In this document: in pieces, positions 1 through 64,000 of the stretch
How positions within the stretch are numbered: position 1 is the first letter of the stretch
Layout of the letters: each line of letters starts with the position of its first letter
Assembly: GCA_021324255.1 (NCBI GenBank)
Contig: JAJPJL010000126.1
Location: forward strand, 29,855-93,854
Source of the DNA: Bacillota bacterium
GTDB taxonomy: Bacteria > Sysuimicrobiota > Sysuimicrobiia > Sysuimicrobiales > Segetimicrobiaceae
Reading direction: 5' to 3'
Length of the DNA stretch: 64,000 nucleotides
Position numbers and translations under genes: made by a program
The notes under the pieces: model-generated
Databases searched by the model: none
Seen by the model: only the letters and a program-made list of their open reading frames with translations
Told to the model about the DNA's origin: nothing

Positions 1-9263: not shown

Positions 9264-10642
9264 ACCCGCGCGTCACGATCGTTCTCGCCGTGCTCGTCGC
9301 CGCGGTCGCGGGATACATTTTTGCCGTCGACCGGCCTCAGGCGCAGCGCGCCGAGGAGGCGAAGCACCTCGTACAGCTGCCGAAGGCCGACATCACCGGG
9401 CTGTCGGTGACATCGTCCAAGGGGACGGTGGATCTCGAGCGCACGGACGCGACGCACTGGCAGATCACCCGCCCCTTCGACGCGCCGGCCGCGTCGTTCG
9501 CCGTCGGCGATCTCCTGGACGCGGTCACCGGCATCGTGCCGCAGCGCACGCTCGCCGGCGGGGGGGATGCGGCGGCGTACGGGTTCAACGCGCCGAGCCT
9601 GACGCTCGCCCTGCGCGCGTCCGGCGGCCGGTCGGTCACGGTCGTCTTCGGCAAGGCCGACCCGGTCGGCTCGGCCATGTACGCTCGCCTCGCGTCCGGC
9701 ACAGCCGTCTACCTCGTCGACTCGTCGCTCAAGGATGCGCTCTCCAAGTCGGGCGCCGATCTGCGCCAAAAGACGCTCGCCGACTTCGCGAACGCGGACG
9801 TGCAGCAGGTCCGGATCGCCGCGCCCGGGCGCACGCTGGTCGTCGACCGGACGGGGCCCGATCGCTGGCGCATCGAGGGAGCGCCGGCGCCGCATGCGCG
9901 GCCGGCCTGGCCGGCGGACGACTTCAAGGTGACCGATCTGTTCTTTCCGTTGACGACGTCCGAAGCCAAGCGCTTCCATGACGGGGTCACGGATCTCGCG
10001 CCGTACGGCCTGGACCACCCGGCCGTGACGATGGATCTTACGATGAAAGGCCGCACGGAGCCGCTGCGGATCATCGCGACGCAGCGCGGCAAAGTCGCCT
10101 ACGGGATGGTGGCCGGCGCGCACACCGTGCTGGAACTGGACCCGTCCATCGTCGGGAAGCTCACGCCGGCCCCGATTGCGCTCGTGAGCACACGCATCCT
10201 GCCCTATGACCCGCAGAATCTCGTCGCGTTCACGTGGCGGCGGAACGGGCAAACGCTCCAGGTGCGCCGCCAGGGGCCGGGGTTCACGGGCAGCCATCTG
10301 AGCGACCAGGACGTGTCGGACATGTTTTCGGCGATGAACCTGCTGGACGCCGACAAGGTCCAGGAGCTGGGGGCGGCGCCGGCGGGTGCGCCCGCGTTCG
10401 AGATCCAGACCGACGGCGGCGAGAGCGCCCGGTACACGGTGCAGTTCTACGCGCGGCCGAACGGCGGCTGGATCGTCACCGACCGCGCGCTTGGGCTGCA
10501 GTACGCCCTGGCGTCGAACGCGCTCGACGCGCTGCCGAAGTCCATCAAGGCGTTCTTGGGCCTGCCGGCCCCGGCCGCGGCCGCACCGGCGGGCGCGAGC
10601 CGCACGTCGAAGCCGAAGCCCGCGGCGCCTCACAAGCCATAG
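9260..10642 (+). CDS. DUF4340 domain protein, the usual partner of GldG-like proteins
   Basis: The GTG at 9260 overlaps the GldG stop (GTGA). An N-terminal transmembrane helix is followed by an extracytoplasmic domain, and the synteny is conserved. Confidence 0.6.
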   Translation: MNPRVTIVLAVLVAAVAGYIFAVDRPQAQRAEEAKHLVQLPKADITGLSVTSSKGTVDLERTDATHWQITRPFDAPAASFAVGDLLDAVTGIVPQRTLAGGGDAAAYGFNAPSLTLALRASGGRSVTVVFGKADPVGSAMYARLASGTAVYLVDSSLKDALSKSGADLRQKTLADFANADVQQVRIAAPGRTLVVDRTGPDRWRIEGAPAPHARPAWPADDFKVTDLFFPLTTSEAKRFHDGVTDLAPYGLDHPAVTMDLTMKGRTEPLRIIATQRGKVAYGMVAGAHTVLELDPSIVGKLTPAPIALVSTRILPYDPQNLVAFTWRRNGQTLQVRRQGPGFTGSHLSDQDVSDMFSAMNLLDADKVQELGAAPAGAPAFEIQTDGGESARYTVQFYARPNGGWIVTDRALGLQYALASNALDALPKSIKAFLGLPAPAAAAPAGASRTSKPKPAAPHKP

Positions 10643-10649
10643 CGGCCGG

Positions 10650-10686
10650 CGGCCCGGCACGTCGGCGCGGCCGCCGAGCCGGGCCG
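10650..10686 (+). terminator. GC-rich compound hairpin after the ABC-2 operon (CGGCCCGGC...GCCGGGCCG)
   Basis: A 9-bp perfect stem with a structured loop, 8 nt after the stop at 10642. There is no U-tract, as is common for terminators in high-GC genomes. Confidence 0.35.
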
Positions 10687-10766
10687 TGCGATCCCGGCAG
10701 GGTCGCGCGCGCCGATCGACGAACGTAGGCGGCGTTGTCAACGTCGCAGCCACGGACGGACCCTGG

Positions 10767-13049
10767 ATGCCCCACCGCCCGGATGCCCGTCGCGCCGTCG
10801 GATGGTGTCTGGTGGCGCTGCTCTCGCTCGCGCTCGCCGCCCCGATCGCCGCCGCCGTCCCGTCGCCGAATATATGGCCCGCGGTGCTCGCCGCGGATAC
10901 CCTCGACCTGCCGGTCGCGGCAGGCATTCAGTATCACCGCGCGACGCTCGCGACCGCGGACGGCCCGCTCGTCGTGCATCAGATGCAGGTGGACCTCGGG
11001 ACCCCGACGATCCGGCTCGGCGTCGGGCTCGCCCGCGATCGGCTGATGAGCGACGACGAGCCCGTGTCGTCGATGGTGCTGCGCACGGGCGCGATCGCGG
11101 GCGTCAACGCCGATTACTTCGACATTCACCAGTCCGGGATGCCGCTCAACATCGTCGTGCAACAAGGTCAGCTGCTGCGCAGTCCGTGGCGCTGGGTGGC
11201 GTTCGTCGTCGGCAAGGACGGCACCGCGCGCATCGTCCGGTACCGGTGGACCGGCAGCATCACCCTGCCGGAAACGGGCGAGACGCGGGCGCTCGACGGG
11301 TTCAACACCGGGTTGATCCCGAACGGCATCGTGCTCATGTCGAACATCCGCGGGTACGGGGCGCCGCCGCCGGACCCGGCGACGCGCCAGATGGTCGTGG
11401 AGCTGACGGCGCCCGACGAGACCGGACACGCCTTCGTCAAGCAGATGTGGCCGCAGCAGGCATTCTACGCGCCGTTTCCCAACAACGACGTCATCCTGGT
11501 CGGCCTCGGAGCCGGGGCGGACTGGCTCGCGCGGCTCACGGCCGGTAGCCCGGTCCAGCTCAATCTGACGACCGATCCCGATTGGCACGACGCCCTGATG
11601 GCGATCGGCGGGGGGCCGATCCTCGTGCAAAACGGTCAGATCGTCGAGGATCCCGACGCGCCGTCGCCCAAGGAGCGGGACTACCGCTACCCGGTGATCG
11701 CCGTGGGCATCGGCCGCGATGGGCACACGCTGACGTTCGTCGAGGTGGACGGCCGGCAGCCGGCCCTCAGCATCGGGCTGACGCGCCCGCAGCTGGCACA
11801 GTATATGCTGCGGCTCGGCGCGGCCCAGGCCATGGCGTTCGACAGCGGCGGCTCCGCGACCATGGTGGTGCGTCTGCCCGGAGCGCCCGCGCCGGCCGTC
11901 GTGAACTCGCCGTCCGACGGCCAGGAACGCCCCGTGGGAGACGCGATCCTCGTGTACAGCTCGGCCGTCCCCGGGCCGCCGGCCCGCGTTCTGGTCAATG
12001 CCGGACGTCCCCTGGAGCTGTTCGCGGGCGCGAGCGCGACGCTGCCGCTGATCGGCGTGGACGCGCAAGACAATCCCGTGGCGCTGAGCGCGCCGGTCTC
12101 GGCCACCGTATCGCCGCCCACGCTAGTCACGATCGCCGCCGGGGCGGCCGCGATGCCGGCGCGCCCGCCGGGGGCCGGTGACCCCGCGGCGCAGGTCGCT
12201 CCGCCCGCCGAACCGGCGCCGTCCCTCAGCGTCACGGCCGGCCCGTCCGCGGGAAGCGGGACGCTCCAGGTGCAGAGCGGGGACGCGGGCGGGTCGATCC
12301 CCGTCTCCGTCGTCACGCGGCTGAGCCGGCTCGTCGTCAGCCCGGCGTCGGTGGCGGTGGCGCCGGGTGCCGGCGCGCAATTCACGGTGAGCGCCCAGGA
12401 TGCCGGCGGCCGGCCCGTCGGCCTCGCCGGTGCGCCCGTGGCATGGAGCGTCACGCCGGGCATTCTCGGCGCGATCACGCCGGGCGGCGCGTTCGTGGCC
12501 GGCGACGCGTTCGGCGCCGGAAGCGTGACGGTGCGGGCCGGCGGCGCGGTGGGGCACGCGCAGGTTGCGATCGGCAGCACCGCTCAGTACCTGAGCGTCT
12601 TCGATCGCGGCGCGTGGTCGTTTCGCGGGTATCCCGCGACGGTCTCCGGATCGGTCGGTCTCGTGAGGGATCCAGCGCACGATGGTCACCCCTCGGCGCG
12701 TCTGGCGTTTGCGCTGGACGGCACCGGCACGCGCGCCGCCTATCTCCTCACGCAGCTGCCCCTGCCGGGCGCTCCCACCGGCATCAGCGTCTGGGTGTAC
12801 GGGGACGGAAGCGGCGTCTGGCTGCGCGGCGCCTTCGACCAGGCCAACGGTGATCGCGGGACCGTCACGCTGGCGCGCCGCGTGGATTGGACCGGCTGGC
12901 GCTCCATCACGGTCCAGCTGCCCCCGGGCTTGGCGCTGCCGATCACCTGGGCGACCTTCTACGTGGTGGAGACGGACGCGTCGAGGACGCCGCACGGGGT
13001 GCTCTACCTGAGCGATCTGCGCGCGATCTACCCGGCGGGCGCCAAGTAG
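10767..13049 (+). CDS. Secreted phosphodiester glycosidase family protein (NAGPA/DUF2233-like) with C-terminal Ig-like (Big_2-type) repeats
   Basis: Signal peptide (CLVALLSLALAAPIAAA). The central region resembles DUF2233 uncovering-enzyme-like domains. The C-terminus has repeated beta-rich segments typical of Big_2 domains. Confidence 0.6.
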   Translation: MPHRPDARRAVGWCLVALLSLALAAPIAAAVPSPNIWPAVLAADTLDLPVAAGIQYHRATLATADGPLVVHQMQVDLGTPTIRLGVGLARDRLMSDDEPVSSMVLRTGAIAGVNADYFDIHQSGMPLNIVVQQGQLLRSPWRWVAFVVGKDGTARIVRYRWTGSITLPETGETRALDGFNTGLIPNGIVLMSNIRGYGAPPPDPATRQMVVELTAPDETGHAFVKQMWPQQAFYAPFPNNDVILVGLGAGADWLARLTAGSPVQLNLTTDPDWHDALMAIGGGPILVQNGQIVEDPDAPSPKERDYRYPVIAVGIGRDGHTLTFVEVDGRQPALSIGLTRPQLAQYMLRLGAAQAMAFDSGGSATMVVRLPGAPAPAVVNSPSDGQERPVGDAILVYSSAVPGPPARVLVNAGRPLELFAGASATLPLIGVDAQDNPVALSAPVSATVSPPTLVTIAAGAAAMPARPPGAGDPAAQVAPPAEPAPSLSVTAGPSAGSGTLQVQSGDAGGSIPVSVVTRLSRLVVSPASVAVAPGAGAQFTVSAQDAGGRPVGLAGAPVAWSVTPGILGAITPGGAFVAGDAFGAGSVTVRAGGAVGHAQVAIGSTAQYLSVFDRGAWSFRGYPATVSGSVGLVRDPAHDGHPSARLAFALDGTGTRAAYLLTQLPLPGAPTGISVWVYGDGSGVWLRGAFDQANGDRGTVTLARRVDWTGWRSITVQLPPGLALPITWATFYVVETDASRTPHGVLYLSDLRAIYPAGAK

Positions 13050-13114
13050 CCGCGCGACGCGCCGGAGGGGACGCGTCGCCGCGCGTCGAACACACGCGCG
13101 TTCCTGGACGCCTC

Positions 13115-15262
13115 ATGGCCTACGCCGTGCGATCCCTGTTGAGCCTCACGCTCGCCGTCGGGCTGCTCGCCAGCACCGCGGGGCCCGTGTTGCCGCAATC
13201 GCCTCCCACGCTCGCCGACGCGGTGGCAGCCTACGCGCGCGGCGACGTGCCCGGCGCCAGGATGATGTTGACCGCGCTGGCGCAGGACACCACCGCCGAC
13301 GGCGGGCGGGCATCGTACCTGCTCGGCGTCACGGAGCTTGCCGCGCGGCACTATGCGCCGGCCGCGCAGTTGTTCGTGCGTGCCGGGCAGGCCGTACCGG
13401 TGCTGGCCGACTACGCCGTCTACAACGGCGCGGTCGCGGCCTTCAAGATGGGCGAGTACGCGGCGGCCGCGCAGGGATTTCAGGACCTCCTGCAGCGATT
13501 TCCGGACAGCACGCTCCGGAAGGCGGCGGCGTTTCAGCGCGCGGAGTGCCTGCGCAACCTCGGCGCCCCGGACGCGCCCGACGCGTACCACGCGTACATA
13601 GAGATCGCGGGCGACGATCCGCAGACCGCGCAGGCGTGGTACGAGATGGGCGGCGCGCTGGAGCGCCAGAATCGATGGGGAGACGCGGCACAGGCCTATC
13701 GCCGCGTCCTCTGGGTGTTTCCGCAGACGCCCTACGCCCAGCCGGCAGCCCAACGCCTCCGCGCGCTCGCGGCCTCGCATCCGTTGCCGCCGGATGCCAC
13801 GCCGCCGGCGGCCGTGTACGAGCGCGGCGCCGGCGACTTCGCGGCGGGTCAGTTCGCGGCCGCGCGCGCCGAGCTCACGCACGCACTCCAGATGCCGGGC
13901 GGCTGGGTCGTGGCCGATCAAGCGCTGTACACGCTCGGCGTGATCGCCTACCGCAGCGGGCAGCTCGGCTCCGCCGCGGCGCTGTTCCGGCGGGACGTGG
14001 CGCTCGGGCAGGCCCACGCGGATGACGCTTCCTATTATCTTGTGCGCATCGCCCTCGCCCGCCGGGCCGAGGCCACCGCGGTGGCGCTTGCACGCACGCT
14101 GGCCAGGTCGTTCCCGCGGTCGTCGTTGGCGCCGCGCGGGCTCTATGCGGTGGCCGCGTTCCGGGAGGAGCGGGGCGCCGTGGAGGCGGCCGGCGCGCTC
14201 TTCGACGAGGCGGCGGCCGCCTTCCCCGGCACCTACTGGGGCGACCGCGCCGGCTGGGAGCTCGGCTGGATTCGCTACCGCATGCACGCGTGGCAGGGCG
14301 CGCTGGCCGCGTGGCGGCGGCTCGCCGGGGTGGCCGGCGACGCCGTCATGGCCGCCGCGGGATCGTACTGGGCGGCGCGAGCCGCCGCGGCGGTCGGCGA
14401 CGGCGCGGGCGCCCAGAACGGCTATCTCGTCACGGCCGCGAAGTTTCCGGAGACGTTCTACGGTCAGCTCGCGGCCGCGCAGGCGGGCGTCCCGCTGCGC
14501 CTCGCGGTCGCGCCACCGATGCCCGATCCGCCGGCGGGCGAGATCGCCTCGCTCGACCGCTTCCGTGAACTGGACGCGCTGGCGCAGACGGCCGACGCGA
14601 CCCGCGAACTCGAGGCCGCGGCGGCCGCCGCGCCGGCCCAAGACCGTGCCGCCGTGACGCTTCTGCTCGGTCAATACTACGAGCGGCAGCAGCAGATCGC
14701 GCGCGGCATCCTCGAAGCCGAACAGGCGCAGGCGCTCGGCGGCGCGCCCGGCGCCTTGCCGCTCGCGGTCTGGGAAGCGCTCTACCCTCGCCCGGAGTGG
14801 TCGACTATCGCGCAGGCCGCCGGGCGGGCGGAGGTCGATCCGTATCTCGTCGCCGCGGTGGTGCGCGAGGAGAGCCGCTTCGACCCGGCCGCCGTGTCCC
14901 CGGCCGGCGCCTACGGGCTGATGCAGCTGATGCCGGGCACGGCCAGGAGCGCCGCGCGGAGCGCCGGCGTGGCGCCGCCGGACCTGCGTGCGTTGACCGA
15001 TTCGCGCATCAACGTGCAGCTGGGCACGACGGTGCTCGCCGAGTTGCTCCGGCAGTTCGGGAGACCGGACCTGGCGCTCGCCGCGTACAACGCGGGGCCC
15101 GGCGCCGTGCGGCGCTGGCAGGCCCAACACGACTCGAGCGACCCCGCGGCGTTCGACGAGTCGATCCCGTACGACGAGACCCGAAGCTACGTCAAGACCG
15201 TGTTGCGCTCCGCCGCGATCTATCGCTGGCTGTACCGGGACGGGCATCCCTCGCCGCAGTAA
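13115..15262 (+). CDS. Soluble lytic murein transglycosylase (Slt family) with TPR-like repeats
   Basis: Signal peptide, superhelical TPR-like region, and a C-terminal SLT catalytic motif (REESRFDPAAVSPAGAYGLMQLMPGTA). Confidence 0.85.
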   Translation: MAYAVRSLLSLTLAVGLLASTAGPVLPQSPPTLADAVAAYARGDVPGARMMLTALAQDTTADGGRASYLLGVTELAARHYAPAAQLFVRAGQAVPVLADYAVYNGAVAAFKMGEYAAAAQGFQDLLQRFPDSTLRKAAAFQRAECLRNLGAPDAPDAYHAYIEIAGDDPQTAQAWYEMGGALERQNRWGDAAQAYRRVLWVFPQTPYAQPAAQRLRALAASHPLPPDATPPAAVYERGAGDFAAGQFAAARAELTHALQMPGGWVVADQALYTLGVIAYRSGQLGSAAALFRRDVALGQAHADDASYYLVRIALARRAEATAVALARTLARSFPRSSLAPRGLYAVAAFREERGAVEAAGALFDEAAAAFPGTYWGDRAGWELGWIRYRMHAWQGALAAWRRLAGVAGDAVMAAAGSYWAARAAAAVGDGAGAQNGYLVTAAKFPETFYGQLAAAQAGVPLRLAVAPPMPDPPAGEIASLDRFRELDALAQTADATRELEAAAAAAPAQDRAAVTLLLGQYYERQQQIARGILEAEQAQALGGAPGALPLAVWEALYPRPEWSTIAQAAGRAEVDPYLVAAVVREESRFDPAAVSPAGAYGLMQLMPGTARSAARSAGVAPPDLRALTDSRINVQLGTTVLAELLRQFGRPDLALAAYNAGPGAVRRWQAQHDSSDPAAFDESIPYDETRSYVKTVLRSAAIYRWLYRDGHPSPQ

Positions 15263-15523
15263 CACCGCCCCGTTTTTGCCGCAAACCTAGCGCAAGGGAT
15301 ATTCAAACTTCCCGAGAACTTCCCTGGACCGCGTCGGAACCGCGGGGGCCGCGGTCATCACGGCCGCGGGGAATCGATCGAGGGAGCGCAGGATTGCAGG
15401 AGCCGGGGGAATCATCCTCCCGGCGTATGCTGCCGGGCGCCGGGCTCATGCTATTGATCGAGATGTCGCAGCCAACGTGGATGCCACCGGTATCCAGCAC
15501 TCGACGCTAAAGGACGGAGCGCA

Positions 15524-16807
15524 ATGACCGCAGCACACGCACGGGCAGCACTCATCGTGGTTGCAATCGCCGCGGGAATCGCCGTGGGCAGCGGGGCGGC
15601 CGTGGACGCGCCGGCTGCGCAGGCTGCGGCCGGATGGACTCGGGTGAGCATCGCGGGCTTGCTCGTGTCCGTCGACGCGGGGCGCCACACGCTGACGTTG
15701 GAGACCGCGCGCGGCCGGCTCCGGGTGCGGACCACCGCGTTCACGACGCTCGCAGTGGCGCCGTCGCGCGACGCTCCCGTCCGCCTGCCGGTGCGGTCGG
15801 TCGTGGAAGGCGTCCAATTGTCGGACGGTTCCGTGATCGCCGGCGTCGTGATCCTGGGCGGCGCCGGATCACCGCACGAGAGCGGCCGCCTGTCGGCGAC
15901 GCCCATCGGAACCTGGCTCGGCCAGCTCGATCCACCCGTCGGCGCCCACCAGACGGTCGCCTCGTTGTCGCAGGGTGAAGACGGGGTGCCGGCCGGGGTT
16001 CACTCCGGCGTCGATCCGCCGGTGAGGGATTTCTCGCCTCCCAAAGGCGCCGGCGGCAACGGCGGTGCGGGCGGCCCAGGCGGCGGCCGGAATTCGGTCA
16101 CCGGGCTCGGCAACGGCGGTCGCGGCGGCAACGGAGGGGACGGTGGCGACGCGTTCGGGCAGTTCAACGGGGGCAACGGCGGCGCGGGCGGCGCCGGGGG
16201 CGCGGGCGGAAACGACAACGGCGGCAACGGCGGCGGGGGCGGGAACGGCGGGGACGGCGGCGCGGCGGGGGCCGGGGTCGACGGCGGCAACGGCGGTGAT
16301 GGCGGCCAGGGCGGTGGCGGCGGCAACGGGGCGGTCGGGCCAAACGGCGGCAACGGCGGGCGCGGCGGCAACGGCGGCAATGGAGGCTCGTGCGCCGGCG
16401 CAGGGTGCTCGGGCGGCAACGGCGGCAACGGCGGCATGGGCGGCAACGGCGGCATGGGCGCCGCCGGCGGAGCCAACGGTAGCGGCGGAGCCGGCGGCAA
16501 CGGCGGCAATGGCGGTGGATGCGTCGGCGACGGATGCTCGGCCGGCAACGGCGGCAACCGCGGGCTCGGCGGTAGCGCCGGAGTGCCGACGGGGAGCCGC
16601 AGCGGGCAGGATGGTCAGAATGGCCAGAACGGCCAAAACGGACGGCCGGGGTCGGGCGGCGACGGTGGGAACGGCGGCAACGGGGGAAACGGTGGGAGCG
16701 CCTCGTGGGGCGGCGGCGCCGGCGGTTCGCCGGGCCCGGACGGCATGGGCGGCCGGGGCGGCGGCTGCGCGGGCAACGGGTGTTCTCCGGGCCGCGACGG
16801 CCACTGA
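15524..16807 (+). CDS. Secreted glycine/asparagine-rich repeat protein (PGRS-like GGNGG repeats with three CxGxGCS motifs)
   Basis: Signal peptide and a roughly 150-aa N-domain, followed by about 270 aa of GGNGG/GGAGG repeats with interspersed pairs of cysteines. Codon usage is consistent with the genome. Confidence 0.6.
   Translation: MTAAHARAALIVVAIAAGIAVGSGAAVDAPAAQAAAGWTRVSIAGLLVSVDAGRHTLTLETARGRLRVRTTAFTTLAVAPSRDAPVRLPVRSVVEGVQLSDGSVIAGVVILGGAGSPHESGRLSATPIGTWLGQLDPPVGAHQTVASLSQGEDGVPAGVHSGVDPPVRDFSPPKGAGGNGGAGGPGGGRNSVTGLGNGGRGGNGGDGGDAFGQFNGGNGGAGGAGGAGGNDNGGNGGGGGNGGDGGAAGAGVDGGNGGDGGQGGGGGNGAVGPNGGNGGRGGNGGNGGSCAGAGCSGGNGGNGGMGGNGGMGAAGGANGSGGAGGNGGNGGGCVGDGCSAGNGGNRGLGGSAGVPTGSRSGQDGQNGQNGQNGRPGSGGDGGNGGNGGNGGSASWGGGAGGSPGPDGMGGRGGGCAGNGCSPGRDGH
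16030..16800 (+). repeat. Coding tandem GC-rich repeat (units of GGCGGCAACGGCGGN)
   Basis: Short degenerate tandem units visible in the DNA. They correspond to the GGNGG protein repeats. Confidence 0.7.
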
Positions 16808-16853
16808 CGAGCGCCGCTGCGGCGCCATCGCGGGGCGCGCGCCGTGGTGGGGA

Positions 16854-17615
16854 TCAGGACCGCCCAGCGCTCCGGATCGTGCCCACGAGCCGGTAGCCTG
16901 ACGGCGTCAGCGTTGCGATGCGGAGCCGGCCGCCGACCAGCGGGTGAATCGGGCCGTCACGCCGCCCACGCACGAACCGGGCCACGCCGAGCGTGATCGT
17001 TCCGAGGAACCTCGCCAGATCGACGCCGTCTGTGAGGCTCATGTCGCGCAGCGGCACCACGAATTCCAGGTTGGCGACCTGCTCCCGGGTGGTCGCGTCC
17101 AGCGCCGACAGATCCATCGCCGGATCGATGCCCTTGAAGAGCCGGCTGATCGCGAGACCCTGGCCGCGCCAGTGAAAGTTCGGCGCGTCGGTGGTGGAGA
17201 GCAGGCGCCGCTCGCCGGCGGGCCACACGGCCTCGTAGATCCGGCCGACGCCGTCGGGGCCGTAGGCGCCGATCAGAAAGCCGACCGCCTCGCGCGGCGG
17301 CGCGTCCTCCCGTGCGGGTTCATCGGCGCCGAGAAAGGCGAGCAGCTCGTCGGCCACCGCCGCCGCGTCCCGCACGGCGCCGGCGGACCGGCCGGCGGCG
17401 TATCGCCCCGCGAGCGCCGCAATCGTGTGACCGCGGACGTGGCTCCGGCCGTGCGTCACCGCCGCGGCGTGCCGTCCCAGCGCGAACACCTTGTGCGCGC
17501 CGTCGGTCACCACCTCGGCCCACCGGTGATCCGCCGCGTCGCGCCATCGCGTCGTCCGGCTGTCCGCCGCGAGCACGATGCCCTCTGAGAGTGAGATGGC
17601 AATCGCAATCGTCAT
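16854..17615 (-). CDS. Anbu-like / proteasome-type Ntn-hydrolase (orphan 20S beta-like subunit)
   Basis: N-terminus MTIAIAISLSEGIVLAADSRTT, with Thr immediately after Met and the GxVLAxDSRTT pattern of proteasome beta/HslV/Anbu catalytic subunits. About 250 aa. A strong SD (AAGGAGG) precedes the ATG. Confidence 0.6.
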   Translation of the reverse strand: MTIAIAISLSEGIVLAADSRTTRWRDAADHRWAEVVTDGAHKVFALGRHAAAVTHGRSHVRGHTIAALAGRYAAGRSAGAVRDAAAVADELLAFLGADEPAREDAPPREAVGFLIGAYGPDGVGRIYEAVWPAGERRLLSTTDAPNFHWRGQGLAISRLFKGIDPAMDLSALDATTREQVANLEFVVPLRDMSLTDGVDLARFLGTITLGVARFVRGRRDGPIHPLVGGRLRIATLTPSGYRLVGTIRSAGRS

Positions 17616-17643
17616 GCACGGGCCTCCTTGTCCCGGGTCGCTT

Positions 17644-17675
17644 CAAGGAATTCTGGCCACGGGCCAGAATCCTTG
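17644..17675. promoter_or_regulatory. 32-bp near-perfect palindrome (CAAGGAATTCTGGCC-acg-GGCCAGAATCCTTG) in the divergent intergenic region
   Basis: Read directly from the sequence. It sits about 30-60 bp upstream of the Anbu-like start and about 75 bp upstream of the SLH porin start. Confidence 0.45.
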
Positions 17676-17749
17676 TGAGCCGGACGGGCACGCGTGACGC
17701 GCCACAGAGTCGCTCCAGGAGACGCCTTTCTTACGTGGATCGCATCGGC

Positions 17750-19579
17750 ATGGCGAGACGTGCGTCACGGCACGTGTGGCTTGCAGGCATCCTGATCCTC
17801 GCGGGCGCGCCGGCCGGCGGCCCCGCGGCGGCGCAACCGTTCTCGGACCGCGCCGCCCCGGCCTGGGTCTCGGCCGCGGTCCGCACGCTTGTCCGCGACG
17901 GCGTGGTGGCGGGGCCCGCGGCCGACGCGCAGGTCGCTCCGCTCCTCCGCGATGGTCGCGCTCACGTCACGCGCGCGGAGGTCGCGGTATGGCTCGCGCG
18001 CGTCCTCCCGTTGATTGCGAACCGGCTGCAGGCGTCTCCTCCCGCGGGTCCGATCTCGCGCGCCGACCTCGCCGCGCTGCGCCGCCTCATCGACGAATTT
18101 CAGGCCGAGCTGGCCTCGCTGGATGTCCTGACGGACGTGCTGCGGCGGCAGGTGACCGATCTCCAGCCGCTGCCGAGGCAGGTCAGGATCAGCGGCGATG
18201 TCCGTCTCCGGTACGAGCTCAGCCGCACGGCGCTCAACAACCCCGGGTTGGGCCCGATCGCGCCGTCGAGTGGCCAACCGCTCCTCAACCTGGCAAGCTT
18301 CCGGGCCCGCCTGGAGTTCGACGGCGGCCTGACGGATGACGCCCGGTTCCGGCTGCGGCTGACGACGTTCAACCAGATCGGGACGACCGCCGGGACGTTC
18401 AGCATCGTCAACGCGCCGCCGGCGGGCCAGCTCAACTCCATGTTCCTCCCGTTCAACAGCGGGCAGCAGGCGTCGATGACGATCATTGACATGTTCGAGT
18501 TCGACTGGGAGCGCGCGTTCGGGCTTCCGCTCGAGCTCCAAGCCGGCCGCCTCGGCGGCGATACGTGGTTGCCGCGTAACGGCGATCCACTGTACCCCGT
18601 GTCTCCGCCGCCCGGCCGCATCTCGCTCCTGCGGCTGGGCCCGATCGGACTCCTGCTCGACACCGCGAAGGATGTCATCGGCGAGCGCAGCCTAGAGACC
18701 TACGGGGTGGACGCGCTCGTGGCGAGCTACCGTCCCGACGGCTTCCGGGTGCAGGCGCTGCTCGGCGGGACGGGCGGCGTAACGTTCGCGGGTGGCAGGG
18801 TCGAGAGCGTGGTGGCGCCCGGCGTGACGGTCGGGGCCAATTTTCTCACCGACGCCTGCGACCCGGGCGGCGGCGTGAACAACGCGGAGCTCGTATCCGA
18901 CCTGACGCTGCTCGGCGCCGGCAAGGGCGTCGCCCAATGTTCCTTTGTCTGGTGGGGGGCGCAAAACGGATGGGTGCCGGCCGCCAATGCCGGCACGACG
19001 AGCCCGATCACCAACATTCCCGGGACCGGGTACGGCGCCGACATCGACGCGGCGCTCGCGCCCAACCTGCGCCTGCAGGGCGAGATCGCCTGGTGGTACG
19101 ACCCCGCGGCGCAGACGACGGGGCTCGGCTGGCAAGTGCAGGCGGTCCTGGGGCACGCGGGCGGGCGGACGCCCGCCGTGGTGCTCGGCTATCAATCGTT
19201 CGATTCGGCGTTCTATCCGGCGTACGGCGGCGCTGAGGATCCCGTCGTCGGCTTCATCTGGCCGGGCGGCTTCCGGGACGCGTTCGGGATCATCGACCTG
19301 CCGCCGCTGGCGGGGTGGACGCTGTCCGCCGGGTACGAGACCGGCACGTCGCTCGGCGTCGGCCCGCAGCCGGGGGCGGTCGGATTTGGCGGCCCGGCGT
19401 TTGCGAACGCCGTGTGCGAGAGCTGCCTCGGCTCCGGCCAGCCGTTCTCCGGCTGGCTCGCCGCGGCCGCCCACGCGGTCGGCGGGAACGCGACGGTGCG
19501 CCTCTACTACTATTCGTGGCAGCTGAACGGCGCCTCGCAGGACGACACGTACCGCGTAGAAATCGACTACCGCTTCTAA
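17750..19579 (+). CDS. SLH-domain outer-membrane beta-barrel protein (OmpM/Slp-like porin)
   Basis: Signal peptide, an SLH motif (FSDRAAPAWVSAAVRTLVRDGVVAG), a coiled-coil segment, then an amphipathic beta-rich C-terminal half ending in ...YRF. Confidence 0.6.
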   Translation: MARRASRHVWLAGILILAGAPAGGPAAAQPFSDRAAPAWVSAAVRTLVRDGVVAGPAADAQVAPLLRDGRAHVTRAEVAVWLARVLPLIANRLQASPPAGPISRADLAALRRLIDEFQAELASLDVLTDVLRRQVTDLQPLPRQVRISGDVRLRYELSRTALNNPGLGPIAPSSGQPLLNLASFRARLEFDGGLTDDARFRLRLTTFNQIGTTAGTFSIVNAPPAGQLNSMFLPFNSGQQASMTIIDMFEFDWERAFGLPLELQAGRLGGDTWLPRNGDPLYPVSPPPGRISLLRLGPIGLLLDTAKDVIGERSLETYGVDALVASYRPDGFRVQALLGGTGGVTFAGGRVESVVAPGVTVGANFLTDACDPGGGVNNAELVSDLTLLGAGKGVAQCSFVWWGAQNGWVPAANAGTTSPITNIPGTGYGADIDAALAPNLRLQGEIAWWYDPAAQTTGLGWQVQAVLGHAGGRTPAVVLGYQSFDSAFYPAYGGAEDPVVGFIWPGGFRDAFGIIDLPPLAGWTLSAGYETGTSLGVGPQPGAVGFGGPAFANAVCESCLGSGQPFSGWLAAAAHAVGGNATVRLYYYSWQLNGASQDDTYRVEIDYRF

Positions 19580-19724
19580 TACGGCCCGCCCCATCCGGGT
19601 CGTGCCACCGGACGGGAGACCTCCGGACTCGCGATCGCGTCCCACAGCTTCGCGTATACTGGTGTCGGCGTCATGAGCCGCCACCCGGCTCGGCGAGCCA
19701 CCATTCGCATGGAGGTGAGCACCG

Positions 19725-21671
19725 TTGCCAGCGCTCCGCACCGCGCCGTACGGCTCGTGGAAGTCTCCGATCACGGCGGATTTCATCGTGTCGGGGACGA
19801 TCGGGCTGGATCAAGTCCGGCTCGATGGGGACGACGTGTACTGGATCGAAGCGCGGCCGGCGGAGGCGGGGCGCCACGTCATCGTGAGGCACCGGCCCGG
19901 CGGCCGGACCGCGGACGTCACGCCCCCCGGCATGAACGCGCGCACCCGCGTGCACGAGTACGGCGGCGGCGCGTACACGGTCCACCGGGGTGTCGTGTAT
20001 TTTTCCAACTTCGCGGATCAGCGGCTGTTCCGGCAGGAGCCGGGCGCGCCGCCCCATCCACTCACGCCCGCGGCGGACATGCGATACGCCGACGCGATCG
20101 TGGACGTCCGGCGTGAACGGTTGGTGTGCGTGCGCGAGGATCACACGACCGGGTCGGCCGAGGCGGTCAACACGATCGTGGGCCTCCCGTGGAACGGCGA
20201 CGCGCATGCCGGGGGCCAGGTGCTGGCCGGGGGCAACGACTTCTACTCGTCGCCGCGCCTCAGTCCCGACGGGTCCCGTCTCGCGTGGCTGACGTGGAAC
20301 CATCCGAACATGCCCTGGGACGGGACGGAGCTGTGGGTCGGCGATCTGGCGCCCGACGGCTCGGTCGCGCGCGCGGCGCGCGTTGCCGGCGGTGTCACGG
20401 AATCGGTCCTGCAGCCGGAGTGGACGGCGGACGGCGCGCTCGTGTACGTGTCGGACCGGACGGGTTGGTGGAACCTCTACCGGTGGCACGACGGCCGCGA
20501 CGAGGCGCTGTGCCCGATGGCGGCGGAGTTTGGCGGCCCGCACTGGGTCTTTGGCATGTCGCGATACGCCGTCATGTCCGACGGGCGGCTGATCTGCGCC
20601 TACCGGGCGCCGTCGGCCGGCGGCCTCGGGGTGCTGGATCCGGCGACGCGCCGTCTCGAGACCGTCGACACGCCGTATGCGGCCATCGAGAGCCTCCGGT
20701 GCTCCGGCCCGCACGCCGTCTTCGTCGGCGGCGGCCTCGACGCGTTCCCCGAGGTGGCGCGGCTCGATCTGCGCACGGGGCGGACGGAGACGCTGCGCCG
20801 CGCGGCGGAGCACCGGCCGGATCCCGGATACCTCTCCCGGCCGGAGACGGTCGAGTTCCCGACGACCGGCGGGCGCAGGGCGTACGCCTATTTCTATGCG
20901 CCGCGCAATCGGGACGTCGAGGCCCCGGCCGGCGAGCGGCCGCCGCTGCTCGTGACGAGCCACGGTGGTCCGACGGGCGCGGCGTCGCCGGTGCTCAACC
21001 TGTCGGTGCAGTACTGGACGAGCCGCGGGTTCGCCTATCTCGACGTGAACTACGGCGGCAGCACCGGCTACGGCCGGGAGTACCGCGAGCGGCTGTACGG
21101 CCAGTGGGGCGTGGTGGACGTCGACGACTGCGCGAACGCCGCGGCCCACGTGGTGCGGCAGGAGCGCGCCGACGGCGGCCGGCTCGTTATTCGCGGCGGG
21201 AGCGCGGGCGGGTACACCACGCTGTGCGCCCTGGTGTTCCGCGACGTCTTTCATGCCGGGGCCAGCCACTTCGGGATCGCCGACCTCGAGGTGTTTCGCC
21301 GGGACACGCACAAGTTCGAGTCGCGCTACGATCAGCACCTGATCGGGCCGTATCCGGCCCGGCGGGATCTGTACCGGGCGCGCTCGCCCATCCACTTCCT
21401 CGACCGCCTGGCGCGGCCGCTGATCCTCTTCCAGGGGCTCGAGGACAAGATCGTGCCGCCGAACCAGGCCGAGATGATGTTCGAAGCGGCCCGGGCGAAA
21501 GGGCTGCCCGTGGCCTACCTCGCGTACCCGGGGGAGCAGCACGGGTTCCGGAGAGCGGAAAACATCAAGCGGACGCTGGAGGCGGAGTTGTACTTCTACG
21601 CGCGGATCTTCGGATTCGCGCTCGCCGATCCCGTGGCGCCGGTGCCGATCGAGAACCTGTCCGGCGCCTAA
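19725..21671 (+). CDS. S9 family peptidase (prolyl oligopeptidase / acylaminoacyl-peptidase type)
   Basis: N-terminal beta-propeller region and a C-terminal alpha/beta hydrolase with the catalytic GGSAGG serine motif. TTG start. Confidence 0.85.
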   Translation: MPALRTAPYGSWKSPITADFIVSGTIGLDQVRLDGDDVYWIEARPAEAGRHVIVRHRPGGRTADVTPPGMNARTRVHEYGGGAYTVHRGVVYFSNFADQRLFRQEPGAPPHPLTPAADMRYADAIVDVRRERLVCVREDHTTGSAEAVNTIVGLPWNGDAHAGGQVLAGGNDFYSSPRLSPDGSRLAWLTWNHPNMPWDGTELWVGDLAPDGSVARAARVAGGVTESVLQPEWTADGALVYVSDRTGWWNLYRWHDGRDEALCPMAAEFGGPHWVFGMSRYAVMSDGRLICAYRAPSAGGLGVLDPATRRLETVDTPYAAIESLRCSGPHAVFVGGGLDAFPEVARLDLRTGRTETLRRAAEHRPDPGYLSRPETVEFPTTGGRRAYAYFYAPRNRDVEAPAGERPPLLVTSHGGPTGAASPVLNLSVQYWTSRGFAYLDVNYGGSTGYGREYRERLYGQWGVVDVDDCANAAAHVVRQERADGGRLVIRGGSAGGYTTLCALVFRDVFHAGASHFGIADLEVFRRDTHKFESRYDQHLIGPYPARRDLYRARSPIHFLDRLARPLILFQGLEDKIVPPNQAEMMFEAARAKGLPVAYLAYPGEQHGFRRAENIKRTLEAELYFYARIFGFALADPVAPVPIENLSGA

Positions 21672-21718
21672 CGCGTCCGTTGCCCGTCCCTCGATGCGGC
21701 GATCACGGAGGAACGCAG

Positions 21719-22558
21719 GTGTCCCCCCGCGCGCGCAGCGAACATGACGGGCGGTGCGCCGGCGGGCGAGGACCCGGTGTGCCGGAGGGGCGGGTGGCAC
21801 TCGACGACGCTCGCGGACGCCGGTGGTGGCGAGACCACGGCGCGCTGGCGATCGCCCACCGGGGCGGAGCGCGATACGCGCCCGAGAACACGCTTGCGGC
21901 GTTTCGACTCGCGCTCGCGGACGGCGTGCCGGCGGTCGAATGCGACGTCCAGCAAACCGAGGACGGGCGCGTGGTCGTGATCCACGACCAGACCGTCGAT
22001 CGCACGACGAACGGCCGGGGGCGCGTCGCGTCGTTTGCGTTCGACGCGCTGCGGCGGCTGGACGCGGGCGGCTGGTTCGGCGCCGGGTTTGCGGGCACGC
22101 CGATCCCGACGCTCGACGAGGTCCTCGATCTGGTGCGCGGGCGCGCCCTGCTGCAGATCGAGATCAAAAACGCGCCCACCTTCTACGAGGGGATCGAGCG
22201 CCGGGTCGTCGATGCGGTGCGCCGGCGCGGGATGGAGGAGGACGTGCTCCTGATGTCCTTCGACCACGTGAGCGTGCGGACCATGCGCGAGCTGGCTCCG
22301 CGAAGCCCGTGCGGCATCATCTACGCCGCCCGGCTCGTGGACGGTGTCGCCGCGGCGCGCGCGGCGGGCGCGGATGCGCTGTGCCTCCACTGGGCGTTCG
22401 CGACCGCGGACGTGATCGCCGCGGCGCACGGCGCGGGGCTGCGCGTCCTGGTGTGGACCGTCGACGACGAGGCGGACGCGCACGCGTGCCTCGCGGCGGG
22501 CGTGGACGGGCTGACGTCGAACGATACCCGCCTGCTTCGGCGGCTGCTGCCGGCGTGA
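21719..22558 (+). CDS. Glycerophosphodiester phosphodiesterase (GDPD/UgpQ-like)
   Basis: Catalytic motifs HRG (IAHRGG), ENT and EcDV. The GTG at 21719 is preceded by GGAGGA at a 6-nt spacing. The longer ORF-track frame (20126-) overlaps the S9 peptidase. Confidence 0.8.
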   Translation: MSPRARSEHDGRCAGGRGPGVPEGRVALDDARGRRWWRDHGALAIAHRGGARYAPENTLAAFRLALADGVPAVECDVQQTEDGRVVVIHDQTVDRTTNGRGRVASFAFDALRRLDAGGWFGAGFAGTPIPTLDEVLDLVRGRALLQIEIKNAPTFYEGIERRVVDAVRRRGMEEDVLLMSFDHVSVRTMRELAPRSPCGIIYAARLVDGVAAARAAGADALCLHWAFATADVIAAAHGAGLRVLVWTVDDEADAHACLAAGVDGLTSNDTRLLRRLLPA

Positions 22559-23454
22559 CGGGGCGAACCCGGACCCGCTTCGCGCCCGCGCGCGCGCTCG
22601 TGCAGGCGCTCGCGTACCTCGTGCCGTCGCTCCTGGTGTTTGCGGTGTTCGTGTTCTACCCGCTCGCCCGGAACGTGCAGCTCAGCCTGTACGACACGAC
22701 CCCGTTCGGCGGGCTGAGCCGGTTCGCCGGCGCCGGGAACTACGCGGAATTGCTCCGCTCCGGGGAGTTCCTCGGCAGCCTCCGCGTCACGGTCCTCTTT
22801 GCCGTGTACACCGTCCCCGCGGGGCTCGTGTTGGGCCTGCCGCTCGCGCTGCTGGCCAACCGCCGCATGCGCGGCATCGCCGCGTTTCGCACCGCGTACT
22901 CGTTTACGATCGCGGTCAGCATCGCCGCCGCGGCCCTCATCTGGGAGTGGATGTTCGACCCGAACGTCGGCATCCTGAACTACCTGCTGTCGCTCGTGCA
23001 CGGGCCGCGCATTGGATGGCTCACGGACCCGCATTGGGCCCTGCCGGCGGTGGCGGCCACGACGGTGTGGCAGAGCCTGGGGTTCGACGTCGTGGTGCTC
23101 CTCGCCGCGCTCCAGGGCGTCCCCGACGAGCTGGTGGAGGCCGCGCGCATCGACGGCAGCGGCCAGTGGGCGGTGTTCCGGCACGTGGTGGTCCCCGCGA
23201 TCTCGCCGGCGCTGTTCTTCGTCGGGGTCGTCGCCACGTTGGGCGTGCTGCAGTCGTTCGGCCAGATCCACATCCTCACGCAGGGCGGCCCGGTCGGCGC
23301 CACCAACGCCATCGTGTACTCGATCTACCGCAACGCCTTCTTCAACTTCCGCTTCGGCCTGGCCGCCGCGCAGGCGATGGTGCTGTTCGTGCTCGTGCTC
23401 GCGTTCACGACGCTGCAGTTCGGGGTGTTCGAGCGGTGGGTGAGCTACGGGTGA
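22555..23454 (+). CDS. Carbohydrate (CUT1) ABC transporter permease, UgpA-like
   Basis: Six transmembrane helices and an EAA-like loop (VEAARIDGSGQW). The GTG overlaps the GDPD stop (GTGA). Confidence 0.85.
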   Translation: MTGRTRTRFAPARALVQALAYLVPSLLVFAVFVFYPLARNVQLSLYDTTPFGGLSRFAGAGNYAELLRSGEFLGSLRVTVLFAVYTVPAGLVLGLPLALLANRRMRGIAAFRTAYSFTIAVSIAAAALIWEWMFDPNVGILNYLLSLVHGPRIGWLTDPHWALPAVAATTVWQSLGFDVVVLLAALQGVPDELVEAARIDGSGQWAVFRHVVVPAISPALFFVGVVATLGVLQSFGQIHILTQGGPVGATNAIVYSIYRNAFFNFRFGLAAAQAMVLFVLVLAFTTLQFGVFERWVSYG

Positions 23455-24350
23455 CGCCGGCGTCCGCGACGCGCGCGTCCGAGGTCGCGGCGGCCGCTGC
23501 CGGCCGGCGGCCCGCGCGTGCCCGGGCGGTCCGCCGCGCCGCTCCGCGCGTCGGGCTCGGCGCCCTGATGGTGGCCGTGGCGCTCATCGTGCTCTTCCCG
23601 CTCTTGTTTGCGCTGTCGACGAGCCTCAAGGGCGGCGCCGAGGTCAACCAGTACCCGCCGACGTTGTGGCCGCATTCGTTGGACCTCGGCAACTACACCG
23701 CGGCGCTCCAGCAGGCGCCGCTCGCGCGATTCCTGCTCAACTCCCTGATCCAATCGGGTGCGATCACGCTGGGCCAGCTCCTCACGGCGTCGCTCGCCGC
23801 GTTCGCCTTCAGCTTCATGGAGTTCCCGGGGCGGCGGTGGCTGTTTTTCCTGTTCCTCTCCACGCTGATGATCCCGGGCGAGGTGACGCTCATCCCCAAC
23901 TACCTCACGGTGCGCTCATTCGGATGGCTGGACACGTACCCCGGGTTGATCGCGCCGTACCTGGCGACCGCGTTTGGGACGTTCCTGCTCCGGCAGTTCT
24001 TCCTGACGATCCCGCGCGAGCTCGCGGACGCGGCGCGGATCGACGGCGCGTCCCGCCGGCGGTTCCTGTGGACCATCGTCGTGCCGCTCTCACGGCCGGC
24101 GCTCGCCACGCTCGCGATCTACGCGTTCCTCTCGTCCTGGAACCAATACCTGTGGCCGCTGCTCGTCATCAATTCGACGGAGATGCGGACGGTCCAGATC
24201 GGGCTCGCGCTGCTGCAGTCGCAGGAGATCCTGTCGTGGAGTCTGGTCATGGCCGGGGTGATCCTGATCATCCTGCCGACGGTCGTCCTGTTCGTCTTCG
24301 GGTACCGCCATGTGGTACGCGGGCTGACGGCCGGCGCCGTCAAAGGATAG
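23451..24350 (+). CDS. Carbohydrate (CUT1) ABC transporter permease, UgpE-like
   Basis: EAA motif ADAARIDGAS. GTGA overlap with the upstream permease. An internal ATG about 40 codons downstream is possible. Confidence 0.85.
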   Translation: MTPASATRASEVAAAAAGRRPARARAVRRAAPRVGLGALMVAVALIVLFPLLFALSTSLKGGAEVNQYPPTLWPHSLDLGNYTAALQQAPLARFLLNSLIQSGAITLGQLLTASLAAFAFSFMEFPGRRWLFFLFLSTLMIPGEVTLIPNYLTVRSFGWLDTYPGLIAPYLATAFGTFLLRQFFLTIPRELADAARIDGASRRRFLWTIVVPLSRPALATLAIYAFLSSWNQYLWPLLVINSTEMRTVQIGLALLQSQEILSWSLVMAGVILIILPTVVLFVFGYRHVVRGLTAGAVKG

Positions 24351-24476
24351 CGCGCGTCCGGCGCACCTCCGATCGCGAATCGCGGGCACGCCCCGGGCGC
24401 CGGCAACGACGCGCCGGCGGCGGGCGCGAACAGCGCGCCGGTCCGCGCGCGTACTCAGTGGGGAGGGGGTGACAGC

Positions 24477-25829
24477 ATGAGGGTCAAGGTGACACGGCGG
24501 CGGTTCTTGCGGGCCGCGGGGGCGGCGGGGCTCGGGGCCGCGGCGGGGCGGCTGCGGCTGCCGAACGTTTCGGCGCAGACGCCGGTCCGCATCGCGTTCT
24601 GGCACGCGATGGGCGGCAACCTCGGGGATACCGTCATTCGCGCGTTCGTCAACACGTTCAACGCGTCGCGCAAGGACATCCAGGTCACGGCGCAGTTCCA
24701 GGGCAGCTACGACGATCTCATCAACAAGCTGCGCGCCTCGCTCGGGTCGTCGTCCGTCCCCGCCGTGAGCCAGGTCTACGACATCGGCACGCGGTTCATG
24801 ATCGACAGCAAGGCCGTGGTCCCGGTCCAGGACTTCATCGACCGCGAGAAGTTCGACCTGACGCAGTTCGAGCCGAACATCCTCGCCTACTACCGCGTGG
24901 GCGGGCGCCTGTATTCGATGCCGTTCAACACGTCCACGGCGATCCTGTACTACAACAAGGACATGTTCAAGCAGGCCGGCCTGGATCCCAACCGGCCGCC
25001 GCGGACCTTCGACGAGATCGAGGCATCGGCCGCGAAGCTGGTGCGCAGCGGCGCCACGCGGTCGGGGATCACGATCGCGATCTACGGCTGGTTCTTCGAG
25101 CAGCTGCTCGCCCGCCAGGGGGCGCTCTACGCGAACAACGGCAACGGCCGCGACGCCCCGGCCACCGCGGTGGCGTACGATCACGAGGAAGCAGGCGCGC
25201 GGATCCTGGAATGGTGGGCCCGCATGATCAAAAGCGGCGTCGCCACCAACCCGGGGCGCCCCACGGCCGCGAGCCAGCGCGCGTTTGCCGCGGGCCAAAC
25301 CGCCATGACCATGGACTCCACCGCGGTCGTCCGGAGCCTGCTCACGCAATCCGGCGGCCGGTTCCAGATGGGCACCGGCTACTTCCCGAAGCCGCCGGCC
25401 GCCGCGACGGGCGGCAGCATCGTCGGCGGCGCGTCCGCCTGGATCTTGAGCGGGCGGCCGCCCGTCGAGCAGCAGGCGGCGTGGGAGTTCGTGAAGTTCA
25501 TCAGCGAGCCGGCCCAGCAGGCGGCGTGGTACGTCGGCACCGGCTACTTCCCGGTTCGCCGGGACGCGTATCACGAGGCTACGGCGCAGCAGACCCTGGC
25601 GCAGTTTCCGCAGTTTCTGACCGCGATCAGCGAGCTGCGCAGTAGCCCCATCAACCGCGCCACCCAGGGGGCCCTCCTGGGGGTGTTCCCCGAGGCCCGG
25701 CAGAAGTCCGAGGACGCGATCGAGGCCACGGTGCTCGGCCGCAAGACGCCGCAGCAGGCCCTCGCGGACGCCGCGCGCGACGTCAACCAGGCCATCGCCG
25801 TCTACAACCGGACGATGGGAGCGAAGTAG
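24477..25829 (+). CDS. ABC transporter substrate-binding protein (UgpB-like, sn-glycerol-3-phosphate/glycerophosphodiester-binding), Tat-type signal
   Basis: Twin-arginine leader ([18 protein letters not shown]) on a family-1 solute-binding protein fold. Confidence 0.85.
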
Positions 25830-27340
25830 TGGGACGCCGCGGCCCCTACGTCGCGGCGATCGATCAAGGCACGACCGGGACCCGCTGCATGGTGGTCGAC
25901 GCGGCGGGGCAGCCCGTGGCCTCCGCCTACGCGGAGCACGCGCAGATCACGCCGCGGCCGGGGTGGGTGGAGCACGATCCGGAAGAGCTGTGGGCCGTCG
26001 CCTGCGGCGTCGTCCGGGAGGCGCTCGGCCGGGCCGGCCTCGGCGCGGGGGAGCTGGCGGGGCTCGGCGTGACCAACCAGCGCGAGTCCACGGTCCTGTG
26101 GGAGCGGCGCACCGGGGCGCCCATCTATCACGCGATCGTCTGGCAGGACACCCGCACGCGGGACGCGTGCGAGCGGTTGATCCGGGAGGGGGCCGAGCCG
26201 TTCGTCCGCGCGCGCACCGGCCTCCCCGTGGCCACGTACTTCTCCGCGCTCAAGGCGGCCTGGATCCTCGACCACGTGCCGGGGGCGCGGGCGCGCGCGG
26301 AGCGCGGCGAGATCTGCTTCGGCACCGTCGATTCCTGGCTGATCTGGCGGCTCACCGGCGGCGCGGACGGCGGGGTGCACGTGACCGACGTCACGAACGC
26401 GTCGCGCACCCACCTCATGAACCTGCGCGCCGGCGCCTGGGACCCGGACCTCCTGGCGCTGTTTCAGATCCCCGCCGCGGTGCTTCCCGAGATCCGCGGC
26501 AGCAGCGAGCGCTACGGCGCCACGCCGGCCGCCGGCGCCGTGGGCGGCCGGGTCGAGGTCTGTGCCGACCTCGGGGACCAGCAGGCGGCGCTGCTGGGCC
26601 AGGCGTGCCATCGCGCGGGCGACGCCAAGAACACCTACGGGACCGGATGCTTCGTCCTGCAGCACGTCGGGGCGGAGCCGGTGGCGAGCCGCCGCCTCAT
26701 CGCGACGGCCGCCTACGCGCCCCGCGGTGCGGCCGCGTTCGCCCTCGAAGGGTCGATCGCGGTCGCCGGCGCGGCCGTGCAGTGGCTGCGCGACAATGTG
26801 GGCCTGATCCGCGCGGCCGCGGAGACCGCCGAGCTCGCGGCCTCCGTGCCGGATTCGGGCGGGGTGTACTTCGTGCCCGCGTTCTCGGGCTTGTTTGCCC
26901 CGCATTGGGACATGACCGCGCGCGGCGTCATCGTCGGCCTCACGCGCTACGCGACGCGCGCCCACCTCGTGCGCGCGACGCTGGAGGCCATCTGCTATCA
27001 GACGCGCGAGGTGGTCGAGGCGATGGTGGAGGACGCCGGGCGCGGCCTCGCCGCGCTGCGCGCCGACGGCGGGGCCGCGCGCAACGACACGCTGATGCAG
27101 CTGCAGGCCGACATTCTCGGCGTCCCGGTGGTCCGCCCAAAGGTCAGCGAGACCACCGCGCTGGGCGCCGCGTACGCCGCGGGCCTCGCGCAGGACGTGT
27201 GGGCGTCCCCCGAGGCCGTCGCGGAGCACTGGGCGGCGGATCGCGTCTTCGAGCCCCGCTCGGTGCCCGGGCGCGATCGCGGATACGAGGAGTGGAAACG
27301 GGCCGTCGAGCGTGCGCGCGGCTGGCTCGCGGGCCCGTGA
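25829..27340 (+). CDS. glpK: Glycerol kinase
   Basis: FGGY family signature ([10 protein letters not shown]; strong conservation throughout). The GTG overlaps the SBP stop (TAGTG). Confidence 0.95.
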
Positions 27341-27383
27341 GCGACAATGACGCCCGCTCCGATCGGGCGCTGGAGGTCGAACC

Positions 27384-28295
27384 GTGGCGCGGTCTCTCAA
27401 TCCGTTCACGCTGCCGGGGCAATGGTACCGCGGCATGTTCCACTGTCACACGACCAACTCCGACGGGGCGCGGTCCGTCGAGGACGCGGTGCGCTGGTAC
27501 GCGGACCGCGGCTACGACGTGCTGGCGATCACGGATCACAATCAGCTGACGCAGGCCGCCCTGGCGGCGGGCAGCCGGATGCTCGTCGTCCCGGGGACGG
27601 AAGTCGACGCCGGGCGGTCGCGCCTGGGCGAGCCCTATCACCTCGTCGGCATCGGGCTCGCGGAGATGATCGACGTGCCGCGCGAGGTCGCGGCCCGGCA
27701 CGGGCTCCCCGCGCAGACCGTGGTCGACCGCCTGCGGCGCGCCGGCGCCGTGGTGTTCGTCGCGCACCCCTACTGGAGCGGGCTGGTCGTCGACGACCTC
27801 GTGGCGCTCGACGGCATCGCCGGCTTGGAGGTCTACAACACCAACACGGAGGTGGACGTCGCCAAGGGCGACGGGAGCGTGCACTGGGACGACTGTCTCA
27901 GCGCGCGCAAGCCCCTGTACGGCGTGGCGAACGATGACACGCACTGGCGCATGGGCGACGCGGGCCGGGCCTGGACGATGCTCCGGGCGGACGGCCTGTC
28001 CGGCGCCTCCGTGACCGCGGCGCTCGCGTCGGGGGCGTTCTATGCCTCGACCGGGGCCGCCCTCGAGGACGTGGCCTTCGACGGCGAGACCGTGGCGGTC
28101 CGCGTCGCCGAGCCCGGCGCCGCGGAGATCCGCTTTGTGTGCGACCGCCGGTGGGGCCGGCGGGTCGCCGCCGACGGCGCGCCGCTGCGAGAGGCCGCGT
28201 TTGCGTTGCGGGGCCCCGAGCGCTATCTGCGCGTCCAGGTCGTCGGTCCGGCCGGCGAGCGGGCCTGGACCAACCCGTTGTTCGTGGAGCGGTAG
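27384..28295 (+). CDS. PHP-domain metal-dependent phosphoesterase (CehA/McbA-like)
   Basis: N-terminal HCHTTNSDG PHP motif plus later His/Asp metal ligands. Confidence 0.7.
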   Translation: MARSLNPFTLPGQWYRGMFHCHTTNSDGARSVEDAVRWYADRGYDVLAITDHNQLTQAALAAGSRMLVVPGTEVDAGRSRLGEPYHLVGIGLAEMIDVPREVAARHGLPAQTVVDRLRRAGAVVFVAHPYWSGLVVDDLVALDGIAGLEVYNTNTEVDVAKGDGSVHWDDCLSARKPLYGVANDDTHWRMGDAGRAWTMLRADGLSGASVTAALASGAFYASTGAALEDVAFDGETVAVRVAEPGAAEIRFVCDRRWGRRVAADGAPLREAAFALRGPERYLRVQVVGPAGERAWTNPLFVER

Positions 28296-28370
28296 GCCAT
28301 CCCCGCAGCATCGCCCGCGCGGCGTCCTTCGCCGGCCTGGACCAACCCGATGTTCGTGGAGCGGTAGGCC
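28264..28370 (+). repeat. Two 35-bp direct repeats (CCTGGACCAACCCGWTGTTCGTGGAGCGGTAGGCC, one mismatch) 72 bp apart. Copy 1 covers the last 11 codons plus the stop of the PHP gene.
   Basis: Read directly: copy 1 at 28264-28298 and copy 2 at 28336-28370. Confidence 0.8.
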
Positions 28371-28420
28371 CGGCGACCCGACCCAGGACCGCCGTCCGCT
28401 CGGGCGAACGGAGAGACGGG

Positions 28421-30097
28421 ATGCGGTTCGCCGCCTGGCTCATCGACCTCGTCTACAATGCCCTCGCGCTGGCGGGCAACTCGGTGGCACGCGCCCGGGG
28501 GCGCCCCGTCTACGTGGTCGTCGATCTCTCGGGCGAGTACCCCGAGCACCGGCCGCGCAGTCCATGGTGGGTGCGGCGGCGGCCCGAGAGCCTGGAGGAT
28601 CTTCGCGGGCGGCTGCGCCTGCTGGCCGCCGATCCCGCGGTGGCCGGCATCGTGGTGACCGTGTCGGACCTGCGCGCCGGGCTGGGCGCCGTGCAGAGCC
28701 TCCGCCGCGCGCTGGCGGGCGTGCGCGCCGCGGGCAAGCGCGTGATCGCGTACCTGCCCGAGGCCTCCACGCACGTCTACTACGCGGCCAGCATCGCGGA
28801 TACGGTGATCATGCCGGAGAGCGGGACCTTGAACCTCGTCGGCCTCGCGCTCGAGGCGACGTTTCTCGGCGACGCGCTCGAGCGGATCGGCGTCGCGGGC
28901 GAGTTCGAGCAGATCGCCGAGTACAAGACCGCCGTGGAGCCGTTTGTTCGCGGGACGATGCCGGCGCCGATGCGGGAAGCGCTGAACGCCGTCTTGGACT
29001 CCGTCTACGACGACGTGATGGCCGCGATCGCGGAGGCCCGGCGGATCGCGCCCGCCGATCTCCGGCGCGCGGTGTGCGGCGCGCCGCTCCCCGCCGGCGC
29101 GGCCCGTGACGCCGGGCTCATCGACGCGATGCTGTACGAGGACGAGCTCCCCGCGTACCTGGCGGCAGGCAACCGCGCTCCCGCGCTCCTCCCGTGGGCG
29201 ATCGTCCGCCGCCGCCTGCGGCGGCCGCTCCGCCGGCCCGGGGCGGGCCCGGCGATTGCGGCGATCACCGTCCGCGGCCCGATCCACATGGGCGAGAGCC
29301 GCCCGCGGCCGTTCGGGGTGCCCCCGCTGTTTGGCGCCGCGGAGACCGCCGGGCACGCGACCGTCATCCGCGCCATCCGCGCGGCGGAGCGCGATCGCCG
29401 GTTTGGCGCCATCGTGCTCGCCATCGATTCGCCCGGCGGATCCGCGCTGGCGTCGGATCTCATCTGGCGGGCGGTCGCGCGCGCGAATCGCGCCAAGCCC
29501 GTCGTCGCGTTCCTCGGCAACGTCGCCGCCTCCGGCGGCTACTACGTGGCCGCGGGGGCCCGCCGGATCGTCTGCCTGCCGGGCACGCTGACCGGCTCGA
29601 TCGGCGTCATCGGGGGCAAGTTCAACGTCCGCCGCCTTGCGGAGCGCGCCGGCGTCCACCGTGAGCTGCTGGCCCGCGGCGAGGCCGCGGCGCTGTTCTC
29701 GCCGTTCGTGCCGTTCTCGGCGGCCGACCGGCGGCGTGTGCGCGCGCTGATGGAAGGCGTCTACGAGCGATTCGTGGCGCGGGTCGCCGACGGACGGGGT
29801 CTCGCGCTCGACGCCGTGCGCGCCGTCGCCAGAGGCCGCGTGTGGACCGGCCGCCAGGCCCACGGCCACGGCCTCGTGGATCAGCTCGGCGATTTCACGG
29901 ACGCGGTGGACGCCGCCAAGCAACTGATGGGCGTCGCGGCGTCGAGCCGCGTGCCGGTGGTCCACGTCCGCGTCCCGAACGCCGTCGCCGTCTCCCGGCC
30001 CGCCGCCTCCGTGCAGCGTCTCCTGGCGCCCGGCCTCGCGGCGCTCCTCGACGAGCCGATCCTCACGCTGCTGCCCTGGGAGATATCGATCCGGTAG
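28421..30097 (+). CDS. sppA: Signal peptide peptidase SppA (S49, 67K type, two domains)
   Basis: Two ClpP/crotonase-like domains. The second has the catalytic GNVAASGGYY serine motif. The ATG at 28421 is preceded by GGAGAGACGGG. Confidence 0.85.
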   Translation: MRFAAWLIDLVYNALALAGNSVARARGRPVYVVVDLSGEYPEHRPRSPWWVRRRPESLEDLRGRLRLLAADPAVAGIVVTVSDLRAGLGAVQSLRRALAGVRAAGKRVIAYLPEASTHVYYAASIADTVIMPESGTLNLVGLALEATFLGDALERIGVAGEFEQIAEYKTAVEPFVRGTMPAPMREALNAVLDSVYDDVMAAIAEARRIAPADLRRAVCGAPLPAGAARDAGLIDAMLYEDELPAYLAAGNRAPALLPWAIVRRRLRRPLRRPGAGPAIAAITVRGPIHMGESRPRPFGVPPLFGAAETAGHATVIRAIRAAERDRRFGAIVLAIDSPGGSALASDLIWRAVARANRAKPVVAFLGNVAASGGYYVAAGARRIVCLPGTLTGSIGVIGGKFNVRRLAERAGVHRELLARGEAAALFSPFVPFSAADRRRVRALMEGVYERFVARVADGRGLALDAVRAVARGRVWTGRQAHGHGLVDQLGDFTDAVDAAKQLMGVAASSRVPVVHVRVPNAVAVSRPAASVQRLLAPGLAALLDEPILTLLPWEISIR

Positions 30098-30158
30098 CGT
30101 CGGGCGCGGTGCGTGTCGCGCCCCGGCCGCCGGGCCTGACGACGGCGATCCGCGCCGG

Positions 30159-30176
30159 CGGGCGCGAGGGCGCCCG
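30159..30176. terminator. GC hairpin (CGGGCGC-gagg-GCGCCCG) between convergent sppA and nanE
   Basis: A 7-bp perfect stem with a 4-nt loop, in the 157-bp convergent gap. Confidence 0.35.
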
Positions 30177-30254
30177 CGTCAAACGCGCACACGGCCGCCC
30201 CCAACGACTCGATTCGGGGCCCGTCGAGCCCGCACAGGAGGGAGGTGCCCCGCA

Positions 30255-30953
30255 CTATGCCTCGCCGGCCGCGCGCGCGATCGCGTGGACGAACCGCTCC
30301 GTGATCGCCTCCGGCATGGTGATGGCCCGGCCCACGACCACCGCCCACGCGCCGGCCCGGAGCGCCGCCACGGCCTCCTCGGGGTTCGTGATGCGGCCCT
30401 CGGCGACGACCGGCACCGCAACCTCCCGCGCGAGCGCCCGCACCAGGTCGAGATCGGGGCCGGCCGTCTCGTCGCTGCGCGGCGTGTAGCCCGCCATCGT
30501 CGTGGCGACGAGATCGGCGCCGTTCGCCGCCGCCGCGCGGCCCTCGTCCAGGGTCGATACGTCGGCCATGACCGGGAGGCCACACTCGGCGTGGATGCGG
30601 CCGATCAGCGCGGGGAGCGGATCCGCCGCCTCGTCCGCGTCGCGCTCTTGCGTGGCCTGGACGGCGATGAGGTCGGCGCCGGCGTCGGCCAGGGCGCGGG
30701 CTTCCGCAAACGTGGGCGTGATGTACGCGGTCCGACCGCGCAGCTTGTAGAGCCCGATGACCGGCACGTCGACGACCCGCCGGACCGCCGCGACATCGGC
30801 GGGTCCGTCGATCCTCAGGCCCGCGGCGCCGCCGAGCACGGCGCAGCGGGCGAGCGCCGCGATCATCGCGGGGTCGCGCAGCGGACTGCCCGGCAGCGCC
30901 TGACACGACACGATCAGCTTGTGGCGCAGCCGGTCCCGCCAGCCCGGCGTCAC
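30255..30953 (-). CDS. nanE: N-acetylmannosamine-6-phosphate 2-epimerase
   Basis: KLIVSCQALPGSPL motif. About 232 aa from the GTG at 30953, which overlaps the upstream stop (GTGA). The ORF-track N-terminal extension is rejected. Confidence 0.85.
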   Translation of the reverse strand: MTPGWRDRLRHKLIVSCQALPGSPLRDPAMIAALARCAVLGGAAGLRIDGPADVAAVRRVVDVPVIGLYKLRGRTAYITPTFAEARALADAGADLIAVQATQERDADEAADPLPALIGRIHAECGLPVMADVSTLDEGRAAAANGADLVATTMAGYTPRSDETAGPDLDLVRALAREVAVPVVAEGRITNPEEAVAALRAGAWAVVVGRAITMPEAITERFVHAIARAAGEA

Positions 30954-31951
30954 GACGGTCGCTCCTCGGCGTTGCGGAGCGCCCACGTGGCGGCGAGCAG
31001 GGCGAGGCGCTCCGGGGTCGGCGTCACGTCCGCGGCCTGCAGCGCCAAGAGCAGCGCGCCGGCCGCGGGCTCGTAGCGAGGCGGCACCACGGCGGCGCCC
31101 GGGACCTGCGCCGCGAGGGCGAGGCGGAACGGCTCGAGCACGATCGCGCCGGCGTCGAACACCCCGCCGACGGGCGCGACCGCGGTTGCGCCGTCGGGCC
31201 AACGGAGGCGGCGGATCACGGCCACGGCCAGCGCCGCCAGCGACGCGGCCGCGTGCTCCACGATGCCGCGGGCGACCTGGTCCCCCGCCGCCGCCGCCGC
31301 GGTTACGGCGGGCGCAAGCCCGGCGATGCGGCGCCGGTCCAGCTGCCCGGCGTAGTAGGCGATGGGGATGGCCTCCAGGTTCATGCCCCCCACGGCCGGG
31401 ATCCGCGCGGTGAGCGCGGTCGCGGGCCCGCTGCCGTCGACGGCCCGGAGGGCCGCGTGCACCGCCGCCCGGCCGAGGGCAAAGGCGCTGCCATCGTCGC
31501 CAAAGAGGTATCCCCAGCCGCCGGCGCGGGCGTCGATGCCCCGGGCATCGCGGCCCAGGGCCACGGAGCCCGTGCCGGCGATCACCGCCACGCCCGGACC
31601 ACCGGCGAGCGCGCCGGCCAGCGCGATCCGGGCGTCGTTGTCCACGCCGATCGTGCGCGCCCGGAGCACCTCGCGGACCACTTCTTCGAACGCGCGTGAG
31701 CGGTCGGTGTTGACATTGATGCCCGTCATGCCGAACTGCGCCGCGCGAAACTCGACGTCCCCGAGCCGGGCCGCCCGCAGCGCCGCGGCGAGTGACGTCG
31801 CGACCGCCTCGCGCGCCCGCGCCCGTCCGCCGGGTGCGAGGATATGGTTACTGGGACCGCCGCGACCGATGCCCAGCACCGCGCCGTCGATCGTGGCCAC
31901 GGCGCAGAGGGTACTCGATGCTCCGCCGTCGACTCCGAGCACATAGTCCAT
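30950..31951 (-). CDS. BadF/BadG/BcrA/BcrD-type ATPase, N-acetylglucosamine (or MurNAc) kinase-like
   Basis: LGVDGGASST...GVDNDARIALAG...IAGTGS...GGWGYLFGDDGS motifs of the eukaryotic-type GlcNAc kinase family. Confidence 0.75.
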   Translation of the reverse strand: MDYVLGVDGGASSTLCAVATIDGAVLGIGRGGPSNHILAPGGRARAREAVATSLAAALRAARLGDVEFRAAQFGMTGINVNTDRSRAFEEVVREVLRARTIGVDNDARIALAGALAGGPGVAVIAGTGSVALGRDARGIDARAGGWGYLFGDDGSAFALGRAAVHAALRAVDGSGPATALTARIPAVGGMNLEAIPIAYYAGQLDRRRIAGLAPAVTAAAAAGDQVARGIVEHAAASLAALAVAVIRRLRWPDGATAVAPVGGVFDAGAIVLEPFRLALAAQVPGAAVVPPRYEPAAGALLLALQAADVTPTPERLALLAATWALRNAEERPS

Positions 31952-32076
31952 AGCGCGGCTCCGTTTCGCAGGCGCGTACCCCGGGTCCTTTGCCCGGCGG
32001 CCTCACCTGCACCCGGATGACCACACGGGAGACCGCGACCTGCTCCAGGAGCACGCGTGGCGCCCGATACCCCGTC

Positions 32077-33222
32077 CTAGGCCGGTGGGCGGGGGAGGAG
32101 CGCACGCGCCACCGCCTCGGCGATCCGCGGGCGCAGCGCCAGGATCTCCGTGCGGTCGCGGCCCAGATGGATCGCGTTGGCGAGCAGCACGATCGCCAGC
32201 TCGTGCTCCGGATCGATGACGAGCGCGGTGCCGGTGAAGCCGGTGTGGCCGTACGCACGCGCCGACAACGCGCCGCCCCACCAGCCCTGCGTCCCCGTGA
32301 GGGCCCAGCCGAGTCCCCGCGCCGCGTCGCCGGAGGTCTGCGGCGCCGTCGCCTCCCTCACGAGTTCCGGGCTCAGCACCCGCGAGCCCGGACCGCGACC
32401 TCGTGCGAGCCACATCCTCGCGTACTCGATGAGGTCGCCCGCCGTCCCAAACAACCCCGCGTGCCCGGACACCCCGCCCATGGCGTGAGCGTTGCCGTCG
32501 TGGACCTCGCCCCAGACGAGCGTCGTGCGCCAGCGGTGGTGGTGGTGGCGTGCCGCCTCGGCGGCGGGGCGCTCCCGCTCGGACGCCGTCATCTGCTGCT
32601 CGATCCCCGTGCCGTCCTCGGTGGGCGCCACGCGCGCGCGCAGGGCCGCCGGCGGACGGTAGCGAGTGTCGCGCATCGCGAGCGGCGCAAACACGCCGTC
32701 ACCGGCCGCCTCGTCGATCGGCCGGCCGAGCGTCCGGCGCGCAATCTCGCCGAGGAGAATAAATCCGACGTCGCTGTACACCACGCGCGTGCCGGGCGGC
32801 GCCTCGAGCGGCGTGGCCGCGGCCCGGGCGATGATCGCGTCGTACCCCTCGGCCTCGAGGTAGAACGGGATCCACGCCGGGAGGCCGGAGGTGTGAGCGA
32901 GCAGGTGCCGCAGCGTGACGTCGCGATGCGGGAACTCGGGCAGGTGCCAGGCGGCGGGATCGTCGAGGCCGAGCCGGTGCTGCATCACCGCCTGCAAGAT
33001 CAACGGTGTGGCGGCCACCACTTTGGTCAGCGAGGCGAGATCGTAGATCGTCGCCGTGGTCGCCGGGCGGGGCGCCGGCCGGCGGGCGGCGAGCCCCTCG
33101 GCGTGCCGCAGCACGACTTCGCCGCGGTAGAGCACGGCGAGCACGGCGCCGGGGTACGCGCGTCCGACGCCGTCTGCCAGCAGGCGGAGCGCGGGGGCGA
33201 ACGCGCTCGCGGGAGCGGTCAC
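32077..33222 (-). CDS. Serine hydrolase of the beta-lactamase/transpeptidase superfamily (class C/AmpH-like)
   Basis: SxxK motif (ASLTK), a YSD/YxN-like motif and a later HTG triad. The GTG at 33222 overlaps the anmK stop (GTGA). Confidence 0.75.
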   Translation of the reverse strand: MTAPASAFAPALRLLADGVGRAYPGAVLAVLYRGEVVLRHAEGLAARRPAPRPATTATIYDLASLTKVVAATPLILQAVMQHRLGLDDPAAWHLPEFPHRDVTLRHLLAHTSGLPAWIPFYLEAEGYDAIIARAAATPLEAPPGTRVVYSDVGFILLGEIARRTLGRPIDEAAGDGVFAPLAMRDTRYRPPAALRARVAPTEDGTGIEQQMTASERERPAAEAARHHHHRWRTTLVWGEVHDGNAHAMGGVSGHAGLFGTAGDLIEYARMWLARGRGPGSRVLSPELVREATAPQTSGDAARGLGWALTGTQGWWGGALSARAYGHTGFTGTALVIDPEHELAIVLLANAIHLGRDRTEILALRPRIAEAVARALLPRPPA

Positions 33223-34583
33223 ACCCGGTTCCGCGCCGCGCCCCGGAGCGCCCCGGGCGGCGGCCACGTCCACTTCCCGAGCAGCGACGCGTGCCGCGCG
33301 CCGGTGACTCGGGGCAGGTTGCCCGCCATGCCCATCACGGTCGCGTGCCCCAGCAGCGCGAACGCGATGGCTTCCTTGGCGCTGGACGGCACGCCGAACT
33401 CGTCGATGCGCCGCAGGCGAATCGGCGCGATGTCCCGCGCGAGGCGCCGCATCAGCACCCGGTTATGGACGCCGCCGCCCGCGGCGACGAGGTCGACGAT
33501 GGCGTGACGCGGCAGGACGTACCGTCTGATGTTGAGGCTCACGGCGTCCGCCGCGAACGCCGTCGCCGTCGCGATGAGGTCGTCCGCGCCGAGGCGGCGC
33601 CATCGGGCGAGCAGCGCGCGCAGGAACGGTTGGCCGAACTGCTCGTGCCCGGCCGTCTTCGGCGGCGGGGCCGTGACGAAGGGATCGTCGAGCAGTTCCC
33701 GGAGCAACGCGTCGTGCACCCGGCCGCGGGCGGCCCGGTTCCCGCCGCGGTCGAAGGTCTCGGCGCCGCGGGTGAAGTGCCGCACCAGCCCGTCGATGAC
33801 CATGTTCGCGGGCCCGCAGTCGAACGCGGTCACGTCGGCGCGGCGGGCGCCCGCCGGCAGGACCGTCAGGTTCGAGATCCCGCCGAGGTTGAGCGCGATC
33901 CGCCCAGCCGGGCCCGCCAGGAGCGCGAGGTCCGCGTACGGCACCAGCGGCGCCGCCTGTCCCCCGGCCGCGATGTCGGCGGCCCGAAAATCGGCGATGA
34001 CCGGACGCCCGGTCCGCTCCGCGATGACGGCGGCCTCGGCCAGCTGCAACGTAGCCGCGCGCCCCCACGGATCCGCGGCGTCCGGAACGCCCACGTGGGC
34101 GACCGTCTGCCCGTGGGAGGCGATGAAATCCACGCTGTTCATCCGCCGGCCGGCGCGCCGCGCGGCGGCGGCCGCGGCGGCGGCGAAGTACTCGCCGAGC
34201 AGGTAATGGAGCGAGGCGAGCCGCTGCGTGGTCACCGGCTGCGTGCACACGTCCAGGACGCGCTGGCGTACCTCCGCGGGATAGGGCACCGTCGTGTATG
34301 CGACGAGCCGTACGCGCGGCGGCCCCGGCTCCGCGTCGCGCCGGCTCCGCGTCGCGGCGGCACGCCCGGCGGCGCCGTCGGTGACCTCGACGAGGGCCGC
34401 GGCCACGCCGTCGGCGCTCGTCCCCGAAATCAGGCCGATGATGTGCTTCGTCCGCTTCGCGCGGATCGTCTCCAAGGCGCGCGCCCCGGTCGCGAAAGGG
34501 GCGCCGGAGCCCGCGGCGGCGAGGCTCGCCGCCGCAGGCCCCCGGTTCCCCGGCGCGGATCCGCCGCGGCGTGTGGGGCTCAC
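33219..34583 (-). CDS. anmK: Anhydro-N-acetylmuramic acid kinase
   Basis: IIGLISGTSADG N-terminal motif and AnmK-wide similarity. The GTG at 34583 overlaps the murQ stop (GTGA). An alternative TTG start at 34475 gives the canonical N-terminus. Confidence 0.85.
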   Translation of the reverse strand: MSPTRRGGSAPGNRGPAAASLAAAGSGAPFATGARALETIRAKRTKHIIGLISGTSADGVAAALVEVTDGAAGRAAATRSRRDAEPGPPRVRLVAYTTVPYPAEVRQRVLDVCTQPVTTQRLASLHYLLGEYFAAAAAAAARRAGRRMNSVDFIASHGQTVAHVGVPDAADPWGRAATLQLAEAAVIAERTGRPVIADFRAADIAAGGQAAPLVPYADLALLAGPAGRIALNLGGISNLTVLPAGARRADVTAFDCGPANMVIDGLVRHFTRGAETFDRGGNRAARGRVHDALLRELLDDPFVTAPPPKTAGHEQFGQPFLRALLARWRRLGADDLIATATAFAADAVSLNIRRYVLPRHAIVDLVAAGGGVHNRVLMRRLARDIAPIRLRRIDEFGVPSSAKEAIAFALLGHATVMGMAGNLPRVTGARHASLLGKWTWPPPGALRGAARNRV

Positions 34584-35485
34584 GGGTCCGCCCGCCCGAC
34601 TGCCCCGCGGACGCTTCCGGCCTCCTGGAGCGCGCGGGCCGCGGCGTCGGGGTCGAGGCCGCGGGCGAGCATGACGATGGCGACCGGCACCCGGCCGCCG
34701 GCGCGCCCGAGGGCGTCCGCTGCCGCGGCGGCGCCGGCTCCGGTCGCCGCCGAAACGATGCGCAGCGCCCGGCGGCGCAGCTTGTCGTTGGTGGCCTGCA
34801 CGTCGACCATCAGGTTGCCGTAGACCTTGCCGAGCTGCACCATGGTCAGCGTGCTCAACATGTTCAGCACGAGCTTCTGCGCCGTGCCGGCCTTGAGTCG
34901 CGTGCTGCCGGCGATGATCTCCGGGCCCACCAGCGGCGCGATCGTGAGCGCGCAGGCCGCTTCCAGCGAGGACGCGGGCGAGCACGCGACGCCGATCGTG
35001 ACCGCGCCGCGCTCTGCGGCGCGCCGCACCGCCCCCAGGACAAACGGCGTCTCGCCGCTCGCGGCAACACCCACGACGGCGTCGGACGGGCCGGCCCCCA
35101 GCGCATCCATCTCCCGCGCTCCCTGCGCGGCGTCGTCCTCCGCGCCTTCGATCGCGTGGAGCATCGCGCCCGGCCCGCCGGCGATGACGGCTTGCACGAG
35201 GTCCGGCGGCGTGCCGAACGTCGGCGGGCACTCGGCCGCGTCCAGCACGGCCAGGCGGCCGCTCGTGCCCGCGCCGACGTAGATGAGGCGGCCGCCGCGC
35301 CGCAGCGCCTGCGCGATGCGGCGCACCGCCTCGGCGATCTGCGGCAGGGTCGCCCCCACGGCGCCGGGCACCAGCCGGTCTTCGTCGTTCATGAGCCGGG
35401 CCTGCTCGATGACCGGCAGCAGGTCGAGCGCCCGTGTCCGTTCGTTGACCGACTCGGTCAACGGTTCGCGCGGCGACGATGTCAT
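34580..35485 (-). CDS. murQ: N-acetylmuramic acid 6-phosphate etherase
   Basis: SIS domain with GAGTSGRL and the MurQ-specific N-terminus (ERTRALDLLPVIEQARLMNDED). Confidence 0.9.
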   Translation of the reverse strand: MTSSPREPLTESVNERTRALDLLPVIEQARLMNDEDRLVPGAVGATLPQIAEAVRRIAQALRRGGRLIYVGAGTSGRLAVLDAAECPPTFGTPPDLVQAVIAGGPGAMLHAIEGAEDDAAQGAREMDALGAGPSDAVVGVAASGETPFVLGAVRRAAERGAVTIGVACSPASSLEAACALTIAPLVGPEIIAGSTRLKAGTAQKLVLNMLSTLTMVQLGKVYGNLMVDVQATNDKLRRRALRIVSAATGAGAAAAADALGRAGGRVPVAIVMLARGLDPDAAARALQEAGSVRGAVGRADP

Positions 35486-35555
35486 GGGGCCTCCGTGCCG
35501 TCGTTCGACATGGGTGCCCGCCGAGCCGGTGCGTCGCGCCCACGCGGGCCCTCGA

Positions 35556-36467
35556 TCATAGGCGCAGGCGGGGATCCAACACGTCCCGCAGCCCGTCCCC
35601 GAGCAGGTTGAACCCGAGCACGATGAGGGAGATCGCCGCCCCCGGAAATACTGCGGTCCACGGCGCCATCGTCATGAACCGCCGCGCCTCGGCGAGCATG
35701 TTGCCCCAGGACGGCGTCGGCGGTTGCGTGCCCAGGCCGAGGAAGCTCAGGGCCGACTCGGTCAGGATCGCGAAGGAGAGGCTCAGCGATGTCTGCACGA
35801 TGATCGGCGCCAGGATGTTGGGGACGATGTGGTGCAGCAGGATGCGCGGCACGCCGGCGCCTTGCGCCCGCGCCGCCTCCACGTACTCGATGCCGCGCGC
35901 CTGGAGCACGCTGCCTCGCGTCACCCTCGCGAACTGCGGCGTGTACACGATGCCGATCGCGGCGACGAGCACGGGCGGCGTCGTCCCCGCGACGGCCATG
36001 ATGGCGATGGCGAGCAGGACCGCCGGAAAGGCGAAGACGACGTCCATGCTCCGCATCAACACGCTGTCGAGCGCGCCGCCGTAGTATCCGCTCACGACGC
36101 CGATGGTCCCGCCCGCGCCGAGGGCGAGCGCCACGGACGCGAACGAGACGCCGAGCGAGACGCGGGAACCGTAGAGGAGCCGGCTCAGGATGTCGCGGCC
36201 GAACTGGTCCGTGCCGAACGGATGCCCCGCGCCGGGCCGGGCCAGCAGCGCGGTCGGGGCCATGGCGGCCGGATCGGCCGGAGCGAACAGCGGCGCGCCG
36301 GCCGCCGCCACGAGGTACGCGGCGACGATGAGCGAGCCCGCCACGGCGGTCGGGGTGCGGGCCAGGGCCCGGACGCGCGACGGACGGCGGCGGGTCGCGG
36401 CGCCGCCGGTCGCGCGTCCCCGTCGCGCCGCGGCGAGCGCCGGCTTCGGCGCGGGGGCGGTGCTCAT
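35556..36467 (-). CDS. ABC transporter permease, DppC/OppC-like
   Basis: Six transmembrane helices and an EAA-type motif (VEAARAQGAG). The ATG at 36467 overlaps the upstream stop (ATGA). Confidence 0.85.
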   Translation of the reverse strand: MSTAPAPKPALAAARRGRATGGAATRRRPSRVRALARTPTAVAGSLIVAAYLVAAAGAPLFAPADPAAMAPTALLARPGAGHPFGTDQFGRDILSRLLYGSRVSLGVSFASVALALGAGGTIGVVSGYYGGALDSVLMRSMDVVFAFPAVLLAIAIMAVAGTTPPVLVAAIGIVYTPQFARVTRGSVLQARGIEYVEAARAQGAGVPRILLHHIVPNILAPIIVQTSLSLSFAILTESALSFLGLGTQPPTPSWGNMLAEARRFMTMAPWTAVFPGAAISLIVLGFNLLGDGLRDVLDPRLRL

Positions 36468-37411
36468 CGGTAGCGCACGCGTGGATCCGCGAGCGCATAG
36501 AGCACGTCCACGGCCAGGTTGGTCAGCACGAAGAGGCCCGCGATCAGCAGGACGACGCCTTGGACGACGGGGTAGTCTCGCTGGCCGATGGCGTTCAGCG
36601 CCAGGCGGCCCATGCCGGGCAACGCGAACACCTCCTCGATGACGACGGTGCCGCCGAGCAGGTAGCCCGCCTGGTAGCCGATGACGGTGATCACCGGGAT
36701 CAGCGCGTTGCGCAGCGCGTGACGGTTGACGACGATCCGGGCGAGCAGACCTTTGGCCCGCGCGGTCCGCACGTAGTCTTCCCCCAGGACCTCGAGGAGC
36801 GAGGACCGGACGAACCGCATGAAGACCGCGGCGAGCGACACGCCGAGCGAGATCGCCGGCAGCGCCATGATCGTGAGGTTCGCGAGGGGGTTGGCCGCCA
36901 GCCCGACGTACGTGCCGATGGACGCGATCGGAGAGTTGGCCAGGAGGAGCAGGAGCATCGCGGCCAGCCAGAAATTCGGGATGCTGAGCCCGAGGAGACC
37001 GCCCACGGTGACCAGCGTGTCCGCCGCCGTCCCGCGGCGTAGGGCCGCGACGATGCCGATGGGGATCCCGAGCCCGAGCGCGATGACGAGGGCCAGCACG
37101 GTGATCTCGATGCTGATCGGAAGGCGTGCCAGGATGTCGGGCAGCACCGGGCGGCTCGTGCGCAACGAGACGCCGAAGTCGCCCTGCAGGACGCGGCCGA
37201 TCCAATCCACGTATTGCAGCGGCAGGGGCTTGTCGATGCCGAAGAGGCGCCGGAGCTCGGCCATCTGGGCCGGCGTCATGGCCACCTGGGTGCCGAGAAA
37301 CATTTGCACCGCGTCGCCCGGCAGCAGCCGGACGAGCAGAAAGACGACGATCGATACTCCCCACAGCACCGGCAGCAGCCCGAGGAGCCGGCCGGCGAGA
37401 TAGCCGGTCAC
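36464..37411 (-). CDS. ABC transporter permease, DppB/OppB-like
   Basis: Typical DppB fold and motifs (VRTARAKGL). Confidence 0.85.
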   Translation of the reverse strand: MTGYLAGRLLGLLPVLWGVSIVVFLLVRLLPGDAVQMFLGTQVAMTPAQMAELRRLFGIDKPLPLQYVDWIGRVLQGDFGVSLRTSRPVLPDILARLPISIEITVLALVIALGLGIPIGIVAALRRGTAADTLVTVGGLLGLSIPNFWLAAMLLLLLANSPIASIGTYVGLAANPLANLTIMALPAISLGVSLAAVFMRFVRSSLLEVLGEDYVRTARAKGLLARIVVNRHALRNALIPVITVIGYQAGYLLGGTVVIEEVFALPGMGRLALNAIGQRDYPVVQGVVLLIAGLFVLTNLAVDVLYALADPRVRYR

Positions 37412-37537
37412 CCGGCGCGCTCCGGTCGCGCGCGGCCACCCGGCCGCCGGTTGCCGAGGTGCGGGGGCGTCACGATTGGCTGCGGGGGAGACGCGCCGGC
37501 GGGCGCGGCCATACGGCGCGCCCGCCGGCAGCGCAGG

Positions 37538-39058
37538 TCAGCGCTGGATCGAGGTATCCTGCAGGAGCTCCAGGGATCCCGTCGGGATGACGCGGAAGCC
37601 CTTGACGTAACTCTGCAGCACCTGTGTCGTGTACGGCGTGTACAAAAACACCGCCGGGGCGTCCGTGACCAGGGCCCGCTGGACGTCATCGTAGATGGGC
37701 TTGCGCTCGGCCACGGCGACGTGAACGCGGCCGCGGTCGAGCAGCTTGTCCACCGCGGGGTCCTTGAAGAGGAAGTTGTTGACGGCGCCCGTGCTGTAGA
37801 ACGTGCGGTACAGGAAGCGGTCGGGGTCTGGATCGCCGCCCCGCAGTTCGACCATCGTGTCGAAATCGCGCTTCACCCAGCGGTTGATGTACGTGCCCCA
37901 TTCCACGTTGTCGATCGTCGGGTTCAATCCCACGGCCCGGAGTTGCGCCTGGATGATCTGCGCCACGGCGAGCCCGCCCTCGTACGTCGGCGAGGCGACG
38001 ATGTTGAACGCGGCGCCGGCCGCGCCGGCCTCCTGGAGCATCTGCTTGGCCTTCGCCGGGTTCGTGTGGTACTCGGGGAACGTGGAGACGGGAAGCGCGT
38101 ACAGTTTGTCGGGCGCCGGGATGGGACCGCTGACCTGGCCGAACCCGAACTCCGCCGCGGCCACAATCGCCTGGCGGTCGATCGCATAGGCGATCGCGTC
38201 GCGCACCTTGGCGTTGGTGAACGGGGGGTGGGTCGTATTGAACGAGAAGATGCGCAGGTTGAGACTCGGGGCCTGCAGCACCTGGAGCGACTTGTCGCCC
38301 TGGGCCTGCTTGATCACGCTGCCGTCCGAGATCGTGGCCATGTCCAGGCTCCGGCTGCGCAGGCCGGCCAGCAGGGATGCCTCTTCGGGCACGATCCGGA
38401 TCACGACCTCATCGACCTTGGGATTGCCGCGCTTGAAGTAGTTCGGGTTCCGCACCAGGCGCATGTAGTTGTCCGGCACCCACTCCGCCAGCATGAACGG
38501 CCCGGTTCCCGCCTCGGTCTTTTGGAGATCGCCGTTCTTGAGCACGGCCGCCCGTTCCACGATCGCGCTGTTGCCGGAGGCGAGGCCGGCGAGGGTGCTG
38601 GCGAGCGGGTACTTGAGGTGGATGCGCACCGTCAACGGATCGACGGCGGTGACCGTGTCCACCGCGTCAAGATACGACCGCGCCGGCGATGCGGTCTTGG
38701 GGTCCAGGATCCGCTGGATCGTGAACACCACGTCGTCCGCGGTCAACGGGGTGCCGTCGTGAAAGCGGACGCCCGGGTGAAGGTGGAAGACGTACGTCCG
38801 GTTGTCCGGCGTGTCCCACGAGCTCGCCAGATCGCCGACGACGTGCAGCCCGGGATCGTACGTCACGAGCTTGTTGTAGAGCAGATCGATCCGGCGGAAC
38901 GAGGAGAACGCCGTGACCTTGTTCGGATCGAGGCCGACGACCTCCTGATCCACGCCGAGCGTCAGCGTCACCTTGGCCGGCGCGGCATACGTCCGAGCCG
39001 CCAGCGGCAGCGCCAGCACGAGCGTCAACACCACGATCAAGAACCGCGTTGCGCGCAT
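37538..39058 (-). CDS. ABC transporter substrate-binding protein, family 5 (DppA/OppA/MppA-like). Candidate muropeptide binder.
   Basis: Signal peptide plus family-5 SBP architecture. It is the first gene of the murein-recycling operon. Confidence 0.8.
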   Translation of the reverse strand: MRATRFLIVVLTLVLALPLAARTYAAPAKVTLTLGVDQEVVGLDPNKVTAFSSFRRIDLLYNKLVTYDPGLHVVGDLASSWDTPDNRTYVFHLHPGVRFHDGTPLTADDVVFTIQRILDPKTASPARSYLDAVDTVTAVDPLTVRIHLKYPLASTLAGLASGNSAIVERAAVLKNGDLQKTEAGTGPFMLAEWVPDNYMRLVRNPNYFKRGNPKVDEVVIRIVPEEASLLAGLRSRSLDMATISDGSVIKQAQGDKSLQVLQAPSLNLRIFSFNTTHPPFTNAKVRDAIAYAIDRQAIVAAAEFGFGQVSGPIPAPDKLYALPVSTFPEYHTNPAKAKQMLQEAGAAGAAFNIVASPTYEGGLAVAQIIQAQLRAVGLNPTIDNVEWGTYINRWVKRDFDTMVELRGGDPDPDRFLYRTFYSTGAVNNFLFKDPAVDKLLDRGRVHVAVAERKPIYDDVQRALVTDAPAVFLYTPYTTQVLQSYVKGFRVIPTGSLELLQDTSIQR

Positions 39059-39193
39059 CGCTCACCCCCGTCGTTGCGTCCCCGGGCCCGGCGCGAGCCG
39101 GATGCCGGGTCGGCCATCGCGTACCTCAGCGTACCAGGCGCCGGCGCATCCCGGAGCGGGCCCCGGCCCGATCGGCCGCCCCGCCGCGCGCCG

Positions 39194-39691
39194 TCACCCC
39201 GTGCCGTGGTGCGCCGGTGCGTCCGGCCGGATGGGCCCCGTCGTCTTCCGGTAGAGCCGTTCCGTGATCCCCCGGCGCACGTAGTTCGGGATCTCGCCGA
39301 TCCGCTCGTATCCCCGCCGCTCGTAGAACCGCGCGGCGGCGTCGTTGCGGGTCCACGTGAGCAAGAACACGTTCGGGCCGTGGGCCAGGATGTCATGCTC
39401 CGCGGCGTCCATCAGCCGCGCCCCCACGCCCCGGCCCTGGACGTCGGCCGCGACGCCGATGGCCCGGACGTAGCCGCTATGATCGAACGTGCCGCGCAGG
39501 TGGTACACGATGAATCCCACGAGGCGACCCTCTGCCTCCGCGACGTGCGCGGACGCGGCGCCGCAGAGCGCCCCGGCGAAGAGCGCCCGGGCGTCATCGC
39601 GGGTCGCCCCGTACGCCCGCCAGAGCGGGAGATCCAGCATGATCGCGATGCACGGCTCGATGTCGGCGTCGCGCAGCGGCCGGATGATCAC
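39194..39691 (-). CDS. GNAT family N-acetyltransferase
   Basis: Acetyl-CoA binding motif (QGRGVGARLM). The GTG at 39691 is preceded by GGAGAAAGG. The longer ORF-track start would collide with the nagA start. Confidence 0.7.
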   Translation of the reverse strand: MIIRPLRDADIEPCIAIMLDLPLWRAYGATRDDARALFAGALCGAASAHVAEAEGRLVGFIVYHLRGTFDHSGYVRAIGVAADVQGRGVGARLMDAAEHDILAHGPNVFLLTWTRNDAAARFYERRGYERIGEIPNYVRRGITERLYRKTTGPIRPDAPAHHGTG

Positions 39692-39770
39692 GCGACACCT
39701 TTCTCCGGCGGGCCGAACGGCGCCTGCCGCCGCAGGAGGCGCGCGCGGCCGGCCTGAAGCAGATCGCGTC

Positions 39771-40925
39771 ATGATCGTCGCCGCCGGCACCATCATCGCC
39801 CGCGAACGGAATCTCAGCCCGGGGTTCGTGCAGATCGACGGCGGACGGATCGTGCGCGTGCGCGGCGGGGAGCCTCCGGCGCCGGATGGAGCGCCGCTGC
39901 TGCGGTTCCCCGACGGCACCGTGATTCCCGGGATGATCGACCTGCAGGTGAACGGCGGCGCGGGCGTGGATTGCGGCCGGTGCGTGCCCGCGGATTACGA
40001 CGTGCTGGGACGGTACCTGGCGGGCACGGGGGTCACGGCGTACCTGCCGACGATCACGAGCGCGCCGCTCGAGGACATGCGCCGCGCCGGCGAGGTCGCG
40101 GCCGGCGCCATGGCCCGCGAGACCGCCCTGCCCGCGATTCTCGGGGTGCATCTCGAGGGGCCGTACCTGAACCCGCTCCGCCGCGGCGCGCATCGCGCCC
40201 AGGACCTCCGCCCGCCGTCGGTGCCGGAAGCGGTCGAGACCCTGCGCCGGCTCTCCGGCGCCGTGCGCGTGGTGACGCTCGCGCCGGAACTCGAGGGCGC
40301 GGAGGCTCTGGTGCGCGCGCTCGCCGAGCGGGAGGTCGTCGTGGCGCTCGGGCACACGGACGCCGGCTACGACGAGATTCGGGCCGCGGCGCAGTGGGGC
40401 GCCAGGCTCGTGACACACGTGTTCAACGCGATGCGCGGCCTCCACCACCGGGAGCCCGGGGCCGCGGGCGGCGCCCTGCTCACGCGCGGCCTCGTGGCGA
40501 GCGTGATCGCGGACGGCATCCACGTGCATCCCGCCATCCTGGGACTGATCGCCCGCGTGGCCGGCCCCGGCCGTATCGCGCTCGTCACGGACGCCATCTC
40601 CGCCGCCGGCATGGAACGGGGCAGCTTTTCGCTCGGCGGGCGGGGCATCGAAGTGCGGGACGGCGTACCGCGCCTGCCCGACGGCACGATTGCCGGCAGC
40701 GTGCTGCAGATGGACCGCGCGGTGCGCACCTTCGCGGCGGCCGCTGAGATCGGCCTGCGCGAGGCGATTCACTCCGCGACGGCCGTGCCGGCGCGGCTGC
40801 TGCGGCTCGCGCGCAAGGGCCAGATCGCCGAAGACTACGACGCCGATCTGGCGGTCCTCGGCCGCGACGGAAGCGTCGCGCTGACGCTCGTGGGCGGGCG
40901 GGTGGCGTATCAGCGCCGGCCGTGA
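39771..40925 (+). CDS. nagA: N-acetylglucosamine-6-phosphate deacetylase
   Basis: Amidohydrolase motifs (GMIDLQVNGGAG; HLEGPYLNP; HTDAGYDE; HVFNAM). About 384 aa. Confidence 0.9.
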   Translation: MIVAAGTIIARERNLSPGFVQIDGGRIVRVRGGEPPAPDGAPLLRFPDGTVIPGMIDLQVNGGAGVDCGRCVPADYDVLGRYLAGTGVTAYLPTITSAPLEDMRRAGEVAAGAMARETALPAILGVHLEGPYLNPLRRGAHRAQDLRPPSVPEAVETLRRLSGAVRVVTLAPELEGAEALVRALAEREVVVALGHTDAGYDEIRAAAQWGARLVTHVFNAMRGLHHREPGAAGGALLTRGLVASVIADGIHVHPAILGLIARVAGPGRIALVTDAISAAGMERGSFSLGGRGIEVRDGVPRLPDGTIAGSVLQMDRAVRTFAAAAEIGLREAIHSATAVPARLLRLARKGQIAEDYDADLAVLGRDGSVALTLVGGRVAYQRRP

Positions 40926-41224
40926 CCTGCTCCCCAAAATCCGAACAATGACGCGGTTTCGCTTGACAACCTACGGGATCTTTGGTAATCGACATTAAAA
41001 CCGAGGGAGTGTGCCTAGGGTTCCGCGGCCCGTAGGGCCGGCCCGGACCGAGCGGCGCAGGCGCCAGCGGGCGCTACACCGTCGGGACAAAAGCCCGAGG
41101 GAGAGGTTCCTCTGAACAGGATCGCTCCCCCGGGTTTTTCTATGTTCGCCCCGGGGAGCCTCCAACCGGCGTGCCAACGGCCGCCCGCCTCGCAGCGGGC
41201 GGCGTGCGTGGGGGGTGGACCGCG

Positions 41225-44200
41225 ATGTCCGGCCTATATGACCCGAGGTTCGAGCACGACTCCTGCGGCGTCGGCTTTGTGGCGACGACCGGCGGACGCA
41301 GCCACGCGCCGCTGTCGATGGCGCTGGAGGCGCTCGCCAACCTCGCGCATCGCGGCGCGGTGTCGGCCGATGGCAAGACCGGGGACGGCGCGGGGGTGCT
41401 CACCCAGCTGCCGTACCGCCTACTGCTGCCCGAGCTGGCTCGGCGCGGCGTGCGGGTCTCCCGGCACAGCGATCTCGGCGTCGCCATGGCGTTCTTGCCC
41501 CGCGAAGACGGCGCGAGGGCGCGGATGCGCGCCCTGGTCGAGGACGCCGTCGCGCGGGAAGGGCTCGTGTTCTTTGGATGGCGTCCGGTCCCGGTCGCAT
41601 CCGGCGCGCTCGGCGCGGAGGCCGAGCGGACCCGGCCCGACATCGCGCAGGCCCTGATCGGCCGCTCCGGCGCGCGCGCCGGCGACGACTTCGAGCGCGC
41701 GCTGTTCCTCGTTCGCAAGGGCGTGGAGCGGCGGCTCGGGGAGGAATCGATCGCGGGCTGCCTGCCGTCGTGCTCGCATCGCACGGTGGTCTACAAGGGC
41801 CTGTGCGTCGCTCCCCAGCTCCGGCGCTTCTATGCCGACCTCCGCGACCCATCGTTCGAGACGGCGCTCGCGGTCTTTCACCAGCGGTACAGCACGAACA
41901 CGTTTCCCAGCTGGCCGCTCGCGCAGCCGTTTCGGCTGCTCGCCCACAACGGCGAGATCAACACGTTGGGGGGCAACGTCAACTGGACCCGCGCGCGGGA
42001 GGCCGACCTGTGCGCGCCGCGCTGGCGAGCGCGGATCCGGGATGTGGTGCCGGTGATCCAGCCGGAGGGCAGCGACAGCGCGATGCTGGACAACGTGCTG
42101 GAACTCCTGGTGCGGTCCGGGCGCGACCTGGTCCACGCGATGATGATGCTGGTGCCGGAGGCCTTCGAGGCGGCGCCGGAGATGGACCCGGGCGTCCGTG
42201 CCTGGTACGAGTATCATGCCGGGTTGTGCGAGCCGTGGGACGGCCCGGCGGCGCTCGCGTTCTCGGACGGCCGCGTGGCCGCGGCCGCGCTCGACCGGAA
42301 CGGCCTCCGCCCCGCGCGGTACGTGATCACACACGACGGCCTGGTGGTCGTGGCGAGCGAGGCGGGCGTGATCGAGCTCGACCCGGGACGCATCGCGGAG
42401 AAGGGGCGGCTCGGCCCGGGCCGGATGATCGCCGTGGACACGGCGGCAGGCCGGATCCTCACGGACGAGGTGATCAAGCGAGAGGCGGCGGAGCGGCGAC
42501 CCTACGCGCCCTGGGTCGCCGCGGCGAGGACGCGCATGGCCGCGGACGACACGCCGCCCGTCCCTGACGATGCCGGGCTGGCCCGGCGGCTCGCGGCGTT
42601 TGGCTACACCGAGGAGGAGCTCCGGCGGATCCACGCGCCGATGTTCCTCGAGGCCAAGGATCCCGTGGGCTCGATGGGCGACGACACGCCGCTCGCCGTG
42701 CTGTCGCCGCGGCCCCGGCTGCTGTACGCGTACTTCAAGCAGCGGTTCGCCCAGGTGACCAACCCGCCGATCGATCCGCTGCGCGAGCGGCTGGTGATGT
42801 CGCTCGTGACCCTGCTCGGCCGCCGCGGCGACTGGCTTGAGGAAACGCCGGACCACGCGCGCCTCGTGGAGATCGCCTCCCCGTTGCTGACCGCGGCCGA
42901 GCTGAGCGCGCTCTCAGCACTTCCGGAGGAAACGCTCCGCGTGCGCACGCTGCCGGCGCTGTTCGCGGCGGCGGGCGGCCCCGGCGGTCTGGAGCGCGCG
43001 CTCGAGCGGCTCTGCGGCGCGGCCGCGCGCGAGGCCGAGGACGGGGCGACGCTCCTCGTGCTCTCCGACCGCGGCACCGATCGGGCGTACGCGCCGATCC
43101 CGATGCTCCTCGCCGTGGGCGCCGTGCACCACGCGCTGATTCGTCGCGGCGTACGGATGCGCGTGAGCCTGATGGCCGAGACCGGGGAGGCGCGGGACGT
43201 CCACCACGTGGCGGCGCTCATCGGGTACGGGGCGAGCGCGGTGTGCCCGTATCTCGCGCACGAGATGATCGCCCGGGAGGCACGCCGGGCCGGCGCGGAT
43301 CCCGCGGTCTACCTCGCCCGGCATCGCGCGGCCATCGAGGCCGGTCTCCTCAAGATCATGTCGAAGATGGGGATCTCCACGGTGTCGAGCTACCACGGCG
43401 CGCAGGCCTTCGAGGCCGTGGGGCTCGACCGGGCGCTCGTCGAGTGCGCGTTCGCGGGCACGCCCTCGCGGCTTGGCGGCATCGGGCTCGGCGAGATCGC
43501 CGACGACGTGCTCGCCCGCCACCGGCGGGCCTACGGCGGCGAGGAGCCGGCCTTGGACGACCCCGGGCTGTTTCGGTTCCGCAAGGACGGCGAGTACCAC
43601 GCGTTCCACCCCAACGTCCTCCGCACGCTCCACCGGCTCGCGCTCGACGGCGGCGACGAGGCGTACCTGGCATACGCGTGGGAGGTCATGCACCGGCCGC
43701 CGACCGCGCTCCGCGACCTCCTGGAATTTCGGGGCGGCGTCCCCATCCCGGTGGAGGACGTGGAGCCCGCCGCGGCGATCGCCCGCCGGTTTGTCGTCTC
43801 GTCGATGTCCCACGGATCGCTGAGCAAGGAGGCGCACGAGACGCTGGCGATCGCGATGAACCGGCTCGGCGCAAAGAGCAGCAGCGGCGAGGGCGGGGAG
43901 GATCCCGACCGGTTCGCGCGGCGCCCGAACGGCGACTGGCCGAACTCGGCGGTCAAGCAGGTGGCGTCGGGGCGGTTCGGCGTCACCCCCGCGTATCTCG
44001 CCGCGGCGCAGGAACTGGAGATCAAGATGGCGCAGGGCAGCAAGCCCGGCGAAGGCGGGCAGATCCCGGGCGCGAAGGTCTCCGAGGAGATCGCGCGGAT
44101 CCGCCACACCCAGCCGGGGATCGCCCTGATCTCGCCGCCGCCGCACCACGACATCTACAGCATCGAAGACCTGGCGCAGCTCATCTACGATCTCAAGCAG

Positions 44201-45676
44201 GGGAACCCGCGCGCCCGGGTGTCCGTCAAGCTGGTGAGCGAGGCCGGCGTGGGCACGATCGCGGCGGGCGTGGCCAAGGCGTACGCCGACACGGTGCACA
44301 TCGCCGGCGCCGACGGCGGGACCGGCGCGTCGCCGCTCGACTCGATCAAGAACGCGGGCGTGCCGTGGGAACTCGGGCTCGCCGAGGCGCAGCAGACGCT
44401 CGTGCGCAACAACCTCCGCGGCCGGGTCAAGCTTCGCGTGGACGGCGGGTTAAAGGCCGCGCGCGACGTGGTCATCGCCGCGCTGCTGGGCGCGGAGGAG
44501 TTCGGCTTCGCCAGCGCCGCGGTCGTGGCGCTCGGCTGCGTCATGGCCCGGCAATGCCATCTCAACACGTGCCCGGTGGGGATCGCCACGCAACGCGCCG
44601 ACCTCCGGGCGAAGTTTCCGGGGACGCCGGAGCGCGTCGTCAACTTCTTCTTGGCCGTCGCCGAGGATGTCCGCCGGATCCTCGCCTCACTCGGCGTCCG
44701 CGGCATCGATGAGATCGTGGGCCGCCCGGACCTGCTGCGCCGCCGCGAGGTCCCGGCGCCCCGCGCCCGCCGGCTGGCCCTGGATGCGCTGCTTGCCGAT
44801 CCGGATCCATCCGGCACCCGGGCCCGGCGCCATCAACAGGAACGAAACGATCGGCCCGGCGAGCCGTACGACGACGCCGTGCTCATTCAGATCGGCGACG
44901 ACCTCGCCGCGGGCCGGCGCGTCGATCGGACCTTCGAGGTGCGCAACGTGCACCGGACCGTGGCGGCCCGCATCGCGTCGGCCATCGCGCACCGGCACGG
45001 CGACGCCGGCCTGCCGGCGGAGACCATCACGCTGCGCTTCGTCGGCAGCGCCGGGCAGTCGTTCGGCGCGTGGTGCGTCACCGGGATGCGGCTGGTCCTC
45101 TACGGCGAGGCCAACGATTACGTCGGGAAAGGCATGGGGGGCGGTGAGATCGTGATCCGGCCGCCCGACGCGCTGCTCGCGCGGGCCCACCGGCACGTCA
45201 TCATGGGCAACACCGTGCTCTACGGGGCGACGGGAGGCCGGCTCTTCGCCGCCGGGCGGGCCGGCGAGCGCTTCGCGGTGCGCAACAGCGGGGCCGTCGC
45301 GGTGGTCGAGGGCGTCGGCGATCACGCCTGTGAATACATGACCGGCGGGGTCGTCGTCGTGCTGGGCGAGACCGGACGCAACTTCGGCGCCGGCATGACG
45401 GGCGGATGCGCGTACGTGCTGGACGAGGGCCACGCCCTGCGGCGCCGGTACAATCCGGGCCACGTCGGCCTCGCGCGCGTCGCGGGAGACGATGCGCGCG
45501 CGCTGCGCGAGCTGATCGCGGCGCACCGGCGTGCAACCGGAAGCGAGCGCGGGGCGGAGATCCTCGCATCGTGGGACCGGTGGCTGCCGGAGTTCTGGAA
45601 GGTGACGCCGCGCGCGGCTCCCACGGCGGACGTGGGCGTGACGCTCTCGCCAAACACACCCGGCGGCCGCGCGTAG
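41225..45676 (+). CDS. gltB: Glutamate synthase large subunit (about 1483 aa, no adjacent small subunit)
   Basis: N-terminal Ntn amidotransferase with the catalytic Cys (HDSCGVGF), an FMN/Fe-S central domain and a C-terminal GXXG-repeat domain. Confidence 0.95.
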   Translation: MSGLYDPRFEHDSCGVGFVATTGGRSHAPLSMALEALANLAHRGAVSADGKTGDGAGVLTQLPYRLLLPELARRGVRVSRHSDLGVAMAFLPREDGARARMRALVEDAVAREGLVFFGWRPVPVASGALGAEAERTRPDIAQALIGRSGARAGDDFERALFLVRKGVERRLGEESIAGCLPSCSHRTVVYKGLCVAPQLRRFYADLRDPSFETALAVFHQRYSTNTFPSWPLAQPFRLLAHNGEINTLGGNVNWTRAREADLCAPRWRARIRDVVPVIQPEGSDSAMLDNVLELLVRSGRDLVHAMMMLVPEAFEAAPEMDPGVRAWYEYHAGLCEPWDGPAALAFSDGRVAAAALDRNGLRPARYVITHDGLVVVASEAGVIELDPGRIAEKGRLGPGRMIAVDTAAGRILTDEVIKREAAERRPYAPWVAAARTRMAADDTPPVPDDAGLARRLAAFGYTEEELRRIHAPMFLEAKDPVGSMGDDTPLAVLSPRPRLLYAYFKQRFAQVTNPPIDPLRERLVMSLVTLLGRRGDWLEETPDHARLVEIASPLLTAAELSALSALPEETLRVRTLPALFAAAGGPGGLERALERLCGAAAREAEDGATLLVLSDRGTDRAYAPIPMLLAVGAVHHALIRRGVRMRVSLMAETGEARDVHHVAALIGYGASAVCPYLAHEMIAREARRAGADPAVYLARHRAAIEAGLLKIMSKMGISTVSSYHGAQAFEAVGLDRALVECAFAGTPSRLGGIGLGEIADDVLARHRRAYGGEEPALDDPGLFRFRKDGEYHAFHPNVLRTLHRLALDGGDEAYLAYAWEVMHRPPTALRDLLEFRGGVPIPVEDVEPAAAIARRFVVSSMSHGSLSKEAHETLAIAMNRLGAKSSSGEGGEDPDRFARRPNGDWPNSAVKQVASGRFGVTPAYLAAAQELEIKMAQGSKPGEGGQIPGAKVSEEIARIRHTQPGIALISPPPHHDIYSIEDLAQLIYDLKQGNPRARVSVKLVSEAGVGTIAAGVAKAYADTVHIAGADGGTGASPLDSIKNAGVPWELGLAEAQQTLVRNNLRGRVKLRVDGGLKAARDVVIAALLGAEEFGFASAAVVALGCVMARQCHLNTCPVGIATQRADLRAKFPGTPERVVNFFLAVAEDVRRILASLGVRGIDEIVGRPDLLRRREVPAPRARRLALDALLADPDPSGTRARRHQQERNDRPGEPYDDAVLIQIGDDLAAGRRVDRTFEVRNVHRTVAARIASAIAHRHGDAGLPAETITLRFVGSAGQSFGAWCVTGMRLVLYGEANDYVGKGMGGGEIVIRPPDALLARAHRHVIMGNTVLYGATGGRLFAAGRAGERFAVRNSGAVAVVEGVGDHACEYMTGGVVVVLGETGRNFGAGMTGGCAYVLDEGHALRRRYNPGHVGLARVAGDDARALRELIAAHRRATGSERGAEILASWDRWLPEFWKVTPRAAPTADVGVTLSPNTPGGRA

Positions 45677-45752
45677 TCGCCGGCGCGCGCTCCCGGCCGG
45701 ACCGTGGTCCGCCGTCCCCGACCGCCCGCCGGGCCGGGGCGCCGCCGCACTG

Positions 45753-45761
45753 TGTTACAAT
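45753..45761 (+). promoter_or_regulatory. Extended -10 promoter element TGtTACAAT
   Basis: Read at 45753-45761. It lies about 38 nt upstream of the GTG at 45799, which carries the SD AAGGAG at 45784-45789. Confidence 0.4.
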
Positions 45762-45798
45762 GAGCGTGGCCAGTTCGAGCGGCAAGGAGTCCGTCGTC

Positions 45799-46701
45799 GT
45801 GACCGCGTTCGACCACCTCACGGGTTTCCTATGCGGCGAAGAAGAGATCGCGGCGGCCTACCTCTACGGGCAGCCGGCCGTGACCCGTACCTGGCCCGAC
45901 TCCGATATCGAGATCGGGATCCTCTTTCGTGAAGGGCTCGGCAACGACGCCATCACGGAATATCTGGAAGGACTCGGGAGCAGCCATCCCCTCGGTGATC
46001 ACCCCGGGATCCTCATGCCGTTTTCGCTCAACGTGCACCTGCTGCCCGTGGTGTACGAGGTGCTGACGTGGGGCTCGCTGCTGGCGGACAACGACCCCGC
46101 GGCGCGCGAAGGCTTTGTCCGGCAGACGAGCGAGCGCCTCGCGCAGGAGCGCCCGCGCCTCTTGGAGGAGGCGCACGAGACGATTCTCAAGGCGCGGGCC
46201 TTTGGGCTCCCGTCCACCGACGACGCCGTCCGTGCGGCCTCGCAGCCGGCCCGGCCGCTCGATCCTGTGCGGGCGGGCTGGCGGCTCGCGCGCGTGCTCA
46301 CGTCGGTGCCCATCCTCGAGATGTTCACGCGCGACGTCGAGGCGGTGGCGCAGGACGCCGAACGGGTGGGGCAGATCATCGGCGTCTTCAGCAACGCCAG
46401 CGGCGCCGCGACGGGCATCGCCAAAGCGCTGCTGACGACGCTCGGCATCGCGCGCCCTCCGCGCCGGTGGGAGGTATTTCTGCCGCTCGCCGACGCCGGC
46501 ATCATCCCCATGGAGCTCGCGCTCCACCTCGCGGCGATGGTGGAAACGCGGTGGACGCTGCTCACGGGCGGCGGCCTCATCGCGCCGGAGCGCGTGATCG
46601 CGCTGATCCGCGGTTACCTGCCGGCCATCATCACGTTCGCGCGGCGGGCGTCGTGGGCGACGGAACTCCCCGGTTTGACGGCGACGCAACGGCTGCACTG
46701 A
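45799..46701 (+). CDS. Hypothetical protein with an N-terminal nucleotidyltransferase-like motif (YGQ...DSDIEIGILF) and a C-terminal helical domain
   Basis: GTG with AAGGAG SD. The ORF-track start at 45406 is rejected, and the in-frame ATG at 45760 coincides with the -10 element. Probably cotranscribed with the downstream STPK (14-nt gap). Confidence 0.45.
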   Translation: MTAFDHLTGFLCGEEEIAAAYLYGQPAVTRTWPDSDIEIGILFREGLGNDAITEYLEGLGSSHPLGDHPGILMPFSLNVHLLPVVYEVLTWGSLLADNDPAAREGFVRQTSERLAQERPRLLEEAHETILKARAFGLPSTDDAVRAASQPARPLDPVRAGWRLARVLTSVPILEMFTRDVEAVAQDAERVGQIIGVFSNASGAATGIAKALLTTLGIARPPRRWEVFLPLADAGIIPMELALHLAAMVETRWTLLTGGGLIAPERVIALIRGYLPAIITFARRASWATELPGLTATQRLH

Positions 46702-46715
46702 GCACGTCCATCCCC

Positions 46716-48332
<1,617 letters not shown>

Positions 48333-48351
48333 CAAGCGGGGAGGAAATCGT

Positions 48352-48630
48352 GTGACCGCAGCGTTGACCGTGACCGTGCAGCCCACGCCGAACGTCAATG
48401 CGCTCAAGTTCGTCGTGAACCGTCAGATGACGGCGGGGCGGAGCCGGACGTTCACCGACGCCCATACGGCGGATGCGCCGCTGGCGCGGGACCTGCTGGG
48501 CATCGCCGGCATCCGGCAGGTCTTCTTTCTCAACGACTTCATCACGATCACGCGCGCGGACGACGCCGATTGGGACGCGATCGTGCCGCAGGTCGAGTCG
48601 TTGATCCGGCGCCACCTGGGCGATGCATAG
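48352..48630 (+). CDS. Nfu/NifU N-terminal domain protein (Fe-S scaffold-associated)
   Basis: Nfu_N-like fold signature (VNALKFVVNRQMT...FFLNDFITI). The GTG is preceded by GGAGGA. Confidence 0.65.
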   Translation: MTAALTVTVQPTPNVNALKFVVNRQMTAGRSRTFTDAHTADAPLARDLLGIAGIRQVFFLNDFITITRADDADWDAIVPQVESLIRRHLGDA

Positions 48631-49031
48631 CCGGGCGGCCGGACGCCGCGCCGGCCAACGAGGGATCCCCGCTGCGCCGGGCCGCGTTTGAGCGCCTCGT
48701 CCAAAGGGCGCTGGACGACCTGCCGCCGGTCTTTGCCGAGCGCCTGCGCAACGTCGCCGTGCTCGTGGAGGATCGCCCGTCCGCCGAGGTGAGCGCGGAG
48801 CTCGGCGGTGACATCCTCGGCCTCTATCACGGCGCGAGCGAGCTCGAGCAGTCCCCGTTCGCCCCGTACGAGCTGCCCGAGGTGATCGTCATCTACCAGC
48901 GCAACATCGAGGCCGTCTGCGAAACCGACGCGGACGTGATCCGCGAGGTGCGCCTGACCGTCATCCACGAGATCGGGCACCATTTCGGGTTGAGCGATGC
49001 CGAGATGGAGGCCTGGGAGCAAGACGCCTAG
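48570..49031 (+). CDS. Zincin-like metallopeptidase (Zincin_1/DUF1025-type, HEIGHHFG)
   Basis: HExxH in the context (VIHEIGHHFGLSD). No ATG or GTG lies between the upstream stop and the conserved N-terminus. The TTG at 48570 overlaps the Nfu-like gene by 61 nt; a CTG at 48672 is the alternative. Confidence 0.55.
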   Translation: MGRDRAAGRVVDPAPPGRCIAGRPDAAPANEGSPLRRAAFERLVQRALDDLPPVFAERLRNVAVLVEDRPSAEVSAELGGDILGLYHGASELEQSPFAPYELPEVIVIYQRNIEAVCETDADVIREVRLTVIHEIGHHFGLSDAEMEAWEQDA

Positions 49032-49079
49032 CACCAACCAGACAGTCCCGCGGACTCTACCATCAGGCGGCCAATAGAT

Positions 49080-49135
49080 TTGACAGGCCAGGGGGCGAAC
49101 CATATACTCCCGTTGGGAGACTGACCAGTCAGTCT
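49080..49135 (+). promoter_or_regulatory. TetR autoregulatory region: promoter TTGACA-17-TATACT followed by a perfect palindromic operator AGACTGAC-ca-GTCAGTCT
   Basis: -35 at 49080-49085, -10 at 49103-49108 and the inverted repeat at 49118-49135, just upstream of the SD (AAGGGGGG) and the ATG at 49149. Confidence 0.6.
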
Positions 49136-49148
49136 AAAGGGGGGTCGG

Positions 49149-49781
49149 ATGGCAACCGCGATAGAACGGCTGGGAAGGCCCACACAACGCGAAGAGACTC
49201 GCCGCAAGATTCTCGCATCCGCCGCGCAAGTTTTCGCCGAAAAGGGCTTCTATCGCTCGGTTGTCGACGATATCGTCAAGGCGTCGGGCACCTCCAAGGG
49301 CGCCGTGTACTTCTACTTCGATAGTAAAGAGCAGATCTTCATGTCCCTCGTGGAAGACTACGCCGCGACGGTCGCGCAGGAACTGCAGATCGCCGTCCAC
49401 CGGAGCCGTGGCCTCATCGCCGAGGTCGAGGCGACCGTCGCCACGCTGATCCGGAACTTCCAGGCGCACCGCACCCTTGCCAGGATCGTGCTCGTCGACT
49501 GGCCCGCGGCCGGCGCCGAGTTTCAAGGGAAGCGGATCGCGCTCAAGACCATGCTCGTGGAAGTGCTGCGCGGCTACTTGGACCGGGCGGTGCAGGACGG
49601 CAAGATCCCCGCCCAAGACACTGAGATGGCCGCGCACGCGTGGATCGGCGCCATCGGTGAGATCGTGGCCAGGTGGCTCAACACCGGTAAGCCCAATCCG
49701 CTCGATGAGGTGCTGGCCCCGCTGACGCGCCTCCTGCTCTCCAGCGTGGGGTTTGTCGCGAGCCCGGCGGCGGCGCGGTAA
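49149..49781 (+). CDS. TetR/AcrR family transcriptional regulator
   Basis: N-terminal HTH (RRKILASAAQVFAEKGFYRSVVDDIVKASGTSKGAVYFYF). Confidence 0.9.
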   Translation: MATAIERLGRPTQREETRRKILASAAQVFAEKGFYRSVVDDIVKASGTSKGAVYFYFDSKEQIFMSLVEDYAATVAQELQIAVHRSRGLIAEVEATVATLIRNFQAHRTLARIVLVDWPAAGAEFQGKRIALKTMLVEVLRGYLDRAVQDGKIPAQDTEMAAHAWIGAIGEIVARWLNTGKPNPLDEVLAPLTRLLLSSVGFVASPAAAR

Positions 49782-49862
49782 CCCGGACCTCGCCGGCATG
49801 ACGCCCGGCCTGCCAGACGCGTGCGGTGTGCCGCCGGCCCGGCAGCGGCTCGGTAACCGCCC

Positions 49863-50441
49863 GTGACGTCGTTCCCCGCGGAGCTCGGGCCGGCGCTCCG
49901 GGCCCGGACGTGGGCTCGTATCGTCCGCGCGGCGGTGCTCCGGGGCTCCTTCACGCTCAGTTCCGGCCGGCACAGCTCATACTATATCGACAAGTATCTG
50001 TTTGAAACCGATCCCAGCGTGCTCCGCGACATCGCGCGTCTCCTCGCGCCGCTCGTCCCGGACACGGCGACCCGGCTCGTTGGCCCCGCGCTCGGAGGCG
50101 TCCCGCTCGCCACCGCGCTCGCGCTCGAGACGGGGCTCCCGTTTGTCATCGCGCGCTCGGAGGCCAAGCCCTACGGCACCGGCCGTCTCCTCGAGGGGCG
50201 GATCGAGGCGCACGATCGCGCGGTCGTGATCGAGGACGTGGTCACGACGGGGGCCCAAGCCCTCCGGGCGGCGCACGATGTCGAAGCCGCGGGCGCCGAG
50301 GTCATGCTCGTGCTCGCCGTCGTTGACCGGCACGAGGGCGGGCGCGAGCGCATCACCGCGGGCGGCTACCGGTACGAGGCCCTGTACGACCTGGGCGAGT
50401 GGTCGCTCTCGCCGGACGCCGGGCCGGCGCCGCCGGGGTGA
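49863..50441 (+). CDS. pyrE: Orotate phosphoribosyltransferase-like (type 1 PRTase)
   Basis: PRPP-binding motif (VVIEDVVTTG) and a PyrE-like N-terminus (FTLSSGRHSSYYIDKY). Confidence 0.75.
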   Translation: MTSFPAELGPALRARTWARIVRAAVLRGSFTLSSGRHSSYYIDKYLFETDPSVLRDIARLLAPLVPDTATRLVGPALGGVPLATALALETGLPFVIARSEAKPYGTGRLLEGRIEAHDRAVVIEDVVTTGAQALRAAHDVEAAGAEVMLVLAVVDRHEGGRERITAGGYRYEALYDLGEWSLSPDAGPAPPG

Positions 50442-50468
50442 CGGGTTTGCTCGTCGCCTCGTAGGAGC

Positions 50469-51206
50469 CTACGTGTTCCGGGAGCGCGTCGCGGGGTCCT
50501 GAGCACCGGCCCGCGTCGCGGCGCCGGCGCGCCGCCGAACCCCGAGCTTGTCGTAGATGTGCTCCAAATGCTTCTGCACGGTCCTCGGGCTGATGCGCAG
50601 GCCCGCCCCGATTTCGCGGTTCGTCTTGCCGGAGGCCACCAGCGATAGCACGTCGCGCTCCCGCGGATTGAGCCGGACATCGCCCGCGGCGTCGATCTGG
50701 CGCTGTGCGTCGACCAGATACGGATGCACGAGTTGCAGGAGTTCCAGGTCGCGCCCGGAAAAGTCCCGCGCCTGCCGGTCGAGCGTGACGCATCGAACGG
50801 TGCCCGCAGGCGCGGGCAGCGTCATGGCCATTTCCCATCGGATCCGCGCCGGCCGGTACAGCTCGCTGAACAGCCCCGTCCCGCTAAATGTGCGCATCGA
50901 CGTCATGTCGGTCATCCGGTGGGGACTGCCGTCGCCCGTTCGCATCTGGTGCAGGAACAACGGGTGGTCCCGGTAGTGACGGGTGAACGGGGTGCTCCCC
51001 TCCGGCAACATGGACGCCGGCACCGCGACGGTGCGGATCGCCCGCGAGGCGGGCTGCACCTCGTTGTAGCTCGTCATCTCGCACGGGATGAGGGTCCTGA
51101 GCCCCTCGAGCACCGCGGCCACGAAGGCGCCCTGCGCCGTGACGTGGCGCAGCCGCCACAAGAAGTCGAGCACGGCCCTGCCCTGGGTGATCGCCAAATG
51201 GTGCAC
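50469..51206 (-). CDS. LuxR family transcriptional regulator (C-terminal GerE-type HTH). The N-terminal extent is uncertain.
   Basis: C-terminus LNPRERDVLSLVASGKTNREIGAGLRISPRTVQKHLEHIYDKLGV. The GTG at 51206 has a GGAG upstream; the ATG at 51077 is an alternative. The ORF-track start at 51548 would overlap the plus-strand genes. Confidence 0.6.
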   Translation of the reverse strand: MHHLAITQGRAVLDFLWRLRHVTAQGAFVAAVLEGLRTLIPCEMTSYNEVQPASRAIRTVAVPASMLPEGSTPFTRHYRDHPLFLHQMRTGDGSPHRMTDMTSMRTFSGTGLFSELYRPARIRWEMAMTLPAPAGTVRCVTLDRQARDFSGRDLELLQLVHPYLVDAQRQIDAAGDVRLNPRERDVLSLVASGKTNREIGAGLRISPRTVQKHLEHIYDKLGVRRRAGAATRAGAQDPATRSRNT

Positions 51207-51344
51207 GACCGCTCCATACGCCAAACGGCGTATTGTTCCTCTACCACGCCCATGATGTAATGGCCCCACTGACCCGGGCCAGTGTCCTCGGGTCACGAAC
51301 TTCAGTTCGCGTCGGACCAGACGCGTCGACAAGGTGGTGCAGTG

Positions 51345-51569
51345 ATGGGGGTCGAGCAGCTGAAACTCAAGCGCGGACCGTGGCTCGCGATCAACTGCGG
51401 CAAGTTTCCGAGTGAAAAGAACTGCCAGCTCGTGATCATGGCGCCCGCCGGCCAGCGTGACGACCTGATCGAAGCCGCGAGTTCCCACGCCGTCAAGGTC
51501 CACGGTCACGAAGAGTCCGCCGAGTTGCGGCAGGAACTGGGGCACCATCTCGAGTCGATCGACCTCTAG
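51345..51569 (+). CDS. DUF1059-like small Cys/His protein
   Basis: C-x-G-K ... C-Q ... H-x-V-K-V-H-G-H pattern. The ATG is preceded by AAGGTGG. Confidence 0.55.
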   Translation: MGVEQLKLKRGPWLAINCGKFPSEKNCQLVIMAPAGQRDDLIEAASSHAVKVHGHEESAELRQELGHHLESIDL

Positions 51570-51586
51570 GGGCGGTGGCGACGGCC

Positions 51587-51865
51587 ATGATCGTGCACGC
51601 CACCTTTCACATCCACCCCAAGGATAAGGAACAGGCCAAGGGTGAGTTGCGGAAGTTGCGGGCCACCGTCGAACGGCACGGCGGCCGGCACTTTCGGTAC
51701 TACGCGTCGATGACGTCTGGGACGCCGAACCGGCTGTTCGTCTACGAGATCGACTCGTTCGCCCACTTCGACGCCCTGAACAACGATCCGGAATTTCGCG
51801 CCGTCAAGCTCGACTCACTGTACTCCCTCGCGGTGCAAACGACGTGGGGTGAGGTCGCCCTGTGA
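51587..51865 (+). CDS. Antibiotic biosynthesis monooxygenase (ABM) / Dabb-type small alpha-beta barrel protein
   Basis: ABM-like pattern (MIVHATFHIHPKDKEQ...LFVYEIDSFAHFDALNNDPEF). Alternative GTG at 51575. Confidence 0.6.
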   Translation: MIVHATFHIHPKDKEQAKGELRKLRATVERHGGRHFRYYASMTSGTPNRLFVYEIDSFAHFDALNNDPEFRAVKLDSLYSLAVQTTWGEVAL

Positions 51866-52002
51866 CGCACGGCGGTGCGCGGCGTCGAGTAGCGTACATA
51901 CCCCGTTGACCTGAGCGGCCGCGGCCGCCGTCGGCGATCGGGGTGTCCCGGCATCAGCACGGTTCCACCCGTCCGTACTCCTTGCGATCGGGGGCAGACA
52001 TC

Positions 52003-53388
52003 ATGACCGAGCAGGCGATTTCCGGCTTCCAACAGGCTCTCCGCGGCCGGCTCATCCAGTCGAGCGATAGCGACTACGATGCCGCGCGGGCGCTCTACAA
52101 CGCGATGATCGACAAGCGCCCGCGCCTGATCGCGCGCTGCGTGGACGTCGCGGACGTCATCGCCGCGGTGAACTTCGCGCGGGAACAGGAGCTGCTCCTT
52201 GCGATTCGCGGCGGCGGCCACAACGGCCCCGGGCTCGGGAGCTGCAACGACGGGCTCGTGATCGACCTGTCGGCGATGCGGAGCGTTCGGGTCGATCCGG
52301 GCGCCCGGACCGTCCGGGTCGACGCCGGATGCACGTCCGGCGACGTCGATCACGCGACGCATCCGTTTGGGCTCGCCGTTCCATTCGGCATCGTGTCGAG
52401 CACCGGCGTTGCCGGCCTGACGCTCGGCGGCGGCACCGGGTATCTGACTCGCAAGTACGGGCTCACGATTGACAACCTGCTCGAAGCCGATGTCGTGCTC
52501 GCCAACGGCGAGGTGGTGACGGCCAATCGGAGCCAGCATCCCGACTTGTTCTGGGCGCTCCGCGGCGGCGGCGGCAACTTCGGCGTCGTGACGAGCTTTC
52601 TGTTCCAGGCGCATCCGGTGAGCACCGTCTACGCTGGCCCGATCTTCTGGCTCGCCACGGACGCCAAAGCCGTGATGCGCGCGTATCGCGACTTCCTGCC
52701 CGCGGCGCCCGAAGAGCTCGGCGTGTTCGTGGGTCTCAAGACGGTGCCGCCCATGGACCCGTTTCCGAAGGACTACTGGGGCAAGCGCGCGTGCGCGGTG
52801 ATCGGCAGCTACAACGGCACCGCGGCGGACGGCCAGCGGGCGCTCGCGCCACTGCTCGACGCCGTGCCGCCCCCCATCTTCAACTGGATGAGCGCGATGC
52901 CGTTCCCCGCGATGCAGTCGCTGTTCGACCCGTTCTTCCCCAAGGGCCTGCAGTGGTACTGGAAGGGCGACTTCGTGAAGTCGCTCCCGGACGCCGCCAT
53001 TGATACCTATATCGAGCAGGCCGGACAGGCGCCGACCGCCTTGTGCTTGACGCACTTGTACCCGATCGATGGTGCGGTCCATCGCGTCGCGAAGGATGCT
53101 ACCGCTTGGAGCGCGCGAGACGCCACGTGGTCGATGGTCATCGCGGGGATCGACCCGAATCCGAGCGGGGCCGAGGCGTTGAAGAGGTGGGGGCGTACGT
53201 TCTGGAATGCGGTGCATCCCTTCAATCTCGAGGGCGGCTACATCAACTTCATGATGGACGACGAAGCCGAGGGGCGCCTGACGGCGACCTACGGAGCGAA
53301 CTACAAGCGCCTGGCCTCGGTCAAGGCGCGGTACGACCCGCGGAACCTGTTCCGGGTCAACCAGAACATTCAACCGGCCGCGGTCTGA
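52003..53388 (+). CDS. FAD-linked oxidase (PCMH / berberine-bridge-enzyme-like fold)
   Basis: FAD-binding PCMH motifs (RGGGHN; GLTLGGGTGYLTRKYGL; RGGGGNFGVVT). Confidence 0.85.
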   Translation: MTEQAISGFQQALRGRLIQSSDSDYDAARALYNAMIDKRPRLIARCVDVADVIAAVNFAREQELLLAIRGGGHNGPGLGSCNDGLVIDLSAMRSVRVDPGARTVRVDAGCTSGDVDHATHPFGLAVPFGIVSSTGVAGLTLGGGTGYLTRKYGLTIDNLLEADVVLANGEVVTANRSQHPDLFWALRGGGGNFGVVTSFLFQAHPVSTVYAGPIFWLATDAKAVMRAYRDFLPAAPEELGVFVGLKTVPPMDPFPKDYWGKRACAVIGSYNGTAADGQRALAPLLDAVPPPIFNWMSAMPFPAMQSLFDPFFPKGLQWYWKGDFVKSLPDAAIDTYIEQAGQAPTALCLTHLYPIDGAVHRVAKDATAWSARDATWSMVIAGIDPNPSGAEALKRWGRTFWNAVHPFNLEGGYINFMMDDEAEGRLTATYGANYKRLASVKARYDPRNLFRVNQNIQPAAV

Positions 53389-53494
53389 CGGGCCAACTCG
53401 GCCGCCGCCGTCACGCGCGGGGCCGCCTCGCGCTCGACCTGCGGCGCCCAACGGCCGCGGGGCGCGGGGCGCTTCGCACGTGAACGGACGGTGA

Positions 53495-53956
53495 TCACGA
53501 AGGGTTGGGGCGCGGCCACCACCGCCGCACGCGACGGCAATACGCTTCGTACTCGGGACCGAACGTCCGCCGGAGCGTGGGCTCCTCGTACCACACGACG
53601 AAGAGATGGGCCGCGAGCAAGAAGAGGGCGGCGTATCCCACAAGCCGCAGCGATCCGTACAAGAGCGCCGCGCCCGCCAGCGCCGCGCCCGCACCGAGGT
53701 AGATCGGATTTCGCACGAAGCGGTACGGGCCCCGAGTGACCAGGCGCCGGGGCGGATCGAACGGCGCAGGAGTCCCCTTGCCGAGCCACGCAAAGGTCAG
53801 CGCGCACCACAGGGCGAGCGCGACCCCGGCGGCCCCGAGGAGCATCCCCGCGATCTGCCGGGCTCCCATGGACGCGGGGAGATGGGCGCGCCCGTAGAAG
53901 AGGACGAGCGCGCCGAGCAGCGCCGCGTACGTCAACGCGCGACCAACCGCAAACAT
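53495..53956 (-). CDS. Isoprenylcysteine carboxyl / phospholipid methyltransferase family membrane protein
   Basis: Four transmembrane helices and the C-terminal ICMT/PEMT motif (RLVTRGPYRFVRNPIYLGA...EEP.L...FG.EY..Y). Confidence 0.7.
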   Translation of the reverse strand: MFAVGRALTYAALLGALVLFYGRAHLPASMGARQIAGMLLGAAGVALALWCALTFAWLGKGTPAPFDPPRRLVTRGPYRFVRNPIYLGAGAALAGAALLYGSLRLVGYAALFLLAAHLFVVWYEEPTLRRTFGPEYEAYCRRVRRWWPRPNPS

Positions 53957-54537
53957 GTCCGCCCCGCCTGCACGTCGATACGAGTACCGGGGCCCCCGGT
54001 TCGCCACGCGGCATGAAGAAACCCTCAGTCACTGGCCTGCATGTTCGCCGATCCCCGTATTAGGTACTCATAGTCGGACCCTATAAGGCGGCTCCTCACA
54101 GCGTCCCGGAGCGCCGTGTGCGGGACCGCCGCGGCCCGGCGCACAAGTTGATCCGCTCAAGCCGCCGTCGCGCCTCACGCCTTGGCCGGCGGGGCGGCTG
54201 TCTGGGCCTGACCCAGCGTGGCGAACAGGCCGGCACGCTTCTTCTCTCGTAGACTCCGGGTCCCAGGCTGGAACCGTAAGGGGGTCACCTCGACAACAGA
54301 AGGGAGGCGGCGTTCGCTCGTCCGGCCCCAGCGTCGCGTTGCTCCGCGCGTCGCTTCGCTCCGTTCACGACCACCGATCGCGGCGTTCACCATGGAGCGA
54401 AACGAGTGTTCATGATGAGCGAAACCAGCATCCCGTGCGAGGCGGACTGCTTGCTCCCGAAATTGCGGCGGATACTAACGGTGTTTGCCTGGGAGCTATT
54501 GGGCCTCAGCAAGACCTAGGACCATCGCGCTCCTGAG

Positions 54538-54583
54538 TTGACAGATAATTGCACGCATGATATTGTTTTACCGGGCGGTAAAA
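54538..54583 (+). promoter_or_regulatory. Island promoter TTGACA-17-TATTGT immediately followed by a perfect inverted repeat TTTTACCG-gg-CGGTAAAA (candidate autoregulatory operator)
   Basis: -35 at 54538-54543, -10 at 54561-54566 and the IR at 54566-54583, 32 nt upstream of the ATG at 54615. Confidence 0.55.
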
Positions 54584-54614
54584 TATATCAATGTAGACAA
54601 CTTTCCAAGAGACC

Positions 54615-55676
54615 ATGACAACACCAACCATCCAACAAGTGGAGAAGCTTCTCCCGTCTCTCATCCCGGGATTCAGAATCTCAAGCATGAGAAGGCAACC
54701 AAGACCCAAGTCTGGGGACATTCGACCGGACTTCCTCCTAAAGGGATACCTGAAGGGCCGCCCGGTGACCTTCGCAGTCGAAGTGAAGAGCGTTGGCGAA
54801 CCTCGTTATGTTCGACAAGCAATGAACGAGCTACAGGCGTTCAAACGGGAGAATCGAGATGTCTATCCACTCCTCATCGTACCGTACATGAGCCCGAACG
54901 CCCAGCTCTTGGCAAAGGCGGAAGGCATTGGTTTCTTGGACTTGGCCGGAAATGCGTGGCTGGACCTGGAACAAGCGTACGTCGAACGAATCGGACGGCA
55001 TCCAGAACGCGTCCCCGCACGACCGATTCGTCGAGTGTTTGCTCCTGTTTCTTCGCGAGTCATCCGCGCTCTTCTGGAGTCCCCGAAACAGACGTGGACA
55101 TTAAGCACGTTGGCTGCCGAAGCTACCGTCGGCTTGCCCCTAGCGTCCAGGGTGGTGCGGAGGCTTGCCGAGGATCGCTGGATATCCTTGAAACGCGTTG
55201 GCCGGAGAGCAGAAATCAATATTACAACGCCAGGCGAACTGCTCGAAGCGTGGGCGAGCGAATATTCTTTCCTCACAACGAACTCGGTCTCACGGTTGTA
55301 CAGCTTTGAGTCAGACCCAGGACGCCTGATGAAACAAATAGCGTCGGTTGCCAACCGAGAGCGTAAGAAGTATGCGTTTACTCTGGCGGCTGGTGCGACC
55401 CTGATAGCTCCGGCAGCGAGGATCTCGGATGTCGCACTCTACATTGAAGGAGATCTTGAGGCTTGGAAGAGCTTGCTTGACCTGAGGCCAGCGGAGACCG
55501 GTGGCAACGTCTTGATAGCTGAGCCTTTCGATGCGGGTGTCTTCTATCGAATTCAGACGCCAGCAGACCAGTTTTGGGTCGTTGGCAACGTTCAACTGTA
55601 TCTGGACCTCGTTTCGTGGAAAGGCAGAGGTGAGGAACAGGCGGAGGCGTTGCGCCGACAGAAACTAGGTTATTAA
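54615..55676 (+). CDS. AbiEi-like putative antitoxin/regulator with an unusual architecture: N-terminal PD-(D/E)xK nuclease-like motif, central winged-helix, C-terminal domain
   Basis: RPDFLL-x17-EVK matches the PD-x(n)-(D/E)-x-K motif, and IVPYMSPNAQLLAKAEGIGFLD resembles the Mrr-cat C-terminal strand. Residues about 150-205 look like a winged helix. The stop lies 3 nt before the AbiEii gene. About 50% GC. Confidence 0.55.
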   Translation: MTTPTIQQVEKLLPSLIPGFRISSMRRQPRPKSGDIRPDFLLKGYLKGRPVTFAVEVKSVGEPRYVRQAMNELQAFKRENRDVYPLLIVPYMSPNAQLLAKAEGIGFLDLAGNAWLDLEQAYVERIGRHPERVPARPIRRVFAPVSSRVIRALLESPKQTWTLSTLAAEATVGLPLASRVVRRLAEDRWISLKRVGRRAEINITTPGELLEAWASEYSFLTTNSVSRLYSFESDPGRLMKQIASVANRERKKYAFTLAAGATLIAPAARISDVALYIEGDLEAWKSLLDLRPAETGGNVLIAEPFDAGVFYRIQTPADQFWVVGNVQLYLDLVSWKGRGEEQAEALRRQKLGY

Positions 55677-55679
55677 CAC

Positions 55680-56540
55680 ATGGCCACCGACCGCGGCATT
55701 GGCCATTTTGCATCCGACACCGTCGGCGCATCTCAGTCGGTACTTCTCGAACTGGCGACAACGTTGAGAGTTTATAGAGACGCACTCGTTCTTGTGGGAG
55801 GGTGGGTCCCCTACTTTCTCATCCGAAAGTACTGGGGATCCCGCGCGCATCACGTGGGATCAATTGACATCGACTTGGCCGTGGACTTTCGACAGGTCTC
55901 CGAGGCAGAATATCGAGGCATCGTAGCGCTTCTTCGAGAGCGCGGCTACAGCCCGAAGGAAGACGTTAGCATGCCGTTTGAATTCATCCGCGCGGTACCC
56001 AGGGACGGCGGGCTTGGGCCAGTCGAAATTGCTGTTGACTTCTTATCCGGGGAATATGGCGGAACCGGCCGAGGTCATCGACATCAGCGAGCCGGCGATT
56101 TGCTCGCGCGAAAAGCGCGCGGCTGCGATGTCGTCTTCGACCACCGGTGGCTTCTCAGTCTCGAGGGTCGTCTGCCACTTGGTGCAGAGGCCCAGTGCGA
56201 CTTGTGGGTTGCTGACCTGGTCGGTTGTTTGACCACGAAAGGCATCGCAATGGCGTCGCGCTACAAGGAGAAAGACGCTTACGACATCTATATGGTCATA
56301 TCCAATCACCCACGGGGCCCGAGAGGTGCAGCGGAGGAAGTCGCGCCCAGCCTGAGCCATCCGCTCGTGACGGAGGGACTTGCTGGAATCCGCCAGCACT
56401 TTGCTTCTCCACAGAGAACTGGTCCCCAGTGGGTTGCGGACTTCTACGGGGAGACCGCGGGCGAAGCAAGAGATCGCCGAGTGACCGACGCCTACATGCG
56501 CGTTTCGGAGTTTCTGCGTGTTCTGGGTTTGGACAAGTAG
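55680..56540 (+). CDS. Nucleotidyltransferase of the AbiEii/AbiGii (DUF1814) toxin family
   Basis: Motif I LVLVGGWVPYF...GSIDIDLAV and motif III KGIAMASRYKEKDAYDIYMVI. About 286 aa. Confidence 0.8.
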   Translation: MATDRGIGHFASDTVGASQSVLLELATTLRVYRDALVLVGGWVPYFLIRKYWGSRAHHVGSIDIDLAVDFRQVSEAEYRGIVALLRERGYSPKEDVSMPFEFIRAVPRDGGLGPVEIAVDFLSGEYGGTGRGHRHQRAGDLLARKARGCDVVFDHRWLLSLEGRLPLGAEAQCDLWVADLVGCLTTKGIAMASRYKEKDAYDIYMVISNHPRGPRGAAEEVAPSLSHPLVTEGLAGIRQHFASPQRTGPQWVADFYGETAGEARDRRVTDAYMRVSEFLRVLGLDK

Positions 56541-56630
56541 AAACCAGCCTCCAGATTGGTTCGGGTCGGTTTCGGGGAGCGAGGATAGCCTCTTCTACAG
56601 CGAGAAACCCCCGGAACCCCCCTACGTTCA

Positions 56631-56660
56631 ATTGACAGTGAAAACGATGGGCGGCTATAC
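56631..56660 (+). promoter_or_regulatory. suf operon promoter TTGACA-18-TATACT
   Basis: Hexamers at 56631-56636 and 56655-56660, about 105 nt upstream of the sufC start. Confidence 0.5.
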
Positions 56661-56699
56661 TGAATCATGACTAAGTTAGTCGACAATATCAGCTTCGCG

Positions 56700-56715
56700 T
56701 CGCGGACGTGTCCGC
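56700..56715 (+). promoter_or_regulatory. Inverted repeat CGCGGAC-gt-GTCCGCG between the suf promoter and sufC (candidate operator for an Fe-S regulator)
   Basis: Perfect 7-bp arms read from the sequence. Confidence 0.35.
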
Positions 56716-56764
56716 GCGAGCGCGCCGCCGCGCGGCGGCGCGAGACGCCGGGACGGAGGGGTGA

Positions 56765-64000: not shown

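Follow-up and report, generated by a model that had tools for sequence, protein, structure and literature searches.

A gene in the 64-kb window (the whole stretch of 64,000 nucleotides analyzed here) encodes a protein that ends in a long array of Gly-Gly-X triplets. The locus raises the question of whether this array is a loose, variable repeat or a defined module of an exported protein, and how closely it is related to the glycine-rich domains known from other organisms.

A conserved gene and its N-terminal region

The open reading frame starts with ATG and lies exactly where the initial annotation had placed it. It is a real, conserved gene, because it combines a ribosome-binding site, a signal-like N terminus, the codon statistics of a high-GC gene (GC of 0.76, 0.69, and 0.85 at codon positions 1, 2, and 3), and full-length, syntenic orthologues. 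The features of the locus, in coordinates of the window, are as follows.

15443..15461, forward strand: upstream block GGCTCATGCTATTGATCGA, a candidate promoter or leader element (from the orthologue alignment)
15510..15519, forward strand: ribosome-binding site AAGGACGGAG (from sequence and orthologue alignment)
15524..16807, forward strand: complete coding sequence with ATG start, 427 amino acids plus stop
15524..15622, forward strand: signal-peptide-like N terminus, residues 1–33 (read by eye from the sequence and the orthologue alignment)
15629..15928, forward strand: conserved N-terminal core domain, residues 36–135, 57 of 100 columns invariant
15929..16045, forward strand: variable Pro/Ser-rich linker, residues 136–174, 4 of 37 columns invariant
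16000..16557, reverse strand: Pro-rich antisense ORF of 185 amino acids, mirroring the GGN codons and considered non-coding
16046..16804, forward strand: Gly-Gly-X triplet domain, residues 175–427, ∼12 segments of 3–5 triplets with conserved loops
16151..16168, forward strand: conserved aromatic loop (A/P/S)FGQF(N/S), residues 210–215
16391..16411, forward strand: Cys loop 1, CAGAGCS, residues 290–296 (orthologue forms CAGAGCS, CDGAGCS, and CVGGGCT)
16520..16540, forward strand: Cys loop 2, CVGDGCS, residues 333–339 (orthologue forms CVGDGCS, CVGDGCS, and CIGDGCS)
16766..16786, forward strand: Cys loop 3, CAGNGCS, residues 415–421, followed by the conserved C terminus PGR(D/N)GH

The orthologues, of 429 and 427 amino acids, are found in two further uncultured lineages, one of which is a metagenome-assembled genome (MAG) labeled Bacillota. 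L002 (identical to L003) is the nearer and L004 the more distant, at a dS of ∼0.5–1, and all conservation statistics given here rest on the comparison of three lineages only (the window gene, L002, and L004). The initial annotation had made its reading depend on conservation of the frame in relatives, and the frame is conserved. The family is rare, with three lineages among the several billion proteins searched, and the protein is a lineage-restricted hypothetical one, a modest curiosity. The MAG name includes “Centralia,” presumably the coal-fire-heated soil site; if the name does mean heated soil, the lineage may be heat-tolerant.

An AGGA/GGAG sequence precedes the ATG by 5–13 nucleotides. 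The ribosome-binding site is kept in L002, and L004 has AGGAG ahead of a GTG start. Farther upstream, the block GGCTCATGCTATTGATCGA is identical across the three lineages, with diverged flanking DNA; a stem, as a structure or leader hairpin, is faintly suggested here, and a role as a sporulation-sigma element is not claimed. Neither a sigma-70 promoter nor an intrinsic terminator was found in a scan around the gene. The upstream neighbor is 261 nucleotides away, and the downstream neighbor is convergent. TPR-SLT lies upstream in L001 and L002, and a convergent downstream ORF of 253–273 amino acids is present in L002–L004. In all six frames of the window, the pattern C.G.GC occurs elsewhere only as two isolated matches, both outside Gly-rich sequence, and the window contains no second Gly-rich ORF of this type.

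The N terminus consists of MTAAHAR, a hydrophobic stretch of 15 residues, and PAAQA|AA. Judged by eye, its n, h, and c regions are of the secretion type, in agreement with the signal peptide proposed earlier, and cleavage is predicted after the conserved PAAQ(A/G); the −3/−1 rule was used to place this site. The “about 150-aa globular region” originally described behind it does not exist as a single block: a conserved core of 100 residues (dN/dS 0.28–0.41) is followed by a fast-evolving linker of 39 residues (dN/dS 0.69–0.92). The core shows β-strands in a low-confidence AlphaFold2 model and has no match in Pfam, NCBIfam, or the PDB. The only relatives of the core are P0001, P0002, and, weakly, P0004; an exhaustive HMMER search with the N-domain contributed only P0002 and two marginal matches, one of which (P0003) looks spurious. 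P0002 is treated as an assembly artefact rather than as a sign of strain variation, because this read-level “SRC” assembly shifts to the +1 frame and is ∼68 amino acids short.

Triplet-periodic constraint and fixed length of the tail

The tail comprises 253 residues, rather than the ∼270 first estimated, and consists of 52% Gly, 12% Asn, and 4% Asp, with no Glu, 7 Pro, and 13 hydrophobic residues. Nine clean (GGX)4–5 segments alternate with conserved loops of 2–9 residues, three of which have the form C-x-G-x-G-C-S/T. The autocorrelation of Gly shows decaying maxima at lags of 3, 6, 9, and 12, corresponding to a period of 3 residues, and the period of the DNA repeat is 9 nucleotides. Residues 340–377 are less regular and partly collagen-like (GQDGQNGQNGQNGRPG). 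FGQF, the sole aromatic loop, is invariant in the three lineages and in P0001; the tail contains one Trp, which is not conserved.

Conservation follows the triplet phase. In the clean triplets of the three orthologues, 83 of 84 Gly positions are invariant (G1 41/42, G2 42/42), compared with 19 of 42 X positions. The tail evolves at a dN/dS of 0.15–0.22, below the values of the core and the linker, and measures 253, 254, and 252 residues in the three lineages, with 3 gap columns at a dS of up to ∼1. The earlier description of the tail as antigenically variable or prone to length variation is not borne out between lineages by these lengths, which were kept over a dS of ∼0.5–1. The strongest constraint in a protein can fall on an extreme low-complexity repeat, and such repeats should not be equated with antigenic or length variation. 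At the DNA level, the units are only 64–80% alike; each resembles the unit at the same position in L002 more than it resembles its paralogues, and in the comparison with L004 this applies in only some cases. Rather than loose low complexity, the tail is a precisely conserved array.

All six cysteines and their spacing are invariant in the three orthologues (6/6), more than chance would give. The three CxGxGCS motifs reported by the initial annotation do exist, but they are not evenly spaced, the gaps being 43 and 82 residues. Each Cys pair closes a unit of 43–44 residues with the order (GGX)5, loop, Gly-rich segment, CxGxGCS, and units 2 and 3 of this array are set apart by a 38-residue insert.

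A proposed polyglycine-II sandwich and its alternatives

Our preferred reading, to which we assign a probability of ∼55%, is that of an exported envelope protein whose GGX tail forms a disulfide-containing sandwich of polyglycine-II (PGII) helices with a role in the envelope. The protein would be exported by the Sec route and belong to the cell envelope in an uncultured high-GC lineage whose closest relative is labeled Bacillota, and the host probably possesses an outer membrane. The mature protein would comprise a small β-rich N-terminal domain, the fast-evolving linker, and the 253-residue C-terminal domain. Each of the ∼12 (Gly-Gly-X)3–5 segments would form a left-handed PGII helix of ∼35–45 Å, and the helices, packed antiparallel, would build a flat sandwich of two layers in which both triplet glycines lie between helices, in contact positions, and the surface is lined by X (mostly Asn, Ala, Ser, and Asp). 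The tail has the features expected of such a fold, namely a 3-residue repeat with Gly wherever a position would face inward, segments of ∼9–15 residues, and short loops. The chain would run as helix–loop–helix hairpins of ∼38–44 residues each, so that every second loop would fall on the same edge, where the invariant FGQF loop and the three C-x4-C loops would lie together. In an oxidizing extracytoplasmic space, the cysteines would most likely pair locally, giving three disulfides that staple the ends of the hairpins, although C-x4-C could instead bind a metal or form intermolecular links.

The product would be a rigid, polar plate of fixed size, probably serving the envelope as a structural or binding module. 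It may bind glycan, since the neighboring genes are envelope-themed and encode an SLT protein (lytic transglycosylase), an NAGPA glycosidase, and a protein with a weak match to SLH-type porins. More tentatively, the protein may found an undescribed family of disulfide-stapled PGII sandwiches with fixed architecture in the envelope of this lineage, in which two flat, Asn-lined faces and a Cys/aromatic edge would bind a ligand of periodic structure, for example a cell-wall glycan or the surface of a mineral or crystal. No significant sequence match to a relative of known structure or function was found. Scans of the protein against Pfam, NCBIfam, and PHROGs gave no family, and for Pfam at E ≤ 1 this also holds for L002 and L004; phmmer with the tail alone against 5.8 billion proteins gave no scoring match; sequence comparison with solved structures (the protein and a profile of the N-domain) gave only chance matches to titin and catalase-peroxidase; and the viral contigs scanned contained no relatives.

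Could the tail frame not be a functional gene at all, the antisense Pro-rich ORF being real or the DNA a non-coding GC-rich repeat? The antisense frame is open in the three lineages, and its dN/dS (0.17–0.25) is nearly as low as that of the Gly frame (0.13–0.18) because wobble positions are common to both frames. However, only the forward frame links the repeat to the conserved N-domain, the ribosome-binding site, the signal-like start, and the conserved C terminus. The antisense frame is interrupted by a stop codon inside the aligned block, and in the orthologues (182 and 213 amino acids) it starts with TTG at inconsistent positions. Of all six frames, the Gly frame shows the lowest dN/dS, with values above 1.8 for the Ala-rich frames, and differences at forward codon positions 3:1:2 amount to 58:12:10 for L002 and 98:35:32 for L004. 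A non-functional tail frame is scarcely credible, and the antisense ORF, which lacks a conserved start and an N-domain, is most plausibly a mirror artefact, as had been suspected. It is unlikely, to a lesser degree, that the tail is a disordered Gly/Asn-rich spacer, gel-forming or prion-like, with the cysteines cross-linking a coat, a sheath, or a similar matrix. The extreme composition would suit such a spacer, HMMER treats every similarity of the tail as compositional, and AlphaFold2 yields only low-confidence coil for the tail (pLDDT 34.6 for the full-length protein with a 2-sequence alignment, 39.1 for the tail alone), values at which the models are unusable. Disordered regions normally accept indels and evolve fast, and the adjacent linker behaves in this manner (dN/dS 0.7–0.9). 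The tail does not: it is the slowest-evolving part of the protein, with its few gap columns at a dS of ∼1, its conservation is specific to the triplet phase, and its loop sequences are kept.

Among ordered folds, a collagen-like triple helix (a Gly-X-Y trimer as in bacterial Scl and BclA, trimerized by the N-domain) would account for Gly at every third residue, for unbroken runs of up to 11–13 triplets, and for the classic G-X-Y pattern of GQDGQNGQNGQNGRPG. Yet conserved loops break the Gly register after most runs of 4–6 triplets, the longest being those of 11–13, and X is itself Gly in most triplets. Gly at X and a scarcity of Pro and charged residues, as seen here with 7 Pro, disfavor a collagen helix; Pfam Collagen is also unmatched at E ≤ 1, and we regard this fold as quite improbable. 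Still less probable is a Ca2+-binding RTX-like β-roll, or another parallel β-helix of GGxGxD-type repeats. GGNGGD strings fit GGxGxD on paper, and the initial annotation had listed Ca-binding glycine-rich repeats among its candidates. That proposal is not supported: the loosened nonapeptide GG.G.[DN].[LIVFYWM]. matches the window protein once (residue 204) and the two orthologues not at all, the period is 3 residues and not 9, Asp is sparse and Glu absent, none of the 13 hydrophobic residues marks a recurring core position, and Pfam HemolysinCabind gave no match.

Comparison with known glycine-rich systems

Nothing nearer than PE_PGRS was found in the literature on GGNGG or Gly-Gly-X bacterial proteins. 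PE_PGRS proteins and the window protein (the latter by prediction) are exported, carry long GGA/GGN-type triplet runs, and evolve at a dN/dS below 1. The PGII-sandwich models of PGRS domains by Berisio and Delogu assign 3–5 triplets to each PGII helix and preserve the triplet glycines (PMC9436101, PMC10216338). We liken the window tail to these models because its 4–5-triplet segments and preserved glycines match them. Triplet runs of the PGRS type (3–5 triplets with preserved glycines) are present in the tail, whereas polymorphic length and a hydrophobic Phe/Trp edge are absent. The resemblance to mycobacterial PGRS noted by the initial annotation therefore extends to composition and probably to architecture, but not to membership: PF00934 (PE) and PF21526 are unmatched at E ≤ 1 in the window protein, L002, and L004, with P0005 as the Pfam control (7.5e-33 for PE and 8.8e-10 for PF21526). 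A profile of the three orthologue tails found PE_PGRS proteins as its best compositional matches (E of ∼1e-4, 40 bits), and none of its matches, which include assorted Gly-rich and even eukaryotic proteins, contains CxGxGCS loops.

Unlike PE_PGRS proteins, the window protein possesses neither a PE domain, a GRPLI linker, and an ESX/type VII context nor hydrophobic “GxxGWLxG” foot loops; conversely, its three C-x4-C loops have no counterpart in the PE_PGRS-type matches retrieved. Its gene is single-copy in the 64-kb window, whereas PE_PGRS is a multigene family, and its host belongs to an uncultured lineage with a nearest MAG labeled Bacillota and not to the mycobacteria. In pe_pgrs33, many in-frame indels distinguish M. 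tuberculosis strains that are otherwise nearly identical, whereas the window tail is fixed over a dS of ∼1. Folded PGII sandwiches are rare, and PGRS domains, despite their medical importance, have so far eluded experimental structure determination. The window protein is short, single-copy, and length-fixed, its architecture looks comparable to PGRS, and it probably has disulfide staples built in; it could be a convenient model for studying the folding of GGX arrays and the ligands of such plates.

The snow-flea antifreeze protein, whose structure is solved, is a Gly-rich PPII bundle with disulfides, which are cited as one of several factors that stabilize an otherwise core-less bundle (PMC11364801). 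Snow-flea and springtail antifreeze proteins (HhAFP and GrAFP) share with the window tail Gly at every third residue, short helices, and turns. However, HhAFP and GrAFP are eukaryotic, much smaller (6–13 helices), and without detectable sequence homology to the window protein, and nothing in our data points to an antifreeze role. In the receptor-binding domain of the gp38 adhesins of T2-type phages (S16, PP01), an experimentally solved PGII sandwich, conserved Gly-rich motifs form the scaffold, and the functional loops lie on one edge (PMC12892980). The loops of gp38 are hypervariable, whereas those of the window protein are conserved, and unlike the phage adhesin the window gene is cellular and chromosomal, encodes a predicted signal peptide, and has no PHROG match. 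If the proposed fold is correct, the window protein would represent a non-mycobacterial, non-phage, cellular PGII plate, more accessible to study than the PE_PGRS proteins.

Architecture of the glycine-rich protein

An ORF scan of the window (G+C content ∼72%) yields an ATG-initiated frame for the glycine-rich gene.

15524..16807 (+), glycine-rich gene, ATG ORF of 427 amino acids

The sequence AAGGACGGAG lies 5–13 nucleotides before the ATG. The G+C content by codon position is 0.76/0.69/0.85 for the whole ORF and 0.76/0.61/0.84 for the first 184, nonrepetitive codons, which is the coding pattern usual for the window. The protein starts with MTAAHAR, followed by a hydrophobic stretch of 15 residues and PAAQA/AAG. 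By the classical −3/−1 rule for signal-peptide cleavage sites, this N terminus looks like a Sec signal peptide.

The initial annotation of the protein was essentially right, and three corrections are needed. The glycine-rich tail (residues 175–427) is present and comprises 253 rather than ∼270 amino acids. The N-terminal region, described as globular and ∼150 residues long, exists but consists of a conserved core of 100 residues and a variable linker of 39 residues. The three cysteine pairs are found as described but are not evenly spaced, with distances of 43 and 82 residues.

The tail consists of 52% glycine and 12% asparagine, contains only 13 hydrophobic residues, and lacks glutamate and lysine. 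Its DNA has a basic period of 9 nucleotides with higher-order periods of 63–129 nucleotides, and the glycine autocorrelation peaks at lags of 3, 6, 9, and 12 residues with a steady decay (0.45, 0.33, 0.24, and 0.17). Nine clean (GGX)4–5 segments of 12–15 residues each are separated by loops of 2–9 residues. The chain can be read as a series of hairpin units, each 38–44 residues long and arranged as (GGX)n–loop–(GGX)n–loop. Three units (residues 254–296, 297–339, and 378–421) are closed by a C-x-G-x-G-C-S loop (residues 290–296, 333–339, and 415–421; six cysteines in total) and an earlier one by an invariant FGQF loop; residues 340–377 form a less regular stretch containing GQDGQNGQNGQNGRPG. 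If the segments run antiparallel, the FGQF loop and the three cysteine loops would lie on one edge. Across all six frames, the window contains only two further C.G.GC matches, both isolated and outside glycine-rich sequence, and no second glycine-rich gene of the same kind.

Relatives and gene neighborhood

The glycine-rich gene is genuine, rare, and lineage-restricted. Among 5.8 billion proteins, the N-terminal 181 amino acids have one relative (P0001, 60% identical), a partial protein whose contig stops within the repeat. Three further proteins were added with an N-domain profile from two sequences, against which 1.84 billion cluster representatives were exhaustively searched by HMMER. P0002, from a read-level assembly (SRR5579884) of the same organism, carries the N-domain of the window with one substitution; compared with window 15524..16901, it slips into the alanine-rich +1 frame and misses ∼68 amino acids of repeat, which most likely reflects an artefact of assembly at the protein level. 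P0004 (172 amino acids, without the glycine tail) is a marginal relative, and P0003, a discoidin-like repeat protein, looks like a chance match. Scans at the DNA level recovered full-length genes at three loci. L002 (JAJPIA010000141.1, “Bacillota bacterium Centralia_MAG_233”) encodes a protein of 429 amino acids that is 84% identical to that of the window, L003 (from a JGI metagenome) is identical to L002, and L004, the full-length form of the P0001 lineage, encodes 427 amino acids with 64–66% identity, depending on the aligner. Another contig, L001, whose protein is that of the L004 lineage, stops inside the repeat. Repeats of this type are readily mis-assembled, and public entries should not be taken as strain variation.

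The loci carrying the gene are syntenic to the limit of each contig.

4442..15262 and L001 1..9568, common gene string: GHL10-like hydrolase (−), ABC ATPase, ABC-2 permease, GldG-like ABC_transp_aux protein, DUF4340 protein, NAGPA phosphodiester glycosidase with invasin-like Ig domain, 716-aa TPR + SLT lytic transglycosylase
L001, upstream string: GHL10-like hydrolase, ABC transporter with GldG-like and DUF4340 proteins, NAGPA glycosidase, TPR-SLT lytic transglycosylase
16854..17615 (−), 253-aa ORF (MTIAIAISLSEGIVLAADSRTT...), convergent with the glycine-rich gene, 46 nucleotides from its stop
17735..19579 (+), 614-aa protein, downstream of the glycine-rich gene

The common string is kept between lineages, and every gene of it in the window is envelope- or polysaccharide-themed. 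TPR-SLT also lies upstream of the glycine-rich gene in L002, and a convergent ORF of 253–273 amino acids lies downstream in L002, L003, and L004. The 253-aa ORF of the window, whose counterparts occupy this position in L002 and L004 (89% and 70% identical, respectively), has no match in Pfam, NCBIfam, PHROG, or PDB sequences; its N terminus is, as we take it, reminiscent of proteasome/Ntn-hydrolase subunits. The N-terminal 190 residues of the 614-aa protein (91% identical in L002) give a weak, below-cutoff NCBIfam match (E 1.3e-9) to por_somb, a cyanobacterial SLH-anchored porin family, and the protein has no match in Pfam. The por_somb match suggests a diderm host, in or close to Bacillota, with a wall-tethered outer membrane. 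Together, the SLT transglycosylase, the NAGPA glycosidase, and the por_somb-like protein point to an envelope role for the glycine-rich protein in a host that may possess an outer membrane.

Within the upstream stretch 15392..15461 (+), the 19-nucleotide block GGCTCATGCTATTGATCGA is identical in all three lineages, whereas its flanks diverge. In the RNAalifold prediction, the block base-pairs with GCAGGAGCC and encloses an inner hairpin with three compensatory changes; z-scores for single sequences reach just −1.7 to −2.2, and the L004 fold is different. The block is a candidate promoter, leader RNA, or SLT-gene terminator.

Reading frame and constraint on the tail

We determined dN/dS in six frames over a gap-free 582-nucleotide repeat block, comparing the window with both orthologues. 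The glycine frame, in which the initial annotation had placed the gene, is kept in its relatives: the orthologues are full length, and none of the other five frames has a dN/dS as low as this one (0.13 and 0.18). Two alanine-rich ORFs overlap the repeat in other frames.

16065..16901 (+), alanine-rich ORF of 278 amino acids
15869..16828 (−), alanine-rich ORF of 319 amino acids

Because dN/dS exceeds 1.8 versus both orthologues in the two alanine-rich frames, these ORFs are side products of GGC-rich DNA. As such, they are open to mis-calling as genes, and P0002 seems to be a case of this. In a proline-rich antisense frame, dN/dS is almost as low (0.17 and 0.25), as expected from the wobble positions that it shares with the glycine frame. 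An internal stop, inconsistent TTG starts, and the lack of an attached domain contradict an antisense gene.

The dS is ∼0.3–0.5 between the window and L002 and ∼1 between L004 and either of them. The tail measures 253, 254, and 252 amino acids in the three lineages, with only three gap columns. Triplets of the nine clean segments have an invariant first glycine in 41 of 42 columns, an invariant second glycine in all 42, and an invariant X in 19; over the whole tail, 125 of 133 glycine columns, 54 of 118 other columns, and all six cysteines are invariant. The dN/dS amounts to 0.15–0.22 for the tail, 0.28–0.41 for the N core, and 0.69–0.92 for the linker. This comparison speaks against an intrinsically disordered tail, since the adjoining linker demonstrates what fast, indel-tolerant evolution is, and the tail is unlike it.

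The DNA units of the window repeat are 64–80% identical among themselves and 78–91% identical to their positional counterparts in L002, which are thus closer than paralogues; in the L004 comparison, this holds for some units only. Copies within the repeat families are degenerate, sharing 60–85% identity with the reference copy. At a dS of ∼0.3–1, neither concerted evolution nor length instability is apparent. On this time-scale, the fixed length and the degenerate units contradict the variable antigen of slippage-prone length suggested in the initial annotation. The glycine repeat is a fixed-size module under tight constraint.

Proposed fold and comparison with known families

Because of the strict three-residue constraint with two obligatory glycines, the segments of 4–5 triplets (∼37–46 Å at ∼3.1 Å per residue), and the short conserved turns, we propose a polyglycine-II (PGII) sandwich. 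As far as sequence can tell, the pattern is the signature described for such sandwiches. In the model of the mycobacterial PGRS domain, helices comprise 3–5 triplets, and the first glycine faces the sandwich interior, which has room for no other residue (PMC9436101, PMC10216338). Solved PGII sandwiches include the receptor-binding domains of phage gp38 (PMC12892980), and snow-flea antifreeze protein is a glycine-rich PPII bundle whose stability has been attributed in part to disulfides (PMC11364801). A cysteine-stapled PGII sandwich is probably the best explanation of the repeat module. For fold, disulfides, export, and role, we infer an exported protein, presumably of the envelope, whose C-terminal sandwich of ∼12 helices would be stapled by three local C-x4-C disulfides and would show polar, asparagine-rich faces. 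AlphaFold2 models reach a pLDDT of 34.6 (full length, 2-row alignment) and 39.1 (tail alone, single sequence), values at which fold matches carry no meaning.

An RTX β-roll, along the lines of the calcium-binding repeat suggested by the initial annotation, is not supported: even a loosened nonapeptide, GG.G.[DN].[LIVFYWM]., matches the window only once (residue 204) and neither orthologue, the period of the tail is 3 rather than 9, aspartate accounts for 4%, and Pfam gives no match. A collagen-like helix would also be built on glycine triplets, but the longest Gly-X-Y runs comprise 11–13 triplets and most only 4–6, with conserved loops breaking the register between them. Moreover, X is mostly glycine, proline is scarce, and Pfam again gives no match.

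The N-domain matches no described family in Pfam, NCBIfam, or PDB sequences, and searches of viral contigs and PHROG returned no phage relatives. The cysteine loops occur in none of the glycine-rich matches retrieved with the tail profile. The noted resemblance to PGRS extends to composition and, probably, architecture, whereas membership is ruled out by the lack of a PE domain and of a match to PF21526 in any of the three orthologues (a control PE_PGRS, P0005, matches). In contrast to PGRS, the tail possesses neither the hydrophobic foot loops nor the polymorphism of that domain. The glycine-rich tail is a new variant within a known domain class and brings no new principle.

Follow-up and report, generated by a model that had tools for sequence, protein, structure and literature searches.

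According to our analysis, the window (the whole 64-kb stretch of DNA that was analysed) carries a gene, here called the Ntn gene, whose product belongs to a sparse, unnamed family of proteasome homologues distributed over many bacterial phyla and Methanobacterium. We consider it fairly probable that this product is a cytoplasmic protease with the proteasome-beta fold that is encoded by a single gene, with predicted catalysis by an N-terminal Thr, Asp18, Lys42 and Gly56, and that a palindrome upstream of the gene is most likely the site of a dimeric factor. The features on which this reading is based are as follows.

16854-17615, minus strand: Ntn gene, encoding a 253-aa homologue of N-terminal-threonine hydrolases with the proteasome-beta fold
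17037-17132, minus strand: insertion of residues 162-193 with an additional helix, between H3 and H4 (structure model)
17448-17450, minus strand: codon of Gly56, which corresponds to Gly47 of the oxyanion hole; kept in at least 90% of the family alignment A1 and aligned with Gly47 of yeast beta1
17490-17492, minus strand: codon of Lys42, which corresponds to proteasome Lys33; kept in at least 90% of A1 and aligned with Lys33 of yeast beta1
17562-17564, minus strand: codon of Asp18, equivalent to proteasome Asp17; invariant column of A1, aligned with Asp17 of yeast beta1
17610-17612, minus strand: codon of Thr2, the predicted nucleophile (Thr1 after loss of the initiator Met); MT in the close clade
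17623-17629, minus strand: Shine-Dalgarno sequence AAGGAGG of the Ntn gene, read from the sequence and kept in 4/4 orthologous spacers
17644-17675, no strand assigned: AT-rich imperfect palindrome of 32 bp with half-sites AAGGA(A)TTC, conserved in orthologous spacers
17750-19579, plus strand: gene of an OmpM-like protein of 609 aa with signal peptide, SLH domain, coiled coil, beta-barrel and YRF end

The Ntn gene and its predicted active site

The original prediction described a minus-strand protein of about 253 aa with an N-terminal threonine and the GxVLAxDSRTT core of proteasome-type Ntn proteins. The reading frame proved to be exactly 253 aa long, and the residue equivalences given below agree with the proposed class. 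The protein begins with MTIAIAISLSEGIVLAADSRTT; its ATG at 17615 is the earliest start available downstream of an in-frame stop and lies 7 nt from the Shine-Dalgarno sequence. The dN/dS ratio of the gene is 0.22-0.31.

The comparison with the catalytic Thr1, Asp17 and Lys33 that had been suggested as a check showed that T2, D18 and K42 align with T1, D17 and K33 of yeast beta1 and are kept in A1. At the position of Asp17 the yeast motif is GADSRTT (profile alignment), and Lys42 is offset from the Lys33 numbering by a hairpin extension of 8 residues. R20 is also kept in at least 90% of A1. Ser129, Asp166 and Ser169, which orient Thr1 in the proteasome, are not kept in the family, where the motifs WRGQG and VGG occupy these places. 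Most family members start with MT or MS, and relatives that are exported carry, in addition to a signal peptide, a propeptide that ends in G|T at the position of the Thr nucleophile; G|T is the classic autolysis site of beta subunits. Taken together, the start with MT and the relatives' propeptides with G|T ends are suggestive of a free N-terminal Thr in the mature protein. By analogy with the action of methionine aminopeptidase and with HslV, removal of Met1 would leave this Thr as the N-terminal nucleophile, which, with Asp18, Lys42 and the oxyanion hole at Gly56, may work in the way known from 20S beta subunits and HslV. We regard the gene product as a conserved and probably active relative of proteasome catalytic subunits.

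In the structure model, the beta-sandwich core and the flanking helices H1-H4 that characterize the superfamily are present, with H1 at residues 65-75 and H2 at 84-96; further helices are modelled at 154-161, 174-181 and 194-214. Between H3 and H4, a pair of helices that connects the two beta rings of the proteasome, 32 residues are inserted, and the insertion's own helix is that at 174-181. The 8-residue hairpin extension adjoins the active site, the S3/S4 region is a beta hairpin, and the C-terminus consists of strands 232-237 and 240-243 followed by a disordered tail.

According to Valas and Bourne (2008, PMC3235984), the Anbu operon consists of genes for alpha-E, transglutaminase-like and ATP-grasp proteins. 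The absence of these partners next to the Ntn gene, noted at the outset, was confirmed, with none found within ±10 kb in the orthologous loci L001-L006. The ±10 kb gene lists of the orthologous loci were also free of AAA+ genes, of proteasome alpha subunits and of any further gene with the proteasome fold, and no hslU was found near the Ntn gene. Since no alpha-type, AAA+ unfoldase or Anbu partner lies nearby, and given the hairpin extension and the H3/H4 insertion, a peptidase that works on its own and accepts a narrow range of substrates appears more likely than a chambered degradation machine fed by an unfoldase.

A non-degradative function was also considered, in which the protein would be a sequence-specific transpeptidase or ligase, or an enzyme that processes a single substrate. 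Connectase demonstrates that the same fold can serve as a ligase; its hallmarks are a two-helix insertion between S3 and S4 and the loss of H1 and H2 (PMC8665760). In our model this insertion was not seen, while H1 and H2 are both in place, and no candidate substrate with a tag motif is encoded in the window. We therefore regard a connectase-like role as unlikely and retain the peptidase reading.

The palindrome of the divergent promoter region

The Ntn gene is divergent from an SLH porin gene, as had been proposed, and the neighbor at 17750-19579 is OmpM-like. Its product matches the Veillonella OmpM structures 8bys/8bym over the SLH domain, the stalk and the start of the barrel (E 2e-4), and the NCBIfam model por_somb with E 1e-9, although at 37 bits against a curated cut-off of 100. 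In the locus L007, where both outer flanks differ, the divergent neighbor of the Ntn gene is 50% identical to the porin of the window.

The region between the two genes is 134 bp long and contains the palindrome CAAGGAATTCTGGCC-ACG-GGCCAGAATCCTTG. Its arms measure 15 and 14 nt; one base is bulged, and the core of 9 bp is perfect. The palindrome of 32 bp predicted earlier, with 14-15 bp arms and one bulge, is real, and it is also under constraint. The Ntn ATG lies 45 bp and the porin ATG approximately 90 bp downstream of its center; from its edge it is 28 nt to the Ntn start codon and 14 nt to the Shine-Dalgarno sequence. The G+C content is 47%, compared with 71% for the window. It occurs once in the 64 kb, and in the related loci examined it was found at the orthologous position only. 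No repeated element of the REP type fits this distribution. A terminator was likewise rejected, because the flanking genes diverge and a T-run is missing.

Four orthologous spacers were compared (the window, L001, L004 and L018). In the arms, 28 of 29 positions do not vary; in the rest of the spacer this is true of 58 of 118 (Fisher p = 5e-7), and this contrast makes the palindrome more than a chance inverted repeat. The bulge is strictly conserved, while loop and flanks vary; the sole change in the arms, G to A, is found in L004 and L018 at the innermost pair, where it only makes the loop wider. A metagenome scan with the single Ntn protein yielded no further orthologous spacers. From these alignments, the palindrome is a selectively maintained element of the divergent promoter region and probably a conserved regulatory site. 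It can be classed as a putative operator, that is, an inverted repeat in a promoter region conserved beyond neutral expectation, with a synonymous divergence (dS) of the adjacent gene that reaches 0.93.

Half-sites of the same kind extend beyond the four spacers. Boxes resembling AGGAATTC (no more than one mismatch) occur in the 130 bp that precede the Ntn start in 6/7 clade members against a background rate of 0.46 per kb, a statistic that is post hoc and includes loci that are in part non-independent. They are present also in loci with a non-porin divergent neighbor. In L092, GAGGATTC-N14-GAATCCTC repeats the half-sites of the palindrome with similar spacing.

The palindrome would most likely be bound by a dimeric transcription factor that governs the protease gene and may govern that of the OmpM-like porin too. 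The repressor site of the original prediction is one of several roles that would suit the conservation of the palindrome, alongside an activator site and a 5'-UTR RNA hairpin. No regulator gene is adjacent to it, and the proposed factor would be encoded outside the window. The known operator consensus sequences of CIRCE, HAIR, the Cheo box and the NrdR box do not appear to fit the palindrome. A scan of positions 16500-18100 for sigma-70 promoters and terminators returned nothing, in a lineage of 71% G+C.

The palindrome might instead act as RNA, as a stem-loop in the 5'-UTR of the protease or porin mRNA that stabilizes the transcript or modulates translation. It folds with -22.7 and -24.7 kcal/mol on the two strands (z = -5.2 to -5.8, matched by 0/200 shuffles), and its position ahead of the Ntn Shine-Dalgarno sequence and start codon would suit such a role, as would the single arm change that only enlarges the loop. 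Abundant mRNAs of outer-membrane proteins, e.g., ompA, often have stabilizing 5' hairpins. The palindrome shows no covariation because the arms do not vary, so on this count an RNA hairpin fits equally well. Against the RNA reading, however, there is no compensatory change in the arms, the bulge is strictly conserved, and no Rfam family was matched in 17400-17950. Furthermore, the distant orthologues L007, L012 and L092 lack the full stem, yet they retain AGGAATTC-like half-sites in varying arrangement, and this is better explained by a protein recognition sequence than by a structure. An RNA element deserves some weight, though we think it less likely on balance.

It is also conceivable that the palindrome serves the porin gene alone and that its adjacency to the protease gene is incidental. 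The porin and Ntn genes share a spacer in the window, L001, L004, L018 and L007, and tight transcriptional control is common for envelope porins. This assumption is, however, at odds with L012, L092 and L093, in which similar boxes precede the Ntn gene and its divergent neighbor is a different one, and with the location of the palindrome, whose distance to the porin start is twice that to the start of the Ntn gene. We therefore judge exclusive control of the porin gene to be quite unlikely, and prefer a site for a dimeric factor that acts on the protease gene at least.

Gene contexts in the wider family and their significance

In at least 28 of the 83 distant loci, belonging to many phyla, the Ntn gene heads a three-gene operon, in which it is followed by a small ORF and then by a type II toxin gene. 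The small ORF encodes 65-110 aa with a conserved N-terminal T-x6-DWL... motif and often a C-terminal W-x-x-L-S-D, and the toxins fall into four unrelated families (Doc/Fic, MazF/PemK, ParE and PIN); L014, for instance, has a Doc toxin and L075 a PIN toxin. This arrangement was not found in the literature searched. In the window the triad is absent, and an HMM of the N-terminal motif of the small-ORF protein, run against all reading frames of the window, gave no candidate (best E 0.5). In a sister subclade, the Ntn gene sits before a NarL-type response regulator, and a NarL/GerE-type regulator adjoins it in L007, L012, L093 and L095; an orthologue in the genome of the window, if there is one, would be the first candidate for the factor that binds the palindrome. 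A search for such a regulator in the window gave only a weak HTH match at 50541-50732.

These contexts led to a speculative proposal that we rate as rather doubtful, namely that this is a family of stand-alone threonine proteases commonly controlling type II toxin-antitoxin modules, in which the protease recognizes or cleaves a tagged antitoxin, and that the copy in the window is a rewired offshoot. The triads would then be protease-gated three-part systems, and the window copy, having no toxin-antitoxin module, might act on another specific substrate and be controlled by a palindromic operator of its own. Should the toxin link prove functional, toxin-antitoxin modules would contain a dedicated protease instead of relying on the housekeeping proteases Lon and Clp.

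To our knowledge, proteasome homologues beyond 20S, HslV, Anbu, BPH and connectase have been catalogued with no assigned function. The gene of the window is in itself an ordinary, though rare, uncharacterized protease gene. The locus nevertheless adds a well-supported member to the family; its catalytic residues are intact and its cis-element is maintained by selection, and the latter provides a handle on the regulator of the Ntn gene. The recurrent contexts of the family (toxin-antitoxin triads, the NarL-type regulator and exported propeptide forms) may serve as testable clues to its function.

Relationship to known proteasome homologues and porins

The placement of the protein depended on a family profile. 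The single Ntn sequence had no match in Pfam, NCBIfam, PADLOC or PHROGs, and phmmer with it against the PDB found nothing significant. The A1 profile matched yeast beta1 with E 4e-6, with ADSRTT, K33 and G47 aligned, and PF00227 was matched by 20 of 27 family members at E ≤1 (best 7e-7). Weak matches to phrog_5990 came from distant relatives only.

In comparison to the 20S beta subunits (Pfam PF00227, MEROPS family T1), the close clade lacks an alpha-subunit gene and a propeptide. The protein differs from them by the 8-residue hairpin before Lys33 and the 32-residue H3/H4 insertion, does not have the conserved Ser129, Asp166 and Ser169, and falls below all Pfam thresholds. A 20S proteasome proper would be accompanied by a partner alpha-subunit gene (in bacteria in a Pup/Mpa context), and none was found within ±10 kb. 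HslV and BPH are compact proteins of about 175-185 aa, whereas the Ntn protein has 253 aa; HslV was rejected due to the insertions, in place of a compact form of about 175 aa, and the absence of an adjacent hslU. Unlike connectase, the protein has no helical lid and retains H1 and H2.

The label "Anbu-like" given in the original prediction did not hold. The A1 profile matches Anbu more weakly (E 0.06) than the 20S beta subunit; the long C-terminal helix H5, which in Anbu pairs with the opposing subunit in a coiled coil, does not appear in the model; the operon partners are missing within ±10 kb in the orthologous loci; and the Ntn protein has extra insertions, including that between H3 and H4. 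An orphan Anbu, i.e., a family member that has lost its operon partners and still assembles and works like Anbu, is thus largely refuted and very improbable.

The neighboring OmpM-like protein shares with OmpM and the cyanobacterial SLH porins the signal peptide, SLH domain, coiled-coil stalk, beta-barrel and C-terminal aromatic residue. It differs in its length of 609 aa, compared with about 430, and its barrel is barely alignable.

By their published description, close counterparts of the Ntn family are the "Proteasome homolog with Multiple Insertions" (PMI) groups, of which PMI-2 to PMI-6 have an insertion between H3 and H4 and PMI-2 is exemplified by WP_137109689.1 (Fuchs et al., 2021, PMC8665760). 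Residues 162-193 of the model form such an insertion. As in these groups, especially those of the PMI-2 type, we are dealing with an uncharacterized proteasome homologue that has catalytic residues and no AAA+ partner, and the distribution across many bacterial phyla and Euryarchaeota is shared. Probably, the Ntn family corresponds to one of the groups that Fuchs, Alva and Lupas (2021) described as PMI; a look-up of its cluster members gave only "hypothetical protein" and no accession matching theirs. That study reported propeptides for beta subunits and HslV alone, and no informative gene context for such homologues (Fuchs et al., 2021, PMC8665760). The Ntn family differs from this description in its exported members with G|T propeptides and in its strong link to toxin genes.

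The Ntn gene, its relatives and its catalytic residues

The G+C content of the window is 71%, which gives rise to many overlapping spurious ORFs. Despite this background, the ORF for the proteasome-type N-terminal-threonine hydrolase homologue (the Ntn protein) is a real gene, as judged from its orthologues on long metagenomic and MAG contigs (96, 89, and 69% identity) and from the dN/dS values of 0.22–0.31 obtained with them, which show purifying selection. Its ATG is the earliest start available past an in-frame stop, and the product has the size and N-terminus described in the original prediction.

Features at the Ntn locus of the window
15524-16807, plus strand: glycine-rich protein, 427 aa, hydrophobic N-terminus, long GGNGG-type glycine/asparagine repeats
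16854-17615, minus strand: Ntn gene, exactly 253 aa, N-terminus MTIAIAISLSEGIVLAADSRTT
17623-17629, minus strand: Shine-Dalgarno sequence AAGGAGG, 7-nt gap to the ATG
17644-17675: palindrome CAAGGAATTCTGGCC-ACG-GGCCAGAATCCTTG, arms of 15 and 14 nt, single bulge, 9-bp perfect core
17750-19579, plus strand: divergent porin, 609 aa, signal peptide, SLH domain, coiled coil, beta-barrel ending in YRF

As a single-sequence query, the Ntn protein had zero matches among the Pfam, NCBIfam, PADLOC, and PHROG models and no significant match in the PDB. Only 26 relatives were found among 5.8 billion proteins, the most distant of them carrying precomputed PF00227 matches; a full HMMER scan across 1.84 billion representatives of clusters gave 304 matches at E ≤ 1e-3, with a single one above 50% identity. 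A pattern-limited scan with one genome per species returned at least 132 matches, labelled Chloroflexota, Acidobacteriota, Planctomycetota, Thermodesulfobacteriota, Omnitrophota, Caldiserica/Cryosericum, Methanobacterium, and others. The closest MAG by Ntn identity (89%) carries the label “Bacillota bacterium.”

In the 27-sequence family alignment (A1), Asp18 is invariant, and at least 90% of the sequences share Arg20, Lys42, and Gly56; by profile alignment, these residues are Asp17, Arg19, Lys33, and Gly47 of yeast beta1. At residue 2 the close clade has Thr, and most members that start there have either Thr or Ser. The Thr/Asp/Lys catalytic triad proposed originally is present in the alignment, as is the oxyanion glycine, and removal of Met by methionine aminopeptidase would expose Thr1, judging by the MT start and the HslV precedent. 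Unlike in the proteasome, Ser129, Asp166, and Ser169 are not conserved; the motifs there are WRGQG and VGG, and the family-specific invariant residues W149, G151, R158, G162, D196, G228, and G229 may replace their role.

N-terminally extended relatives have a signal peptide and then a short propeptide with Gly just before the equivalent Thr (HG/T, GG/T, QG/T, the slash marking the junction). The G/T junction is the classic site of beta-subunit autolysis, and these sequences imply that exported, self-processing proteasome homologues exist in the family. Fuchs et al. (2021; PMC8665760) report propeptides for beta subunits and HslV only. Among the relatives' proteins, P0029, P0036, P0038, P0040, P0053, P0057, P0059, and P0018 combine a signal peptide with a propeptide of ~25–50 aa and G/T at the catalytic Thr.

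The divergent porin, gene order and the palindrome

For the divergent gene, correctly recognized before as an SLH porin, the matches were NCBIfam por_somb and, at E 2e-4, the Veillonella OmpM structures 8bys/8bym; its product of 609 aa exceeds Veillonella OmpM in size by ~40%. This OmpM-like SLH/coiled-coil/beta-barrel neighbour implies that the lineage, the nearest MAG of which bears the label “Bacillota,” has a diderm envelope, with the outer membrane tethered via SLH domains.

Synteny is complete in the close subclade (the window and the related loci L001/L011, L004-L006, and L018, on other contigs), with the order NAGPA, SLT/TPR, glycine-rich protein, Ntn gene, porin (divergent), peptidase S9, GDPD, and ABC transporter. 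At L007 (Ntn identity 53%) the outer flanks differ on both sides, and the divergent neighbour is still a porin, 50% identical. Since a gene other than the porin lies upstream of the Ntn gene in L012, L092, L093, and L095, the pairing is lineage-restricted and speaks weakly, at best, for a functional link; the two products are also predicted in different compartments, the porin being exported and the Ntn protein lacking a signal peptide. A sister subclade, with ~50% identity to the query Ntn protein, invariably carries a NarL/GerE-type response regulator 3' of the Ntn gene (L007, L012, L093/L094, and L095; 65–71% mutual identity). The window has no orthologue of this regulator; a search there gave a single weak HTH match, at 50541-50732.

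NarL/GerE-type regulators (coordinates local to each locus)
L007:8899-9570, strand of the Ntn gene
L012:1304-1975, strand of the Ntn gene
L093:1914-2618, strand of the Ntn gene
L095:1324-1998, strand of the Ntn gene

In L095, a Trypsin_2 protease gene comes next after the regulator. L012 (DATEGY010000220.1, 2.3 kb) is labelled Gemmatimonadales and has an Ntn gene with 48% identity to the query together with the downstream regulator of L007; the contig may be misbinned, or the two genes may have been acquired by transfer. The glycine-rich protein of the window matched no Pfam or NCBIfam family; its gene and the Ntn gene are convergent, and L001 and L004/L005 have an unannotated gene of similar size at that position. 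Proline-rich ORFs antisense to 15524-16807 were rejected as G+C artefacts.

The palindrome, which is built as originally described, occurs once in the 64 kb. An alignment of four distinct orthologous spacers (the window, L001, L004, and L018) shows no variation at 28 of the 29 positions in the arms, compared with 58 of 118 positions elsewhere in the spacer (Fisher p = 5e-7), while Ntn synonymous divergence over the same comparison reaches 0.93; the arms are thus under purifying selection. The loop is variable (CGT, CGC), and the sole arm change sits at the innermost pair; the arms otherwise never vary, so that covariation is absent.

Folding of the palindrome at −23 to −25 kcal/mol on both strands (z below −5; none of 200 shuffles equally stable) speaks for an RNA hairpin in a 5' UTR, a serious rival that we consider less likely than a DNA site, as half-sites persist where the stem is lost. 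The long stem disappears at ~50% protein identity, but AGGAATTC-like half-sites are kept upstream of the Ntn start in six of seven clade members, against 0.05 expected per region from a background of 0.46 per kb, in a post hoc statistic on partly non-independent loci. The half-sites of L092, GAGGATTC-N14-GAATCCTC, are near those of the window, AAGGATTC-N13-GAATTCCTT. Because half-sites outlast the stem and also occur beside neighbours other than the porin, we favour a candidate DNA site that goes with the protease gene. A dimeric regulator would bind it and set expression of the protease gene, perhaps that of the porin too. No promoter could be predicted around the palindrome, and no Rfam family matched the region. 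Among the 25 longest inverted repeats listed, the only other long perfect short-loop one is a G+C-rich hairpin with 15-bp arms at 4391-4423 of the window (GAGGCCCCGCCCGGC-N3-GCCGGGCGGGGCCTC), possibly a terminator.

Toxin-linked distant relatives

Clustering of all ORFs of 83 loci revealed that, in distant members (25–30% identity to the window's Ntn protein), the Ntn gene often heads a three-gene array of Ntn, a 65–110-aa ORF that begins at, or overlaps with, the stop codon of the Ntn gene, and a toxin gene. Type II toxin families were matched by 28 of 34 third-position ORFs (Fic/Doc 14, PemK/MazF 10, ParE 3, and PIN 1).

Toxin-linked loci
Arrays downstream of the Ntn match: L014, L016, L021-L023, L025, L030, L032-L034, L048, L050, L052-L056, L060, L061, L064, L068, L074, L075, L077, L079, L083, L086, L089, L090
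Middle ORFs, examples: L075:6853-7071, L087:6834-7043, L027:1303-1488, L035:6842-7048, L089:3954-4175

The middle ORFs had no match among the Pfam families tested. Many share, independently of toxin type, an N-terminal motif of approximately T-x6-(D/T)W(L/F)-x5-hRhxA, a tag by which the Ntn protein could recognize them, and many carry a C-terminal W-x-x-L-S-D. In a neighbour-joining tree, the arrays fill two large branches spanning many phyla, whereas the clade of the window is a separate branch without them; no motif-bearing middle ORF was found in the window. A full-text literature search found no paper joining proteasome homologues with antitoxins, and Fuchs et al. (PMC8665760) state that they saw no informative gene context. 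Of all the leads, this association is the most interesting, but it belongs to distant relatives and not to the window's gene; the interest of the locus lies mainly in this family-level link and in a tractable candidate operator. Two toxin-linked members, L014:6001-6810 (E 4e-5) and L075:6001-6840 (E 2e-3), weakly match phrog_5990, a phage family of unknown function (427-position profile), which hints at phage-borne relatives.

Comparison with known proteasome-type hydrolases

The A1 profile matched yeast 20S beta1 at E 4e-6, with ADSRTT, Lys33, and Gly47 in register, and Anbu (5nyj) at only E 0.06, confined to the first 49 residues; scanned singly, 20 of the 27 members touched PF00227 at E ≤ 1 (best 7e-7). 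The structural model likewise agreed best with beta subunits in Foldseek (E 2e-9) and shows a proteasome-beta fold.

Comparison of the Ntn protein with known classes (score)
20S beta subunits: 20.0
Designed Anbu: 17.4
BPH: 14.7
HslV: 14.4
Connectase: 14.3
Other Ntn hydrolases (acid ceramidase, penicillin acylases): <11

The label “Anbu-like” in the original prediction was abandoned, as sequence and structure matches to Anbu are both weaker than those to beta subunits, the model has strands (232-237 and 240-243) at its end and no C-terminal helix, and the alpha-E, transglutaminase-like, and ATP-grasp genes, rightly said not to be adjacent, are missing within ±10 kb in orthologous loci. HslV was rejected because the Ntn protein is too large and hslU is lacking nearby, and connectase because H1 and H2 are kept and the helical lid is absent. 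With partner genes absent nearby in the orthologous loci, the Ntn protein would be a self-sufficient peptidase.

In comparison to a beta subunit, the hairpin before Lys42 is longer by 8 residues, and between H3 (154-161) and H4 (194-214) there is an insertion of 32 residues that includes an extra helix (174-181). In the proteasome, H3 and H4 form the junction between the two beta rings (PMC8665760), and since the insertion sits on them, a closed double ring may not form; specific substrates would probably be acted on. The Methanobacterium loci (L040, L042, L045, L046, L049, L057-L059, L063, L065, L071, L072, L082, L084, and L088), the sole archaeal group among those returned, encode, in conserved synteny, a version of ~295 aa whose long insertion comes after helix H2, at the pore-loop site.

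Fuchs, Alva and Lupas (2021; PMC8665760) catalogued 22 uncharacterised proteasome homologues, of which PMI-2 to PMI-6, from many bacterial phyla and Euryarchaeota, are defined by an H3/H4 insertion. Because the window's family shares this insertion, we think, comparing with the published description of the PMI groups, that the Ntn protein is probably a PMI-type homologue. The gene, with its conserved cis-element, joins the already known uncharacterised proteasome-like Ntn hydrolases, and it is rare, although not surprising in itself.

Follow-up and report, generated by a model that had tools for sequence, protein, structure and literature searches.

The gene at positions 17750-19579 (+ strand) of the 64-kb window, the whole stretch of DNA that was analyzed, is real and encodes a tether-porin of a known kind: a divergent, OmpM-like protein of 609 amino acids (the coordinates include the stop codon) in which a Sec signal peptide, a single SLH repeat and a coiled-coil stalk precede a predicted outer-membrane β-barrel. 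It is probable that this protein is of the OmpM class, from a Terrabacterial cell with two membranes, and, within that class, a specialized paralogue, a tethered substrate-specific channel and not the principal tether. The original prediction was of a signal peptide, an SLH motif, a coiled coil and a C-terminal barrel with a terminal Phe, OmpM/Slp-like as a whole, and sequence, profile and fold evidence agree in bearing it out.

The open reading frame runs from an ATG at 17750 to a stop codon at 19577-19579, and its product ends in ...YRVEIDYRF. GC3 is 0.82 and the codon-position GC bias is of the type found in real genes, in a window of 70-75% GC. A longer reading frame, from a GTG at 17312, was rejected: it would run into the divergent gene at 16854-17615, and the N-termini of homologues lend it no support. 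An identical protein (P0001) is encoded on contig JBAIIF010000025.1 of GCA_037025025.1 and on approximately 20 metagenome contigs. Further homologues are full-length at 91, 73, 72 and 49-53% identity and free of frameshifts; the gene is thus under selection. The nearest homologue in the species-representative collection (91% identity) is labeled 'MAG: Bacillota bacterium isolate Centralia_MAG_233'; the others come from soil genomes. The family is narrow: word-indexed searches of 5.8 billion proteins yielded only 10-11 close homologue clusters, all from uncultured high-GC bacteria and all annotated 'hypothetical protein [bacterium]', and none of the 10-11 close family clusters carries a precomputed Pfam domain. 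A Pfam scan of the 609-residue protein itself returned no family, even at E <= 10; an Rfam scan of the entire window found nothing, and neither did a scan for promoters and terminators near the gene. To reach the canonical SLH relatives, 1.84 billion representatives had to be searched exhaustively with the family profile, which made 2271 matches, mostly at profile positions 10-150.

The signal peptide occupies amino acids 1-28 (17750..17833, + strand), as placed by a hydropathy scan and by alignment of the mature start, QPF, with OmpM1 of Veillonella parvula and the canonical relatives. The sequence, MARRASRH-VWLAGILILAGA-PAGGPAAAQ, comprises a basic n-region, a 12-residue hydrophobic core (VWLAGILILAGA) and a cleavage region (PAAAQ); it is of the Sec type, with no lipobox Cys. 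Free of transmembrane helices, the top 19-residue hydropathy in the scan being 1.1, the mature chain begins with a single divergent SLH repeat (amino acids 29-95; 17834..18034, + strand), which is identified by its matches to OmpM1 and Sap, by the PF00395 domains of relatives and by alignment. A phmmer search of the PDB matched OmpM1 over amino acids 26-204 (E 2e-4). The ten-member family profile matches OmpM1 at E 6e-15, the isolated OmpM1 stalk at 5e-10 and the SLH region of Bacillus anthracis Sap at 8e-4, the last over a single SLH repeat (profile positions 25-82). PF00395 is present in 58 of 60 sampled relatives from the profile search. The SLH domain of the 609-residue protein is accordingly one that is found by homology and that PF00395 does not register at its gathering cut-off.

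The stalk that follows (amino acids 104-140; 18059..18169, + strand) is a coiled coil of about five heptads, located by a heptad scan, by both structure models and by alignment with the OmpM1 stalk. It contains two heptad registers in which 67-69% of the a and d positions are L, I, V, M or F, against ~20% elsewhere; both AlphaFold models make the segment helical, and it can be aligned with the coiled coil of OmpM1. The succession of single SLH repeat, coiled-coil stalk and barrel is the arrangement that characterizes OmpM-like proteins.

Two AlphaFold runs, one with the 10-sequence family alignment and one with a 21-sequence alignment to which the canonical relatives had been added, predicted the same 18 strands over amino acids 145-608 (18182..19573, + strand). 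The second model has a pLDDT of 68.4 (74-92 in most strand blocks) and a pTM of 0.64; pLDDT falls below 50 in loops L2, L3, L5 and L8, with the cysteine-bearing loops L5 and L8 at 33-52. This is moderate confidence, so the count of 18 strands and the placement of the loops are to be read as predictions. Hydrophobicity alternates in 13 of the 18 predicted strands. With the N-terminus taken as periplasmic, the periplasmic turns are 2-8 residues long and the outward loops extend to as many as 54 residues. A transmembrane β-barrel thus forms the C-terminal part of the protein in the models. Its last strand (Y601-R-V-E-I-D-Y607-R-F609; 19532..19576, + strand), recognized by conservation and by alignment with OmpM1, carries the C-terminal β-signal: Y601, R602, Y607 and F609 are invariant in the family and the strand aligns with the OmpM1 end YRAELNYKF. 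We take the terminal Y-R-F to be the kind of C-terminal barrel-insertion signal that BAM substrates carry.

Conservation within the family is distributed unevenly along the mature chain: 46-62% of positions are invariant in loops L5, L7 and L8, as against 25% in the strands and 14% in the SLH repeat, which is the least conserved mature region. Loop L5 (amino acids 371-424; 18860..19021, + strand; 46% invariant, at low model confidence) contains the motif AQCSFVWWGAQNGW and C397, and C370 closes strand 9 just ahead of it. Loop L7 (amino acids 485-507; 19202..19270, + strand; 61% invariant) reads FYPxxGxAEDPVVGFIxPGGF and is partly common to the canonical SLH-barrel relatives. Loop L8 (amino acids 535-563; 19352..19438, + strand; 62% invariant) reads GVGPQPGAVGFGGPxF...AVCxxC and contains C556 and C559. 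Loops L5 and L8 are inserted with respect to the canonical relatives, and they contain or flank the invariant cysteines C370, C397 and C556-x-x-C559. In general porins it is usually the surface loops that vary most. Outward loops that are instead conserved, on a predicted barrel resembling those of Occ, AlgE and ChiP, would suit a fixed constriction or binding site, and hence a specific channel; at this level of inference the conserved cysteine-bearing loops hint at substrate specificity.

The unusual conservation of these loops also bears on an alternative that the original prediction implied, namely that the protein is the main outer-membrane tether and a general diffusion porin, the functional equivalent of Veillonella OmpM1. 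The domain order is that of OmpM1, the sequence homology is direct, W39 and T74-R75 are retained, and in V. parvula OmpM paralogues do fill both roles, tether and porin (PMC10628300). Set against this are an SLH repeat that is the part of the mature protein least held constant and that has lost its GYPDGTF loop, a predicted barrel that lies nearer to the 18-stranded substrate-specific channels (Occ/OprD, AlgE, ChiP) than to OmpM1, the existence of a canonical SLH-barrel protein in the same phylum, and the narrowness of the family, with its ~11 clusters. Service as the main tether and general porin is therefore unlikely. A degenerate and weakly conserved SLH repeat, strongly conserved Cys loops and a canonical protein in the lineage argue together for the specialized paralogue, and the 609-residue protein is probably a divergent paralogue of the canonical SLH-barrel protein.

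How far the SLH repeat has diverged can be specified. It retains PFSD, W39 and T74-R75-A-E77, and its GYPDGTF loop is replaced; in the alignment with the closest PF00395 relatives, the canonical HWAYDAIxxLAAKGxxxGYPDGTFKGDRxxTRYE corresponds to PAWVSAAVRTLVRDGVVAGPAADAQVAPLLRDGRAHVTRAE. F31, W39, T74 and R75 each reach 90% conservation or more in the family. The ligand contacts named for SLH domains are the Trp, the Arg of TRAE and a Gly (PMC10628300); W39, T74 and R75 correspond to contacts named there and count in favor of the OmpM-class reading. Neither the Gly that matches OmpM1 G58 nor the Glu of the TRAE motif is invariant; the equivalent of G69 is missing in four family members (P0006-P0009) and E77 is replaced by Gln in P0008. 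Variation at the Gly and Glu ligand positions may mean that wall binding has been weakened or lost. Taken to its conclusion, such variation would leave an SLH remnant that no longer binds the wall, on what would be only a channel, its coiled-coil extension into the periplasm serving, for example, oligomerization or the docking of a periplasmic partner; the silence of the Pfam SLH model and the poor conservation of the N-terminal domain accord with this. However, F31, W39, T74, R75 and A79/A83 have been kept even between lineages with no more than 49-53% identity, and AlphaFold models the SLH helices (amino acids 39-49, 60-66 and 75-94) at a pLDDT of about 70-84, which speaks for a domain that folds and is under selection. 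Complete loss of wall binding is, on balance, a shade less likely even than service as the main tether.

The OmpM-class, specialized-paralogue reading can be cast as a sequence of events. Sec would export the 609-residue protein, and the terminal Y-R-F signal would direct the insertion of its C-terminal 18-stranded barrel in the outer membrane. The coiled coil, some 37 residues in length, would cross the periplasm, probably as a trimer, and the single N-terminal SLH repeat would touch the wall, probably at a pyruvylated polymer, through the Trp and Thr-Arg that have been kept. The main job of the protein would then be that of a substrate-specific channel held on a wall tether, rather than that of the cell's principal tether.

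On the divergent side of the gene lies a 253-amino acid protein starting MTIAIA (16854..17615, - strand), possibly proteasome-β/Anbu-like: it has no significant match, and its sub-threshold matches in the PDB are all to proteasome β subunits or Anbu. This gene is adjacent and divergent at loci L001-L005, L007 and L010-L013, and absent at L006; it is the sole neighbor conserved across the porin family. The upstream genes of the same strand encode an ABC-2 exporter accompanied by a GldG-like protein and DUF4340, a NAGPA-domain protein, a TPR and SLT lytic transglycosylase protein and a Gly-rich secreted protein. Downstream of the porin gene are a peptidase S9 gene and a set for glycerol kinase and the uptake of glycerophosphodiesters. 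In the 8-kb right flank the only genes are of the Suf, Nuo-like and dehydrogenase kinds. The porin gene thus sits outside any envelope-biogenesis cluster, and the search for BamA, Lpx, Lpt, Skp, TolC and CsaB in the window and its 8-kb right flank (~72 kb) found none; neither did the neighborhoods of five relatives (P0009, P0008, P0022, P0307 and P0308) contain outer-membrane biogenesis genes.

The window does contain the PASTA kinase (inside ORF 46068-48332) and the GldG-type protein (7878-9263) that had been noticed earlier. They had been brought forward as evidence on the envelope, a use that they do not sustain: neither says anything specific about an outer membrane, and PASTA kinases are typical of monoderm Firmicutes and Actinobacteria. 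The further suggestion, that the envelope is unusual for an organism of 70% GC, is not warranted either: Deinococcus and Thermus, themselves high in GC, share this SLH-tether system, so that the link to GC content is not evidence. The inclusion of Chloroflexi-like lineages among the bearers of this architecture is doubtful, Chloroflexi having been treated as a clade of monoderms that have lost SLH porins (10.1101/2021.05.31.446380). The degeneracy of the SLH repeat, the prediction of 18 rather than 16 strands and the presence of a canonical SLH-barrel protein in the lineage were absent from the original prediction. That the protein belongs to a cell with one membrane, as a surface or S-layer protein anchored to the wall and with a soluble or lattice domain for its β half, is very improbable, even with SLH domains known to anchor S-layer proteins in monoderm Firmicutes (10.1101/2021.05.31.446380), with 'Bacillota bacterium' as the NCBI label on a close relative's genome, with a PASTA kinase in the window and with no outer-membrane gene close by.

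That the host cell is diderm is plausible and likely. The outer-membrane type of barrel that is predicted for the 609-residue protein counts toward it. The type-material genome of CSP1-3 (GCA_005888595.1) encodes a canonical SLH-barrel protein of 483 amino acids (cluster member TMJ06560.1) that is PF00395 positive and has the C-terminus YRVELFYSW. The gene adjoining it specifies a 177-amino acid signal-peptide protein that ends in GVTLSY and has a weak OMP_b-brl match (E 0.022). GT19 is the LpxB family. As an indirect hint, GT19 is reported among the genes gained in CSP1-3 (PMC11962464). The window itself is assigned to CSP1-3 with moderate confidence, on the best named match of one marker and on NCBI names: its glutamate synthase (GltB) has a tight clade of matches at 72-97% identity, of which the best named, at 76%, is 'Bacillati bacterium ANGP1', and beyond that clade identity falls to 63% or less (Armatimonadota, Chloroflexi, Rokubacteria). 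The ANGP1 genomes and a 'Firmicutes bacterium' are listed under the GTDB phylum CSP1-3 (renamed Sysuimicrobiota; 64-70% GC), which is placed in Terrabacteria, beside Armatimonadota (PMC11604079). In a survey of diderm Terrabacterial phyla, OmpM homologues were found in all, Armatimonadetes included, and OmpM-type tethers were reported as the rule; the same work makes such proteins markers of one versus two membranes in uncultured Terrabacteria (10.1101/2021.05.31.446380). The two CSP1-3 papers (PMC11604079 and PMC11962464) make no mention of envelope, outer membrane, diderm, LPS or S-layer; bamA, lpxA, lptD and csaB were not found in the supplements of the CSP1-3 studies, and no literature was found that joins CSP1-3 with diderm analysis.

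Together, the 609-residue protein and the canonical CSP1-3 SLH-barrel protein point to a wall-tethered outer membrane in CSP1-3, and if that is true they are the first evidence of two membranes in this phylum (Sysuimicrobiota). A practical consequence attaches to the way in which these proteins are counted. An OmpM-like tether porin has been defined as an SLH domain with a β-barrel porin, and screened for operationally with PF00395 (10.1101/2021.05.31.446380); a Pfam-SLH screen would miss the family of the 609-residue protein, and surveys so defined would, if the reading is true, undercount such tethers. A more ambitious proposal is that the family is an unrecognized variant of OmpM, a tethered 18-stranded specific channel in which disulfides staple the loops into a fixed binding site and in which the SLH domain has been remodeled past the reach of Pfam. 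It is put forward tentatively, with rather more doubt than belief.

Comparison with known systems begins with OmpM1 itself (PDB 8BYM, 8BYS and 8BYT; stalk 8BZ2), tether and porin of a diderm Firmicute. OmpM1 has 16 strands (PMC10628300), whereas 18 are predicted here, and the 609-residue protein differs further in that its GYPDGTF loop is gone, its SLH repeat is undetected by Pfam, and its long conserved loops carry four Cys. Its SLH motif is TRAE where that of OmpM1 is TRYE; TRAE is tied to the binding of pyruvylated polymer and not of polyamine (PMC10628300). The canonical SLH-barrel relatives (P0012, P0013, P0017 and P0022; P0016, from Armatimonadota; and P0027/TMJ06560.1, from the CSP1-3 genome) are full-length homologues. 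P0012, which the JGI annotates 'S-layer homology domain', aligns over amino acids 25-609 at 27% identity (BLASTP, E 9e-47), which places the whole protein, and not its N-terminus alone, in the wider SLH-barrel family. The barrel motifs QFGPxGLL, GYQxFxxxFYPPxGxAE and YRxxxxYxF are common to the two groups. The canonical relatives differ in having a standard, PF00395-positive SLH (HWAYDAIxxLAAKGxxxGYPDGTFKGDR) and in having no counterpart of insertions L5 and L8 or of the target-family cysteines.

In structure comparison, the predicted barrel is closer to the 18-stranded channels of Proteobacteria (Occ/OprD, with OpdQ, 3T24, and OccAB3/4; Campylobacter jejuni MOMP; AlgE; E. coli ChiP) than to the 16-stranded OmpM1. 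Occ/OprD-type channels belong to Gracilicutes and have neither SLH nor coiled coil, and the likeness is at the level of the fold only; membership of Occ/OprD was rejected, there being no Pfam match and only 8-16% identity in structural alignments. Deinococcus radiodurans SlpA (PDB 7ZGX), from a high-GC Terrabacterium, likewise joins an N-terminal SLH domain and a coiled coil to an outer-membrane barrel, and its N-terminus is matched by a broad profile (A4) at E 2e-24. The cyanobacterial SomB-type 'iron uptake porin' (NF033921) has the same layout of SLH, coiled coil and porin; among curated family models it alone gave a match (NCBIfam; E 1.3e-9, amino acids 31-216), and membership was rejected on a score of 37.2 bits against a cut-off of 100, with only profile positions 7-182 of 485 covered and the barrel unmatched. 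The three-repeat S-layer type (Sap, EA1, SbsB) was set aside because the 609-residue protein has one repeat only and a C-terminal part predicted to be a membrane barrel. The comparison leaves the current understanding of the OmpM system standing and extends that system to one more lineage.

The gene for the SLH-anchored porin forms, in most members of its family, a divergent pair with a gene for a protein of 253-261 amino acids that begins MTIAIA, with threonine as residue 2 (window 16854-17615, reverse strand; 3286-4056 and 6222-7007 at the relatives' loci L010 and L012, respectively). The MTIAIA proteins are 46-89% identical; among the porin-family loci compared, the gene is missing at L006. 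Pfam and NCBIfam assign the protein to no family. Its PDB matches are all sub-threshold (E 0.1-0.4) and are exclusively to proteasome β subunits or Anbu, and for this reason it may be an N-terminal-nucleophile hydrolase.

Two other genes lie upstream of the porin gene, both on the forward strand. One (15524-16807) encodes a glycine-rich protein of 427 amino acids without a family match, in which a hydrophobic N-terminal segment, a possible signal peptide, is followed by GGNGG-type repeats that fill the C-terminal two thirds; conservation in the relatives at L005 and L006 is limited to amino acids 38-193. The other (12887-15262) encodes a lytic transglycosylase of the Slt70 type, with TPR and SLT parts. 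YbgF/CpoB and BamD models match the TPR part below threshold; the matches are read as generic TPR similarity and do not count in favour of Tol-Pal or BAM.

Elsewhere in the window, a reverse-strand cluster at about 30950-39061 has the look of peptidoglycan recycling: it encodes a BadF/NagK-like ATPase, a β-lactamase-fold protein, AnmK (about 33.27-34.45 kb), a MurQ-like SIS protein (34580-35671), as well as an ABC permease and a binding protein for peptides. The Ser/Thr kinase (46068-48332, forward), which carries two PASTA repeats, probably starts near 46.8 kb; just upstream, a forward ORF (45406-46701) with weak HepT-like and nucleotidyltransferase matches is possibly another toxin-antitoxin module. 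An island at 54000-56700, with 57.5% GC versus about 70% in its surroundings, was probably gained horizontally; it holds AbiEi/AbiEii, a toxin-antitoxin pair of type IV (54615-55676 and 55680-56540). A short Fic/DOC-domain ORF (3611-4045, forward) occupies part of the otherwise unassigned stretch at 2.8-4.4 kb.

At the right end (56765-64000, together with 11784-16470 at locus L016), a Suf operon has a Rieske [2Fe-2S] gene inserted between sufD and sufS. After it come the four genes of a NuoB-NuoD-ferredoxin-NuoC module without membrane subunits, and then a sulfite-oxidase-like molybdoenzyme gene.

In the CSP1-3 type genome GCA_005888595.1, a gene near the canonical SLH-barrel gene, on the opposite strand (L017 2472-3005 and L018 2639-3172, both reverse), encodes a Gly/Thr-rich protein of 177 amino acids with a signal peptide. 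It ends in GVTLSY, matches OMP_b-brl weakly (E 0.022), and may be a small outer-membrane barrel.

Follow-up and report, generated by a model that had tools for sequence, protein, structure and literature searches.

A probable peptidoglycan-fragment salvage cluster in Sysuimicrobiota with a Dpp-type importer that has no ATPase genes in cis

The ten-gene cluster at positions 30255-40925 of the window, i.e., of the whole 64-kb stretch of DNA that was analysed, comes from an uncultured soil bacterium and is probably a salvage unit for peptidoglycan (murein) fragments, in which the enzymes AnmK, MurQ and NagA are encoded together with a Dpp-type importer that has no ATPase genes beside it. The cluster varies a known pathway in a coherent way and is not a new type of system. 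If this reading is true, one machinery serves both the recycling of the cell's own wall and the scavenging of foreign wall debris.

Genes of the cluster and their products

The cluster, delimited by GC3 frame analysis and reading of the open reading frames, consists of nine minus-strand genes and a divergent nagA (Table 1). The order on the minus strand is GNAT acetyltransferase, binding protein, permease B, permease C, murQ, anmK, hydrolase, BadF-type kinase and nanE, and our gene models agree with the public gene calls (JBAIIF010000025.1; NCBI GCA_037025025.1). Identities were assigned with Pfam and NCBIfam profiles, by which all ten genes, and the inventory given in an earlier sequence-only reading, were confirmed. 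The curated NCBIfam cut-offs were passed by AnmK, MurQ, NagA and NanE, the match of AnmK to its equivalog profile being full-length; the complete AnmK-MurQ-NagA route claimed in that reading thus holds at the equivalog level.

Table 1. Features of the cluster, with coordinates in the window
Feature	Length	Coordinates	Strand	Main evidence
nanE, ManNAc-6-phosphate 2-epimerase	232 aa	30255..30953	-	Pfam NanE 5.2e-48; NF002231 248.4 bits, cut-off 189
BadF/BcrAD-family sugar kinase	333 aa	30950..31951	-	Pfam BcrAD_BadFG 1.7e-37
PBP4B (YfeW)-like serine hydrolase, beta-lactamase/peptidase S12 fold	381 aa	32077..33222	-	Pfam Beta-lactamase 2.1e-63
anmK, anhydro-N-acetylmuramic acid kinase		33219..34475	-	Pfam AnmK 1.4e-89; NCBIfam NF007148 417 bits, cut-off 387
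murQ, MurNAc-6-phosphate etherase	301 aa	34580..35485	-	TIGR00274 343.3 bits, cut-off 302; NF003915 390 bits
DppC/OppC-type permease C	303 aa	35556..36467	-	Pfam BPD_transp_1 1.4e-32, OppC_N
DppB/OppB-type permease B	315 aa	36464..37411	-	Pfam BPD_transp_1 8.9e-34, BPD_transp_1_N
G+C-rich stem-loop		37491..37534	-	directly 3' of the binding-protein stop codon (fold prediction)
Family-5 substrate-binding protein	506 aa	37538..39058	-	Pfam SBP_bac_5 4.9e-95
YpeA-like GNAT acetyltransferase, first in unit	165 aa	39194..39691	-	Pfam Acetyltransf_1 3.8e-15
nagA, GlcNAc-6-phosphate deacetylase	384 aa	39771..40925	+	TIGR00221 275.5 bits, cut-off 225.65

Two of the earlier assignments could be made more exact. 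The presumed GlcNAc kinase is indeed a BadF-type sugar kinase, but its nearest match is the Clostridium-type MurNAc/GlcNAc kinase MurK (PDB 8zo3, E 4.7e-36, full length, residues 1-305), and it is a candidate MurK-like MurNAc/GlcNAc kinase. The NagK_SO3507 equivalog was rejected for this protein (94.7 bits only, against a cut-off of 370). Likewise, the serine hydrolase described as class-C-like belongs to the beta-lactamase family, but is more specifically a cytoplasmic homologue of PBP4B (YfeW). It shares 34% identity with E. coli YfeW over 368 aa (E 5e-52), the SLTK, YSD and HTG motifs being aligned, and its top NCBIfam match is PBP4B, at 159 bits under the cut-off of 385 and with the alignment running from model position 47. 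No export signal was detected in the hydrolase: the domain already begins at residue 16, and none of the upstream starts would supply a hydrophobic segment. For the GNAT protein, the top structure match is E. coli YpeA (3.4e-6), to which it is 29% identical in sequence (E 6e-11). An identification as GlmA was rejected, as 5kf1 and 5kga, which we take to be GlmA (PDB title "Predicted acetyltransferase"), gave only E 5-6e-3, with no homology beyond the generic GNAT fold.

Start and stop codons overlap at four junctions, namely permease B/permease C (ATGA), murQ/anmK (GTGA), anmK/hydrolase (GTGA) and kinase/nanE (GTGA), and the non-overlapping gaps elsewhere in the unit measure 70-135 nt. The four overlaps noted before are therefore present, but, contrary to what had been stated, they do not run through four genes in a row. 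The one between murQ and anmK is probably an artefact of gene calling, because the public anmK call, which begins at GTG 34583, adds 36 N-terminal residues that relatives do not conserve and that lack the GC phasing of coding sequence. The anmK gene itself probably starts at TTG 34475, ~104 nt from murQ, whose own ATG is preceded by GGAGG. The GNAT gene and nagA are separated by a divergent gap of 79 bp, and a convergent sppA gene flanks the cluster at the other end. Transcription of the nine minus-strand genes as a single operon is plausible from this layout.

Proposed route and physiological role

In the proposed route, lytic transglycosylases, of which one, an Slt, is encoded 18 kb from the cluster (12854-15262), and other autolysins would release anhydro-muropeptides or MurNAc-peptides. 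The binding protein would capture these fragments and the two permeases would import them, at the expense of ATP hydrolysed by nucleotide-binding subunit(s) that would be encoded elsewhere in the genome, as none is encoded in the operon. In the cytoplasm, the stem peptide would be removed or trimmed by the PBP4B-like hydrolase, acting either as a DD-carboxypeptidase, as E. coli PBP4B does, or as a MurNAc-L-Ala amidase in the manner of B. subtilis AmiE, which presumably belongs to the same beta-lactamase/PBP4B-like family; a cytoplasmic hydrolase implies that peptide-bearing fragments are imported. Anhydro-MurNAc would be converted to MurNAc-6P by AnmK, and the MurK-like kinase would phosphorylate MurNAc and GlcNAc, possibly also ManNAc. 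MurQ would then split MurNAc-6P into GlcNAc-6P and D-lactate, NanE would convert ManNAc-6P to GlcNAc-6P, and NagA would yield GlcN-6P, which could enter wall synthesis or glycolysis. The task of the GNAT protein may be to restore acetyl groups on de-N-acetylated sugars or to modify the peptide. Genes for NagZ, AmpD, LdcA and NagB were found neither in the cluster nor in the rest of the 64-kb window.

The same biochemistry could play a different physiological role. It is possible, though we hold it the more doubtful view, that the unit chiefly feeds on foreign wall debris, using amino sugars and peptides of necromass as a source of carbon and nitrogen, and does not primarily recycle the cell's own wall. 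According to a published description, CSP1-3/Sysuimicrobiota thrive in deep soil, where energy is limiting, and encode peptidoglycan-degrading enzymes (PMC11962464). Within the cluster, NagA leads into catabolism, re-use enzymes of the Mpl or MurU type are absent, and the MurK-like kinase together with NanE would widen the intake to non-anhydro MurNAc, GlcNAc and ManNAc; in relatives, a paralogous importer with an S9 peptidase adjoins the cluster. Against this, AnmK acts specifically on 1,6-anhydro-MurNAc, which is formed by lytic transglycosylases such as Slt; this is typical of own-wall turnover. Moreover, GlcN-6P feeds wall synthesis as well, and the two roles are compatible.

The salvage reading can be set beside characterized systems. 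The E. coli K-12 genome has yfeW behind murQ-murP, with ypeA ~2.3 kb past yfeW and beside amiA (PMC5061867). The window cluster resembles this murR/murQ-murP-yfeW divergon in that MurQ, AnmK and NagA are orthologous, the hydrolase is a YfeW homologue over its full length and the GNAT protein is nearest to YpeA. It differs in that uptake depends on a binding protein-dependent ABC system and not on the MurP PTS or AmpG, an export signal is missing from the hydrolase, MurR is absent from the window's clade, and AnmK, NagA, the kinase and NanE are gathered in one cluster, whereas anmK and nagA are unlinked in E. coli. The B. subtilis operon murQ-murR-murP-amiE-nagZ-namZ (PMC8054146), in which AmiE is an exo-MurNAc-L-Ala amidase (PMC8054146; PMC5061867), similarly encodes MurQ along with hydrolases that process wall fragments; however, AmiE, NagZ and NamZ are secreted enzymes and a PTS takes up the free sugar, whereas the hydrolase of the window is predicted to be cytoplasmic and NagZ/NamZ are missing. 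In Clostridium acetobutylicum, MurK phosphorylates both MurNAc and GlcNAc (PMC5790795), and the window kinase, a candidate for this specificity, can be aligned to the MurNAc/GlcNAc kinase structure 8zo3 along its whole length. GlmA, as cited in PMC4680927, provides a precedent for a GNAT protein in wall-sugar salvage, but the GNAT protein of the window shares only the fold with it (E 6e-3).

The importer and its ATPase supply

With a family-5 binding protein and two BPD_transp_1 permeases carrying EAA-type loops (RTARAKG in permease B and EAARAQG in permease C), the importer belongs to the PepT (Dpp/Opp/Nik) family. The top NCBIfam match of permease B is Opp2B (312 bits), and those of permease C are Opp4C (279 bits), Opp1C and NikC, in the range of 248-279 bits. 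Assignment to the Yej subfamily was rejected: YejB scored 134 bits with permease B and the YejE-type model 90 bits with permease C, far under their cut-offs and under the Opp/Nik models, and no YejF is encoded. In the binding protein a Sec-type signal peptide is present and the lipobox cysteine is absent. It reaches no NCBIfam equivalog, and its top solved structures are 5u4o (7.8e-53) and DppA (~1e-43). MppA (3o9p, 5.8e-33) matched more weakly than either, and no more closely than proteins of unknown function with solved structures, and an MppA-type identity was rejected. The YejBEF-YepA system of Agrobacterium tumefaciens is an ABC importer of anhydromuropeptides for recycling (PMC9790009; PMC11509177). 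Like it, the importer of the window is a PepT-family system dependent on a family-5 binding protein, for which we infer from the surrounding genes a cargo of cell-wall fragments; unlike it, the importer falls in another subfamily, has neither a fused YejF nor any ATPase in cis, and is embedded in a catabolic operon.

The claim of the sequence-only reading that the importer lacks its own ATPase genes was borne out, the absence being real in the window and conserved in the same phylum. A scan for Walker A motifs revealed no Dpp/Opp-type ATPase gene in the 64-kb window, whose two ABC nucleotide-binding genes encode an exporter-type protein (6114-7115) and SufC (56765-57601); tblastn with spirochaete DppD and DppF gave no better match in the window than these two. 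PepT-class ATPase genes were also absent from ~45 orthologous Sysuimicrobiota/CSP1-3 loci (1.16 Mb searched). With the convergent sppA on one side of the operon and the divergent nagA on the other, ATPase genes just outside it are ruled out. In both spirochaete orthologues (L048 and L049), DppD and DppF directly follow the permeases, which indicates that the operon of the Sysuimicrobiota lineage either lost the ATPase genes or never acquired them. The CUT1 importer of the window (21754-25829) and the paralogous Dpp-type importers of relatives are likewise without ATPase genes, whereas a Liv-type importer in a relative has kept two ATPases in cis.

PepT importers normally use two different ATPase subunits, and sharing of an ATPase within this family has, to our knowledge, no characterized case; a literature search found none. 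A shared, MsiK-like ATPase may nevertheless serve the importer. As with the CUT1 sugar importers that MsiK/MsmX-type ATPases serve, and with the CUT1 importer of the window, the importer genes come without an ATPase gene, so that supply in trans is needed; MsiK, however, is of the MalK-like class and serves CUT1 importers, whereas the importer here is of the PepT type. A solitary PepT-class ATPase gene was found in the related MAG VBAK01, which holds an orthologous locus (L011), and in MAGs from the same sequencing project as the window, though not in the window's own MAG. It is the only PepT-class ATPase seen in the lineage, and is short and without an oligo_HPY domain. It is a candidate energiser of the importer; its gene, however, always lies behind an RND pump gene and is translationally coupled to it, which suggests that its job is a different one.

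Alternatively, the ATPase might not be shared, and the importer might have a dedicated canonical DppD/DppF pair at a distant locus, which we consider unlikely. The spirochaete orthologues do use such a pair, with oligo_HPY domains, PepT importers normally need two different subunits, and the window covers 64 kb of a 424-kb contig, itself one contig of the MAG. However, at least 53 Dpp-type permease pairs were counted in Sysuimicrobiota loci, none with a canonical ATPase within ~10 kb; one dedicated remote pair for each importer would be an odd and recurrent arrangement, and the single short ATPase is the only one of its class found in the lineage.

Conservation of the cluster and the substrate of the importer

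A search gave 969 homologues of the binding protein, and synteny was surveyed. Orthologues adjoin murQ and anmK in Sysuimicrobiota and in a Sphaerochaeta, anmK in a Dictyoglomaceae MAG, and a PBP4B-like hydrolase gene in a Halobacteroidaceae MAG, the gene order being shuffled among them. The nearest clade retains murQ, anmK, the kinase gene and nanE in 6/6 informative loci, nanE being restricted to this clade, and the divergent nagA in 9/9. In the next clade (Ca. Fervidifonticultor and relatives), murQ/anmK are retained in 14-16 of 21 loci, in the order MurR-GNAT-binding protein-permease B-permease C-hydrolase-kinase-MurQ-AnmK. The Sphaerochaeta locus encodes MurR, MurQ, AnmK, the importer, DppD, DppF, an L-Ala-D/L-Glu-epimerase-like enzyme, a GNAT protein and the hydrolase, and the Dictyoglomaceae locus GntR, AnmK, a PIG-L deacetylase, the importer, GH20 and a Mur ligase. 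The presence of this binding-protein family beside murQ/anmK, or beside anmK and other cell-wall genes, in four phyla supports the import of cell-wall fragments and argues that the link between importer and salvage genes is not a coincidence of one genome.

That the importer carries an unrelated substrate, such as di- or oligopeptides, nickel, glutathione or opine-like compounds, and merely neighbours the amino-sugar genes, is improbable. Its top curated matches are Nik, Opp, Gsi and Dpp models, all under cut-off, and the closest solved structures of the binding protein include AgaA and HbpA besides DppA. In the more distant Chloroflexota homologues (~41% identity), the GNAT gene is the sole retained neighbour and no cell-wall genes lie nearby, which means that specificity for cell-wall fragments need not extend to the entire binding-protein family. 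Nevertheless, the importer's link to murQ, anmK and the PBP4B-like hydrolase is a repeated one, seen across four phyla in which the genes have been reordered, and a MurR-type regulator heads the unit in Ca. Fervidifonticultor. A decaying, non-working transporter relic that has lost its ATPases would fit the missing genes in cis but is very hard to credit, as the binding protein and the two permeases have their full length and intact domains. Dozens of species-level MAGs share the arrangement, and between species and phyla these proteins are 56-98% identical, a degree of conservation that indicates purifying selection.

Two further elements accompany the importer genes in relatives. The GNAT gene adjoins the binding-protein gene in 11/11 and 24/27 loci of the two nearest clades. 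The stem-loop behind the binding-protein gene is probably an intra-operon attenuator or mRNA stabiliser; its z-score against shuffled sequences is not significant in the G+C-rich context and its sequence is not conserved, and a strong stem-loop occupies the equivalent site in most orthologous loci across phyla.

The salvage enzymes and their genomic setting

Peptidoglycan recycling is, to our knowledge, well mapped in only a few model bacteria. The pathway encoded by the cluster is a textbook one, and its testable leads are the conserved importer family, the partners resembling PBP4B and YpeA, and the phylum-wide ATPase-less importers of the PepT (Dpp/Opp) type. Because the G+C content of the window is about 72%, reading frames were picked by third-position GC phasing together with start-codon context, and the resulting gene models agree with the public gene calls of a metagenome-assembled genome (MAG GCA_037025025.1, contig JBAIIF010000025.1, 424 kb) in which the sequence of the binding protein occurs as an exact match. 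The window corresponds to positions ~85.5-149.5 kb of this contig, and the cluster therefore lies mid-contig. The nearest relatives, judged by the binding protein, are MAGs labelled 'Bacillati bacterium ANGP1', 'Bacillota bacterium Centralia_MAG' and Candidatus Fervidifonticultor. The last is assigned by NCBI to the candidate phylum Sysuimicrobiota (= CSP1-3), an uncultured lineage of soil and hot springs (PMC11604079, PMC11962464). The gene identities proposed in the sequence-only reading were borne out, every family being confirmed by Pfam, with one minor correction that concerns the gene overlaps.

Genes of the cluster: minus-strand genes in transcription order, then the plus-strand gene
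Product	Position	Strand	Family evidence	Remark
GNAT acetyltransferase	39194-39691	-	Pfam	first in transcription order
Family-5 binding protein	37538-39058	-	Pfam	Sec signal peptide, without lipobox cysteine
Permease B	36464-37411	-	Pfam	
Permease C	35556-36467	-	Pfam	
MurQ	34580-35485	-	Pfam; NCBIfam above curated cut-off	
AnmK	33219-34475 (or to 34583)	-	Pfam; NCBIfam above curated cut-off	
Beta-lactamase-family hydrolase	32077-33222	-	Pfam	
BadF-type kinase	30950-31951	-	Pfam	
NanE	30255-30953	-	Pfam; NCBIfam above curated cut-off	last in transcription order
NagA	39771-40925	+	Pfam; NCBIfam above curated cut-off	79 bp from GNAT start

The reading of pathway and gene anatomy is supported by these sequence comparisons. 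Since AnmK, MurQ, NagA and NanE score above curated cut-offs, the cytoplasmic route anhMurNAc -> MurNAc-6P -> GlcNAc-6P -> GlcN-6P is predicted to be complete, as had been claimed. The sugar kinase, earlier called a GlcNAc kinase, is indeed of the BadF type, but is better described as a candidate MurNAc/GlcNAc kinase: the protein is below the NagK equivalog cut-off of NCBIfam and matches a solved MurNAc/GlcNAc kinase (8zo3) along its whole length (E 4.7e-36). Both sugars are phosphorylated by the Clostridium enzyme MurK (PMC5790795). For the hydrolase, the closest curated family in NCBIfam is PBP4B, and its alignment with the E. coli member, YfeW (34% identity over 368 residues, E 5e-52), includes the SxxK, YSD and HTG motifs. 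The window protein is predicted to be cytoplasmic because it has no room for an export signal; its homologues in Sphaerochaeta and Halobacteroidaceae likewise lack such room, the domain beginning at residues 19 and 10, respectively. The GNAT is closest to E. coli YpeA. Its assignment as GlmA, the GlcN acetyltransferase of Clostridium, was rejected, the likeness being limited to the fold.

Predicted cargo of the importer and known recycling systems

We know of just two ABC systems that bring in wall fragments, MppA-Opp and YejBEF-YepA, and the cluster with its conserved relatives in four phyla points to a third binding-protein-dependent importer family. All informative loci of the clade nearest to the window, with binding proteins at least 74% identical, keep the window's gene content. 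Content is also kept where the binding protein is 57-68% identical (the next clade), whereas the order is shuffled to MurR-GNAT-SBP-permB-permC-hydrolase-kinase-MurQ-AnmK, with a MurNAc-6P-type regulator at the head of the unit. An additional L-Ala-D/L-Glu-epimerase-like gene in the Sphaerochaeta locus implies that stem peptides reach the cytoplasm, and in a Dictyoglomaceae locus the importer occurs together with AnmK, a PIG-L deacetylase, GH20 and a Mur ligase. The window itself encodes an Slt-type lytic transglycosylase with TPR repeats (12854-15262, +) 18 kb from the cluster; enzymes of this class produce anhydro-MurNAc ends. From the clade gene content, the Sphaerochaeta and Dictyoglomaceae loci and the Slt gene, we infer that the importer takes up (anhydro)MurNAc-containing fragments, probably peptide-bearing. 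The PBP4B-like enzyme would remove or trim the peptide of the imported fragments in the cytoplasm, and in this way a phylum that is abundant in deep soil, though uncultured, may recover or scavenge carbon and nitrogen from cell walls. The Chloroflexota homologues (~41% identical) keep the GNAT as their only neighbour, so the cell-wall interpretation should not be extended to them.

Two observations concern the neighbours of these genes. Near the Slt gene lie genes for a NAGPA phosphodiester glycosidase (10338-13049) and a GHL10/DUF4985 protein (4442-6109, -). In a Halobacteroidaceae MAG (locus L082, 5543-8572, +), the GNAT forms the N-terminal domain of a 1009-residue protein beside the importer and a PBP4B-like hydrolase, and the other ~870 residues of the fusion have no Pfam match.

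The PBP4B-like hydrolase and the YpeA-like acetyltransferase are repeatedly tied to MurQ and AnmK. In E. coli K-12, murR is divergent from murQ-murP-yfeW, and ypeA-amiA lies ~2 kb beyond (PMC5061867). The retrieved K-12 locus (NC_000913.3, 2545773-2553221) holds murQ, yfeW/PBP4B and ypeA within ~6.4 kb, with ypeA divergent from amiA. We know of no role for YpeA. That these families occur together in several phyla suggests a part for YfeW and YpeA in wall recycling, and since both E. coli homologues are near murQ, a model organism is available for testing this. PBP4B has been listed as a minor DD-carboxypeptidase (PMC4916385).

In B. subtilis, murQRP-amiE-nagZ-namZ combines secreted hydrolases with PTS uptake (PMC8054146), and in A. 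tumefaciens anhydromuropeptides are imported by YejBEF-YepA (PMC9790009). The permeases of the window belong to a different PepT subfamily from those of Yej, and the binding protein is not notably close to MppA. The biochemistry is that of the already known E. coli-type MurNAc route; the window differs in how fragments are taken up, in having the PBP4B-like enzyme in the cytoplasm, in grouping the genes in one unit and in lacking ATPase genes. For the recycling cluster of C. acetobutylicum (MurK, GlmA), the comparison is drawn from secondary citations and general background.

ATPase genes in cis and a candidate in trans

The importer had been described as lacking DppD/DppF ATPase genes, and this proved correct: the only two ABC nucleotide-binding genes in the window are an exporter-type gene (6114-7115) and sufC (56765-57601). 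Seventy-nine loci encoding relatives of the binding protein were searched by motif and by tblastn with DppD/DppF of the Sphaerochaeta orthologue. In both spirochaete loci (L048, L049), permease C is immediately followed by canonical ATPases (ABC_tran plus oligo_HPY), while none was found by either method in the ~45 Sysuimicrobiota loci or in the Dictyoglomaceae-like and Halobacteroidaceae loci; the sole match among ~34 Chloroflexota-type loci was a partial ATPase gene that precedes the binding-protein gene (L068). L039 and L041 have ABC genes 2.6 kb upstream of the cluster (ABC_tran only, ~30% identity to DppD/DppF), which were set aside as generic ABC ATPases with no PepT features.

Other importers were compared in the same respect. 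A CUT1-type importer in the window (21754-25829) has no ATPase gene, and the Liv-type importer of a related MAG has its two ATPases in cis. In several Sysuimicrobiota loci there is a further, paralogous importer of the Dpp type with an S9 peptidase behind it and, here too, no ATPases. On the loci compared, ATPase uncoupling is conserved and specific to certain importer families, and is not an assembly artefact; decay is argued against by permeases B and C, which are intact, highly conserved and keep their EAA loops. The CUT1-type segment (21754-27340, +) comprises two BPD_transp_1 permeases, an SBP_bac_1/8 binding protein (24351-25829) and an FGGY sugar kinase. The paralogous importer, which may be a companion peptide importer, consists of a family-5 binding protein, two permeases and a DPP-IV/S9 peptidase; it adjoins the salvage cluster in L024 (3169-9121, -), L033 (1770-7509, -) and L044 (13287-18815, -), and is divergent from it in the first two.

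ATPase sharing is established for sugar importers, and the consistent absence of ATPase genes across the candidate phylum suggests that it may extend to peptide-type importers. A shared ATPase may serve the cluster importer, and a solitary PepT-class subunit is a candidate for this role. An ABC gene near the cluster in L040 is 41-43% identical to the ATP-binding domain of DppD and lacks the oligo_HPY domain; this gene and that of L050 encode such subunits. The family (256-298 residues; best curated matches the first half of YejF, NikD, DppD and OppD) is common in the Sysuimicrobiota lineage. The search proposed earlier for an orphan ATPase gave a candidate in a related MAG, VBAK01, which encodes the family member P0173 and carries an orthologous cluster (L011) with a binding protein 80% identical to that of the window. 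It gave none in the window's own MAG among the six members looked up: P0173, P0217, P0202, P0199, P0159 and P0220 come from other assemblies, none of them GCA_037025025.1, although some belong to the same sequencing project.

In all contexts with upstream sequence, the solitary ATPase gene comes immediately after an RND pump gene and in many cases overlaps it; loci that extend far enough show the order MerR-MFP-RND-ATPase. No PepT permease lies alongside in any retrieved context. It is odd for an ABC ATPase gene to be so closely tied to the operon of a proton-driven pump. The solitary ATPase is only a lead because of this coupling, because PepT systems require two ATPase subunits and because the gene was not located in the window's MAG. 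Among loci L086-L104, ATPases of 265-292 aa stand behind the pump gene (e.g., L089 8001-8810, L092 8001-8798, L096 6001-6813), sometimes followed by an MFS_3 transporter or DUF2848.

A broader joint reading would hold that the binding protein and its two permeases mark a not yet characterised PepT importer family, spread across phyla and devoted to (anhydro)muropeptides, that is usually encoded without ATPases. On this reading, one or a few solitary PepT-class ATPases, as a counterpart of MsiK, would power all PepT importers of Sysuimicrobiota in trans, and both the conserved cytoplasmic hydrolase, replacing AmpD as (anh)MurNAc-peptide amidase, and the GNAT would be true recycling enzymes. We regard it as unlikely; if true, it would assign functions to the poorly understood YfeW and YpeA of E. 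coli.

Operon anatomy and other features of the window

Four consecutive genes had been described as linked by GTGA or ATGA overlaps. Such overlaps are present at three junctions (badF/nanE GTGA, anmK/hydrolase GTGA, permB/permC ATGA), and a fourth, murQ/anmK, probably falls away, as it hinges on 36 extra residues at the N-terminus of AnmK that relatives do not conserve and whose GC phasing is unlike coding sequence. AnmK of relatives begins 11-17 residues ahead of the IIGLISGTS motif, and the start is likely TTG 34475. The other intergenic gaps are 70-135 nt, and a single transcription unit is a plausible prediction.

A strong G+C-rich stem-loop lies directly 3' of the binding-protein stop codon, as is familiar in binding-protein-dependent operons, and recurs at this position, with varying sequence, in most of the orthologous loci from different phyla; it is an ordinary feature. 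The energy of the fold does not stand out from that of shuffled sequence (z = -0.72), so that the putative element draws its support only from positional recurrence. A promoter/terminator consensus scan of 29800-41200 returned nothing and is uninformative at 75% G+C, and Rfam found no riboswitch or other RNA within the cluster. A conserved operator was looked for in the nagA/GNAT gap, where only short motifs with variable spacing are kept (CTCCTGCG, GGCAGGCG and the CCGGAGAA ribosome-binding region).

Elsewhere in the window, a Fic/DOC-family protein is encoded in a stretch of slightly lower G+C (3548-4045, +). Three sizeable ORFs within 15458-19579 (15458-16807, +; 16854-17642, -; 17150-19579, +) have coding-like GC phasing and no Pfam match; they partly overlap, and at least one is therefore probably not a real gene. 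A 2.2-kb low-G+C island (54350-56600; 52-60% vs ~70%), probably horizontally acquired, encodes an AbiEi/AbiEii type IV toxin-antitoxin pair (54615-55676 and 55680-56540) directly upstream of the suf operon (sufC, sufB/D, sufS 61008-62288, sufU). Finally, a ykkC/guanidine-I-type riboswitch aptamer (41004-41105, +) lies between the nagA stop codon and the gene for the glutamate synthase large subunit (~41171-45676). It matches RF00442 over the full model and is well formed, at 56.5 bits (below the gathering score of 63; E ~1e-9). Since ykkC variants sensing ppGpp or PRPP occur upstream of glutamate synthase genes, the aptamer may be a variant of this type rather than a guanidine sensor.

Follow-up and report, generated by a model that had tools for sequence, protein, structure and literature searches.

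The two-gene locus at ~54,530-56,600 on the plus strand of the 64-kb stretch of DNA analysed (the window) is probably a self-contained, horizontally acquired toxin-antitoxin (TA) or abortive-infection-type cassette of ~2.07 kb. It is assigned to the COG4861(AbiEi_2)-DUF1814 class, the MenA2-MenT2 branch of AbiE/MenAT. The transferable unit comprises a promoter and operator, an antitoxin gene, a toxin gene and a 3' tail of ~60 nt. The antitoxin ORF (54615-55676, plus strand) encodes a predicted AbiEi_2/COG4861 antitoxin-regulator of 353 aa, assigned from its PF09952 match, full-length homologues and an AF2 model with a pLDDT of 88.8. The toxin ORF (55680-56540, plus strand) encodes a predicted DUF1814/MenT-type nucleotidyltransferase (NTase) toxin of 286 aa, assigned from PF08843, its motifs, AF2 and Foldseek. 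Both ORFs are real and are separated by 3 nt (TAA-cac-ATG), as stated in the preliminary description of this DNA. Its proposal of an AbiE-like two-gene module of atypical composition was also supported.

The 5' border at ~54,530 marks the start of upstream similarity to L170, an 84%-identical copy in another context. The 3' border at ~56,600 marks the end of downstream similarity to L173, a 92%-identical copy. The cassette is the 2-kb stretch with the lowest GC in the window (0.565 compared to a window mean of 0.710, sd 0.039). The antitoxin and toxin genes have GC contents of 0.55 and 0.59 and GC3 values of 0.59 and 0.63, respectively, compared to GC3 values of 0.82-0.94 in neighbouring genes. 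A fall in GC from about 70% to about 50% over ~2.7 kb, in an island spanning 53,957-56,764, had been described. The fall is real, but a GC of 0.50 is confined to the ~200-nt promoter region, and the atypical segment is shorter (~54,400/54,530-56,600, ~2.1 kb). Positions 54,008-54,400 are host-like, with a GC of 0.68. No Rfam matches were found at E <= 1 in 53,400-57,000 and no tRNA genes were found within the 64-kb window.

The cassette was described as having its own promoter and operator, and both were located. A sigma70-like promoter, TTGACA-17 nt-(TG)TATTGT, lies at 54538-54566 on the plus strand with 10/12 consensus matches and an extended -10. Four promoter-like sites were found compared to 0.7 expected, and the promoter is kept in L170, where the context is unrelated. 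A putative palindromic operator, TTTTACCGggCGGTAAAA (TTTTACCG-gg-CGGTAAAA, 54566-54583, assigned to neither strand), overlaps the -10/+1 region and forms the core of a ~33-nt palindrome at 54558-54590. It is the single match in 64 kb, with 0.01 expected, and is also conserved in L170. The motif TTTYACC(N4-6)GGTRAAA was found within -200 to +60 of the antitoxin start at 47 of 78 genome loci, while only 8 matches occurred elsewhere in 679 kb. The best inverted repeats beat shuffled controls at 70% of loci. Judged from these motif matches, one putative palindromic operator is conserved across phyla and is recognisable from Actinomycetota to Asgard archaea.

The antitoxin belongs to COG4861/PF09952 as a typical full-length member. 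Its match to PF09952 (AbiEi_2) spans residues 203-349 and scores 33.5 bits against a gathering score of 21, and the same family is matched by 49 of 52 aligned homologues. At least 224 homologue matches were obtained. Nearly all are ~345 aa in length (343-360 aa) and align to 90-100% of the query; several carry the source name "type IV TA system AbiEi family antitoxin". Residue conservation was taken from a 77-sequence alignment and the Pfam comparison was made on 52 members. The three-domain layout of nuclease fold, winged helix and AbiEi_2 domain is the normal architecture of the COG4861 family. It had been called new; the number of colinear homologues and the pairing with DUF1814, published in 2014, show that it is not.

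The winged helix-turn-helix occupies residues ~145-205 (55047-55229, plus strand), close to the central placement at about residues 150-205 given before, and contains invariant R148 and R151. Weak Pfam matches to MarR_2, HTH_Crp_2 and DUF6293_C were found for this domain in the 353-aa protein, and HTH_IclR, HTH_11 and MarR_2 were matched by the same region of family members. Structural matches to MarR, ArsR and Fur were numerous.

The C-terminal AbiEi_2 domain (residues ~203-353; 55221-55673, plus strand) is the predicted antitoxicity domain. The PF09952 match assigns the last 150 residues, which the preliminary description had left unassigned. The domain probably has a degenerate polbeta-nucleotidyltransferase-like fold. 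Its structural matches are the same NTases as those of canonical AbiEi (ANT(2''), LnuA, 5UVD). The DxD-equivalent positions are degenerate and no conserved DxD pair is present, so transferase activity of the domain itself is unlikely. In the models residues ~140-353 resemble the canonical AbiEi core. Homology between the C-terminal domain and the toxin of the same cassette was considered and rejected at the sequence level, as the family profiles aligned in hhalign with a probability of 0.4%.

The upstream protein is not a canonical AbiEi, as had been proposed from the position of its winged helix. COG5340-type families were absent from its Pfam matches at E <= 1 and from the 25 families that recur most among the matches (E <= 0.5) of 52 members, and a 130-aa domain precedes the winged helix. 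A word-indexed search with residues 140-353, which is of limited sensitivity, for PF09952 proteins lacking the N-terminal domain (N-domain) gave 14 matches, all but one of at least 303 aa.

The N-domain (residues ~1-130; 54615-55004, plus strand) is predicted from the model to have a PD-(D/E)xK nuclease fold. Its core is alpha-beta-beta-beta-alpha-beta in the AF2 model (H3-16, E20-27, E40-46, E49-57, H63-79, E83-89). The D...EVK motif is placed on the beta2/beta3 hairpin, with D on beta2 and ExK on beta3. The nuclease motif reported for the first 130 residues is present, but the spacing is PD-x16-EVK (D39, E56, K58) and not x17. The closest folds are NucS/EndoMS, Mrr-like AF1548 and Can2, which are bona fide nucleases. 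The 353-aa protein had no significant match to a named nuclease Pfam family, and a few members gave weak matches to nuclease families (NucS_C 0.064, Tox-REase-9 0.011, HSDR_N 0.038).

The PD-ExK residues were found to be conserved among homologues only in part. D39 is conserved in 94% of the aligned sequences, E56 in 87% and K58 in 81% (with a further 12% R). Of the 77 members, 59 (77%) keep a complete D-E-K triad and 14 (~18%) have it disrupted. The most conserved residues of the domain lie outside the catalytic triad: P63, D109, G112 and N113, at 97-100%, invariant or nearly so. D109-x2-G112-N113 is retained by essentially all members, including those lacking the triad. What selection maintains in every N-domain is therefore something other than catalysis.

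Every COG4861 antitoxin examined has a restriction-endonuclease-fold domain ahead of the AbiEi-like core. In an exhaustive phmmer search the domain turned up solely as the N-terminal part of this family's proteins or in genes that are split or truncated. The possibility of an ordinary AbiEi with no nuclease-fold N-domain was thus borne out in its first half only: the protein is a typical AbiEi_2, yet the nuclease-fold N-domain is present and family-wide. According to the models the N-domain is a PD-(D/E)xK fold throughout the family, and it is unmentioned in the literature that could be searched.

The downstream gene encodes a DUF1814/MenT-fold NTase with a complete active site, as judged from its motifs and predicted structure. 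The 286-aa protein matches PF08843 marginally (23.2 bits, gathering score 22.5). Among 42 toxin relatives PF08843 was matched by 26 (E <= 0.01) and PF12281 by 13. The motif residues are G40-G41, S61, D63-x-D65, D120, K187 and K198-D199-x2-D202. The GG...GSIDIDL and K...R..KDAYDIY motifs by which the gene was originally recognised are thus present and vary little or not at all across the family. G40, G41, D63, D65, K187, K198 and D202 do not vary; conservation is 90-100% at D120 and at least 90% at S61. S61 is located two residues ahead of the first catalytic aspartate (S61-I-D63). The spacing equals that of T39 and D41 in MenT1, and the position matches S78 of MenT3 (PMC11375011). Auto-phosphorylation occurs at this position in MenT1 and MenT3. 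The AF2 model of the toxin, built with database proteins, had a pLDDT of 90.1 and a pTM of 0.90. Its Foldseek matches were MenT1 (8an4, E 1.6e-4), JHP933 (4o8s, E 4.5e-4) and MenT3/TglT (6y5u, E 1.3e-3), with TM values of 0.4-0.55. For most toxin homologues the only annotation is "hypothetical protein", and precomputed Pfam matches are absent.

The family is large and widespread: clustering at 50% identity leaves roughly 600 or more groups of antitoxins, and toxin matches number about 1,800. In genome representatives 147 relatives were found across many bacterial and archaeal phyla, none above 43% identity. Of the 80 genome loci with room for it, nearly all had the same toxin directly downstream of the antitoxin, at -4 to ~80 nt. 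A toxin homologue was also downstream in L001-L005. The cassette itself was found in three different genomic contexts. Among 31 relatives, 25 have a module that is lower in GC than its flanks. Some relatives adjoin integrases, recombinases, R-M, DISARM or BREX genes. Defence and mobile genes were a minority among 150 flanking ORFs, and most module neighbours are ordinary genes. A scan of metagenome contigs for an empty site with the flanking PEMT methyltransferase gave 80 loci (53-76% identical), none of which was syntenic with the suf operon or carried the module, and thus yielded no empty site. Acquisition is supported instead by base composition and by the close copies in other contexts.

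By analogy with characterized relatives, the toxin would add nucleotides to tRNA 3' ends and so block translation. The winged helix, in a protein that is probably dimeric, would bind TTTYACC(N4-6)GGTRAAA and autorepress the operon. The C-terminal NTase-like domain would bind the toxin and/or trigger its auto-phosphorylation in a type VII-like manner, giving neutralisation. The role of the N-domain is the most uncertain step. It may be an ancestral, family-wide addition that probably serves DNA binding, DNA sensing and/or dimerisation, and DNA cleavage is conceivable for the ~77% of members with the D-E-K triad, this one included. Several results count against the TA cassette interpretation. 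The toxin is barely above its Pfam threshold, and neither protein has a PADLOC or NCBIfam match. Profile searches against PDB sequences gave nothing for the antitoxin family or the toxin family. Of the toxins that the literature places in this branch, only M. tuberculosis MenT2 has been tested, and it was not toxic in either M. smegmatis or E. coli (PMC7450476). Disruption of the triad weighs against catalysis as a universal function of the N-domain.

The N-domain can be read in other ways. It is possible, though the smaller chance, that it is a catalytically irrelevant module for dimerisation or DNA clamping, exapted from a nuclease, which places two winged helices on two half-sites in an otherwise plain AbiE/MenAT pair. 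The operator is a two-fold symmetric palindrome of 18-19 bp across phyla, a symmetry that implies a dimer. The canonical AbiEi has no N-domain and is a monomer binding two separate repeats (PMC3985639, PMC7319586). The off-triad position of the most conserved residues and the repeated loss of the triad point the same way. Against this, retention of the full triad in 77% of members at 35-45% overall identity exceeds what is expected for a pure structural relic. That retention, and the intact triad in this protein, favour instead an antitoxin that is also an effector. Here the N-domain would be an active DNase acting on invading or structure-specific DNA or on the conserved palindrome, and the "antitoxin" would act as an additional effector or would trigger the system by sensing DNA. 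Its nearest folds are true nucleases, and it is fused to a sequence-specific winged helix, a combination that is common in type IV restriction enzymes. Some relatives also lie within defence islands. This is nevertheless unlikely, given the members that lose the triad yet keep the domain and the D-x2-G-N loop, the lack of a significant nuclease Pfam match, and the hazard of an active DNase on an always-expressed autorepressor at its own promoter. A more specific proposal, which must be considered doubtful, is that the COG4861 "antitoxin" is a nuclease-bearing sensor and effector. Its PD-(D/E)xK domain would recognise or cleave phage DNA ends or structures, or the palindrome, and the MenT-type toxin would then be released or activated. 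If true, DNA sensing would be coupled directly to tRNA poisoning, which is undescribed for any AbiE/MenAT system.

It is improbable that the pair is not a TA system at all but an NTase under the control of a transcription factor. Such an enzyme would have a non-toxic role, for example in nucleic-acid or small-molecule modification, or would signal by a CBASS-like logic, its product being sensed by the NTase-like C-terminal domain, which in turn activates the nuclease domain. The lack of toxicity of MenT2, the mostly hypothetical annotation of toxin homologues and the ordinary genes around most modules are compatible with this. However, all DUF1814 motifs and the MenT-type phospho-acceptor are kept, and the nearest folds are proven toxins. 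The strict bicistron, its own putative autoregulatory palindrome, the patchy spread across phyla and the atypical GC are hallmarks of TA and abortive-infection systems. The DxD-equivalent positions of the C-terminal domain are degenerate, and there is no sign that it binds a ligand.

As a TA or abortive-infection cassette the locus itself is an ordinary accessory element, and its value lies in a sharper picture of a large AbiE/MenAT branch. The results bear on MenA2-MenT2-type systems, including that of M. tuberculosis. Pfam, PADLOC and NCBIfam models cover the C-terminal ~145 residues of the antitoxin or nothing, which suggests that annotation could be improved. The PADLOC AbiE models gave 0 matches for the toxin and only weak matches in the winged-helix region of the antitoxin (E >= 0.016), and NCBIfam models matched neither protein.

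The nearest known systems are the COG4861-COG4849 pairs. The pairing of COG4861 with COG4849 (DUF1814) was published in 2014 with a STRING score of 99% (PMC3985639), and published lists of defence genes treat PF09952 and COG4861 as equivalent (PMC7251935). M. tuberculosis MenA2 (Rv0837c)-MenT2 (Rv0836c) has been put in the COG4861-DUF1814 class by the literature (PMC3968373, PMC7450476). These pairs share with the cassette a PF09952 antitoxin of ~350 aa that is larger than the toxin and a DUF1814 NTase directly downstream. The class is also widespread in bacteria and archaea, with no defining difference from the cassette. No experimental study of any COG4861 antitoxin was found in the literature searched.

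Canonical AbiE (S. agalactiae and L. lactis AbiEi-AbiEii), MenA3-MenT3 and MenA4-MenT4 (COG5340-COG2253) have the same antitoxin-then-toxin bicistron. Their toxins have the DUF1814 motifs and the same phospho-acceptor position, and in their antitoxins the winged helix precedes a C-terminal domain with adenylyltransferase neighbours. Inverted repeats overlap the promoter, as here. In canonical AbiEi the winged helix comes first in a two-domain protein of ~200-300 aa, whereas here it is internal, after the ~130-aa PD-(D/E)xK domain. The operator here is a single compact palindrome, in contrast to the 23-bp repeats bound by monomers in canonical AbiE. The N-domain shares 13-22% identity with the C-terminal domain of NucS/EndoMS and with Mrr-like/AF1548 domains, and sequence profiles gave no significant match. 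It differs from them in its partner domains, its family-specific GEPR and D-x2-G-N motifs and the loss of the triad in part of the family. Type VII TA systems (HepT-MntA; TglT/MenT3-TakA/MenA3) likewise have an NTase-like fold in the antitoxin and a conserved phospho-acceptor Ser in the toxin, and antitoxin-promoted covalent modification may neutralise the toxin here by analogy. The antitoxin NTase-like domain differs from theirs in lacking the conserved DxD pair. As the layout recurs in hundreds of ~345-aa homologues and the pairing has been described, the cassette is a known kind of system. Compared to the published descriptions searched, the additions are the predicted PD-(D/E)xK N-domain, the probably NTase-like C-terminal domain and the putative family-wide operator palindrome.

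The cassette comprises a predicted antitoxin ORF (54615-55676, plus strand, 353 aa) and a predicted toxin ORF (55680-56540, plus strand, 286 aa) separated by a 3-nt gap (TAA-cac-ATG). It lies between a divergent PEMT/ICMT-type methyltransferase gene on the minus strand (53495-53956/54007) to its left and sufC-sufB-sufD to its right. The GC contents of the antitoxin and toxin genes were 0.55 and 0.59, respectively, compared to 0.71 for the window, and GC3 was 0.59 and 0.63 compared to 0.82-0.94 in six neighbouring genes. The lowest-GC 2-kb window of all 64 kb starts at 54,501 (0.565; mean 0.710, sd 0.039). The composition of the cassette is clearly atypical, and the low-GC island of two ORFs reported in the preliminary description was largely confirmed. 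Its left boundary had been placed too far left, because 54,008-54,400 is host-like (GC 0.68); GC fell to 0.50 solely in the approximately 200 nt ahead of the antitoxin ATG. The approximately 520 nt separating the cassette from the methyltransferase gene (54008-54530) are GC-rich (0.68) and apparently non-coding, and they contain several imperfect repeats, both direct and inverted. No Rfam match was found there and the ORFs were short only (35-72 aa, as called in other assemblies). This may be a remnant or leader region. Upstream of sufC a near-consensus promoter was present (TTGACA-18-TATACT, 56632-56661, 11/12), followed in the sufC leader by a very GC-rich palindrome (CGCGCCGCCGCGCGGCGGCGCG, ~56716-56745), which may serve suf control as a site for a regulator or as an RNA hairpin.

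The protein encoded upstream belongs to the AbiEi_2/COG4861 family and is an ordinary example of it. Residues 203-349 matched PF09952 with 33.5 bits against a gathering score of 21, so the C-terminal domain previously considered unassigned is the family-defining one. PF09952 corresponds to COG4861 in published defence-gene tables (PMC7251935). The layout had been proposed as a new architecture; it is the standard one of this catalogued, widespread and experimentally untouched family, of which the cassette is a further member. A database search returned at least 224 matches to the antitoxin. The 120 listed were nearly all around 345 aa with 90-100% query coverage, and several homologues carried the source name "type IV toxin-antitoxin system AbiEi family antitoxin". 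Scanning a single genome for each species gave 147 relatives, from phyla including Nitrospirota, Methylomirabilota/Rokubacteria, Chloroflexota, Actinomycetota, Acidobacteriota, Planctomycetota, Bathyarchaeota, Altiarchaeota and Asgard archaea. A toxin homologue started about -4 to 80 nt after the antitoxin gene in nearly all loci with downstream room, the exceptions being L013, L027, L067 and L072. Dy et al. 2014 reported that COG4861 pairs with DUF1814 (COG4849), at a STRING score of 99% (PMC3985639). Mycobacterium tuberculosis Rv0837c-Rv0836c (MenA2-MenT2) has been assigned to this pair (PMC3968373; PMC7450476) and MenT2 was non-toxic in M. smegmatis or E. coli (PMC7450476). No characterised COG4861 protein was found in the searchable literature.

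The second gene encodes a predicted toxin of the MenT/AbiEii type. Its product matched PF08843 (AbiEii) with 23.2 bits, barely over the cut-off of 22.5; among 42 toxin relatives from other genomes PF08843 was matched by 26 and PF12281 by 13. Residues G40-G41, D63-x-D65, K187, K198 and D202 were invariant in the family and D120 was 90-100% conserved. The AF2 model was confident (pLDDT 90.1, pTM 0.90) and the closest PDB folds were MenT1, JHP933 and MenT3/TglT. S61, two residues ahead of D63, was at least 90% conserved. The spacing is that of MenT1 T39/D41, where T39 is auto-phosphorylated, and S61 matches MenT3 S78 (PMC11375011). Neither protein of the pair matched PADLOC or NCBIfam models, and most of the 1,781 database homologues of the toxin were labelled "hypothetical" and had no precomputed Pfam match. 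Standard defence and toxin-antitoxin annotation pipelines therefore probably miss this whole branch.

The N-terminal domain of the antitoxin (residues ~1-130) was predicted to have a PD-(D/E)xK nuclease fold. In the AF2 model of the antitoxin (52 sequences, pLDDT 88.8), the order of elements was alpha(3-16), beta(20-27), beta(40-46), beta(49-57), alpha(63-79), beta(83-89), alpha, beta, with D39 opening beta2 and E56-V-K58 closing beta3. The motif is PD-x16-EVK, correcting the x17 spacing first given. A Foldseek search against the PDB ranked EndoMS/NucS catalytic domains top (E 1e-4 to 7e-4, ~112 columns). No nuclease Pfam model matched this antitoxin; a few relatives weakly matched the restriction-endonuclease-fold families NucS_C, Tox-REase-9 and HSDR_N. 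Among 77 antitoxins from different species D39 was conserved in 94%, E56 in 87% and K58 in 81% (R in a further 12%), while P63, D109, G112 and N113 were 97-100% conserved. The D-E-K triad was complete in 59/77, D-E-R in 4/77 and disrupted in 14/77. An exhaustive phmmer search with residues 1-135 against 1.84 billion representatives gave 622 clusters, and the matches were always N-terminal, in proteins of around 345-370 aa or in split or truncated genes. Together with the conservation this indicates that the predicted nuclease-fold domain is ancestral and specific to the AbiEi_2/COG4861 family, its catalytic residues usually, not always, being kept. A split member was found at L171:3001-4911, with an N-domain ORF of 149 aa and a winged helix plus AbiEi_2 ORF of 179 aa; the toxin gene and a type I R-M HsdM gene come next, in that order. 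Either a frameshift or an assembly error accounts for this, or the nuclease-fold domain is naturally separate here.

Two readings of the N-terminal domain were considered, and the mixed conservation favours neither. In one, the domain would cut DNA as an active nuclease or serve as a DNA sensor, and the triad is complete in the majority of members. In the other, it would be a dimerisation or DNA-clamp module fitting the symmetric operator. The D109-L-A-G112-N113 loop and P63 are more conserved (97-100%) than the putative catalytic triad and persist in members that have lost it; D109-x2-G112-N113 was kept in 76/77 antitoxins with D-G-D in the remaining one, and more distant relatives showed the same pattern of triad and loop conservation. 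That the loop and P63 outlast the triad points to a universally required function of the domain.

A sigma70-like promoter (TTGACA-17-(TG)TATTGT, 54538-54566, score 10/12) precedes the antitoxin gene and is overlapped by the palindrome TTTTACCGggCGGTAAAA (54566-54583), the core of a palindrome of about 33 nt. It matched once in the window, with 0.01 expected. The related motif TTTYACC(N4-6)GGTRAAA was found within -200 to +60 of the antitoxin start in 47/78 genome loci, compared to 8 matches in the other 679 kb of the same loci. In 70% of loci the best upstream inverted repeat was at or above the 95th percentile of its shuffled controls. Judged from these sequences, the predicted operator is a family trait, and such wide conservation is unusual for toxin-antitoxin systems. 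The motif spans Actinomycetota, Chloroflexota, Nitrospirota and Acidobacteriota to Asgard archaea, and two copies around 70 nt apart were present in some loci (L012, L035, L039 and L077).

The surroundings of related copies differed. The approximately 85 nt before the antitoxin ATG, containing promoter and palindrome, were conserved with an 84%-identical copy (L170) located after a branched-chain amino-acid ABC transporter, and similarity ended at ~54,530. Downstream similarity to a 92%-identical copy with other neighbours (L173) stopped at ~56,600. These limits place the moving unit at ~54,530-56,600. In a third context (L174/L175) F420 genes lie downstream. Module GC was below flank GC in 25/31 relative loci, and a minority of the neighbouring genes in relatives were integrase, recombinase, R-M, DISARM, BREX or TOTE genes. 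Genes of the phage integrase family occurred at a distance of a few kb in L004/L005 (upstream ~3 kb) and L006:281-1543; serine recombinases and an IS66 transposase were near others. The window cassette itself lacked a recombinase, a tRNA and obvious flanking repeats, its insertion site had no tRNA or Rfam element, and no empty site was found on metagenome contigs carrying relatives of the flanking PEMT methyltransferase gene.

Antitoxin residues ~145-205 form a winged helix with R148 and R151 invariant. Residues ~206-353 run strand(253-256), G260-A261, helix, strand(273-277), helix, strand(299-303), D306, a topology that reproduces the polbeta-nucleotidyltransferase core. Nucleotidyltransferase structural matches were assigned to this domain by inference, not read from alignments, because it is the sole domain large enough and of the right topology. 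The DxD-equivalent positions 272/274 were not conserved, so the domain is probably not a transferase, and profile-profile comparison with the toxin family gave no sequence relationship. Beyond the observed anatomy, conservation, pairing, mobility and operator motif, a mechanism may be drawn by analogy with AbiE and MenAT (PMC3985639; PMC7450476; PMC11375011; bioRxiv 10.64898/2026.01.19.700257). The toxin would nucleotidylate tRNA 3' ends, arresting translation; the winged helix would autorepress the operon at the palindrome; and the C-terminal domain would neutralise the toxin by binding, by triggering phosphorylation of S61, or in both ways. The main interest lies in the N-domain fold, the AbiEi-like residues 140-353 and the cross-phylum operator, which had no mention in the searchable literature and are all directly testable. 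With its winged helix and nucleotidyltransferase-like topology, the region ~140-353 resembles the canonical AbiEi core of winged helix and nucleotidyltransferase-like antitoxicity domain, to which this antitoxin adds an N-terminal domain of predicted nuclease fold.

Follow-up and report, generated by a model that had tools for sequence, protein, structure and literature searches.

A predicted promoter-operator for autoregulation of a two-gene AbiE-like module with a COG4861/PF09952 regulator

The segment from 54538 to 54601 of the 64-kb stretch of DNA analysed here (hereafter the window, meaning that stretch at its full length) is probably the promoter-operator of a two-gene module, and the site at which the antitoxin of that module would repress its own expression. 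We put the probability of this reading at roughly 0.8, a figure that applies jointly to its second part, namely that the module was horizontally acquired and pairs a PF09952/COG4861 regulator-antitoxin with a DUF1814 nucleotidyltransferase acting as its toxin. A previous interpretation made from the letters of the window alone (the sequence-only reading) had proposed a promoter with the autoregulatory site of an AbiE-like module in this place. Comparison with related loci supports that proposal: the predicted operator keeps its position, its motif is enriched about 440-fold around the start codons of the family, its inner and outer half-sites agree with one another, and its variants track the recognition helix of the regulator encoded downstream.

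Promoter, palindrome and genes in the window

The promoter can be read directly in the sequence. Its -35 hexamer on the plus strand is TTGACA (54538-54543), a 6/6 match that was also returned by a promoter scan, and a spacer of 17 nt (54544-54560) separates it from TATTGT (54561-54566), which a TG at 54558-54559 extends to the -10 element TG-n-TATTGT (54558-54566). With this TG extension, TTGACA-17-TATTGT scores 10/12 against a sigma-70-type consensus, which may not be that of the host, and the hexamers are spaced within the 16-18 nt range of such promoters. Four promoter-like sites occur in 53900-56900, as against 0.7±0.8 in shuffled sequence. Another promoter-like sequence, TTGACA-18-TATACT (11/12), lies at 56632-56661, between the toxin gene and two ORFs (56765-57601 and 57757-59166) that we take, judging from their translations, to resemble sufC and sufB.

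The promoter runs directly into an inverted repeat at 54566-54583, the predicted inner operator, which we write as TTTTACC(G) / GG / (C)GGTAAAA and whose two halves we call H2 and H3. An inverted-repeat scan gives 8-nt arms that are 100% complementary, TTTTACCG on the left (54566-54573) and CGGTAAAA on the right (54576-54583), with 2 nt (GG, 54574-54575) between them, and the centre of symmetry falls between 54574 and 54575. Direct inspection bears out the earlier claims that TTGACA-17-TATTGT is followed by an inverted repeat and that this repeat overlaps the -10 element; the overlap amounts to one T at 54566, which is both the last base of the -10 and the first of the palindrome. The description of the repeat as a perfect 18-bp palindrome holds for the 8-bp arms but not for the central GG, which is asymmetric and leaves 16 of 18 positions symmetric. 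Similarly, the contrast drawn between an AT-rich palindrome and GC-rich host DNA is real but not peculiar to the palindrome, since low GC characterises the two-gene module throughout (0.48-0.64, compared with 0.63-0.76 in the flanks).

Perfect repeats with 8-bp arms and spacers of 0-4 nt number 27 in the window and 22.4±6.1 in Markov shuffles; chance expectation is about 0.08 such repeats for the 582-bp intergenic region and 0.013 for its 175-bp low-GC part. At the scale of the window such a repeat is therefore no commoner than chance, and its significance must come from context and conservation. We dropped palindrome statistics as an argument in their own right, the count being within the range of the shuffles. 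The strict form of the family motif described below, TTTYASC-N4-5-GSTRAAA, has exactly one match in the 64-kb window, at 54566, and the palindrome fits TTTYASC-N4-GSTRAAA at 14/14 positions in a register identical to that of the family. Two direct-repeat pairs with a spacing of 22 nt, TCGCTCCGTTCAC/TCGCGGCGTTCAC and GAGCGAAACGAG/GAGCGAAACCAG, are present in the GC-rich, host-side intergenic DNA at 54340-54430. The pairs are partly inverted with respect to each other, and a scan of 53800-56900 against Rfam (E up to 1) gave no match to them.

The first gene of the module (54615-55676, plus strand) lies 48 nt downstream of the promoter-palindrome region and encodes a 353-aa protein, the putative regulator and antitoxin. 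It matches PF09952 (AbiEi_2) with 33.5 bits against a cut-off of 21 over residues 203-349, so that the 143-residue Pfam model spans only the C-terminal part of the protein. Alignment with full-length homologues supports both the ATG at 54615 and conservation over the entire length; among the best 120 of 224 database proteins, most are about 345 aa long and 116 contain PF09952. Three nucleotides separate its stop codon from the second gene (55680-56540, plus strand), whose 286-aa product is a DUF1814/AbiEii-type nucleotidyltransferase and putative toxin. The PF08843 score of this protein barely exceeds the cut-off (23.2 bits against 22.5), and its translation contains the nucleotidyltransferase motif GG...DIDL. 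In 58 of 82 related loci the gene immediately following on the same strand encodes a DUF1814 homologue. NCBIfam and PADLOC offered no informative family for either protein.

A sequence search of the PDB with the family profile found no relative, so the structural comparison rests on an AF2 model (pLDDT 87.7 overall and above 90 in the winged helix). The model divides the protein into a PD-(D/E)xK-like N-terminal domain (approximately residues 1-125), a winged helix (approximately 147-203) and the AbiEi_2 domain (203-349). The winged helix is built from helices at 147-155 and 163-170, a predicted recognition helix at 174-186 and a beta wing at 190-203, and in Foldseek it resembles MarR/ArsR-type repressors (MepR, OhrR, SmtB and others); MarR_2 scored E = 0.14 in the Pfam scan and so fell short of the cut-off. 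The N-terminal domain, encoded by 54615-54990, has the fold alpha-beta-beta-beta-alpha-beta, and its best PDB matches in Foldseek are the PD-(D/E)xK nucleases EndoMS/NucS. In its pattern P-D(39)...E(56)-x-K(58), D39 is invariant and K58 nearly so, and E56 is replaced in some members. The structures 6Y8Q and 1ZEL are absent both from the PDB profile search and from the 50 Foldseek matches listed.

Conservation of the predicted operator and its half-sites

The closest relatives of the window locus, L001-L003, encode proteins 74-84% identical to its regulator and have unrelated genomic contexts upstream. DNA similarity to the window starts 2-3 nt upstream of the -35 hexamer, and from this combination it follows that the presumed mobile unit is promoter, operator and both genes together. 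The contigs of these relatives stop inside the toxin gene, so the comparison covers the low-GC module up to that point, short of its right-hand border. Conservation within the control region of these relatives falls into three blocks, separated by linkers that vary among the four loci: [T/A]GACAGATA[A/G]TTGC over the -35 and the first outer half-site (H1), TG-n-TAT[T/G]GT-TTTACCG..CGGT[A/T]AA over the -10 and the palindrome, and TA[G/T]A[G][A/G]CAAC[T/C]TTC over the second outer half-site (H4). The -10 element reads TGGTATGGT or TGGTATTGT in L001-L003, and the palindrome is kept as TTTTACCGTACGGTTAAA, with a fully symmetric core, ACCGTACGGT, and one arm mismatch.

A profile-guided scan of one genome per species added 80 more distant loci, with proteins of 30-45% identity, from many bacterial phyla and some archaea. 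Upstream regions were anchored on the best proximal match to TTTYASC-N3-6-GSTRAAA, and 81 loci had at least 90 nt of upstream sequence (the window, L001-L003 and 77 distant loci). The palindrome reaches at least 12/14 in 68 of these 81 and 14/14 in 36. Its centre usually lies 29-31 nt before the ATG, as against 40 nt in the window, whose leader exceeds the usual family length by 10-15 nt. The consensus of 43 non-redundant promoters with a gap of 4, compiled with the window clade left out, reads Ttgac-N5-TTTcAct-N6-TA-N3-TTTCAcCG. up to the centre of the palindrome and ACGgTGAAA-N11-agTGAAA beyond it. The window aligns with it column for column at the -35, at the 'TA' of the -10 and at the palindrome, and in the window as in the family 31 nt separate the end of the -35 from the palindrome centre. 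The strict motif has 46 matches in the 11.7 kb that make up positions -110 to +40 of the loci and 4 in 446 kb elsewhere, an enrichment of approximately 440-fold. Of these four, three fall between -111 and -118, inside a second operator unit that some loci carry upstream.

This second unit, again a palindrome followed after 11 nt by a half-site, stands upstream of the -35 at about -95 to -118 from the start codon in L024, L025, L035, L038, L044, L056, L057, L073 and L085-L088, so that the promoter of these relatives is bracketed by two operator units. The corresponding part of the window (54300-54537) contains only weak half-sites (5-6/7), none of them in the family register. The same sites recur, often in two tandem units, in four homologues (28-32% identity) carried on plasmids of the cultured Proteobacteria Polymorphum, Pantoea, Bosea and Sphingobium. 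The archaeal loci L012, L013 and L018 (Bathyarchaeota, Altiarchaeota) keep TTTCACT and a palindrome like TTTCACCGA-ACGGTATA, and here the palindrome stands behind an AT-rich, TATA-like stretch with no TTGACA. On this sequence evidence the operator seems to have survived a switch from one promoter type to another.

The predicted operator is larger than the palindrome, comprising four half-sites family-wide, of which the two outer ones are degenerate in the window. The general layout is a -35 hexamer, H1 within the spacer, a -10 that overlaps the palindrome, and H4 18 bp further on, just before the start codon, which gives an array of about 54 bp from promoter spacer to start codon. Family H1 sites read TTTCAC[TC] or TTTTACC and H4 sites [AG]GTGAAA or GGTAAAA (right-hand columns 21-27), and perfect TTTYAN cores occur at the 18-bp offset in 41/58 cases for H1 and 42/58 for H4, compared with 5/116 at control offsets. 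The candidate H1 of the window is TTGCACG (54549-54555, plus strand), a 5/7 match at an offset of 17 bp and hence 1 nt nearer the centre; the candidate H4, AGACAAC (54595-54601, in reverse orientation), matches at 4/7 in the family register. Both candidates lie in sequence that the four-member window clade conserves, GATA[AG]TTGC in the H1 block and TAGACAACTTTCC in the H4 block, with a variable stretch of 10-11 nt between H3 and H4. The outer sites of this clade are symmetric and conserved (AGTTGC...GCAACT in L003), but diverged from the family consensus.

Co-variation within and between the half-sites, counted with no correction for shared ancestry, argues that they are read by the protein encoded downstream. 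At position 4, inner and outer sites both have T or both have C in 89 cases and differ in 4, and in the rare variants TTTCCCC (L023) and TTTTGCC (L034) the inner sites have changed along with the outer ones; such concerted change argues for one reader at all four sites. The sites also vary with the predicted recognition helix, for which we used window residues 173-184. Asn179 (window numbering) accompanies TTTCA[G/A]C in 20/20 loci with several helix types, and arginine or lysine at 179 in a G-L-A context goes with TTTCACC, neither association being corrected for shared ancestry. Helices of the types SLRTxHLVxNAL and NIRR and the window-clade helix GLPLASRVVRRL go with TTTTACC, again with no correction for phylogeny. 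The G or A at inner position 6 of the Asn179 group is not mirrored at the outer sites, which stay TTTCAC, so the recognition code is not a simple one.

A different line of evidence comes from 11 Rokubacteria/Methylomirabilota loci with no AbiEii gene detectable downstream (L036, L037, L039, L043, L046, L053, L055, L058, L060, L062 and L066). These orphan regulators keep the promoter-operator in the form TTGACA / TTTCACT / TTTCAGCGCACGCTGAAA / AGTGAAA, from which it is likely that the regulator itself is the binder. In the two examined more closely, L036 and L060, a small unassigned ORF and then a recG-like helicase gene come after the regulator.

Proposed mechanism and rival explanations

According to our model, RNA polymerase would use TTGACA-17-TGnTATTGT and start transcription near 54572-54575, 6-9 nt after 54566 and inside the palindrome, and the resulting leader, about 40 nt long, would not include the left arm. 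We infer that the MarR-like winged helix of the 353-aa product makes the contact with DNA, and that the protein most probably binds as a dimer whose two recognition helices each take one TTTTACC half-site. With 11 bp between their centres, the inner half-sites fall in successive major grooves and face the same side of the double helix. Both the final -10 base and the predicted start point lie within the palindrome, so its occupancy would exclude polymerase or block formation of the open complex, and the outcome would be negative autoregulation of both genes of a bicistronic operon. The outer half-sites found across the family could take up additional protomers, tighten repression and perhaps bend or wrap the DNA. 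In the window and L001-L003 these sites have drifted (TTGCAC / AGACAAC), and there most of the control probably falls to the inner palindrome.

Operators of type II toxin-antitoxin systems are often bound best by the toxin-antitoxin complex, and this favours the idea that the site is occupied here by such a complex, with conditional cooperativity, or else by the toxin or a host factor, and not by the regulator alone. We consider this unlikely. Orphan regulators without a toxin gene retain the full promoter-operator, half-site variants follow the recognition helix of the regulator, and the toxin of S. agalactiae has no effect on autoregulation (bioRxiv 10.64898/2026.01.19.700257). A host-specific factor is excluded by the motif travelling with the gene across phyla, archaea and plasmids. 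If the regulator is the binder, it might nevertheless activate the promoter or play a dual role, or its N-terminal domain might recognise or cleave the conserved CCG..CGG centre. This family of ideas draws on the C-G / A-C-G centre columns, which are conserved beyond the TTTCAC cores, and on the PD-(D/E)xK-like fold with its invariant D39 and nearly invariant K58. We rate it somewhat lower still, as coverage of the -10 and +1 of a near-consensus promoter is classic repressor geometry, and the replacement of E56 of the putative E-x-K in some members speaks against cleavage.

A role for the palindrome in RNA, as a leader hairpin with an attenuating or stabilising function or in terminating transcription that arrives from upstream, is in our view very improbable. 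If fully transcribed, the region would fold to -14.1 kcal/mol, but 10 of 200 shuffled sequences fold as well (z = -1.86), and the overlap of the left arm with the -10 means that this arm is missing from a transcript of this promoter. The palindrome lacks a T-run, was not called as a terminator and has no plus-strand gene reading into it, and base pairing would leave both the fixed register of the outer half-sites and their co-variation with the recognition helix unexplained. No known RNA element was detected in 53800-56900 (Rfam, E up to 1) and no tRNA in the whole window (ARAGORN), so that a tRNA integration site does not account for the region. Finally, a chance palindrome beside a real or fortuitous promoter might be entertained on the grounds that the number of repeats with 8-bp arms in the window (27) is in the range of the shuffles (22±6); conservation of sequence and position in 68/81 loci, with the enrichment of about 440-fold, effectively refutes it.

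Relation to known systems and wider significance

Autorepression through inverted repeats that overlap the promoter has been described for the COG5340 AbiEi and for Rv2827c (PMC3985639, PMC7319586), and AbiEi-type antitoxins in general were invoked as the precedent in the sequence-only reading. The precedent stands for the COG5340 class, but the window gene belongs elsewhere. Only PF09952 among the AbiEi models matched it, with no COG5340-type AbiEi in a Pfam scan at E up to 1, and PF09952 is equated with COG4861 in a table of PMC7251935. On sequence grounds the putative antitoxin encoded at 54615-55676 is of the COG4861 class, other than the studied COG5340 class. COG4861 and COG5340 share no sequence identity (PMC3985639), and the precedent therefore applies by analogy and not by membership. 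Of the features that define classical AbiE (type IV/VII) systems, in which a COG5340 AbiEi is paired with a COG2253 AbiEii, the module has the DUF1814 nucleotidyltransferase and lacks an antitoxin of the COG5340 type with its N-terminal winged helix. A third feature, an antitoxin that binds inverted repeats in its own promoter and represses it, is predicted for the module on strong comparative evidence.

The AbiEi of S. agalactiae, a COG5340 protein in contrast to the window regulator, which matches PF09952 only, comes from a similarly organised two-gene operon in which a winged-helix antitoxin precedes a DUF1814 nucleotidyltransferase (PMC3985639). Inverted repeats in its promoter, PabiE, are bound by AbiEi and mediate negative autoregulation, as we predict for the window. 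PabiE contains two 23-bp repeats with an 11-bp perfect core, 3 bp apart and occupied by two monomers, and binding is cooperative and bends the DNA (Dy et al. 2014, PMC3985639; Hampton et al. 2018, cited in PMC7319586). The family described here has, unlike PabiE, half-sites of 7 bp, with the inner pair 11 bp apart from centre to centre and the outer sites at 18 bp. The promoter of M. tuberculosis Rv2827c (MenA3) has four repeats that are bound simultaneously (PMC7319586) and in this resembles the four-site layout of the family. Rv2827c is also a COG5340 protein, and its repeats form two tandem pairs of 23-bp inverted repeats with 13-bp gaps inside the pairs, spread over about 130 bp, whereas the window family has a nested inverted array (two forward and two reverse sites) of about 54 bp. 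A further difference is that some loci of the family duplicate the palindrome-plus-half-site unit upstream of the -35.

Rv0837c/MenA2 of M. tuberculosis would belong to the class of the window regulator through the equivalence of PF09952 and COG4861 (PMC7450476, PMC3985639, PMC7251935), and regulators of this type lie upstream of, and are larger than, the DUF1814 toxin, just as in the window. MarR/ArsR-type repressors have in common with the window protein the fold of its central domain and a short palindrome over the -10; unlike them, the window regulator has additional N- and C-terminal domains and its predicted operator has auxiliary outer half-sites. We found no operator or DNA-binding study for COG4861, PF09952 or MenA2 in the literature searched, and a 2026 preprint mentions COG4861 only as associated transcriptional regulators (10.64898/2026.01.19.700257).

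The window itself probably contains an ordinary horizontally acquired toxin-antitoxin or abortive-infection-like module with a self-contained control region. A self-repression site of the antitoxin is the expected kind of switch for such a module, and it is one for which we found no description in the COG4861/PF09952 branch. Autorepression by AbiEi-type antitoxins has so far been demonstrated only for the COG5340 class, and for the equally widespread COG4861/PF09952 proteins the only description is 'putative transcriptional regulators'. Taken with some 80 related loci, the window provides this branch with a testable predicted operator, defined by a half-site consensus, a spacing and a four-site layout, and with a candidate specificity residue in the recognition helix, at position 179, where the window protein has Arg. 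A more speculative extension, to which we attach little credence, would treat the three-domain PF09952/COG4861 proteins as a class with one operator 'code' and with the nuclease-like domain as a second module for DNA recognition or sensing. Were this true, TTTCAnC half-sites in a nested four-site array would constitute a single code from archaea to proteobacterial plasmids, and the nuclease-like domain would sense the CCG..CGG centre, or foreign or damaged DNA, and couple that signal to derepression and release of the toxin. The toxin-less copies fixed beside recG in Rokubacteria/Methylomirabilota would then be domesticated regulators.

In public records of these genes the start codon is often misplaced. 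A public contig of 3,015 bp (L084, GCA_037025105.1), identical to window positions 53706-56720 with 0 mismatches, is annotated with a regulator of 303 aa that starts at an internal GTG, and with a minus-strand ORF of 71 aa laid over the promoter. Among the four proteobacterial plasmid homologues, the RefSeq start codon falls within the predicted operator palindrome in three (L085-L087) and upstream of it in Sphingobium. Misplaced starts of this kind, whether they truncate the protein or fall within the palindrome, hide the promoter. The predicted operator can be recognised in cultured, tractable hosts, including Pantoea, relatives of Agrobacterium/Rhizobium, and Sphingobium plasmids.
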